DNA from: Scytonema sp. PCC 10023
GTDB taxonomy: Bacteria; Cyanobacteriota; Cyanobacteriia; Cyanobacteriales; Nostocaceae
NCBI RefSeq assembly: GCF_963920835.1
Contig: NZ_CAWUDP010000039.1
Location: 1 to 32,000 of the forward strand
DNA: 32,000 bases
Direction: 5' to 3'
Shown here: piece by piece, positions 1-32,000 of the stretch
Layout of the letters: the number at the start of each line of letters is the position of its first letter
Position numbering within the stretch: the first letter of the stretch is position 1
Notes under the pieces: generated by a model
What the model saw: the letters and a program-made list of their open reading frames with translations, nothing else
Told to the model about the DNA's origin: nothing
Databases searched by the model: none
Made by a program: the position numbers and the translations under genes

Positions 1-113
1 GATAATTTCACTTATTTACTACTTACTAGCTCCGGAGAGTGACAGAAGAGGGATAAATGAGATAAAAAAGTTTATAGCAATTCTATTTGATTTGTGAAAA
101 TCGCACATACTTA

Positions 114-144
114 GATTCCCGACTTCTTTAAGAAGTCGGGAATC
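114..144. repeat. 31-nt near-perfect palindrome (gattcccgacttctt t aagaagtcgggaatc); Nostocales-type dispersed hairpin repeat
   Basis: The two 15-nt arms are exact reverse complements, read directly from the sequence. It lies in non-coding DNA. Confidence 0.6.
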
Positions 145-220
145 TTGTTGTTCACAAATTATTTAGGATTGCTATGGATGGCAAAATGTCAAGACTTTTT
201 ATCCTAAAGAAAGTTAGGTT

Positions 221-350
221 ATACCAAATCCGAATCTAAAACCCCCTTTATAATTTAGTCCGCGTAGCGGGCTTTGTTTGTGTACCCGTAAAGTCCGCGA
301 TTACGGACATCGCTTGGGCTAAAAAAGGGTTAGAAAAGCGGATTTGGTAT
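221..350. repeat. MITE-like 130-bp element with 12-bp terminal inverted repeats
   Basis: ataccaaatccg (221-232) is the exact reverse complement of cggatttggtat (339-350). The interior carries the gtccgcg...gcgggcttt motif, which recurs in inverted form at about 8957-8985. Confidence 0.5.
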
Positions 351-840
351 TACTCCTATCTAAGCTTCGTTTAGGATTATTCTGCTACACAGAACATGAC
401 TAAACTTGTTTAAAGTTTATCATTCAACTAAAGTTTCCTTTAGAGGGTCTGCTTCCCGCTTCATTCAAGGGAGTCGGCTCCAACAGTCCCCGGGCGTAAA
501 GAAAGGATGTAGCCCATCCTATTTATCAAAACTTTATGAGCTTTGAAGCTTTTAGCCACTTTAAACCGCTATTTTCAGCAAATTTAACAAATCGTGGACT
601 TGACCTTTGACCTTTTTACAGGCTTGCTAGTAATGACCGCGACTATGGTTTACAAACCATTTTTTTTAGCCTTGGTTTTCGGCATTGAATTAATTTTACA
701 ACACAAAGTCAAAAAGCTTACTCATATTGAAGAGATATAAGTAAGTTTAATAATGTTTTTAGCTATTTAATTTAGCTCTCAACTGGGCTGTCCTTTACAG
801 TATTACCCACAATGTCATCGGCACCTATGGCTTTGGAGTT

Positions 841-1332
841 GTGATTGCCAGCTACTTCAATCATTCGCAATCCGAAAATCGCTGGTGGATACAAGTGCGT
901 GATGTTCTGAGTGTACCTCCTCTATGGGCATTTCTCTTCGGCTATCTCACTCGCTCTGTACAACTACCATCCATAATTGAGTCAGGACTCCAAGGTTCTG
1001 TAAACATCGTTATCGCCTGCGCCTTTTTACTAACTGGTATTCGCTTAGCACAGCTTCAAGGGTGGAAGAGTTTGAAACTTGCCTTCGTCCCCGCTTTCCT
1101 GAGGGTTTTTATTACACCCCTACTTGTTGGTCTAGCAACAACTTTATTTTTTGGATTATCAGGTTCACCACGTTTAGCAATGGTCTTAATGTCTGGTGTA
1201 CCCACGGCTTTTGCTGGTCTGATTTTGGCAGAAGAGTACAACCTCGATCGCGATTTGATTGCCAGCAGTATCATCATTTCCACACTGTTGTTACTCCTTG
1301 TACTTCCTTTGTGGATTTTGATTTTCGGCTAA
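841..1332 (+). CDS. AEC (auxin-efflux-carrier/Mem_trans) family transporter, C-terminal half only; probable gene fragment
   Basis: The 163-aa ORF is very hydrophobic with several predicted TM helices and resembles the C-terminal half of AEC transporters (GVPTAFAGLILAEEYNLDRDL). The frame is open upstream only to a TAG at 760-762. No N-terminal half is visible in 1-760. Confidence 0.55.
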   Translation: MIASYFNHSQSENRWWIQVRDVLSVPPLWAFLFGYLTRSVQLPSIIESGLQGSVNIVIACAFLLTGIRLAQLQGWKSLKLAFVPAFLRVFITPLLVGLATTLFFGLSGSPRLAMVLMSGVPTAFAGLILAEEYNLDRDLIASSIIISTLLLLLVLPLWILIFG

Positions 1333-1411
1333 TCAGTTATTAGGGATGTCTGTCACATCCCCCTCCACCTACACGGGCGCAAGGTATTGCGCCCCAAGAT
1401 CCCCACACAAT

Positions 1412-1439
1412 GCAATTGTCAAGGTATCTTGACAATTGC
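1412..1439. repeat. Perfect hairpin, 12-bp stem with 4-nt loop (gcaattgtcaag gtat cttgacaattgc)
   Basis: Arms are exact reverse complements. A second hairpin lies just upstream at 1375-1394 (gggcgca aggtat tgcgccc). Both are downstream of the AEC fragment; no T-tract follows. Confidence 0.5.
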
Positions 1440-1818
1440 GCTATTTACCAGATGCTGTGTTGGGTTTTAACAAGCTAGAATGTCATAAAATCATAACTTA
1501 ATGATCCCCAAACGGCTGATAAAATCGTGAAAAGCTGAAAAATGCGTCTTGCGACCCCTTGATCCCAGTGGAGGGTTAGTGGTTAATATTTATTAACAGA
1601 AAGCTCCTTCGCTCCCCTATAAAAAGTGCTGATTTTGGCATGAGGTGGGAATTGAAAGGAAGTGACCCGCAATTTAAAAACACACTAAAAAAAACATAAA
1701 CAACTGGGCAAAACCAGGAGTCAGGAATAAGAAGTTTATCTGGCGTTAATGGCTATATATCAGCCACTTGTTAACCAGGGGACATCACCAACCTTTCAAA
1801 CTACTGGAGGCCAAATTC

Positions 1819-3084
1819 ATGGCAAAAGAACGCCCACCGCTAGAAGAGATGACATTGCGGCAACTACGTAAAGTTGCTAGCGAATATAGCATCTCTCGTT
1901 ATAGCCGAATGCGTAAATCGCAACTGCTGGCATCTATTCAAGAAGCTCAGCGCAGCAAAGTTTCTCTCAGCCAATCTCGTTCACTGGAGGCACAGGAAAC
2001 CGTGGAAGCAGCAAAATTTGAGTTGGGTCAAGTAGACCGTACGGGTGGAACTCTGGCTGATGTTGATGAAGGACTCGCGGATCTGCCAGCAGGGTATGGA
2101 GAAAGCCGTATTGTTCTATTGCCCCGTGATCCACAGTGGGCTTATACCTACTGGGATGTGTCCAACGAACACAAAGAAGAACTGCGGCGACAAGGGGGAC
2201 AACAGCTGGCACTGCGTATTTATGATGTCACCGACATCAACTTGGAATACCAAAGCCCCCACAGCATTCAGGAATATCCTAGTGATGAACTCGCACGCGA
2301 ATGGTATCTACCAGTTCCAGTGAGCGATCGCGATTATGTCATCGACATCGGTTACCGTTGCGCTGATGGTCGTTGGTTAGTACTAGCTCGTTCTGCACCC
2401 GTCCACGTTCCTCCTGTGTATCCTTCCGACTGGATTGAAGACGTCTTCATCACAGTCAACTTTGAAGAAGATTTGCAGGGCAAAACCTTCTATGAACTGG
2501 TTCCGCCCACCAAGAAAGTGGCATCGGCTGCTACAAGCAACGGCAACGGCAACGGCAACGCCACCGGCAACGCCATTTATGACCAAATCTTTGGGTTGGC
2601 TGAGTCTGCCGAAGCACAAAGGGTTGCTGGTTCTCTGTTTGGTTCGATGCAACAGGTTCCTAGTTCTGTCACTCCAGAACAAGCCATCAGCTCCTACGTC
2701 TTCCCCTCTGGCGTTGGTATGTGGGCAGTTCCAACCGTGTCCGGTTTAACCGCGTCCGGTGTGGGTATGTCCGGTGCTGGTTTCTCTGGCGACGTACCGA
2801 TGCGTCCGCGTAAGTTCTGGTTAATTGCTGATGCTGAGTTGATTGTTTACGGTGCAACCGAACCGGACGCTACCGTAACAATTGGCGGTCGTCCAATTAA
2901 GCTGAATCCAGATGGTACCTTCCGCTTCCAGATGTCCTTCCAGGATGGTTTGATTGACTATCCGATTTTGGCTGTTGCTGCTGATGGTGAACAAACACGG
3001 TCAATTCACATGAAGTTTAACCGTGAGACACCATCTCGCAATACAAATACCAAAGAAGAAGCTGTTTTAGAATGGCTCTCTTAA
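1819..3084 (+). CDS. Rho_N/SAP-like N-terminal domain plus DUF4912-type protein (conserved cyanobacterial protein of unknown function)
   Basis: ATG at 1819 is preceded by GGAGG (1806-1810). The N-terminus LEEMTLRQLRKVASEYSISRYSRMRKSQLLASIQ resembles the Rho termination factor N-terminal motif. LLPRDPQWAYTYWDV is typical of DUF4912. There is an NGNGNGNATGNA low-complexity stretch. Confidence 0.7.
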   Translation: MAKERPPLEEMTLRQLRKVASEYSISRYSRMRKSQLLASIQEAQRSKVSLSQSRSLEAQETVEAAKFELGQVDRTGGTLADVDEGLADLPAGYGESRIVLLPRDPQWAYTYWDVSNEHKEELRRQGGQQLALRIYDVTDINLEYQSPHSIQEYPSDELAREWYLPVPVSDRDYVIDIGYRCADGRWLVLARSAPVHVPPVYPSDWIEDVFITVNFEEDLQGKTFYELVPPTKKVASAATSNGNGNGNATGNAIYDQIFGLAESAEAQRVAGSLFGSMQQVPSSVTPEQAISSYVFPSGVGMWAVPTVSGLTASGVGMSGAGFSGDVPMRPRKFWLIADAELIVYGATEPDATVTIGGRPIKLNPDGTFRFQMSFQDGLIDYPILAVAADGEQTRSIHMKFNRETPSRNTNTKEEAVLEWLS

Positions 3085-3177
3085 TTTTGGGTTTTTGATT
3101 AATTACAATCAGAATAAAAATTTATCCTCCGTTACAGCATAACCGTAGCGGAGGTTTTGCATTTGGGATAATTTTGT

Positions 3178-3639
3178 TTATGAAAGTTGGGTCGCCAGCC
3201 AGTTGATTAAATCAGTTTCGCTGGAGAAATCTAAAAGCGCTTCTCCCAAATCCTCCAACTGAGGAACTGATAAGCTGCGAATCTGCTCTTGCAACTGAGG
3301 GTTAACAGAACCAATGCGGCGATTGAGTAGACGCATAGTGTATGCTAACGCCTCTTGCTTCTTGCCTTTTTGCTCGCCCTTTTGAAGGATATCCTGATAA
3401 ATTACAGATTCCTGCATAATTTCCTCTCGAAACAATCGTTGAATCAAATTTTTGTCAAACCGCAAACCTGCCAGGATTTGGGTACAAGCCGAGATATTCT
3501 GTCGCTCATCGTTTTCCTCAATCATATCGACCTGAGCAGCGACCTGTTCTAATAATGAATTTGGTGAGTCGCTACGAGCTAAAGTTGCTAGTGGTAGGAG
3601 GGCGGGATTAGCCAATAATGGTGTAGGGTCTTGCTGTTC
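3178..3639 (-). pseudogene. 3' (C-terminal) fragment of an Rpn-family / DUF4351-type PD-(D/E)xK nuclease-like gene, cut off by an IS insertion
   Basis: Translation EQQDPTPLLANPALLPLATLARSD...RLFREEIMQESVIYQDILQKGEQKGKKQEA matches the C-terminal part of cyanobacterial Rpn/DUF4351 proteins. It is on the same strand as, and collinear with, the N-terminal fragment at 5122-5499. Confidence 0.7.
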
Positions 3640-3720
3640 CTTATTTACTAGACATCATTTGACATCGGTCAACAATTCCTGCTTCAACCAAGGCAGTCGG
3701 CTGCTACTTGTCCACAGGCG

Positions 3721-4875
3721 TTAAGTTCGGGACGAACCGACCCTACTGCATTTATCATCTGGTGCATTTGCAAGATTAATAGCCGCGTGCAAGTCTCTGT
3801 CTTCTGTATGTCCGCAACTAGGGCAATTAAACACACGGTCTTTCAGTTTCAATCCGTCGTGTTTATGTTTACACTTTCGGCACTGCTTTGAAGATGGATA
3901 CCACCGATCAACAATGTCTAGTTTGGAACCAAATACGGGTGTTTTGTACTCCAACTGCCTACGAAACTCGTAGAATCCTAAATCACTAATTGCTGACGAT
4001 AGCTTGCGGTTAGCAACCATGCCCGACACGTTAAGATCCTCAATCTTGATGTGGGCATACTTTTTGCAAATGCTTGTTGTTGTCTTGTTTAGAAAATCTT
4101 GTCGTTTGTCCGCAATCCGCTTATGGAACCGTGCCAACTTTTTGTAATACTTCTTGGCGCTGTTTGAAGCCTTTTCGCCAGTACGCTTATTACCGCATTG
4201 CTTATTGCGGTTATGGTACTGAAATTGCCCTAGCTTGGTTTTCGCTATCTTATAGGGCTTCGGAGCTTCAATCTCGGTTTCATCACTGATTGTGGCAAAT
4301 GTCTTTACCCCTAAATCAATTCCTACGGGTTCAGCAACTGCGTGCATGATAGGTGGGATACGTTCTGCATCAACCGCAAAACAGACGTACCATGCGTCTG
4401 CTTCACGAGATATTGTGAAAGTCTGACTGACGTAACTTTCTTTTAACGGTTCTTGCAGCCGAAATGTACCAAGGGTAGGAATCTTGATAGACTTGCCTGA
4501 CTTAACCAGTACTACTCCATTGCCGTCATAAACAGTAAATGACTGTTTGTTCTTACGGGTTTTACGTACTGGATTTTTGGCAATTCCTTTGCGCCATCTA
4601 CTAAATGCTGTCTGCAAATCTTGCAATGCTGACTGATAAACTTTGGATGACATTTGATTCATCCAAGCAAATTCAGCACGCTTTTTGGTGACATTTGTCA
4701 AACACTTCTTGATAGCTTGTATTCGCTTGCTGTCCGATGCTTTTAAGCCAGCATCTACTGATTGCCAAAACAGGTCGAGTCCATAGTTATAAACTAACCG
4801 AGAAAAGCCTGCATATTGTGCCATTAAGCAATGCTGTTGTTTATTCAGTTTTAAGCGTCGCTTAATTGCAAACAT
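3721..4875 (-). CDS. tnpB: TnpB RNA-guided endonuclease (OrfB_IS605 + Zn ribbon), apparently intact
   Basis: 384 aa. RuvC-like residues are visible in GIDLGV, IKIEDLN and DRDLHAAINL. Zn ribbon: CRKC...CPSCGH. Confidence 0.9.
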   Translation of the reverse strand: MFAIKRRLKLNKQQHCLMAQYAGFSRLVYNYGLDLFWQSVDAGLKASDSKRIQAIKKCLTNVTKKRAEFAWMNQMSSKVYQSALQDLQTAFSRWRKGIAKNPVRKTRKNKQSFTVYDGNGVVLVKSGKSIKIPTLGTFRLQEPLKESYVSQTFTISREADAWYVCFAVDAERIPPIMHAVAEPVGIDLGVKTFATISDETEIEAPKPYKIAKTKLGQFQYHNRNKQCGNKRTGEKASNSAKKYYKKLARFHKRIADKRQDFLNKTTTSICKKYAHIKIEDLNVSGMVANRKLSSAISDLGFYEFRRQLEYKTPVFGSKLDIVDRWYPSSKQCRKCKHKHDGLKLKDRVFNCPSCGHTEDRDLHAAINLANAPDDKCSRVGSSRT

Positions 4876-4926
4876 TAGTTTTTTCTTTTAGGTTATACTC
4901 ATTGTAACGCAATATTAGTTACATAT

Positions 4927-5082
4927 ATGGGTAAATACAACTTGAACGTGAGAATTTCTCAACAAGAAAGACAAATTTTAGATCAATATTGTGCAGCAGT
5001 AGAAAGAACTCAGTCCGATGTCATTCGTGAGTTCATTCGATCACTAGAAGGCAAGGTCAGGAAGAGTCAAGATGTTAAGTGA
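4927..5082 (+). CDS. 51-aa ribbon-helix-helix (CopG/Arc-like) protein, divergent from tnpB and inside the element
   Basis: ORF found by hand and absent from the ORF track because it is under 60 aa: MGKYNLNVRISQQERQILDQYCAAVERTQSDVIREFIRSLEGKVRKSQDVK. The pattern of a beta-strand (LNVRIS) followed by two helices fits RHH. Confidence 0.55.
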   Translation: MGKYNLNVRISQQERQILDQYCAAVERTQSDVIREFIRSLEGKVRKSQDVK

Positions 5083-5121
5083 TGTTATGTAATGTCCAAT
5101 AAATCAGTTACTAGCAGTTAA

Positions 5122-5499
5122 CTCCCATATACGGATGACTCGAGAGCGATGTCTGGTATTTGTATCCACGTACTCTTGCCTAAAGACGATTTCTGAGGTT
5201 GTTTGCTGTAAAAAAATGACAACCTGCTCAATCTGACAACCATATTCCCGCTTTAATCGCATATAGTAATCCAACATCCGAAAATCCATAGCAGGATTAG
5301 ATGTCGGTAGGGTTTGAAATTCCAAGTGCAGAATAGTATTAATAATTTGTAGAAAAGTGACAGAGTCAGCACGAATAGGTTCTAAACTGAGTTCTGTTTT
5401 GAGTATCTCAATGTCGGACGTCTCAGTTGAAAGTAACCATTTGATAAAATCAGCCGGATATTGTTCGGCGAGATATTTACAGGTGTTGTCGTAGCTCAA
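5122..5499 (-). pseudogene. 5' (N-terminal) fragment of the Rpn-family PD-(D/E)xK nuclease-like gene
   Basis: MSYDNTCKYLAEQYPADFIKWLL...RADSVTFLQ...ILHLEFQT shows a D...E-x-Q/K nuclease-type motif. The ORF runs on for 6 IS-derived codons to a stop at 5104. Confidence 0.7.
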
Positions 5500-5600
5500 G
5501 TTAGATTTGTTGTGGAAATAAAGGTTGATATGAGTTAATTATCATTCTCTCATTAACTGTTTATACTTACTGATAGTGAAAATCTGAGAATTATCTAAAT

Positions 5601-6542
5601 ATGTCTAAAAATAAATTTATCTGTTTCTTATCTACATTAGTTCCCATACTTGTTTGTTTTGCCTGTAAACAGACTTCTCAAACTTTAGCTAAAACACAAG
5701 TTACACAACAATGTTTGGGAAACAATACAAAGTTCAGTCTAGATTTTTTTAAAACTAACAACCAAGGTAAAAAAGATGGAAGAGGCATTAATCATGTCAT
5801 TATCTTCAACCCCAAATCAGAAGAATTAGACTTCAAAGTCAATGTTGGTGTATCTCATCGACTTTATGCAAAAGACAATCAAGGTAAACTACGTCAAGAA
5901 TATGTACCAAAATTATTTCATGAACTGATCACTGATGAAAACGCAAAATTAAACGGACAAACACCTATTGCAGCAATTAATGCTGATTACATAGATATAG
6001 ATCATAAACCTCAAGGCTTGAATATTTCTCGGGGAATAGAATATTCAGGAGCTTTTAAGAATAAGCGTTCTTCCTTTGGTATATCAGCAGGTCAACCAAA
6101 GCAACGTCAGGCTAGCATCCAGGCAGGAAGAAGAAAGGATAATATTCTTAACTATAACTTAGTAGGTGGTAATGGTAGATTTTATCGCAACGGCAAGTTT
6201 AAAGATATCTGTCAAGATTTAGGAGAACTTGCCTGTAAACAAGCAACCAATCGCTCTATGGTAGCTATCACTGATAAAGGCTATATCATTCTGCTAGTTA
6301 ACGATGCTAAAGCTAATTCCGATATTGAATTATCTGAGTTGAATCAAGAGCTTTTGCCAGATATGTTTGATAATGTCCTTGAAGGAATTGCTCGCAATAA
6401 TTGTTTGGGCAAGATTCAAGAGGGAATGTTATTTGATGGTGGTATGTCTCCTGGATTGTACTATGATAATAAGTTTTATCTAGAAAACCCAGGATCAATT
6501 GGTTCGGTATTTTTAATTTATAGGAAATCTCGAAATAATTAA
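5601..6542 (+). CDS. Putative lipoprotein, phosphodiester glycosidase (NAGPA/DUF2233-like) family
   Basis: Signal peptide with a lipobox-like LVCFAC. IAAINADYIDIDHKPQGL, RSMVAITDKGYIILLVND and FDGGMSPGLYY resemble the NAGPA domain. The gene is visibly AT-rich. Confidence 0.5.
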   Translation: MSKNKFICFLSTLVPILVCFACKQTSQTLAKTQVTQQCLGNNTKFSLDFFKTNNQGKKDGRGINHVIIFNPKSEELDFKVNVGVSHRLYAKDNQGKLRQEYVPKLFHELITDENAKLNGQTPIAAINADYIDIDHKPQGLNISRGIEYSGAFKNKRSSFGISAGQPKQRQASIQAGRRKDNILNYNLVGGNGRFYRNGKFKDICQDLGELACKQATNRSMVAITDKGYIILLVNDAKANSDIELSELNQELLPDMFDNVLEGIARNNCLGKIQEGMLFDGGMSPGLYYDNKFYLENPGSIGSVFLIYRKSRNN

Positions 6543-6690
6543 TAAACAAATAGCATAGCGGTGAATTAATAATTTTCAATTATAGTAAGTACTTAAAAAA
6601 CAGCTACGCCAAAAGACAGACTTGTCGGTAAAGCAGATCACATGACCACCTCAAAACGGTACGCTAGAGGCGGAAGCTTAAAAAAAGACT

Positions 6691-7260
6691 ATGACACCCT
6701 CTGAAATCGCGGACACGCTCAAAGAATTATTTGATGCAGCGTCTATCAATGCTATTACCCCTGGTTCTTGGCAAATAGAAACTGCAAATTTTCGGCTGCT
6801 GGTGATGCTTTCGGACGATGAAAGTTGGTTGCGCGTTTTGTTACCCATTATGCCAGCATCTGAGGCTCAACCCTTTATAGAACAGTTCTTAGAAGCAAAC
6901 TTTGACGATACTCAGGAAGTACGGTACGCCTTGCAGCAAGGGGTTGTGTGGGGGGTGTTTCAGCATAACTGCAATAGTTTAGTCACAGAAGATTTTCGGG
7001 ATGCGATCGCCCGACTTATTCTTCTCCATCGCACTGGCTTAGATAATGTCTTTAATCGGCTGATTGAAAGACGCATTCGGCAAATTATACAGGCAGCAAA
7101 ACAGCAAGGTCAATCCCTTCAAGCTACTATGCAAAATCTAGACCGCTTTTATGCAGAAGGATTGATGGGCGAGGTTAACCAAACTTCTCAGGCGCGTGAA
7201 GAAGTTCTCGCTGCATGGCGGTATCAGTTGGAGCGACTTTGGCCAGAAGTAGAACCCTAA
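6691..7260 (+). CDS. Conserved hypothetical protein (possibly YbjN / secretion-chaperone-like fold)
   Basis: Clean 189-aa ORF with typical codon usage. No catalytic motif was recognised. Confidence 0.5.
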   Translation: MTPSEIADTLKELFDAASINAITPGSWQIETANFRLLVMLSDDESWLRVLLPIMPASEAQPFIEQFLEANFDDTQEVRYALQQGVVWGVFQHNCNSLVTEDFRDAIARLILLHRTGLDNVFNRLIERRIRQIIQAAKQQGQSLQATMQNLDRFYAEGLMGEVNQTSQAREEVLAAWRYQLERLWPEVEP

Positions 7261-7674
7261 AGACTAACCCAAGTTGTTAATGACAAAAATGCCCTCAAAA
7301 CTGTCTTTTAGAAAATTTGTGACTATCAGCTTTTTTTCCAAAAAATTGAAGTCAGTCATCTCTTGACTATTTTTTTATAACCATTTTATGGTATCTTTAC
7401 ATTACAGTTTACCAAAAAGAATATTTTCTTGAAATAGAAAATATTAATGGGTTATAGCATAATGTCTGAGTCTATAATCAATTCCCAAAATGACAAAAAA
7501 ATATGATACAAAACTCTGAGAGAAAAAAATCTGAATGTTGCCCCTGCGACCACCCATAGCGTTAACTCAGATAAAACAATATTGCTATATGGCGATTTGA
7601 TTGAGTAATTTAATGTCTGCGCTTCTTGAGTAAATTTGTACGAATTAACAGAAAGCATCACAGGAAGTTCACCC

Positions 7675-8868
7675 ATGACTCAATCTACAGAACAGTCTAC
7701 CAACAAGCGAGTACATCTTCACTATTTAGATGGCTTACGTGGACTTGCAGCATTATACGTGGTATTTTCCCACCTATGGGAATTACAGGAAAATAATGTA
7801 TCTAGTTTATGGCTCGTTGCTACCAAAATTTTCCGATATGGACTCTTCAGTGTCTCAGTCTTTATTGTTCTTTCTGGATACTGTTTGATGCTGCCGGTGG
7901 TTCGCTCTCAAACAGGTCAGATTTCAGGAAGTTTGCTCTCTTACATTAAGAAGCGATCGCGAAGAATTCTGCCGCCTTATTATGCCGCTCTTTTTACATC
8001 GATTATTGTTGCTTTAGTAATAACAATTTTGGTGAAATTCCAAATTTTCCCCTGGAATGATAATTTGTGGGGTCATTTTTCTCGGAATTTCACATTTGGT
8101 GATGTCTTTTATCACCTGTTACTCATTCACAATTTGACACCTGGAGATAAACTGTTTCATATCAACGGCCCATTATGGAGCGTAGCAACAGAATGGCAGA
8201 TATACTTCATTTTTCCTCTGGTATTACTGCCTATATGGCGGCGTTTGGGTTTGTTTTCAGTTGTCGTTATCGCCTTCTTATTGGGACTAACACCCCACTA
8301 TTTACTACACGGATCGATAGACTTAGCGCATCCTTGGTATGTAGGTTTGTTTGCCTTAGGAATGGCTGCCGCAGACATAGGATTTTCTCAAAAGCAGTCA
8401 AAGATGCGAATGAAAAATTTGTTACCGTGGGGTTGGCTTGCCACAATATTTTTTGGGCTAGCATTGGTTGCTGACTCGCCAAAATATGGGATAGCAATAA
8501 TGTGGATTACTGACAGTTTTGTTGGCTTGGCTACTGCCTGTTTGCTAATCTACTGTACTAATTGTGTGATTGATAGCAAACCAACACCTTTAGTTTTGCG
8601 AGTGTTTCAATCTCCCTGGGCAGTTGCACTAGGCACATTCTCCTACAGTCTCTATCTAATTCACGTTGTAGTGATGACTCCAGTGAATCAGTATCTACAC
8701 AGTTTACATCTTTCTCCTCTTGAGAGAAATGTCATATTATATGTAGTCAGTCCCCTAGCGTCTTTGCTAGTCGCATATTCATTTTACATAGTCTTTGAGC
8801 GACCATTCATGTCCAATTTTTTGCAAAAGCGGAAAGTTAAAGATGCAATTGTCTCAAGCGATCGCTAA
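7675..8868 (+). CDS. Acyltransferase family 3 (OafA-like) integral membrane protein
   Basis: YLDGLRGLAALYVVFSHL at the N-terminus and about 10 hydrophobic helices. ATG 7675 is preferred over the non-ATG start at 7636. Confidence 0.8.
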   Translation: MTQSTEQSTNKRVHLHYLDGLRGLAALYVVFSHLWELQENNVSSLWLVATKIFRYGLFSVSVFIVLSGYCLMLPVVRSQTGQISGSLLSYIKKRSRRILPPYYAALFTSIIVALVITILVKFQIFPWNDNLWGHFSRNFTFGDVFYHLLLIHNLTPGDKLFHINGPLWSVATEWQIYFIFPLVLLPIWRRLGLFSVVVIAFLLGLTPHYLLHGSIDLAHPWYVGLFALGMAAADIGFSQKQSKMRMKNLLPWGWLATIFFGLALVADSPKYGIAIMWITDSFVGLATACLLIYCTNCVIDSKPTPLVLRVFQSPWAVALGTFSYSLYLIHVVVMTPVNQYLHSLHLSPLERNVILYVVSPLASLLVAYSFYIVFERPFMSNFLQKRKVKDAIVSSDR

Positions 8869-9079
8869 CTAATTATTATTGATAGGTAATGTGCAACTTT
8901 TATTAGATGACTACAGCAATCCTACTTCAATTGTGGACGTTGCTTGTAGTCTAGGCTTTTAGATTGCGCGGACTGAAAGCCCGCACTACGAACAAATACC
9001 TTTTGGAAAGAAAATTTCTATCCTAGTTTAAAGGTAATCTCAAAATTAGGGAGTTATTAAACTAAGTTGCACGTTACCT

Positions 9080-9469
9080 ATGGACATCATTCAAATTCTT
9101 CAACAGGACTATCAAAGATTTCCAGAGAATCAGACATATAGCATCTACGCTCAAGACGTTTATTTTCAAGATCCGCTGAACAAATTTCGTGGTGTTGAGC
9201 GATACAAGCAGATGATTAAATTCATTAAGACTGTGTTTTTAAATACCAAAATGGACTTGCATGACATTAATCGTGTAGGAGACACAATCAAAACTGAGTG
9301 GACACTCAGCTGGAATACCCCCCTTCCTTGGAAACCACGTATTTCTATATCTGGCTGGAGTGAATTGCGCCTCAACGCTCAAGGTTTGATTGTTTCCCAC
9401 ATAGATTATTGGCACTGTTCGCGCTTGGAAGTGCTGAAACAGCATTTATTTCCCTTAAAAAGTTCATAA
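9080..9469 (+). CDS. DUF2358 (NTF2-like) domain protein
   Basis: YAQDVYFQDPLNKFRGVERYKQMI is characteristic of this family. Confidence 0.6.
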   Translation: MDIIQILQQDYQRFPENQTYSIYAQDVYFQDPLNKFRGVERYKQMIKFIKTVFLNTKMDLHDINRVGDTIKTEWTLSWNTPLPWKPRISISGWSELRLNAQGLIVSHIDYWHCSRLEVLKQHLFPLKSS

Positions 9470-9512
9470 TGTAAATAAGTGTAAATAATTCTCAGCTAGG
9501 ACAAAACGATCA

Positions 9513-10691
9513 ATGCGCGTAATTTTAATGACAGGCAAAGGCGGTGTGGGAAAAACCTCCGTAGCCGCCGCCACTGGACTCCGTTGTGCAGAACTGGGTT
9601 ATCGTACACTTGTTTTGAGTACAGATCCAGCTCACTCTTTAGCAGACAGTTTTGACCTAGAACTGGGACACGCACCGAAACAAATTCGCCCCAATTTGTG
9701 GGGTGCGGAACTGGATGCACTACTAGAACTAGAGGGAAACTGGGGTTCTGTAAAGCGCTACATCACCCAAGTTTTACAAGCACGCGGTTTAGATGGAGTG
9801 CAGGCGGAAGAATTGGCTATTTTACCAGGTATGGATGAGATTTTTGGCTTGGTAAGAATGAAACGCCATTACGATGAAGGGGAGTATGACGTTTTGATTA
9901 TTGACTCAGCTCCTACCGGCACAGCACTGCGCCTCTTGAGTTTACCAGAAGTTAGTGGCTGGTATATGCGCCGTTTTTACAAACCTTTTCAAAATATTTC
10001 TGTTGCACTACGACCTTTAGTTGAACCTTTTTTTAAACCAATTGCTGGGTTCTCTTTACCAGACAAAGAGGTGATGGACGCACCTTACGAGTTTTATCAA
10101 CAAATTGAAGCTTTGGAAAAAGTATTAACAGATAACACTCAAACCTCGGTGCGCCTCGTTACCAACCCCGAAAAGATGGTGATTAAAGAGTCTCTTCGCG
10201 CCCATGCATATCTAAGTTTATATAACGTTGCCACGGATTTAGTCGTCGCAAATCGCATTATTCCCGAAGCAGTGCAAGACCCCTTTTTCCAGCGTTGGAA
10301 AGAGAATCAACAGCAGTATCGCCGGGAAATTCATGACAATTTTCATCCATTGCCTGTTAAGGAAGTTCCGCTTTTCTCTGAGGAAATGTGTGGTTTGGAT
10401 GCCTTAGAACGTCTTAAGGACACGCTCTATAAGGATGAAGATCCATCTCAAGTTTATTACAAAGAAAACACAATTAGAGTAGTACAAGAGAAAAATCAAT
10501 ACAGCTTGGAATTGTACTTACCTGGCATTCCTAAAAATCAGATTCAATTAAGTAAAACTGGAGATGAGTTAAGCATCACAATTGGTAATCACCGCCGGAA
10601 TTTAGTATTGCCACAAGCTTTGGCAGCGCTGCAACCTGCAGGAGCAAAAATGGAAGAAGACTATCTCAAAATTCGTTTTGCTGCGGTGTGA
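9513..10691 (+). CDS. ArsA/GET3/TRC40-family ATPase with C-terminal HSP20-like domain
   Basis: P-loop GKGGVGKTS, then STDPAHSL and DSAPTG. The C-terminal beta-rich segment [29 protein letters not shown] is alpha-crystallin-like. Confidence 0.85.
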
Positions 10692-10807
10692 AGATGAGTT
10701 AGAGTGTCAAGGTTGGAATTATGAATTATGAATGATAAAAACTTTTTAATTCATAATTTATATTCTTATTTGAGATGAACCGCTTTACGCCTCATAACTT
10801 GGTATGT

Positions 10808-10837
10808 AGTAAGCGCTTTAGCGCTAAAGCGCTTACT
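10808..10837. terminator. Perfect 30-nt palindrome between convergent genes; candidate bidirectional terminator or dispersed repeat
   Basis: agtaagcgctttagc / gctaaagcgcttact are exact reverse complements. It sits between the stops at 10691 (+) and 10949 (-). Confidence 0.45.
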
Positions 10838-10948
10838 AAGAACTAGTATTTAAGCTTTACTTTTCTTTACATAGTTTGATTTTTTCTCGCCTACTTACTT
10901 AGATCCATTAAATTGTCACAAATAACCCTTAACTGAATGGTATTGCTT

Positions 10949-12112
10949 CTAATTCCTAAGTTGTACGGGCATAGCTAAATAAGTCATCTTCAAACCACCT
11001 AGTGGCGTGAAAATCACTGGAGTCAAGTTTCCATTTAGCTGCATTTGAATTTCAGTAGAGGGTAACTCTTTTAAGCCTTCCATTAAATACTTAATATTGA
11101 AGGCAATGTCTATATCTTCTCCCAATATCTGTGCTGGCATTAATTCTCTTCCATTACCAACATCTTGAGCTTCACAGGATATAGTAATTTCCTGTGCTTC
11201 GCTATCCACGCTGACCTTAACAACATTATTCTTCTGATCTGCGAACACAGCAATCCGCTCCAAAGCGCTCAAAAATTGTTTCCTATCTAAAGTCAATTCC
11301 CGCTGAAATTGTCGAGGGATAAGTTGATGGTAAGCCGGATACTGTCCTTCAAGAGTGCGGCTTGTCAAACGTTGATTTTGCCACTCAAAAACAACTTGAC
11401 CTTGGTCAAAATACAACGCTACAGGTTCATTTTGTGAGTTATTATGAGCGAGCATCCGTGCAAGTTCCCTTAAAGCTCTGGCTGGTACTGTCACTTCTAA
11501 CTGAGTTTCAGTGTTTGTATCTGGACTTTCGTTAGTCGTTTGCACAACTGCTAGGCGATGTCCGTCGGTTGCTGCAAACTCAAGTGTGTCTTGTTGAACT
11601 GTTAAATGCACTCCAGTGAGAACCTGTTTCGTTTCATCTGCACTAGTTGCAAACAGAGAACCTCGCAAGCCCTCAACTAATGCACCAGCAGGAATGTGTA
11701 GCGCTTGAGCATTTTCGATCACAGGGAGTTCTGGAAACTCTTCTGCTCCCATTGCTCGTACTTGATAACGCCCACTCTTGGGTGTCAGTGTAACAATTGA
11801 GCCTTCTCCGCCTAAGGTGTCACCTGTAGCTGATTCGTCTTCTAGAGTGATTTCACCCTCTGGAAGACGAGCAGTAATATCATTGAGCAGCTTAGCTGGA
11901 ATCGCAATTGTTCCAGAGTGCAACACCTCAGCGCTAAAACTGGTGCGGATACCCAAGCTGAGGTCAAAGGCTGTTAAGCTGACTTGGTTATTTTCAGCAT
12001 CCGCTTGTAACAGAACATTAGCAAGTACCGGATGCGTTGGGCGTGAAGGTACAGCACGGCTTGTGAGTGAGAGATGAGTACTGAGGTCGCTTTGGGTGCA
12101 AACTAATTTCAT
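10949..12112 (-). CDS. dnaN: DNA polymerase III beta sliding clamp
   Basis: MKLVCTQSDLSTHLSL...PVLANVLL...; length and three-domain layout are typical. ATG 12112 is preferred over the upstream start at 12151. Confidence 0.9.
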   Translation of the reverse strand: MKLVCTQSDLSTHLSLTSRAVPSRPTHPVLANVLLQADAENNQVSLTAFDLSLGIRTSFSAEVLHSGTIAIPAKLLNDITARLPEGEITLEDESATGDTLGGEGSIVTLTPKSGRYQVRAMGAEEFPELPVIENAQALHIPAGALVEGLRGSLFATSADETKQVLTGVHLTVQQDTLEFAATDGHRLAVVQTTNESPDTNTETQLEVTVPARALRELARMLAHNNSQNEPVALYFDQGQVVFEWQNQRLTSRTLEGQYPAYHQLIPRQFQRELTLDRKQFLSALERIAVFADQKNNVVKVSVDSEAQEITISCEAQDVGNGRELMPAQILGEDIDIAFNIKYLMEGLKELPSTEIQMQLNGNLTPVIFTPLGGLKMTYLAMPVQLRN

Positions 12113-12503
12113 GGTGAACTTTGGCTTCTGTGTTGGATATGTTAGCACCACTCAGATGGGTGTTGGGTAGTTCATTAGTCGCACCTGTGGAAATTGTGGA
12201 AAACTTAGATGCAGGTCTATTTGAAAGATTCTTTCGCAAGTCCTCACCTGTGGAAAACTTGTGGAAAAGCCGAGGGTATTTTCCACAGGGTATTTATACT
12301 TAAATAAAGTTTTCCACTATAACTCTCTAGTTTTCCACAGATTTATTGGGAGTTTTCCACAAAAAATAAAAAAACTTTCACTTATGTAATCTTATCTTAA
12401 AGGTTTTTTAGAGTCAGCTTAACATTAGAAATTATCTGTTGCTTGTGGAAAACTCAATATTTTGTTTCTCTATTTCCCGATAACTAAACACCCCTTTTTA
12501 AGG
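12113..12503. promoter_or_regulatory. Candidate oriC: dnaA-dnaN spacer with nine DnaA boxes and an AT-rich tract
   Basis: TGTGGAAAA at 12195, 12249, 12260 and 12444. TTTTCCACA at 12279, 12331 and 12353. One-mismatch boxes at 12186 (TGTGGAAAT) and 12310 (TTTTCCACT). AT-rich tract at about 12360-12410. Confidence 0.8.
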
Positions 12504-13874
12504 TTAATATGATTTTTTGGGACGGCTAGCCATGTTAATGCGATCGCTCAATTGGCGCAGCGTTTGTGCCAAGTTTTGATCTGTTTGTTGCAGTTGAGTA
12601 ATTTTTTCACAGCTGTACATGACCGTTGTATGGTCTTTCCCACCAAATTCTTCTCCTATTCTAGGCAAACTCAGATCCGTGTGTTTCCGCATGAGATACA
12701 TTGCGATTTGACGCGCCCAACTAATCTCTCGTCGCCGTGAATTCCCTTTAAGGTCTTCTATTGGTACATCAAAAACTTCAGCTATCACTGTTAAAATTCC
12801 TTCTGGTGTAGCTTCTCCCTTCTGCGTTGGCGGTTCTAAAATCGGTGCAAGATTTTCCACCGTCATCGGTAGACCCCAAATAGAAATATACGCTAGCGCT
12901 CGAATCAATGCTCCTTCCAACTCTCGAATATTAGAAGTGTAGTGAGAAGCAATATACTCAACGACATCCCTGGGGAGACGAATATTTTCATACTCAGCTT
13001 TTTTTTGTAAAATCGCCATTCTCGTTTCTAAATCAGGCGCTTGAATATCAGCAATTAACCCCATAGAAAATCGAGAACACAGACGTTCTTGCAACTGAGG
13101 AATTTGGTTGGGAGGGCGATCAGAAGCTAAGACGACTTGCTTGCCTGCTTCATGTAAAGTATTAAAAGTATGGAAAAATTCTTCTTGGGTATATTCCTTA
13201 CCCTCAATAAACTGAATATCATCCACTAAAAGAACATCAGCAGCACGGTAATGCTCGCGGAAACTTTGCATACTGTCGTTACGGATAGCGGTAATTAAAT
13301 CATTCGTAAATTGCTCAGTAGAGACGTAAAATATTCTTGAATCTGGACAAATTTCCAATCGATAGTGACCGATCGCCTGCATGAGGTGAGTTTTCCCTAA
13401 ACCAACGCCACCACACAAGAATAAGGGGTTAAACTCTCTACCAGGATACTCAGCAACTGCTAATGAAGCAGCGTGAGCCATGCGATTGTTCGCACCAACT
13501 ACGAATCGCGAGAAAACATACTTGGGGTTTAATTCTGGAGTTAGTCGGTTTTGAGGAAGCGTTTCTGGAATACTGGCTTGATCCGCGAATCCGGAAGAAA
13601 CTTCTTCACTGACAGAAGATTCATCATTGGTAACAGTTATATAAATATCTACCGGATAACCAAGAATATCTTGTACGACATGAGCGATCGTTTTTATGTA
13701 ATATTTCTGTAACCAATTGCGAGCAAATGGGTTAGGAGTGCAAATCACCAAGCAATTATTTTCCAATCGCTGTGCACTCGCAGTTTTGATCCAAGTTTCA
13801 AAGGTGGGACGGGATAGCTCTAATTGTAAGCGCTCTAGTACCTGACTCCACAGATTTTCTATGGCTATTTCCAT
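12504..13874 (-). CDS. dnaA: Chromosomal replication initiator DnaA
   Basis: Walker [11 protein letters not shown], then LLVDDIQF and a C-terminal DNA-binding domain ([11 protein letters not shown]). Confidence 0.95.
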
Positions 13875-14050
13875 GATTTACCACCAATGCTCAGCGATCG
13901 TCACAATAATTGAAGAGATGGGCAAGCGCCAATCGGAGCAAACTATCCTCGCGCACCACCGAATAAGCTTTTGAGTTGTCATCATTCTTGGACTTCCCCT
14001 GGTAGCCAAGATTCTAACACCCACTGATTCATACGGAGAAGCAAAGACAC

Positions 14051-15277
14051 ATGAAAACAAAATACCATGGTTTTCAGCCTAAAGATATTGTTGCAGGGCG
14101 TTTGCCCCATCTGGTCATACTCCTAAGTAGTGTAGCAGTGATGTCTATTGGGGGTTGTTCCATACCTGCTGGTACCCTTGATGCGGGAAAATCAGATGCT
14201 CAGCTTCAAACACCCGTCAAAAGGACAATTGATACCACCTCCACAAATGTATCCGTTGTCTCATCGTCCAGTAATCCTAACTTCGTTGTTGGAGTTGTAC
14301 AAAAAGTCGGACCTGCAGTTGTTCGCATTGATGCTGCTAGAACAGTAGTTTCTCGGGTACCCGAAGATTTTGATGATCCATTTTTCCAGCGGTTTTTTGG
14401 CTCGCAACCTAGAGAAAGAGTAGAACAAGGTAGCGGTTCTGGGTTCATTATTAACTCCGGCGGTCAAATTTTAACGAATTCCCATGTGGTGAACGGTGCT
14501 GAAATTGTCAAGGTGAAACTCAAAGATGGTCGCTCTTTTGACGGACGTGTCATGGGTGAAGACCCGCTGACGGATGTTGCTGTGATTAAAATAGAAGCAA
14601 ATAACTTGCCAACTGTTTCTTTGGGTAACTCTGAAGTTTTGCAACCAGGAGAAGCGGTGATTGCGATTGGTAATCCTCTTGGTTTGGATTATACTGTGAC
14701 ATCTGGTATTATCAGCGCTATAGGTCGTTCTAGCAGTGACATCGGTGTTACTGACAAGCGTGTTGATTTCATTCAAACTGATGCTGCTATTAATCCTGGT
14801 AACTCTGGGGGACCACTGCTGAATGCTCGTGGAGATGTCATCGCTATGAATACTGCAATCATTCGCGGCGCTCAAGGCTTGGGATTTGCTATTCCTATTA
14901 GTACGGCACAGAAGATTGCTCAGGAATTAATAGCAAAAGGTAGAGTTGAACATCCTTATTTAGGTGTTCAAATGGTAACTTTGAATCCAGAAGTTAAGGA
15001 AAAAGTTAAGTCTAGATTAGGGATTAATTTGGCAACAGATAAGGGAGTTTTATTAGTTGATGTTGTGCCGCGTTCTCCAGCAGCCTCCGCTGGACTCAAA
15101 GAAGGTGATGTGATTCAAAGCATTGAAAACCAGTCAGTCTCTACAATAGAAGAAGTACAAAAAATAGTCGAAAATAGTAAAATTGGTTTTCCTGTAAAAT
15201 TACAAGTATTACGCAATGGGCAAACAACACAAATAGCAGTTAAACCTGCACCTTTACCTGTTAGACGTGAAAGCTAA
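14051..15277 (+). CDS. HtrA/Deg (HhoA/HhoB-like) trypsin-type serine protease with PDZ domain
   Basis: Catalytic His (TNSHVV), Asp (DVAVIK) and Ser (GNSGGPL). N-terminal signal/anchor and C-terminal PDZ ([12 protein letters not shown]). Confidence 0.9.
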
Positions 15278-15286
15278 ATTATACAG

Positions 15287-15411
15287 CAGAAGTCAGAAGT
15301 CAGGAGGAGGCAGTGCGGTGGTGAACCAGTGCTGCAGGAGGGTTTCCCTCCGCAGGCAACTGGTGAAAGGGTTCCCCGGCATAAAGCAACTGCCGTTCAG
15401 AAGTCAGAAGT
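15287..15411. repeat. 97-nt MITE/SDR-like insert flanked by a 14-nt direct repeat (cagaagtcagaagt)
   Basis: Direct repeats at 15287-15300 and 15398-15411, each two CAGAAGT heptamers. The insert contains ctgcaggagggtttccctccgcagg (15332-15356), which recurs inverted with one mismatch at 18641-18665. Confidence 0.6.
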
Positions 15412-15580
15412 AAAATTTGCTCAGTGTCTCGGCTTTTAAACAACAACGTTGTACTTCATTTACTTGTAATGTACTGTAAATTATGAAGTATGAATTATGA
15501 ATTAAAAATATTCCTGATTCATCTTTTATATTTCATAAGTCCTTCATAAGCTTTTCCTATAATTAGGAGTTTTTATTTTT

Positions 15581-16114
15581 ATGGGTGAATTGTTACCAAT
15601 AATTCAATTAGGCGATCCAATACTGCATCAAAAAGCTACACTGGTAGAAAATATCAATGATCAGCGCATTCAAAAACTGATTGACGACTTAATGGCGACA
15701 GTTGCTCAGGCTAACGGTGTTGGGATTGCTGCACCTCAAGTTGCCGAATCCTGTCGTCTATTTATCGTTGCCTCTCGCCCTAATCCCAGGTATCCCAACG
15801 CTCCGTCGATGGAACCAACTGCAATGATTAATCCCAAAATCATTGCTTCTTCAACGGAGATAGTTAAAAGTTGGGAAGGTTGTTTGTCTATTCCTGGGAT
15901 TAGAGGATTAGTTCCAAGATCCCAAGCAATTGAAGTAGAATATACAGACCGAAATGGTAAACTACAAAAGCAAGAATTGACTGATTTTGTAGCTCGTATA
16001 TTTCAACACGAGTATGACCATCTCGACGGTATCGTCTTTTTAGATAAGCTAGAAAGTACTTTGGACGTAATCACAGAGCAGGAATATCAGAAAAGAGTGA
16101 TTAACAACACTTAA
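15581..16114 (+). CDS. def: Peptide deformylase
   Basis: Motifs GVGIAAPQ, EGCLSIPG and QHEYDHLDG. Confidence 0.9.
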   Translation: MGELLPIIQLGDPILHQKATLVENINDQRIQKLIDDLMATVAQANGVGIAAPQVAESCRLFIVASRPNPRYPNAPSMEPTAMINPKIIASSTEIVKSWEGCLSIPGIRGLVPRSQAIEVEYTDRNGKLQKQELTDFVARIFQHEYDHLDGIVFLDKLESTLDVITEQEYQKRVINNT

Positions 16115-16208
16115 GTATTAATAATTCTAAAGAGTGATCATATCTTTGGAATTTTAAGTTACATTTAACCTATTGTTAACCATCTGGCTTGACGCAGTTA
16201 TCGGGTAA

Positions 16209-17486
16209 ATGACCAAAACTCTCAGTAGTCGCGAGAGATTAAGTCCTCGGGAGCAAAAGCTTGTCGATTTAATCTCAGATCACCAACAAGATCATCAACA
16301 AAGCGATGAATCAAGTGAAACTACCAGCAAATCTGTTGCACAATCTGTTGCACAATCAACAATGCAACCACCTGTAGGTGGATTGCATATTGTTCATGCA
16401 ACAGCAGGGCGCGTCCGAATCCGTGCTACTGACGGTAGTCATAACTCGATACTTGAAACCATCTCTCAAAATTTAAGAAAGCAAGATGGGGTCAGGGAAG
16501 TCTCCGTTAATGATCAAACGGGCAGTTTAGTCGTTAACTTTGATGAAAAGAAACTGTCCTTGCCCCAGATGTTGGAGAGACTCCAGCAATTTGACATACA
16601 CCAATTGCCAGCTTCGCCTCAAGCAGAAAGCAAACAAGACCCGTTTGCTGCATGGAAATCTGCTGAATTTTGGAAAGAGCAGGGCATTTCGTTTATTCCG
16701 ATGTTTACGGGATTAGCAGTCACCGGAGGACTGGGAATCAGTGGTTTGCCATCGATTCCGGTTTACATGATTACGGCAAATGCAACTCGTCGGGTGATTG
16801 ACTCTCTTAAGCCTCAAGTTGCAGCATCACAAATCAAGAAAAATTCTCAAAAAGCTTCGGAAAAAAAACTCAATAAAACTGACCAACCTTCATCATCAAA
16901 AGTGCAGCAAACATTTCCCATCAAAACTGAAAAGTCAACAAATGTTGTTGACAAGGTTAACGACGTAAAAGCACAGCCTGGAAAAATTGCTTATAGCGTT
17001 GTTCATGCCATTCCAGGACGTATCAGGTTTAATGTGCCGCGAGTTGCCCGCGATCGCGCTTATGCGCGGCGACTTGAGAGGTTACTGAAAACCGATTCTA
17101 AAGTGACAAGCGTGCGTATGAATTGCGATGCAGCATCAATTGCGATCGCCCACAAAGCAGGTGAGATACCAGTGTCCTACTGGGTTGGTTTGATGGAGTT
17201 GGCTGACAAAACAATCCCTGAAACAACACCTGTAAAGACAACACCTGTAAACACAACAACAGAGCAACCGCTTCCACCAAATCAGCTTGTAGAACCAGCA
17301 GGATCAACAACAGCAGAACAGCAGCCAATCGAAACAGCCAGTATATGGTCTGATTTCAAGACTCCGGCTCTTTCTACGGCTCTATCGTTTCTGGCGAACT
17401 TTCCGTTAGACTCAGTTCCCGACTCAGGAACATTGGAGGACAAAAATGGCTGGTTCAACATCGCAATTAACACTGCACTCAAGTAA
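16209..17486 (+). CDS. Protein with two cysteine-less HMA-like (HMA_2-type) modules flanking a Gly-rich hydrophobic segment
   Basis: Module 1 at about 16380-16589 (LHIVHATAGRVRIRA...GSLVVNF). Hydrophobic FIPMFTGLAVTGGLGISGLPSIPVYMI at about 16686-16778. Module 2 at about 16983-17204 (YSVVHAIPGRIRFNVPRVARDRAYARRLERLLK...AASIAIAH). Confidence 0.7.
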   Translation: MTKTLSSRERLSPREQKLVDLISDHQQDHQQSDESSETTSKSVAQSVAQSTMQPPVGGLHIVHATAGRVRIRATDGSHNSILETISQNLRKQDGVREVSVNDQTGSLVVNFDEKKLSLPQMLERLQQFDIHQLPASPQAESKQDPFAAWKSAEFWKEQGISFIPMFTGLAVTGGLGISGLPSIPVYMITANATRRVIDSLKPQVAASQIKKNSQKASEKKLNKTDQPSSSKVQQTFPIKTEKSTNVVDKVNDVKAQPGKIAYSVVHAIPGRIRFNVPRVARDRAYARRLERLLKTDSKVTSVRMNCDAASIAIAHKAGEIPVSYWVGLMELADKTIPETTPVKTTPVNTTTEQPLPPNQLVEPAGSTTAEQQPIETASIWSDFKTPALSTALSFLANFPLDSVPDSGTLEDKNGWFNIAINTALK

Positions 17487-18441
17487 GAAGTCTCAGGAAA
17501 CAGAAATAGTAGAGCAAGAGACTCATTCTCCAATAGCAAAGCCACACTCTGCGGTTTATTACAGCATTACCCATGCACTTCCAACCAGAGTAGGATTTTG
17601 CATTCCTCGGATATCCGAAGACCGAGAATATGTGCAGCGCTTGCAGAATTTGCTCGCTTGTGAGCCTTGGATAATCACTCAGCAAATCAATTACATGGCA
17701 GGGTCTATTGTCATTACTTACAAATCTGGTATTATGTCAGATTCTGAGATTCGTCTGTATTTGGCTAATCTGATTCAATCTGCCAGCAACCCAGAAGAGA
17801 CAATGCCAGCAACCGAAAAGCCAGTGATTTCATCCTCTGTATCTCAAAGAGCCACTCGTAAGAGCGTTGTACAAGAAAAAGAGAATGGTTATGAAACTGT
17901 GAGTGCGGGCGTCTCGTCTGATCCCCGATCAGTTGGGATGGGAGTATCCCTGCAATCCAAATCAGAGAGGGCGGGAGTATCCCTAGGATTGGAATTAAAA
18001 GGGGCGGGCAAGATGCCCCGAAGTTCCGATCGGAGGAAACCTCCGCTCGGACTTCTCTCCACCCCACAAGACCAGTTCAATCATGATGTTGGCAAGACTC
18101 ATGAAACAGTAAAGCAACCAGCAACAGTGACGTATAGCATTGCTCATGCAATTCCAGGGCGAGTACGTTTTCGCGTGCCTCGAATAGCTAAAGACTCAAA
18201 ATACGTCCAACGGTTGGAGGCGTTGCTCAAAGCAGATCCTGTCGTCACTGGCGAGCACCCCTTCGGGGCGAGCGTGCGCTATCGCGTTAATAACGCGGCA
18301 GCCTCGATAGTGATTACCTACAAGCCTGGAGCAATGCTCAATTCCCAAAAGCGTTCTTTGAGCCTTTTGGAACAAGCCATATCATATCTATCGAATCTGA
18401 TTCAATCTGCTGCTGGGGATACTGTTGTTGCCATAAATTAG
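17446..18441 (+). CDS. Protein with two HMA_2-type modules joined by a repeat-derived linker
   Basis: GGAGGA (17435-17440) precedes the ATG. The ORF overlaps the upstream ORF by 41 nt. Module 3 at about 17551-17784 is degenerate (HALPTRVGFCIPR). Module 4 at about 18121-18411 (YSIAHAIPGRVRFRVPRIAKDSKYVQRLEALLKADP...AAASIVITY). Confidence 0.7.
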   Translation: MAGSTSQLTLHSSKKSQETEIVEQETHSPIAKPHSAVYYSITHALPTRVGFCIPRISEDREYVQRLQNLLACEPWIITQQINYMAGSIVITYKSGIMSDSEIRLYLANLIQSASNPEETMPATEKPVISSSVSQRATRKSVVQEKENGYETVSAGVSSDPRSVGMGVSLQSKSERAGVSLGLELKGAGKMPRSSDRRKPPLGLLSTPQDQFNHDVGKTHETVKQPATVTYSIAHAIPGRVRFRVPRIAKDSKYVQRLEALLKADPVVTGEHPFGASVRYRVNNAAASIVITYKPGAMLNSQKRSLSLLEQAISYLSNLIQSAAGDTVVAIN

Positions 18442-18508
18442 CCAGAAGATAGGCAAGCCGTCGCTTGAAAGTAGGATGTATGGGTGTCAGGAAATAGGGT
18501 AGCTTTAA

Positions 18509-18622
18509 CAGTTATCAGTTATCAGTTACCAGTTATCAGTATTTTCAGTTATCAGTGACCAGTTATCAGTGACCAATTTCTCTTCACTGTTCACTGGTAA
18601 CTGTTCACTGTTTACTGATTCG
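18509..18622. repeat. STRR-type heptamer array (CAGTTAT/CAGTGAC) followed by its inverted counterpart (TTCACTG)
   Basis: Tandem heptamers read directly from the sequence. Left arm cagtgaccagttatcagtgac versus the reverse complement of the right arm, cagtgaacagttaccagtgaa, gives 18 of 21 matches, so an imperfect long hairpin is possible. Confidence 0.7.
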
Positions 18623-18760
18623 TCCCCCACCCGCCAGTCGCCTACGGAGGGAAACCCTCCTGCAGCGCTGGCTCCCCTTAATGCACCCTATCTGTGTCTT
18701 GCACAGCAGGCTTTGAAAATTCAATTTGAACAATTTTTGTATGAGAGAGAAGAAGAAGAA

Positions 18761-21019
18761 ATGGCAGAAGTTAGTGTGCAAATACCGCCCTCCCGAGGTT
18801 ATGTTTCCGAAGTCGCTGTAGCAGCAAAAAATGGGAAGGGTTCTTTAGTTGAGAGGAATGGACACTCACAGGTTCAGTCTCCCAAAGTTCCATGCAGCCT
18901 TGTGCATACGACCCCGGGAAGGATGAGGTTGCGAGTACCTCGCCTGCGTTCTGATGCGGACTATGCACAACGCCTGCAAGTGTTGTTGGAAGCTGACTCC
19001 CTTGTCACAAGTGTTCGGATCAAGCCTGCGGCGGCGTCACTGACAGTCACTTATCAACCCAACAAAGTTTCAGATGCTAAGATACGTTCGCATCTGAGCT
19101 ATTTGATCCAAGCGGCTAGTGAAGTCATCGTTCTCAAACAATCCAAGCCACAACCTGCGTCCGATGAAGAAGAAAAATCTTGGCCTGGGATGCAACTTTC
19201 GGCTATAGCTACCGCTTTAGCTGTGTTGGGTGGACCGCTGGGATTTACTATTCCACCTCTGATGGTAGCGGGAAGTATAGCCCTTGCCACATTACCCGTT
19301 GTTAAACGAGCTTGGGAGGGGATCTGGGTTGACCGCAAACTGAATATTGACTTTCTGGATTTTATGGCGATCGCCATTACCACAGTCCAAGGTCAATTTC
19401 TCACCCCTGCACTGATGCTGAGTTTGATTGAAGTTGGGGAAAACATACGCGATCGCACGGCTCGTTCTTCGGCTAAGCAAACTCTGGATCTGCTCAGTTC
19501 TCTCGGACAGTTCGTCTGGGTTGAGCGTGACGGTGAAAAGGTGCAAATTCCCATTCAAGATGTCCAGCGAGGGGATACGGTGATTGTTTACCCTGGCGAA
19601 CAAGTGCCGGTGGATGGGACAATCCTGCGCGGTAAAGCGCTGCTGGATGAGCAGAAACTCACCGGTGAGTCGATGCCGGTTTTGAAGAAAAAGGGACAAA
19701 CCGTTTATGCTTCAACCCTGATGCGGGAGGGACGAATTTATATTTCGGCGGAACGGATAGGTAACGACACCTGTGCTGGACAGAGCATTAAGTTAATGCA
19801 AGAAGCTCCTGTCCACGATACCCGCATGGAAAACTATGCCTTGAACATTGCTCAAAAAGCTGTCGTGCCAACATTGCTACTGGGTGGGGCAGTATTTGCC
19901 GCAACCCGTAACCCAGCACGCGCTGCCAGTGTCCTGACCCTGGACTTTGCCACTGGAATTCGTGTATCAGTTCCAACTACGGTTTTGGCAGCACTAACTT
20001 ATGCAGCACGGCGCGGTGTTCTGATTCGTAGCGGACGCGCCTTAGAAAAACTCGCAGAAGTTGACACCATTGTGTTTGATAAGACAGGCACACTCACGAA
20101 AGGTGAAGTGGATGTTGTTGGTGTCGAAAGTCTGAATCCGGCAACGTCAACGACGCGAGTCCTGGAACTGGCTGCTGCTGCGGAACAGCGTTTAACTCAC
20201 CCAGTGGCAGAGGCAATTGTGCGCTATGCCCAAACCCAGGGAATCGAAGTTCTGCCCCGTAGCAAGTGGGATTATCAACTTGGTCTGGGCGTGAAAGCAC
20301 AAATTGACGGCGAGACTGTTTATGTGGGGAGCGAGCGCTTTCTGCGTACTGAAGGCGTGGAGATGAATCTTAATGGTCACCAAAAACAGGCAAAATCACT
20401 GATTTATGTCGCGAGTAATGGTCAACTTCAAGGTAGAATAGAGTATAGTGACATACTTCGTCCCGAAAGTCGAGAAGTAATCACATCGCTGTTGACAGTC
20501 GAAGGTGTGGAAGTCCACATGCTGACTGGAGACAACAAGCGGACTGCTAGCGCTGTTGCTGCTCAATTAGGAATTCATCCGACGCATACCCACGCAGAAG
20601 CTTTTCCTGAACAGAAAGCAACGGTTGTCCGCGAACTGCACGAACAAGGCAAGACAGTTGCATTTGTTGGCGATGGCATCAATGATTCGCCAGCTTTAGC
20701 TTATGCTGATGTTTCCGTTTCCTTCGCCAACGGTTCTGAAATTGCCCGCGAAACTGCGGACGTAGTGCTGATGCAGAATGACTTGCATGGTTTGTTGGAG
20801 GCAATTGAAATTGCCCGCAAAGCTAGGCAGTTGATTCGGCAAAACACTGGTCTGATCGCCGTTCCTAACATAGGGGCATTGTTGATAGCAGTTTTGTTTG
20901 GTCTTAACCCCTTAGCAGCAACAGTCGTTAACAATGGTTCGACAGTCGTTGCAGGAGTCAATGGTTTGCGCCCAATTCTTAAAAGCCGCAAGCAAAAAAC
21001 TCTACCATCAGTAGGATGA
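18761..21019 (+). CDS. P1B-like P-type ATPase with N-terminal HMA_2-type module and no CPx transmembrane motif
   Basis: TGES (A domain), DKTGT (20078-20092), HP (RLTHPVAEA), MLTGDN and GDGINDSPAL. N-terminal module at about 18887-19120 (SLVHTTPGRMRLRVPRLRSDADYAQRLQVLLEAD...AAASLTVTY). ATG 18761 is preferred because 18569-18760 is repeat DNA. Confidence 0.85.
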   Translation: MAEVSVQIPPSRGYVSEVAVAAKNGKGSLVERNGHSQVQSPKVPCSLVHTTPGRMRLRVPRLRSDADYAQRLQVLLEADSLVTSVRIKPAAASLTVTYQPNKVSDAKIRSHLSYLIQAASEVIVLKQSKPQPASDEEEKSWPGMQLSAIATALAVLGGPLGFTIPPLMVAGSIALATLPVVKRAWEGIWVDRKLNIDFLDFMAIAITTVQGQFLTPALMLSLIEVGENIRDRTARSSAKQTLDLLSSLGQFVWVERDGEKVQIPIQDVQRGDTVIVYPGEQVPVDGTILRGKALLDEQKLTGESMPVLKKKGQTVYASTLMREGRIYISAERIGNDTCAGQSIKLMQEAPVHDTRMENYALNIAQKAVVPTLLLGGAVFAATRNPARAASVLTLDFATGIRVSVPTTVLAALTYAARRGVLIRSGRALEKLAEVDTIVFDKTGTLTKGEVDVVGVESLNPATSTTRVLELAAAAEQRLTHPVAEAIVRYAQTQGIEVLPRSKWDYQLGLGVKAQIDGETVYVGSERFLRTEGVEMNLNGHQKQAKSLIYVASNGQLQGRIEYSDILRPESREVITSLLTVEGVEVHMLTGDNKRTASAVAAQLGIHPTHTHAEAFPEQKATVVRELHEQGKTVAFVGDGINDSPALAYADVSVSFANGSEIARETADVVLMQNDLHGLLEAIEIARKARQLIRQNTGLIAVPNIGALLIAVLFGLNPLAATVVNNGSTVVAGVNGLRPILKSRKQKTLPSVG

Positions 21020-21090
21020 GATAGCTGTCCTAACGATAGTACGATTGTAGACTTTCTAAAATTTTTCAATTCATCAGGAGGAAAATAGTC

Positions 21091-21399
21091 ATGGGATTTA
21101 AAATTACTGACTTTGTTGAAGACGCTGGCGCACCTGGTATTATAGCCGGTATTGGAGCAGTACTTTTAGCACCTGTAGTGATTCCGGTCGTGGCTGGCGT
21201 TGGTAAACCAATAACCAAGTCACTGATTAAAGGCGGACTTGCTCTGTATGAAAAAAGCAAGGGAGCCGTTGCAGAACTTGGCGAAAGTTGGGAGGACATT
21301 GTAGCTGAAGCCAGAGCAGAACTGGCTGAAGGAAGACAGCTACCAGCAGTTGATGTTGCAAGTACCTCTGCTGACAATGTTTCTGATAACGGTATGTAA
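21091..21399 (+). CDS. DUF5132-like small membrane protein
   Basis: AGGAGG (21076-21081) lies 9 nt upstream of the ATG. The Gly/Ala-rich TM segment GAPGIIAGIGAVLLAPVVIPVVAGVG contains a GxxxG, followed by an amphipathic acidic tail. Confidence 0.65.
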   Translation: MGFKITDFVEDAGAPGIIAGIGAVLLAPVVIPVVAGVGKPITKSLIKGGLALYEKSKGAVAELGESWEDIVAEARAELAEGRQLPAVDVASTSADNVSDNGM

Positions 21400-21414
21400 T
21401 TTCCAGTCATTTCT

Positions 21415-21496
21415 TGTTCCCTGGTTCAGCCAGGGAACATTCAAGGAAATTCGTAATTCGTCATGATTTTCTACTTAATGACGAATTACGAATTCC
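21415..21496 (+). promoter_or_regulatory. Two strong intercistronic stem-loops
   Basis: Hairpin 1: tgttccctgg ttcag ccagggaaca (21415-21439). Hairpin 2: a 17-bp perfect stem aattcgtaattcgtcat / atgacgaattacgaatt with a 13-nt loop (within 21445-21496), built from AATTCGT heptamers. Confidence 0.6.
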
Positions 21497-21516
21497 TAAA
21501 TTAGGAGGGTAGTTAA

Positions 21517-22095
21517 GTGTTAAAAAATGGTTATATGAATCTCACTCAAATGCCAAAAATTATTGATGAAAACTCTATAAAAACTGCATTTAAACCTATA
21601 TCTACGCGGGTTGTCAGTTCTACCCCAGGACGCTTGCGTTTGAGAGTTGCACCGTCCCATCGTCAATCTGGGGAAATGCAACGAATTGCTAATGCACTAC
21701 AAGCAAATCCTAATATTAATCAGGTGCGGACTAATATCCAGAATGGCAGTATTGTTATAAATCATGATGGTGAAAATGGAAGCCTTGACAATGTTTTCGC
21801 CTCGCTGCGGGATTTAGGCATTATTTTCGGTGATATCGCATTAGGAAAGTCCCAAGCAGCAGTAGGAGTTTCCAATGCAGTTGTTGATTTGAACAAGCAA
21901 GTCCAACAAGCGACAAGTAATGTTGTTGATTTGCGCGTTCTTTTTCCTTTAGGACTGGGTATCTTTTCTATTCGGCAGTTACTTGTTAGGGGATTGCAAT
22001 TAGAAACGATTCCTTGGTATGTGTTGGCTTGGTATGCCTTTGATAGTTTTATTAAGTTGCACGGCACAAGTCAAGCACAATCCACAAGGGATTAA
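21517..22095 (+). CDS. HMA_2-type module protein with C-terminal hydrophobic region
   Basis: AGGAGG (21503-21508) precedes GTG 21517. Module 6 at about 21595-21825 (VVSSTPGRLRLRVAPSHRQSGEMQRIANALQANP...GSIVINH). C-terminal LFPLGLGIFSIRQLL...IPWYVLAWYAF. Confidence 0.65.
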   Translation: MLKNGYMNLTQMPKIIDENSIKTAFKPISTRVVSSTPGRLRLRVAPSHRQSGEMQRIANALQANPNINQVRTNIQNGSIVINHDGENGSLDNVFASLRDLGIIFGDIALGKSQAAVGVSNAVVDLNKQVQQATSNVVDLRVLFPLGLGIFSIRQLLVRGLQLETIPWYVLAWYAFDSFIKLHGTSQAQSTRD

Positions 22096-22157
22096 AAGGT
22101 GGGGGTTAGGTTTTTCGTCGTTTTCCACATGGCGTGAAAAGTCAGCCCTTGTAGACG

Positions 22158-22187
22158 TGTAGAGACGTTGCATGCAACGTCTCTACA
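22158..22187. terminator. Perfect 30-nt palindrome between convergent operons; candidate bidirectional terminator or dispersed repeat
   Basis: tgtagagacgttgca / tgcaacgtctctaca are exact reverse complements. It lies between the stops at 22095 (+) and 22236 (-). Confidence 0.5.
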
Positions 22188-22235
22188 AAGGTTATGGTTT
22201 TTGCAAATTGTCTTATCGGCAACCGTATTGCTTTA

Positions 22236-23582
22236 TCAGGTATCCAAACGGATCACTCTGCTCTCTGCATCCCCATCTACGGTCAATCTGTAAATAAACA
22301 TACCTGACGGCAAACGTTCCCCTGAATCGTTTGTTCCGTCCCAGACGACTGATTTGGAACCTGCACCTGGATTGATTTCATCAACTAGTGTGCGGACTTG
22401 CGTTCCGAATCGGTTCCAAATATTGATTGTGGCTCGTTTGGTATTGTCCGGGATTGTGTATTCAATTGTCAGCTCACGCTCAAACCGCGCAGGTGCATTT
22501 GTAAGCAGAAACGCGGTTGGTGGCACCGCTTCTCGATCAGCAGCGAAGGCTACAGGTGCCTCAGCATACTTGTAAACTGTTGCGCCTGAAGCGTAACCGA
22601 TGGTCACAGGGTTGCCAAGGAATCGGAATCGATTAATGAATCTACCGATTTCATTGGCATCTTCCCAGTTTTCGCCGCCGTCTTTTGTTTGGCTGCTATA
22701 ACCTCCTCGGAAATTTTCATCTCCCCAGCCGCCAACCCAACCGCGACTCTCATCAATAAATCCGATTCCTTCTAGATTGGCATTGCCTTGAGGATCGTTA
22801 ACAGGAAGCCTTTTCCAGGTCTTGCCCCCATCTGTTGTCTTCACAATTGCACCTTGTTTGAAATTTTCCAGAGAGACAAAGCCAATCTCGTCATTCAGGA
22901 ATTGAATTTTCCAACCCCATTCTCCTAAGGGAAAAGAAGAGCGAATATCTTCGACGCGATTTTCCCAGGTTTTTCCACCATCTTCTGTATAAAGAACAAC
23001 TGGGATGACATCGTCACGAGTTGGGTTGGAAATACTTTTGTCAGCTTTCCCACCGACAACCCAGCCACGCTCTGGACTAGTGAAATATGTATCAATCAAG
23101 ATAGTGGCATATTCGCTCATATCCCACGCGGTCCACGTTGCTCCACCATCAACCGTTTTCATCATGCGGGCGGGGATATCAAGAGGATCGTTGGTGCCGG
23201 AAGCGTAAATGACCGATTCATTGACTACCGAAAGACCACAAATCTTCACCGGAGCGTTTTCAGGGAGATTCTCTACACCAGTCCAAGTCTCCCCTCCATC
23301 AGTTGTGTGATAAAGGCGTTGCTCCGGAGATACTGTTCCAACCCAACCATTTAAGGGGGTTGTAAAACCAACGCACCTCAACCAAACTCCTCGATTCGTA
23401 CCTGGAGTAATAGGTGTTTGGAATTGTTGCTTCCAGTTAACGCCGCCATCGGTGGTTTTCAAAATTTTACCGTCGCTATTTACTGCCCAACCAGTGGAAG
23501 CGTTAATAAACCAAATATCGTCGTATCTTCTTTGAGACGGAGCATTCGTGGGGAACCACTGAAAACCTGAAGAATTCGTCAT
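22236..23582 (-). CDS. BNR/Ycf48-like beta-propeller protein with C-terminal FlgD-Ig-like domain
   Basis: Six DGGxxW Asp-box repeats (TTDGGVNW, TTDGGETW, TVDGGATW, TEDGGKTW, TTDGGKTW, TKDGGENW). The C-terminal segment VVWDGTNDSGERLPSGMFIYRL is FlgD/T9SS-sorting-like. No obvious signal peptide. Confidence 0.7.
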   Translation of the reverse strand: MTNSSGFQWFPTNAPSQRRYDDIWFINASTGWAVNSDGKILKTTDGGVNWKQQFQTPITPGTNRGVWLRCVGFTTPLNGWVGTVSPEQRLYHTTDGGETWTGVENLPENAPVKICGLSVVNESVIYASGTNDPLDIPARMMKTVDGGATWTAWDMSEYATILIDTYFTSPERGWVVGGKADKSISNPTRDDVIPVVLYTEDGGKTWENRVEDIRSSFPLGEWGWKIQFLNDEIGFVSLENFKQGAIVKTTDGGKTWKRLPVNDPQGNANLEGIGFIDESRGWVGGWGDENFRGGYSSQTKDGGENWEDANEIGRFINRFRFLGNPVTIGYASGATVYKYAEAPVAFAADREAVPPTAFLLTNAPARFERELTIEYTIPDNTKRATINIWNRFGTQVRTLVDEINPGAGSKSVVWDGTNDSGERLPSGMFIYRLTVDGDAESRVIRLDT

Positions 23583-23669
23583 GACAAAAATTTCTCCTTT
23601 TCAAGTTGGATTATGTTTGACCTTAAACATAAACTTTTGTGAACTGCTTACGATCCGAGGATGATCGCG

Positions 23670-25184
23670 TTACCTGGGGAAACTAGCTTCTTTCCATTTT
23701 TTGAAAAGCTCTTTTCTTTCCTCTGTCCAAGGTCCTTCTGGAAGCAAAGGCATACGGTTGTTGTTCACTACCCTAAGAACCTGATCTGCACGAGCCTTCA
23801 CTTCGTCGTAATCATCAAGATTCATTTGAGAAAATGTTGATTTCATATGATCTACATCCATCGGCGAGAATAATTGTGAGATGCCGTTTGCCCAGGTTCC
23901 TCCATTTGGTTCGAGTGAAATAGTATGGGCTATCTTTTCCAGCGCCACCGACACATCCGTCAAGGCTTGCACTAAGTGAGGATAGGGTTGCGTTCTAGAG
24001 TCGCCAATGAGCGCATCACAAGCTACAGCAATTTCTTGCAGTCTTTCTTGGAAAAAGATCCACGCACTCTTGATCTGCGGGAGCAACTGAACATCTGCAT
24101 AGACCTCAAAGCTGGGACCAGCGTTCGTGTTAGGATATTCCTTACCTGCAGGCAATTGGGTTATTGCTTGAGCCAACGGAGACAGACCAAAAGGCATGAG
24201 GTTAATGAACGCACTTTTGAGAATATAGAGCTGTTCCTCACTCTCGGAGGTACGCGCAAAGAAACGCATCAGTATTTGCAGCATGACCTCATAAAGTGCA
24301 GCGAATATCTCTACTACGTCCCGACTTAATGAATCGGTAATGATATTTGCACCTGGTGTTGTATTGTCTTGTTGAAGATCTAATAGTGGATTTTCAATGA
24401 CTGGTCGAGCAGGTTGAAATTTGGGATCTTTCTCCAATTCTGCTAAATACTGTTCACGAATTTTTGTGAACTTTGCAAAATGATTGTCTTGTCGGTTTGT
24501 AGGAGATCCTTCGCCCTGTATGACGATAAGGTCAATCGCTTTTACTGCTGAATCCACGTCCGTGACTTGTATAATGTCTCGGAAAATCCCGCTTGCTTGG
24601 GCATTAGGTGGACCAATAAACAATTTTTCGCCGATAGTCTCAAAGCCTTGGCGAATCAGCCCGTAGAGTTCCCCAATAGTGTTGTACTCCAGTTTTTTGG
24701 GAAGCAGTGGTGCTGGTAGGGCTAAAAGCCTTAACATTTCTTGGTCTTCCTTGATTGTCTGGCAAAACTGATTCCAACGTTCTTTGTCCCCCTCATCTTG
24801 AAAATTGTTCGGTAATTCAAAACAAATATATCTGTCAAGTGTTGCTTGATTAAAAGGAGCTAGCTTGAATAAGAGGCTCAACGAAGTGTAAGTTTTAGCC
24901 TGCGGAAAATTTGCACGTCGAAAATATGGCGCTCCTCCAATCGCTGTCAGAAGGTTGCTAGCCAGTGCAAGATGTAGCATTTCCTCTACTGCGATTTCAT
25001 TGATTGTGCTACGCCAGTTATTAATCTTATTTAATTGAGCTTGAGAAACTCCTTCATCTGTAAATTGCTTTAAACTGAAGGCAGTAAAAAGGTATTGGCA
25101 GGCAAGTGAATGTTCCAACTCTGCTGCCTGTGAGAGAAGATAAAGTAACTGTTCTCTTGTTTTGACTTGATTGTTTGAACTCAT
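23670..25184 (-). CDS. Ferritin-like (diiron four-helix-bundle type) domain protein, 504 aa
   Basis: N-terminal LLYLLSQAAELEHSLACQY and VEEMLHLALASNLL provide ExxH-type motifs. The remainder is unassigned. Confidence 0.6.
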   Translation of the reverse strand: MSSNNQVKTREQLLYLLSQAAELEHSLACQYLFTAFSLKQFTDEGVSQAQLNKINNWRSTINEIAVEEMLHLALASNLLTAIGGAPYFRRANFPQAKTYTSLSLLFKLAPFNQATLDRYICFELPNNFQDEGDKERWNQFCQTIKEDQEMLRLLALPAPLLPKKLEYNTIGELYGLIRQGFETIGEKLFIGPPNAQASGIFRDIIQVTDVDSAVKAIDLIVIQGEGSPTNRQDNHFAKFTKIREQYLAELEKDPKFQPARPVIENPLLDLQQDNTTPGANIITDSLSRDVVEIFAALYEVMLQILMRFFARTSESEEQLYILKSAFINLMPFGLSPLAQAITQLPAGKEYPNTNAGPSFEVYADVQLLPQIKSAWIFFQERLQEIAVACDALIGDSRTQPYPHLVQALTDVSVALEKIAHTISLEPNGGTWANGISQLFSPMDVDHMKSTFSQMNLDDYDEVKARADQVLRVVNNNRMPLLPEGPWTEERKELFKKWKEASFPR

Positions 25185-25386
25185 GGCATTTATCTCATAT
25201 TTGAGTTAGCCTCATGCAATTGTTGTAAACTTACCTTTTAACTAAATTCGTCAAAAAGTGAGTTAAGCTTGGAACTTTCCTTGTACATCCTTAATAACTG
25301 TAAGCAAAATCAACTTATGCACTTTTGGGATAGAAATGGGAAATTACTAGACTTCTTGCAAAAATACGATTTATGAATTTTTGAAT

Positions 25387-25494
25387 CACAGATGAACAAC
25401 GGACACTTGCACGACTCGGGGAGAACCCCCAAGGGCGCAGTGTCCTCCAGATGAACACCGATATTTATCTGTGTAAATCTCGTGTCCATCTGTG
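25387..25494. repeat. MITE-like dispersed repeat with imperfect 12-bp terminal inverted repeats
   Basis: cacagatgaaca (25387-25398) versus tgtccatctgtg (25483-25494) gives 11 of 12 complementary positions. Confidence 0.45.
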
Positions 25495-25530
25495 GTTTAA
25501 TTTCAAAAAATTTGAATGAGTGCAAGAGTT

Positions 25531-26355
25531 CTACTGAATCGATGCCCTAGCGTTTCTGAATCTAGGGTAGCGTGGTTGTCTGTTTTGCGACATCGGAGCC
25601 GCCATCAGTAAAACCTTTTCCAACAGCCAAGGAGCGATGCGGTTGCACCAAACAGCTAAATGACTTTGCCATCCTATCAAGATTTCTGGCGAATCCCTGC
25701 TTAGTCCGACAACAAGCGCCTGAGCAACTTTCTCGGCACTCGTGGGTAATACCCAGCGAAACCACTGTAATTCTCGCACCATATCAGTGTCGGTCAAAGA
25801 TGGCAGCAAAGCTATGACTCGGATATTGTGTGCAGCTAGCTCGCCGCGCAGGGCTTGGGTGAACCCGACAATTGCAAACTTGGTGGCGCTATAAGTTGCC
25901 ATTGTCGGTGCTGCCACCTTGCCCATCAAGCTGGAAACATTCACGATTGTCCCTGAGCCTTGTGTCACCATGCGTCGGGCAACGAGACGAGTCATGGTGT
26001 ACATTCCGATTAAATTAACGGATATTTCTGCCTCGACATTTGACAGTCGAGAGTTTAAAAAAGGCGCTTGGTGGGCAACTCCAGCGCAATTAACGAGCAA
26101 ATCAATTGGTCCGTGATCTCGCCAAGCTTGGGCGATCGCAATATTCACTTCTACAACTTCAGATAAATCCAAAGTCAAGGTGATGACTTCCACACCAAGC
26201 ATCTGTATTTCCGTGGCGACTTCAGCTAACCGAACACTATCCCGTGCCACTAACAACAGCCGTTTGACTCCTTGTCTTGCTAATTCGATGGCGATCGCTC
26301 TTCCAATACCACGTGAGGCTCCAGTCACAAGAGCCGTTTTTCCTTGAATATTCAT
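25531..26355 (-). CDS. Short-chain dehydrogenase/reductase (SDR) family oxidoreductase
   Basis: TGASRGIG cofactor motif, NCAG, and a YSATK catalytic Y-x-x-x-K. ATG 26355 with an upstream GGAGG is preferred over 26397. Confidence 0.85.
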   Translation of the reverse strand: MNIQGKTALVTGASRGIGRAIAIELARQGVKRLLLVARDSVRLAEVATEIQMLGVEVITLTLDLSEVVEVNIAIAQAWRDHGPIDLLVNCAGVAHQAPFLNSRLSNVEAEISVNLIGMYTMTRLVARRMVTQGSGTIVNVSSLMGKVAAPTMATYSATKFAIVGFTQALRGELAAHNIRVIALLPSLTDTDMVRELQWFRWVLPTSAEKVAQALVVGLSRDSPEILIGWQSHLAVWCNRIAPWLLEKVLLMAAPMSQNRQPRYPRFRNARASIQ

Positions 26356-26673
26356 CACTAAAACCTCCAGAGTTGATGTCTCATCGTGCCAGCCCACCAG
26401 TGCCCAGTTGAAGGATTTTGCAACAAAGCCTGCATCCTGGGCGTGGAGTGAGACGAAAGAGACTCGTGATTGGGGTATAAATTGAACTAAACCGTTCGTA
26501 GTCAGAAATTTCTGAGAAATCTTGCTTGTTTTACCGCATTCTTGCAGAAAAACTTTGGGTATGTATTTAGTCAGACTTCAGGAAGATTTGAGTTGGACTG
26601 GCAATACGTAAGAATGAAGTAAGTAAGCAACCGTCTAAACTAATCCTCAGTGTAGAAGGAGCAATAAATTTAG

Positions 26674-26755
26674 ATCTTGCACGCCCGCTTTAAAACCCTT
26701 ATTTTCTGCCCCCTCCTCGCTTGCGGGGAGGGGGTTGGGGGGTGGGGTGCAAGAT
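26674..26755. repeat. MITE-like element with 9-bp terminal inverted repeats and an internal G/C hairpin
   Basis: atcttgcac (26674-26682) / gtgcaagat (26747-26755). Internal hairpin ccccctcc...ggaggggg (26709-26734). Confidence 0.5.
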
Positions 26756-27078
26756 TTAAGTAAAGATATTTCAACCGTCTTGCCGGAAAATTGGTGTAAA
26801 GCAGTCGGAAAAATATCTTTGCTAACAATTCAAAGAATCAGTGACTTCAGTGAAAAGCCTAGATTTACGTAGAGCATGGATAACACCTCTTTTAGATACA
26901 AGTATCTACCAGAACCAACTGTACTTTGCATACACTAGCAAGGGGATCAACTACCTGCAATATTTATTAACAATATTTCTTAAGTTTTACTTAAGTTTAC
27001 ACATCTCTCAGAAACAACAAAGCAGCAAGGTGTTTTATTCTTGCTTTTAGGAACCTCTGAATAAAAAGTGACTTGACT

Positions 27079-28152
27079 ATGAAAAAACTTATTAATAAAT
27101 CAGAAGACTTTATTCACGAAAGTTTGCAAGGTATGGCAGCCGCTCATACGGATTTAATCAAAGTCCACTATGACCCTGCTTTTGTCTATCGAGCCGATGC
27201 ACCCGTACAAGGAAAAGTAGCAATTATTTCAGGAGGGGGTAGCGGTCATGAACCGATGCATGCAGGCTTTGTAGGGATGGGAATGCTGGATGCTGCTTGT
27301 CCAGGAGAGGTTTTCACTTCTCCCACCCCTGACCAAATGCTGGAAGCTGCAAAGAGAGTTGATGGAGGTGCTGGTATCCTTTATATCGTCAAGAACTACA
27401 GCGGCGATATCATGAACTTTGAGATGGCAACGGAGTTAGCCCGTAGTGAAGGTATCCGGGTGCTAAGTATGTTAATTGATGACGATGTGGCGGTGAAGGA
27501 CAGCTTGTATACACAAGGACGCCGGGGTGTGGGAACGACAGTGCTAGCAGAAAAAATCTGTGGTGCTGCGGCACAGCAAGGGTATGATTTGCAGCGAATA
27601 GCAGATTTGTGCCGTCGGGTGAATTTGAATGGACGTAGCTTGGGGATCGCACTGACTTCTTGCACAGTACCCGCCAAAGGAACGCCTACCTTTGAACTGG
27701 GAGATCAGGAAATAGAAATGGGGATCGGTATCCACGGTGAACCAGGACGCGATCGCATAACTATCAAATCAGCAGACGAAATTACAGAGACGCTGGCGTT
27801 ATCGATTATTGAAGATGTGCCCTACACTCGTACAGTGCGGGAGTGGGATGAAGAAAAAGGGGAATGGGTGGATGTGGAATTGATTGATCCCGCTTTTGAA
27901 AAGGGAGATAAGCTGCTGGCTTTCGTCAACAGCATGGGTGGGACTCCAATTTCTGAACTTTATATTGTTTACCGCAAACTGGCTGAAATCTGCGAACAGA
28001 AGGGATTGCAAATTGTGCGAAACTTAATTGGTCCTTACATCACTTCTTTGGATATGCAAGGTTGTTCAATTACCCTGTTGAAGTTGGATGATGAGATGAT
28101 TCGGTTATGGGATGCGCCTGTAAAGACACCAAGTCTGCGTTGGGGAGTTTAA
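27079..28152 (+). CDS. dhaK: Dihydroxyacetone kinase, DhaK subunit
   Basis: [17 protein letters not shown] and the YIVKNYSGD motif. ATG 27079 is preferred over TTG 27073. Confidence 0.9.
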
Positions 28153-28155
28153 TGT

Positions 28156-28791
28156 ATGGTGACAAAACAGCAGATATTGCAATGGTTGCAAACATTTGTA
28201 GCCGAGATAGAGCAGAATAAAGACTATTTGACAGAATTAGATGCGGCGATCGGGGATGCTGATCACGGGATCAATATGGATCGCGGTTTCAAAAAGGCGA
28301 TCGCTCAGTTACCAACTGTTGCAGATAAGGATATCAGTAGCATTTTGAAAGCAGTCAGTATGACTTTGATTTCCTCAATAGGCGGTGCGAGTGGTCCTCT
28401 TTATGGCACTTTGTTTCTGCAAGCAAGTACGGCAGTAGCTGGTAAACAGGACTTGAATGAGCAGGATATGCTTGGGCTACTCCAAGCTGGATTAGATGGT
28501 GTGCTTGGGCGTGGCAAAGCACAACTTGGCGACAAAACGATGGTAGATGTTTTATCTCCTGCAGTAACAACTTTTCAACAAGCTGTGGCTGAGGGAAACA
28601 ATACATTGCAAGCGATGCAACGAACTGTAGCAGCAGCAGAACAAGGAATGAAGGATACTACGCCGATGGTTGCCAAAAAAGGACGGGCTAGCTACTTGGG
28701 AGAACGCAGCGTGGGACATCAAGATCCAGGGGCAACTTCTTCCTATTTAATGTTGAAGAGTTTGTTGACAGTGTTGGAAAGTTTTAGTTGA
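28156..28791 (+). CDS. dhaL: Dihydroxyacetone kinase, DhaL (nucleotide-binding) subunit
   Basis: LDAAIGDADHGINMDRGF and GGASGPLYGTLF. It starts 4 nt after the dhaK stop. Confidence 0.9.
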   Translation: MVTKQQILQWLQTFVAEIEQNKDYLTELDAAIGDADHGINMDRGFKKAIAQLPTVADKDISSILKAVSMTLISSIGGASGPLYGTLFLQASTAVAGKQDLNEQDMLGLLQAGLDGVLGRGKAQLGDKTMVDVLSPAVTTFQQAVAEGNNTLQAMQRTVAAAEQGMKDTTPMVAKKGRASYLGERSVGHQDPGATSSYLMLKSLLTVLESFS

Positions 28792-28937
28792 ACCAAAAGA
28801 CTTCACCCTGATTTCTATTTCTCCTCAACCTAGAGTGATAAAAGATAGTTATTGACATAGATAAAAAGCTGTGGGATATTTCTACTCAAATACGGTAAAT
28901 TGATAAATTTACAGTAATAACAAAGAAAGTTCCTTAT

Positions 28938-29028
28938 AGGACTTACGCAAGAACTCTCTGAAACTCTTATTTCTTCGTGTCCTTTGCGTCCTTTGTGGTT
29001 CGTTTCTTCATCATTTTGCGTAAGTCCT
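28938..29028. repeat. MITE-like element with 13-bp perfect terminal inverted repeats
   Basis: aggacttacgcaa (28938-28950) / ttgcgtaagtcct (29016-29028). The interior carries gtcctttgcgtcctttgtgg. Confidence 0.6.
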
Positions 29029-29215
29029 GCCTTAGTTAAAGGTTTTCAGAAACTGAGAAGCTAATTTACCCAAAATGTGGAGAAGTTTAAAACTCCGCTT
29101 GTTGCAACAGGCGCGAAGCTGTACATGTTTGAGGCTGTGCGGCGGGTTTTGTTGTGCTTAGCAATCTGTCTGATTCAGTCAAGCAAGTTTATTTTCGGTG
29201 TCTATTTAAGGTGAA

Positions 29216-30178
29216 ATGCTCTTGAAAACTATCTTTGCAAACGCGATCGCGTACTCGAAGGGAGCGCTTAGCGCAATCGCAACAACAGCTGCCTTTGTAT
29301 CAATAGCTTCCCTAGTGACCACACTGCCTGCTATGGCAGCATCATTCACTCAGTTTTCGTTTAAAACTAATGTCACGGCTAGTCCGATTAACGATCCTAC
29401 AGGTAATCTGTTAAATGACCCCACAAGAGATATCCGCCTGGACTCAGTGGTGTTTAATGGAAACACGATTAGCAACTTTGAGGTTGTCAAACAGGCAAAG
29501 ATTCTCCAAAACGATACCTACACCCTCGACGATGGAAGTGTCCTGGGCGTACTCCATTCAGGACGAGGTCCCAATACCCCCCGCGACAACCTGCTTGGAG
29601 AAGGTCCCTCAAAACCCAACCCAACTGATCAAGACATTGTTAACAGTTTGGGCAACCTAAATCTGAATAGTATTCTGGTCACGCGTGAAAATGCAAATAC
29701 AGCAAGTATCGAGGTCTCTTTCGAGAATCCCGTGAATACCTTCTTGTTCTGGGAGCGTGGTGGAACACCGGGTGGAGCAGTTGCAGGCGATAGCGATTTA
29801 TTAGTTGAAGCGTTGGACGATAATAATGCAGTTGTAGCAAGTTACAAAATATTGAGGCAAAACTACACGAAAGCTGACTACAACATTAGTACTGAGGTCA
29901 TTCCAGTTCTTAACAATGGACCTTTCAATATTGGGTCGCAAGGCATTAGGCTGGATGGAATTACCACGAAAACACTGCGATTAACTAGCTCTAACAATAA
30001 TGGACTACTTAGTGGTGTTCCTAATGACAACGGACCTGATTTCAAGATTGTGGCAGCAAAAACAGTGGGCGAACCCACGACTATTGTGGGCGCGCTGGTA
30101 GTCGGCAGTTTGGGAGCCGTCCTAAAGCGTAAGAGAACAGTTGCAGGCTGCAAATCGCAAGCAACGCCTGATCTGTGA
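29216..30178 (+). CDS. Secreted protein with PEP-CTERM-like sorting signal
   Basis: N-terminal signal ending in LPAMAASF. C-terminal GEPTTIVGALVVGSLGAVLKRKR gives a (P)EP motif, a TM helix and a basic cluster, followed by 13 extra residues. Confidence 0.65.
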   Translation: MLLKTIFANAIAYSKGALSAIATTAAFVSIASLVTTLPAMAASFTQFSFKTNVTASPINDPTGNLLNDPTRDIRLDSVVFNGNTISNFEVVKQAKILQNDTYTLDDGSVLGVLHSGRGPNTPRDNLLGEGPSKPNPTDQDIVNSLGNLNLNSILVTRENANTASIEVSFENPVNTFLFWERGGTPGGAVAGDSDLLVEALDDNNAVVASYKILRQNYTKADYNISTEVIPVLNNGPFNIGSQGIRLDGITTKTLRLTSSNNNGLLSGVPNDNGPDFKIVAAKTVGEPTTIVGALVVGSLGAVLKRKRTVAGCKSQATPDL

Positions 30179-30231
30179 GAATTCTTTGCTGGGAAAGAAT
30201 CCTCACAGTAGTTAAAGGCGGAAGCCCACGA

Positions 30232-30260
30232 GTATGTGGGTTCCTTAGTCACCCACATAC
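30232..30260 (+). repeat. 10-bp stem / 9-nt loop hairpin; candidate IS200/IS605 left-end subterminal hairpin, or terminator of the RHH gene
   Basis: gtatgtgggt (30232-30241) is the exact reverse complement of acccacatac (30251-30260). Confidence 0.45.
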
Positions 30261-30261
30261 G

Positions 30262-30474
30262 TCATGGGACGGCGTGGGAGGAAGCCGCAGGCACTTTTAA
30301 GTGCCGTCCCCATCTTTCAACTAATTCGCTAACACTGACCCCTTCAGATTCAGCTACTTGTTTTAAAGTATCCCAAGTAGAAGGAGTTAGCCAAATTGCT
30401 TTTCTAACCTTTGCTTCATCATAGAACAAAGGCTCGTTCCTCATTGCTTTCTTTTTAGGTCTTGGTGTTGACAT
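30262..30474 (-). CDS. 70-aa ribbon-helix-helix-like protein, divergent from the second tnpB
   Basis: KAIWLTPSTWDTLKQVAESEGVSVSELVERW fits a beta-strand plus two-helix RHH pattern. Its position relative to tnpB is the same as that of the 4927-5082 ORF. Confidence 0.5.
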   Translation of the reverse strand: MSTPRPKKKAMRNEPLFYDEAKVRKAIWLTPSTWDTLKQVAESEGVSVSELVERWGRHLKVPAASSHAVP

Positions 30475-30529
30475 TTTTTAGCTAGGTGGACTAACCTAAT
30501 CATAGGTCGATAAAGAAAGATGAGTCAAG

Positions 30530-31187
30530 ATGCAGGTTAGCTACCAGTACAAGTTGCGCCCTAAGCAAAGTCAATCAAAAGTCATGGATTCGTGGTTAGA
30601 TATGCAGCGTAGTTTGTTCAATTGGTTTTTGGCTGACCGCATTGACGGCTATTATCAAACCTTTATCATGGGTGAGTATTGCGATATCAGAACAAAAACT
30701 GAGCGATACCCGTTAACATGTTCCTTAAGCAAAAACTCAAATCTGCATAATCCTTGGAAGAATCTAGACAAAAACGGAGTAATTAAAAAGCGCTCTTGCT
30801 CTTTAATGCAAGATGCTTATTTGGCAGAAATGAAGCAGGCTAGACCTTGGTACAAAGCAATCCACTCAAACGTGTTGCAGATCAGGGTAAGCGTCTTGAC
30901 ACGGCAATGGAAGGCTTCTTTAAACATGGTCGCGGATTTCCTTCATTTAAAAACAGGTCTAACTTTCGTTCTTTCCAGTACAAGCCAGGTGACGTTAAGC
31001 TCGATGGGAACAAAATATATCTGCCATCAATAGGGTGGATGCGTTTTTATAATTCTCGTCCTATTCCACAAGGATTCCAGATTCGTACCGTAACACTGCG
31101 TAAAAAAGCAGATGGGTGGTACACGAGTATATTAATTAGGGATGATTCAGTTCCTGATTATCCAACCCCAAAAGAAGTTATACCAAT
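30530..31187 (+). pseudogene. tnpB: TnpB pseudogene: frameshifted near 30880-30885 and 3'-truncated before the RuvC domain
   Basis: N-terminal MQVSYQYKLRPKQSQ... continues in a second frame from about 30885 (KRLDTAMEGFFKHGRGFPSFKNRSNFRSFQY...WYTSILIRDD). It ends at the IS630 junction with no GIDxG, zinc ribbon or other RuvC motif. Confidence 0.75.
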
Positions 31188-32000
31188 TTAATGTGAAGCT
31201 GCATAGAATAGAGGTTCCAATATAAAGTTGTAAGAAGAAACAGAAATTACCTGTTCAAATGTAAGTTTATCAAATATTTCTTGGATGCGAACGCCTAAAT
31301 TTTGTAGAGAAGAAAAGAGTTCATTTTTCAGCGATTTTTTAATGAACTGCCATAGCCTTTCGATTGGGTTAAGTTCTGGAGAATGCGGTGGTTGAAGCAA
31401 AGGGATAAGATTTTCAGGGAGCGCGAATCGCGGAACTTATATGAGCGCTCGCTTGGTCAATCTGTAAAATTGCATAGTCGTCGCCTAATTGCACAAGATA
31501 CCAGTCCAAAAACTGTTGAAAATATTCTCCATTAAGTTTTGGATAAACGTGAGCGAAAATGTTTTCCCGTCAAGGGAGCGATCGCGCCATAAATCCAAAA
31601 ATTATCTCGTTGCCATTTAACGGATACAGTGGGCTTAACTCCAGCAGCAGTAATTACTTTCACTCTTTAAGTTTTTAGTCCAACCCTAGTTTCATCCTCA
31701 CAGAGGTAGTGGACAGACTTCCCTTGTGCCAAAAGCTTTTCGAGACAGTTCAAAATCATACCAAGTTTTTTTTAAACTCAGATACCAACTCAACGCCAGT
31801 GCTTGTAGCTTTGAGGACGTGGTACTTTTAGTTTTGCTCCTAATTGATATCGAACTAATGCATAAACCGTTCCATACTCAATATCAAGTCCATGTTCTTT
31901 TTTCAACCACTCTACTATCGCACCATAGCTACTAAAGCCTTTTCCTGTTTTTAACTCAATATTGAGTGCGGCGAGCGCATCATCATTGATTTTCCGTTTT
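31188..32000 (-). mobile_element. IS630/Tc1-mariner-family transposase pseudogene (several frameshifts); runs off the window
   Basis: Minus-strand pieces sit in three frames: KINDDALAALNIELKTGKGFSSYGAIVEWLKKEHGLDIEYGTVYALVRYQLGAKLKVPRP (HTH); NGEYFQQFLDWYLVQLGDDYAILQIDQASAH; ENLIPLLQPPHSPELNPIERLW. Confidence 0.8.

What the first reader, a model, noticed from the sequence alone, without database searches (positions are those of the whole stretch)
16209..22095. Five-gene P-type ATPase cluster built from six copies of a cysteine-less HMA-like 'HxxPGRxRxRVPR' module plus a DUF5132-like membrane protein (ferrosome/fez-like?)
Five co-oriented, tightly linked ORFs share one modular theme. One pair overlaps by 41 nt, and strong AGGAGG-type RBSs precede three of the ORFs. 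A module of about 70-95 aa (consensus Y-S-[IV]-x-H-A-x-P-G-R-[VIL]-R-[FL]-R-V-P-R-x3-D-x2-Y-[AV]-Q-R-L-E-x-L-L-K-x-D...V-T-S-V-R...A-A-A-S-I-x-I-T-Y) occurs six times. There are two copies in ORF 16209-17486, two in ORF 17446-18441, one at the N-terminus of the ATPase and one in ORF 21517-22095. The spacing of hydrophobic and charged residues resembles the ferredoxin-like HMA fold, but the metal-binding CxxC is replaced by an Arg-rich P-G-R-x-R-x-R motif. I believe this corresponds to the Pfam 'HMA_2' family. Three of the proteins also carry Gly-rich hydrophobic segments, including a GxxxG in the DUF5132-like protein. From memory, ferrosome (fez) clusters in anaerobes are defined by a P1B-6 ATPase (FezB) with an Arg-rich N-terminus plus small membrane proteins that share that motif and have GxxxG-type hydrophobic regions. 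This cyanobacterial cluster has that overall logic in an expanded multi-module form, in an oxygenic phototroph. It also sits next to a ferritin-like gene. No function is known to me for this architecture.
Basis: partly seen in the sequence, partly recalled or inferred. Interest (0 to 1): 0.8.

Follow-up and report, generated by a model that had tools for sequence, protein, structure and literature searches.

The report
Phosphate-box-controlled cysteine-less metal pump with scaffold proteins
A conserved cyanobacterial gene cluster encodes an unusual ion-pumping ATPase and small partner proteins resembling those that build iron-storage 'ferrosomes' and mycobacterial metal-efflux platforms; its ion site has no cysteine or histidine and a phosphate-starvation control element precedes it, so its function is probably new and can be tested.

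Summary
Five co-oriented genes carry six copies of the Pfam HMA_2 module, published as 'CoBaHMA', plus a DUF5132 protein and a P1B-type ATPase. The block is syntenic in 79-80 of 80 Nostocales genomes. The ferrosome reading is only partly right. The ATPase lacks both P1B-6/FezB signatures: TM4 is DFATG rather than D[Y/F]SCA, and TM6 is NNGST rather than HNxxT. It sits in a separate Cys/His-less lineage. The ferritin-like neighbour is incidental (1/80 loci). The component logic is shared, though. A core triad (DUF5132, CoBaHMA+TM protein, CoBaHMA-ATPase) recurs in Nitrospira, an alphaproteobacterium and other cyanobacteria. DUF5132 resembles mycobacterial PacL scaffolds (Gly-zipper TM helix, invariant acidic stripe) and matches the small protein next to a genuine FezB (hhalign 88%). 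New here: three tandem Pho boxes lie 27 nt upstream of ORF1, conserved in 71/80 loci and listed in 2007 for the Anabaena site I take to be orthologous (alr2006). Best reading: a phosphate-limitation-induced, scaffold-assembled pump for a hard divalent cation. The substrate is unknown. It is a new variant of a known kind.

The parts
16153..16182 (+). Three tandem Pho-box-like 8-mers with 3-nt linkers: TTTAAGTT-aca-TTTAACCT-att-GTTAACCA. They end 27 nt before the ORF1 ATG.
   Evidence: 23 of 24 positions fit [CTG]TTAA[CT][CT][TA] x3, the best score in the window. One match against 0 in 100 shuffles. The core is present at a fixed distance in 71/80 loci, against 0.037 expected. The consensus and the Anabaena pstS1 site come from Su et al. 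2007. Their supplement lists a matching site at -38 of alr2006 and of Ava_5066-5065. I infer these are the ORF1 orthologues because the site sequence matches the L051-L055 loci; the loci themselves were not aligned.
16209..17486 (+). ORF1, 425 aa. Layout: disordered N-terminus, CoBaHMA module a (aa 57-132, nt 16377-16604), Gly-rich hydrophobic segment (aa 159-190), linker, CoBaHMA module b (aa 260-340, nt 16986-17228), tail.
   Evidence: HMA_2 with 2 stretches, E=1.2e-16. Hydrophobic segment found. Present in 80/80 loci and always with two modules. Signatures H.T.GR.R.R and VH.IPGRIRF are conserved.
17446..18441 (+). ORF2, 331 aa, with no hydrophobic segment. It has a degenerate CoBaHMA module a (aa 37-118, nt 17554-17799), a low-complexity linker and CoBaHMA module b (aa 228-325, nt 18127-18420). 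It overlaps ORF1 by 41 nt.
   Evidence: HMA_2 with 2 stretches, E=2.2e-12. GGAGG ribosome-binding site. This is the variable component: 0-3 modules in related clusters, and absent in about 25/80.
18505..18617 (.). Heptamer tandem-repeat arrays (TTATCAG x9, TTCACTG x5) in the 320-nt ORF2-ATPase spacer.
   Evidence: Tandem Repeats Finder and the sequence itself. This explains why the mechanical ORF starts at GTG 18569.
18761..21019 (+). P1B-type ATPase, 752 aa from ATG 18761. It has an N-terminal CoBaHMA domain (aa 43-126, nt 18887-19138), 8 TM helices and intact catalytic motifs: TGES 301-304, DKTGT 440-444, HP 480-481, GDGIND 637-642.
   Evidence: TIGR01525, 530 bits. Pfam hits. AF2 model with pLDDT 78, a beta0-containing ferredoxin-like domain at 46-118, and helices MA, MB and M1-M6. 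Foldseek top hits are ZntA and CopA. Homologues are 71-97% identical across Nostocales.
19943..19978 (+). TM4 ion-site segment D395-F-A-T398-G-I-R401-V-S-V-P-T406. F-A-T occupies the place of the CPC/SPC/SCA tripeptide.
   Evidence: Alignment to A. fulgidus CopA puts C-P-C opposite F396-A397-T398. D395, T398, G399, R401, P405 and T406 are invariant in 64 clade members. The M4 helix breaks at 393-396 in the model.
20867..20944 (+). TM5-TM6 ion-site residues: P702-N703 (TM5) and N724-N725-G-S727-T728 (TM6), where FezB-type pumps have H-N-x-x-T.
   Evidence: Motif table of 91 full-length relatives. N703 and G726 are invariant; N725 and S727 are at least 90% conserved.
21091..21399 (+). ORF4, 102 aa, DUF5132. 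It has one Gly-zipper TM helix (P15-G16...G20.G22), a basic juxtamembrane stretch (K39-P40, K43, K47), and a cytosolic helix with an acidic stripe (E62, E65, D69, E73, E77).
   Evidence: DUF5132, E=2e-17. Cross-phylum alignment A3 gives the invariant and near-invariant residues. Present in 80/80 loci. AF2 secondary structure shows helices 14-37, 39-63 and 67-81, at low confidence (pLDDT 53).
21517..22095 (+). ORF5, 192 aa. CoBaHMA module (aa 28-105, nt 21598-21831; Ser replaces the signature His) followed by a C-terminal hydrophobic helical region. This is the full-length HMA_2 architecture and is FezC-like.
   Evidence: HMA_2 E=1.7e-12, covering profile positions 8-150 of 154. Hydrophobic segment 139-157. 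Present in 79/80 loci. The same gene type sits next to the ATPase in Nitrospira, Segnochrobactrum, Coleofasciculus and others.

Best explanation
The cluster encodes a scaffold-assembled P-type ATPase platform of the same general kind as mycobacterial PacL-CtpC effluxosomes and ferrosome Fez systems. It is built around a different, unclassified pump lineage and, in cyanobacteria, is wired to the phosphate-starvation regulon.

Shown:
1. The pump has all catalytic motifs and the P1B fold with 8 TM helices.
2. Its predicted ion site contains only oxygen-donor side chains (D395 and T398 in TM4, N703 in TM5, N724/N725/S727/T728 in TM6). No Cys, His or Met is present. A conserved Arg (R401) follows the site.
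3. A core triad recurs across phyla: DUF5132, a CoBaHMA+TM protein, and the CoBaHMA-ATPase. Nostocales add one or two multi-CoBaHMA proteins.
4. Three tandem Pho boxes lie just upstream of ORF1 and are conserved.

Inferred:
- Under phosphate limitation, SphR (PhoB) activates the operon.
- DUF5132 self-associates through its Gly-zipper TM helix. The acidic face of its cytosolic helix docks onto the conserved basic face of CoBaHMA domains on the pump and on the adaptor proteins ORF1, ORF2 and ORF5. This would stabilise and cluster the pump in a membrane patch, as PacL does for CtpC.
- The pump moves a hard divalent cation (Mn2+, Fe2+, Ca2+ or Mg2+; not Cu, Zn or Cd) out of the cytoplasm.
- The likely purpose is one of two. 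It may dispose of cations released when polyphosphate and phosphate buffers are consumed, or it may supply metal to secreted phosphate-scavenging enzymes.
For: Architecture and families.

Pump lineage and site:
- The TM4/TM5/TM6 motif tables separate D[FY]xTG[IV]R / PN / [NS][ND]G[ST] (window clade) from DYSCAxK / HNxxT (FezB type) and ACPCA / HNLST (CtpC-like).
- Invariant residues are listed, the CopA register, the AF2 model and the Foldseek hits.
- In the NJ tree, DYSCA+CPC sequences form one clade of 25 that excludes the window's pump.

Synteny: ORF1, ATPase and DUF5132 in 80/80 loci, ORF5 in 79/80.

Triad outside Nostocales:
- Nitrospira, Segnochrobactrum and L086: DUF5132 - HMA_2 - ATPase.
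- Coleofasciculus and L085: HMA_2 - ATPase - DUF5132 - HMA_2.
- L084: a divergent DUF5132, recognised.

PacL analogy:
- DUF5132 keeps G16/G20/G22 in the TM helix and E62/E65/D69/E73/E77 on one helical face across phyla.
- PacL's GxxG motif drives clustering, and its acidic AE motifs bind the Cys-less N-terminal domains of CtpC/G/V (papers read).
- DUF6110 pairs with P1B-6 pumps.

Link to fez: HMA_2 hits in genuine fez clusters, and hhalign 88% (E=3e-6) between DUF5132 and the Azospirillum FezB-adjacent protein.

Pho control: the consensus and the near-identical Anabaena pstS1 site, and the independent 2007 prediction for alr2006 and Ava_5066-5065.

CoBaHMA's basic surface is described in the literature as a likely partner for anionic ligands.
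Against: - No expression, binding or transport data exist for this cluster. No paper in the library mentions alr2006-2010 in its main text.
- The Pho box is an in-silico call. Other OmpR-family regulators bind similar direct repeats.
- No PhoB-type repeats were seen upstream of the non-cyanobacterial triads.
- The 320-nt repeat-filled gap before the ATPase may mean ORF1-ORF2 and ATPase-ORF4-ORF5 are separate transcripts. Su et al. predicted only a two-gene unit.
- DUF5132 gives no Pfam hit to DUF1490 or DUF6110 even at E<=10. Its similarity to the Arcobacter fez small protein is not significant.
- The docking of the acidic helix on CoBaHMA was not modelled.
- The substrate assignment rests only on ligand chemistry.
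- A Fur-family palindrome in front of the cluster in one Nostoc subgroup points to metal control, Fe or Zn, in at least some lineages.
Confidence: 0.5

Rival explanations
1. It is a true ferrosome (fez) cluster. The pump would load Fe2+ into a lipid-bounded iron-phosphate storage organelle, and the small proteins would shape that membrane.
For: - The same three component types occur as in fez clusters: an Arg-rich/CoBaHMA pump, a CoBaHMA(+TM) protein and a small Gly-motif protein.
- HMA_2 hits occur in genuine fez clusters, and hhalign gives 88% between DUF5132 and the Azospirillum FezB-adjacent protein.
- A Fur-family 7-1-7 palindrome sits at a fixed -78 from the Pho box in 12/18 relocated Nostoc loci.
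- Ferrosome mineral is an iron phosphate, which could link to phosphate control.
Against: - Both motifs that define FezB are absent. The pump lies outside the DYSCA clade.
- No DUF2202, DUF4405 or FeoA gene was found in or beside the cluster in the window.
- The ferritin-like neighbour occurs in 1/80 loci.
- The Fur-type box is absent from the window and from 54/54 def-linked loci.
- The hosts are oxygenic or aerobic (Nostocales, Nitrospira), whereas ferrosomes form anaerobically.
- Building a phosphate mineral during phosphate starvation seems counter-productive.
Confidence: 0.12
2. It is an ordinary heavy-metal (Cd/Zn/Co/Cu) efflux locus, as public annotation says, with metallochaperone-like accessory genes.
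For: - Database names such as 'cadmium-translocating' and 'Cu2+-exporting ATPase'.
- The best NCBIfam hit is the generic ATPase-IB_hvy family.
- The closest solved structures are ZntA and CopA.
Against: - There is no CPC, SPC, CPH, PCP or CSC tripeptide, and no Cys, His or Met at any ligand position.
- The HMA-like modules lack CxxC.
- Scores fall below the specific family cut-offs: Cu 356 against 397, ZntA 266 against 1240.
- No ArsR/SmtB or MerR regulator is adjacent.
- The conserved upstream element is a Pho box.
Confidence: 0.07
3. It handles Ca2+ and belongs to the CoBaHMA/calcyanin world of intracellular calcium-carbonate (iACC) biomineralisation. It would act as an ATP-driven counterpart of the Ca2+/H+ exchanger found next to ccyA in Microcystis.
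For: - In Microcystis, the ccyA neighbourhood holds two DUF5132 genes, a CoBaHMA+TM hairpin protein, a CoBaHMA protein and cax, several of them co-expressed with ccyA.
- Many calcyanins carry a CoBaHMA domain.
- An all-oxygen site with Asp, Asn, Ser and Thr is what Ca2+ pumps use (own knowledge of SERCA-type sites).
Against: - No calcyanin gene was found among the window ORFs scanned.
- The cluster is near-universal in Nostocales and occurs in Nitrospira and Alphaproteobacteria, whereas ccyA and iACC are patchy.
- No carbonate or Ca gene is a conserved neighbour.
Confidence: 0.12
4. The five genes are neighbours only because of position. They would be conserved because the region next to dnaA-htrA-def is stable, without working together.
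For: - dnaA, htrA and def are also conserved upstream in 53-60 of 80 loci.
- A 320-nt gap separates ORF2 from the ATPase.
Against: - The block stays intact in the roughly 20 loci where it has moved away from def and dnaA.
- The triad recurs with shuffled gene order in distant phyla.
- All the proteins share the same domain or its inferred ligand.
Confidence: 0.03

Closest known systems
PacL-CtpC/CtpG/CtpV 'effluxosomes' of Mycobacterium tuberculosis (Boudehen 2022, PMC9374683; Dupuy 2026, PMC13043812)
   Same: - A small single-pass protein is encoded next to a P1B ATPase whose N-terminal ferredoxin-like domain lacks CxxC.
- The small protein has a small-residue TM motif (GxxG in PacL, PG...G.G here) and a cytosolic helix with conserved acidic Ala-Glu motifs.
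- CtpC belongs to the same Arg-rich, P1B-6-like superclade.
   Different: - The small-protein family differs: DUF5132 gives no Pfam hit to DUF1490 or DUF6110.
- There is no C-terminal His-rich metal-binding motif.
- CtpC has CPC and HN ligands and exports Zn. Here there is no Cys or His.
- This cluster has additional CoBaHMA-only and CoBaHMA+TM proteins that PacL operons are not reported to have.
- Control appears to be by phosphate rather than metal.
Ferrosome fez clusters (FezA/B/C; Grant et al., bioRxiv 10.1101/2020.01.10.902569)
   Same: - An Arg-rich (CoBaHMA) N-terminus on the pump.
- An accessory CoBaHMA+2TM protein (FezC-like, matching ORF5) and soluble CoBaHMA proteins.
- A small Gly-motif membrane protein beside the pump.
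- In Azospirillum that small protein is detectably related to DUF5132.
   Different: - The pump lacks D[Y/F]SCA and HNxxT and lies in another lineage.
- No DUF2202, DUF4405 or FeoA gene was found in or beside the cluster in the window.
- No conserved iron-homeostasis neighbours.
- Aerobic or oxygenic hosts.
- A Pho box lies upstream.
CoBaHMA domain family / Pfam HMA_2 (Benzerara 2022, PMC8890360; Gaschignard 2024, Proteins; Bruley 2025, bioRxiv 10.1101/2024.07.07.602159)
   Same: - The six modules are members. They have the ferredoxin-like fold with an extra beta0 strand, the conserved His and basic residues, and no CxxC.
- The co-occurrence of DUF5132 genes with CoBaHMA and CoBaHMA+TM-hairpin genes was already noted beside ccyA in Microcystis.
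   Different: - Those papers concern calcyanin and a Ca2+/H+ exchanger, not this ATPase cluster.
- None of the papers I could read describes the cross-phylum triad, the PacL-like reading of DUF5132, the Cys-less ion site or the Pho box together.
Cyanobacterial Pho regulon, SphS-SphR (Su et al. 2007, PMC1906773)
   Same: - Three 8-bp direct repeats with 3-bp linkers match CTTAACCT.
- The two downstream boxes are nearly identical to the Anabaena pstS1 site.
- alr2006 and Ava_5066-5065 are already listed as predicted SphR targets.
   Different: - The 2007 prediction labelled the genes 'hypothetical protein' and gave no function.
- No known Pho-regulon member is a P1B ATPase platform, and induction has not been shown.

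Membership tests
P1B-type (heavy-metal) P-type ATPase | Catalytic motifs DKTGT, TGES, GDGxND and the HP dipeptide, 8 TM helices (MA, MB, M1-M6), and a P1B family HMM hit | tested here: met
   All motifs are present. TIGR01525 scores 530 bits against a 346 cut-off. The AF2 model has 8 TM helices. ZntA and CopA are the top fold matches.
P1B-6 / FezB (ferrosome pump) | TM4 motif D[Y/F]SCA | tested here: not met
   The window has L-D-F-A-T-G. Ser-Cys is replaced by Ala-Thr.
P1B-6 / FezB (ferrosome pump) | TM6 motif HNxxT, with a conserved TM5 Asn | tested here: not met
   The window has N724-N725-G-S-T, with His replaced by Asn. The TM5 Asn (N703) is kept.
P1B-6 / FezB (ferrosome pump) | Groups with FezB homologues in a phylogeny | tested here: not met
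   In the NJ tree of 91 relatives, DYSCA+CPC sequences form a clade of 25 that excludes the window's pump. The tree has no outgroup or support values, so this is a rough test.
fez gene cluster | N-terminal Arg-rich motif (RxR/RxRxR) on the pump and on accessory proteins | tested here: met
   PGRMRLRVPR on the pump, and PGR.R.R in ORF1a, ORF1b, ORF2b and ORF5.
fez gene cluster | One or more small proteins with a hydrophobic region carrying GxxxG | tested here: met
   ORF4 has G16-x3-G20-x-G22 in its TM helix, conserved across phyla.
fez gene cluster | Association with iron-homeostasis genes or other conserved fez components (DUF2202, DUF4405, FeoA) | tested here: not met
   None was found in or beside the cluster in the window. 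The ferritin-like gene is adjacent in 1/80 loci. Genuine fez loci L089 and L090 do carry DUF2202 or an iron ABC transporter.
fez gene cluster | Required for electron-dense iron-phosphate granules under anaerobic growth | not testable with these tools
   Needs genetics plus TEM/EDX.
P1B-1/2/3/4/5/7 subgroups | TM4 tripeptide CPC, CPH, SPC, PCP or CSC | tested here: not met
   F-A-T occupies the CPC position in the CopA alignment.
CoBaHMA / Pfam HMA_2 (PF19991) | Profile match, conserved His plus basic residues on beta0/beta1, no CxxC, and an extra beta0 strand on a ferredoxin-like fold | tested here: met
   ORF1, ORF2 and ORF5 score above the gathering cut-off. The ATPase scores 29.4 against 30 bits, but many of its homologues carry a PF19991 hit. 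beta0 (46-51) is present in the AF2 model. ORF2a is a degenerate member, and ORF5 has Ser in place of His.
DUF5132 (PF17195) | Profile match above the gathering score | tested here: met
   63.4 bits against a cut-off of 25.
PacL family (DUF1490 / DUF6110) | Pfam profile match | tested here: not met
   No hit even at E<=10.
PacL family (DUF1490 / DUF6110) | Single TM helix with a conserved small-residue motif, a cytosolic helix with conserved acidic Ala-Glu motifs, and a gene adjacent to an Arg-rich P1B-6-like ATPase | tested here: met
   Alignment A3, adjacency in 80/80 Nostocales loci and in 6/6 distant loci.
PacL family (DUF1490 / DUF6110) | C-terminal His-rich metal-binding motif (PacL1 type) | tested here: not met
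   ORF4 contains no His. DUF6110 also lacks a predicted metal-binding motif, and PacL2 is reported not to bind metals.
PacL family (DUF1490 / DUF6110) | Physical binding to the pump's N-terminal domain, and a requirement for pump stability and clustering | not testable with these tools
   Needs split-GFP or two-hybrid assays, or multimer modelling, which the tools do not offer.
Cyanobacterial Pho regulon (SphR targets) | At least three tandem 8-bp repeats resembling CTTAACCT with 3-bp linkers in the promoter region | tested here: met
   Site at 16153-16182 scoring 23/24. Conserved in 71/80 loci. Also present in Coleofasciculus and L085. Listed by Su et al..
Cyanobacterial Pho regulon (SphR targets) | SphR-dependent induction under phosphate limitation | not testable with these tools
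   No expression data found.

The most novel reading that the evidence does not exclude
The DUF5132 / CoBaHMA-TM / Cys-less-ATPase triad may be the assembly machinery of a so far undescribed cation-sequestering membrane compartment or membrane domain. It would be a phosphate-regulated relative of the ferrosome, possibly tied to polyphosphate bodies in an acidocalcisome-like way. It would be present in essentially all heterocystous cyanobacteria and in aerobes such as Nitrospira. The multivalent CoBaHMA proteins ORF1 and ORF2 would cross-link acidic DUF5132 helices, or anionic lipid or polyphosphate, to shape it.
Probability: 0.12. Interest if true: 0.9.

Novelty: new variant of a known kind. 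Interest (0 to 1): 0.62.

Why it matters
Three recent discoveries each revolve around a Cys-less, Arg-rich HMA-like domain and small Gly-motif membrane proteins:
- ferrosome organelles;
- mycobacterial effluxosomes;
- the CoBaHMA/calcyanin proteins of calcium-carbonate-forming cyanobacteria.

They have been described separately. This cluster shows a third pump lineage using the same parts, with a third small-protein family (DUF5132). That suggests one general assembly principle: an acidic scaffold helix binding a basic CoBaHMA face.

The public annotation ('cadmium/copper ATPase') is almost certainly wrong for hundreds of genomes.

The conserved Pho box turns an orphan cluster into a concrete experiment in a genetically tractable model (Anabaena PCC 7120, the operon beginning at alr2006). 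The question is whether phosphate starvation switches on a dedicated hard-cation pump platform, and which ion it moves. An answer would connect phosphate and metal homeostasis in bloom-forming and nitrogen-fixing cyanobacteria.

Tried and rejected
- **Ferritin link.** Rejected: the PF12902 ferritin-like gene and the BNR gene downstream are adjacent in only 1 of 80 related loci.
- **GTG 18569 as the ATPase start.** Rejected in favour of ATG 18761.
- **DUF5132 against PacL Pfam families.** No hit at E<=10.
- **Homologue search with ORF4.** It returned only close Nostocales relatives and added nothing on family breadth.
- **Metagenome scan with a FezB-type representative.** It gave two weak, truncated loci that were not usable. 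Genuine fez clusters were obtained from plasmids instead.
- **hhalign of DUF5132 against the Arcobacter fez small protein.** Not significant.
- **ORF1's hydrophobic segment against ORF5's C-terminal region.** No similarity.
- **AF2 model of ORF4.** Low confidence (pLDDT 53), so only its secondary structure was used.
- **PhoB-type or Fur-type boxes upstream of the non-cyanobacterial triads.** None seen; the scans were simple and are inconclusive.
- **A second Pho box upstream of the ATPase gene in the window.** None scoring 20/24 or better.
- **Literature.**
  - Gaschignard 2024 (CoBaHMA) and Napolitano 2012 (Anabaena Zur box) are not held.
  - No main-text paper mentions alr2006-2010.
  - No phosphate-starvation transcriptome was found.
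  - A search for 'HMA_2' was swamped by plant HMA2 papers.
- **Promoter and terminator scans.** They gave no more sites than shuffled sequence.
- **Calcyanin gene in the window.** None found.

Full report
**1. What is in the sequence**

| ORF | Coordinates | Length |
|---|---|---|
| ORF1 | 16209-17486 | 425 aa |
| ORF2 | 17446-18441 | 331 aa |
| ATPase | 18569-21019 (mechanical ORF) | 816 aa |
| ORF4 | 21091-21399 | 102 aa |
| ORF5 | 21517-22095 | 192 aa |

ORF1 and ORF2 overlap by 41 nt. GGAGG-type ribosome-binding sites precede ORF2, ORF4 and ORF5.

- HMA_2 (PF19991) hits ORF1 twice (E=1.2e-16), ORF2 twice (2.2e-12) and ORF5 (1.7e-12, covering almost the whole 154-position profile).
- HMA_2 also hits the ATPase N-terminus at 29.4 bits, just under the 30-bit cut-off.
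- DUF5132 hits ORF4 (2e-17).
- The ATPase is a P1B family member (TIGR01525, 530 bits).

The six modules are homologous well beyond chance. BLASTP gives E=1e-16 to 1e-22 among four of them. ORF1a and ORF5 form a second subtype, at E=1.6e-9 to each other.

Two corrections to the gene models and modules:
- The ATPase almost certainly starts at ATG 18761. Homologues are about 750 aa. The 320-nt spacer upstream is filled with heptamer tandem repeats at 18505-18617.
- Module ORF2a has lost the Arg triplet, and the ORF5 module has Ser instead of the signature His. Both states are conserved in orthologues.

**2. Genomic context**

The window is closest to Scytonema sp. HK-05 (98% identity for the ATPase). 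The cluster lies next to dnaN, dnaA, an HtrA-like protease and def.

In 80 Nostocales loci the counts are as follows:

| Gene | Loci with gene |
|---|---|
| ORF1 | 80 |
| ATPase | 80 |
| DUF5132 (ORF4) | 80 |
| ORF5 | 79 |
| def | 60 |
| htrA | 56 |
| dnaA | 53 |
| Ferritin-like gene | 1 |
| BNR gene | 1 |

The cluster genes keep the same order and strand throughout. The iron hint from the neighbouring ferritin-like gene is therefore incidental.

ORF2 is the variable element. An HMM of the window's modules finds four per-gene module patterns:

| Modules per gene, in order | Loci |
|---|---|
| 2-2-1-1 | 34 |
| 2-1-1 (no ORF2) | 25 |
| 2-1-1-1 | 11 |
| 2-3-1-1 | 9 |

**3. What the module is**

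The literature already names it. HMA_2 corresponds to the 'CoBaHMA' domain (Conserved Basic residues HMA). It was first seen in calcyanin, the marker of intracellular calcium-carbonate formation in cyanobacteria. It is characterised by an extra beta0 strand, a conserved His and a basic patch, and it lacks the CxxC metal site.

The AlphaFold model of the ATPase (pLDDT 78) reproduces this. It shows beta0 at 46-51 and then a ferredoxin-like beta-alpha-beta-beta-alpha unit up to residue 118.

The Microcystis study had also noticed two DUF5132 genes, a CoBaHMA+TM-hairpin gene and a CoBaHMA gene next to ccyA and a Ca2+/H+ exchanger.

**4. What the pump is**

All catalytic motifs are intact: TGES 301-304, DKTGT 440-444, HP 480-481 and GDGIND 637-642. 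The model has eight TM helices, and M4 unwinds at D395. ZntA and CopA are the best structural matches.

The ion-site residues are the unusual part. I extracted them from 150 cluster representatives and from an alignment of 91 full-length relatives:

| Group | TM4 | TM5 | TM6 |
|---|---|---|---|
| FezB-type P1B-6 | DYSCA[LI]K | N | HNxxT |
| CtpC-like | ACPCA | - | HNLST |
| Window's group | D[FY]xTG[IV]R..PT | PN | [NS][ND]G[ST] |

In the window the residues are L-D395-F-A-T398-G-I-R401, P702-N703 and N724-N725-G-S727-T728. Alignment to CopA places C-P-C opposite F-A-T.

Across 64 clade members D395, T398, G399, R401, P405, T406, N703 and G726 are invariant. N725 and S727 are at least 90% conserved.

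The site therefore has only oxygen donors. None of the tripeptides that define P1B-1 to P1B-7 is present (motif list). In a neighbour-joining tree the DYSCA and CPC sequences form one clade of 25, and the window's pump lies elsewhere among Cys-less lineages. That tree has no outgroup and its sampling is biased, so it is a rough test.

By the published definition of FezB, which requires D[Y/F]SCA and HNxxT, this is not a FezB.

**5. The conserved core reaches beyond cyanobacteria**

A profile of diverse Cys-less members finds the lineage in Nitrospira, Blastocatellia, Chloroflexi, the alphaproteobacterium Segnochrobactrum, and in Pannus, Symploca and Coleofasciculus.

Gene neighbourhoods with precomputed Pfam hits:
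- Nitrospira, Segnochrobactrum and one further genome: DUF5132 - HMA_2 (160-230 aa) - ATPase.
- Coleofasciculus and another locus: HMA_2 - ATPase - DUF5132 (once or twice) - HMA_2.
- One groundwater contig: an unannotated 106-aa gene that aligns as a divergent DUF5132.

No iron, regulator or other gene is a consistent neighbour. The functional unit is therefore a triad. Nostocales and some other cyanobacteria add multi-CoBaHMA proteins to it.

**6. What DUF5132 most likely does**

Across phyla DUF5132 keeps three features:
- a TM helix with P15-G16...G20.G22;
- a basic juxtamembrane stretch;
- a cytosolic helix with invariant E62, E65, D69 and E77, plus E73 at 90% or more. The spacing is i, +3, +7, +11, +15, which places them on one helical face, within repeated Ala-Glu motifs.

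This is the feature set shown experimentally to matter in mycobacterial PacL proteins:
- a GxxG TM motif is needed for clustering;
- acidic AE motifs are needed to bind the N-terminal, CxxC-less domain of CtpC, CtpG and CtpV and to stabilise the pump.

Boudehen et al. also noted that DUF6110 proteins pair with P1B-6 pumps. DUF5132 with the Cys-less lineage appears to be a third such pairing.

DUF5132 gives no Pfam hit to DUF1490 or DUF6110, so I do not file it as a PacL family member.

I fetched two genuine fez-type clusters from plasmids: Arcobacter L089 and Azospirillum L090. Their pumps have DYSCALKL and HNGTT. One carries DUF2202 and the other sits next to an iron ABC transporter.
- Their Arg-rich proteins hit HMA_2.
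- The Azospirillum protein directly upstream of the pump hits both YtxH (E=1.9e-4) and DUF5132 (E=2.6e-3).
- That protein aligns to my DUF5132 profile with 88% probability (E=3e-6, 42% identity over the acidic helix).
- The Arcobacter counterpart does not align significantly.

The inference is that the acidic helix docks on the conserved basic face of CoBaHMA, which the literature describes as a likely partner for anionic ligands. This docking was not modelled here. The AF2 model of ORF4 alone is of low confidence.

**7. A conserved Pho box**

Aligning the region upstream of ORF1 across loci revealed a block that reads TTTAAGTT-aca-TTTAACCT-att-GTTAACCA (window 16153-16182). It ends 27 nt before the ATG.

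SphR, the cyanobacterial PhoB, binds at least three tandem 8-bp repeats of consensus CTTAACCT with 3-bp linkers. The Anabaena PCC 7120 pstS1 site is TTTAACCT-ttc-GTTAACCT.

Evidence that the element is real:
- It is the best-scoring site in the window (23/24).
- It matches once, against zero matches in 100 shuffles.
- Its core occurs in 71 of 80 loci at a fixed 43-54 nt from the first CoBaHMA gene. That includes loci where the cluster has left the def neighbourhood. The background expectation is 0.037 per segment.
- Similar triplets precede the cluster in Coleofasciculus and in L085.
- Su et al. 2007 independently list a matching site at -38 of alr2006 (rank 18 in PCC 7120) and of Ava_5066-5065 (rank 12 in ATCC 29413). 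They call both 'hypothetical protein'. I take alr2006 to be the ORF1 orthologue because the listed site is identical to the element in loci L051-L055. I did not align the PCC 7120 locus itself.

No paper in the library discusses these genes in its main text, and I found no phosphate-starvation expression data. The non-cyanobacterial triads show no obvious PhoB-type repeats.

**8. A complication**

A Fur-family 7-1-7 palindrome (TGATAATCATTATCA) appears in 12 of the 18 Nostoc loci where the cluster is not next to def. It sits exactly 78 nt upstream of the Pho box. The background rate is 0.009 per 500 nt.
- The upstream neighbour genes differ between these loci, so the box belongs to the cluster.
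- It is absent from the window and from all 54 def-linked loci.
- I could not verify from held papers whether it fits Fur, Zur or PerR best. The consensus is from my own knowledge.

This keeps a metal (Fe or Zn) input alive for some lineages.

**9. Synthesis**

The most likely reading is a scaffold-assembled P1B pump platform that works like PacL-CtpC and Fez systems. It belongs to neither family. It is induced by phosphate limitation in cyanobacteria and moves a hard divalent cation out of the cytoplasm.

Why phosphate control? Two ideas fit, and both are inference:
- Consuming polyphosphate and phosphate buffers frees Mg, Ca and Mn that must be disposed of.
- Secreted phosphate-scavenging enzymes need metal supplied to them. 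CtpC was once proposed to serve secreted-protein metallation in this way (reference listed).

Rival readings:
- The ferrosome reading fails its defining tests. It keeps some support from the shared parts and from the Fur-type box.
- The ordinary heavy-metal efflux reading fails on ligand chemistry.
- The Ca/iACC reading is attractive chemically, but it is not supported by the cluster's distribution.

**10. Novelty**

Already published:
- the domain (CoBaHMA);
- the DUF5132/CoBaHMA adjacency in one genus;
- the PacL and Fez systems;
- the Pho-box prediction.

Not found in any paper I could read:
- recognition of a cross-phylum DUF5132 / CoBaHMA-TM / Cys-less-ATPase triad;
- the PacL-like features of DUF5132 and its link to a fez-cluster protein;
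- the all-oxygen ion site;
- the combination of all of these with Pho control.

I rate it a new variant of a known kind, of moderate to high interest because it is directly testable in Anabaena.

Noticed in passing
L012, L014, L016-L019, L023, L025, L026, L062, L077 (e.g. L019:8433-8447); not in the window: A Fur-family 7-1-7 palindrome (TGATAATCATTATCA) lies exactly 78 nt upstream of the Pho box in 12/18 Nostoc loci where the cluster is not next to def, and in 0/54 def-linked loci. The upstream neighbour genes differ, so the box goes with the cluster. It suggests dual metal and phosphate control in one subgroup.
   Followed up: partly
window 16126-16139 and the equivalent position in 59/72 related loci: A second conserved block, AATAATTC(T/G)(A/G)AAGA, lies between the def stop codon (or the Fur-type box) and the Pho boxes. 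Its role is unexplained; it could be an UP element, another operator or a terminator remnant.
   Followed up: partly
window 18505-18570 and 18583-18617: Heptamer tandem arrays (TTATCAG x9, TTCACTG x5) of the short tandemly repeated type common in heterocystous cyanobacteria fill the ORF2-ATPase spacer. They create a spurious upstream extension of the ATPase ORF.
   Followed up: partly
window 16277-16301, 16330-16357, 17209-17258: Short in-frame tandem repeats (12- and 15-nt units, encoding DHQQ, SVAQ and TTPV(K/N) repeats) lie in the disordered linkers of ORF1. ORF1 and ORF2 are only 40-55% identical across Nostocales, against 70-80% for the pump and DUF5132.
   Followed up: no
window 22236-25184, minus strand: Two genes sit here: a BNR/Ycf48-like protein with a FlgD-Ig/T9SS-like C-terminal domain (22236-23582), and a 504-aa 'Ferritin-like' PF12902 protein resembling the C-terminal part of VioB (23670-25184). 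Together they form a variable insertion found in only 1 of 80 related loci (Iphinoe).
   Followed up: partly
window 3721-4875 (-) and 30530-31033 (+): An IS605-family TnpB/OrfB gene (Cas12f-like TNB domain), and a second, truncated OrfB helix-turn-helix fragment near the other end of the window.
   Followed up: no
window 10949-13874 (-): dnaN and dnaA lie just upstream, and cumulative GC skew rises from about 14 kb onward. The window may lie close to the replication origin.
   Followed up: no
window 9513-10691 (+): An ArsA/Get3-type ATPase fused to an HSP20-like domain.
   Followed up: no
L081:4627-5121 (Nitrospira): A low-affinity iron permease (PF04120) gene lies three genes upstream of the DUF5132-HMA_2-ATPase triad in Nitrospira. 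No comparable gene was seen in the other five distant loci.
   Followed up: no
P0184, P0204, P0208, P0216, P0223 and others: A second large Cys-less subgroup has TM4 N-[AC]-D-[FY]-G-T-G-I-R, TM6 L-N-N-x-F-N and long N-terminal extensions (800-930 aa). It forms its own branch in the tree. It might correspond to the 'FezH' pumps mentioned by Grant et al., but that could not be checked.
   Followed up: no
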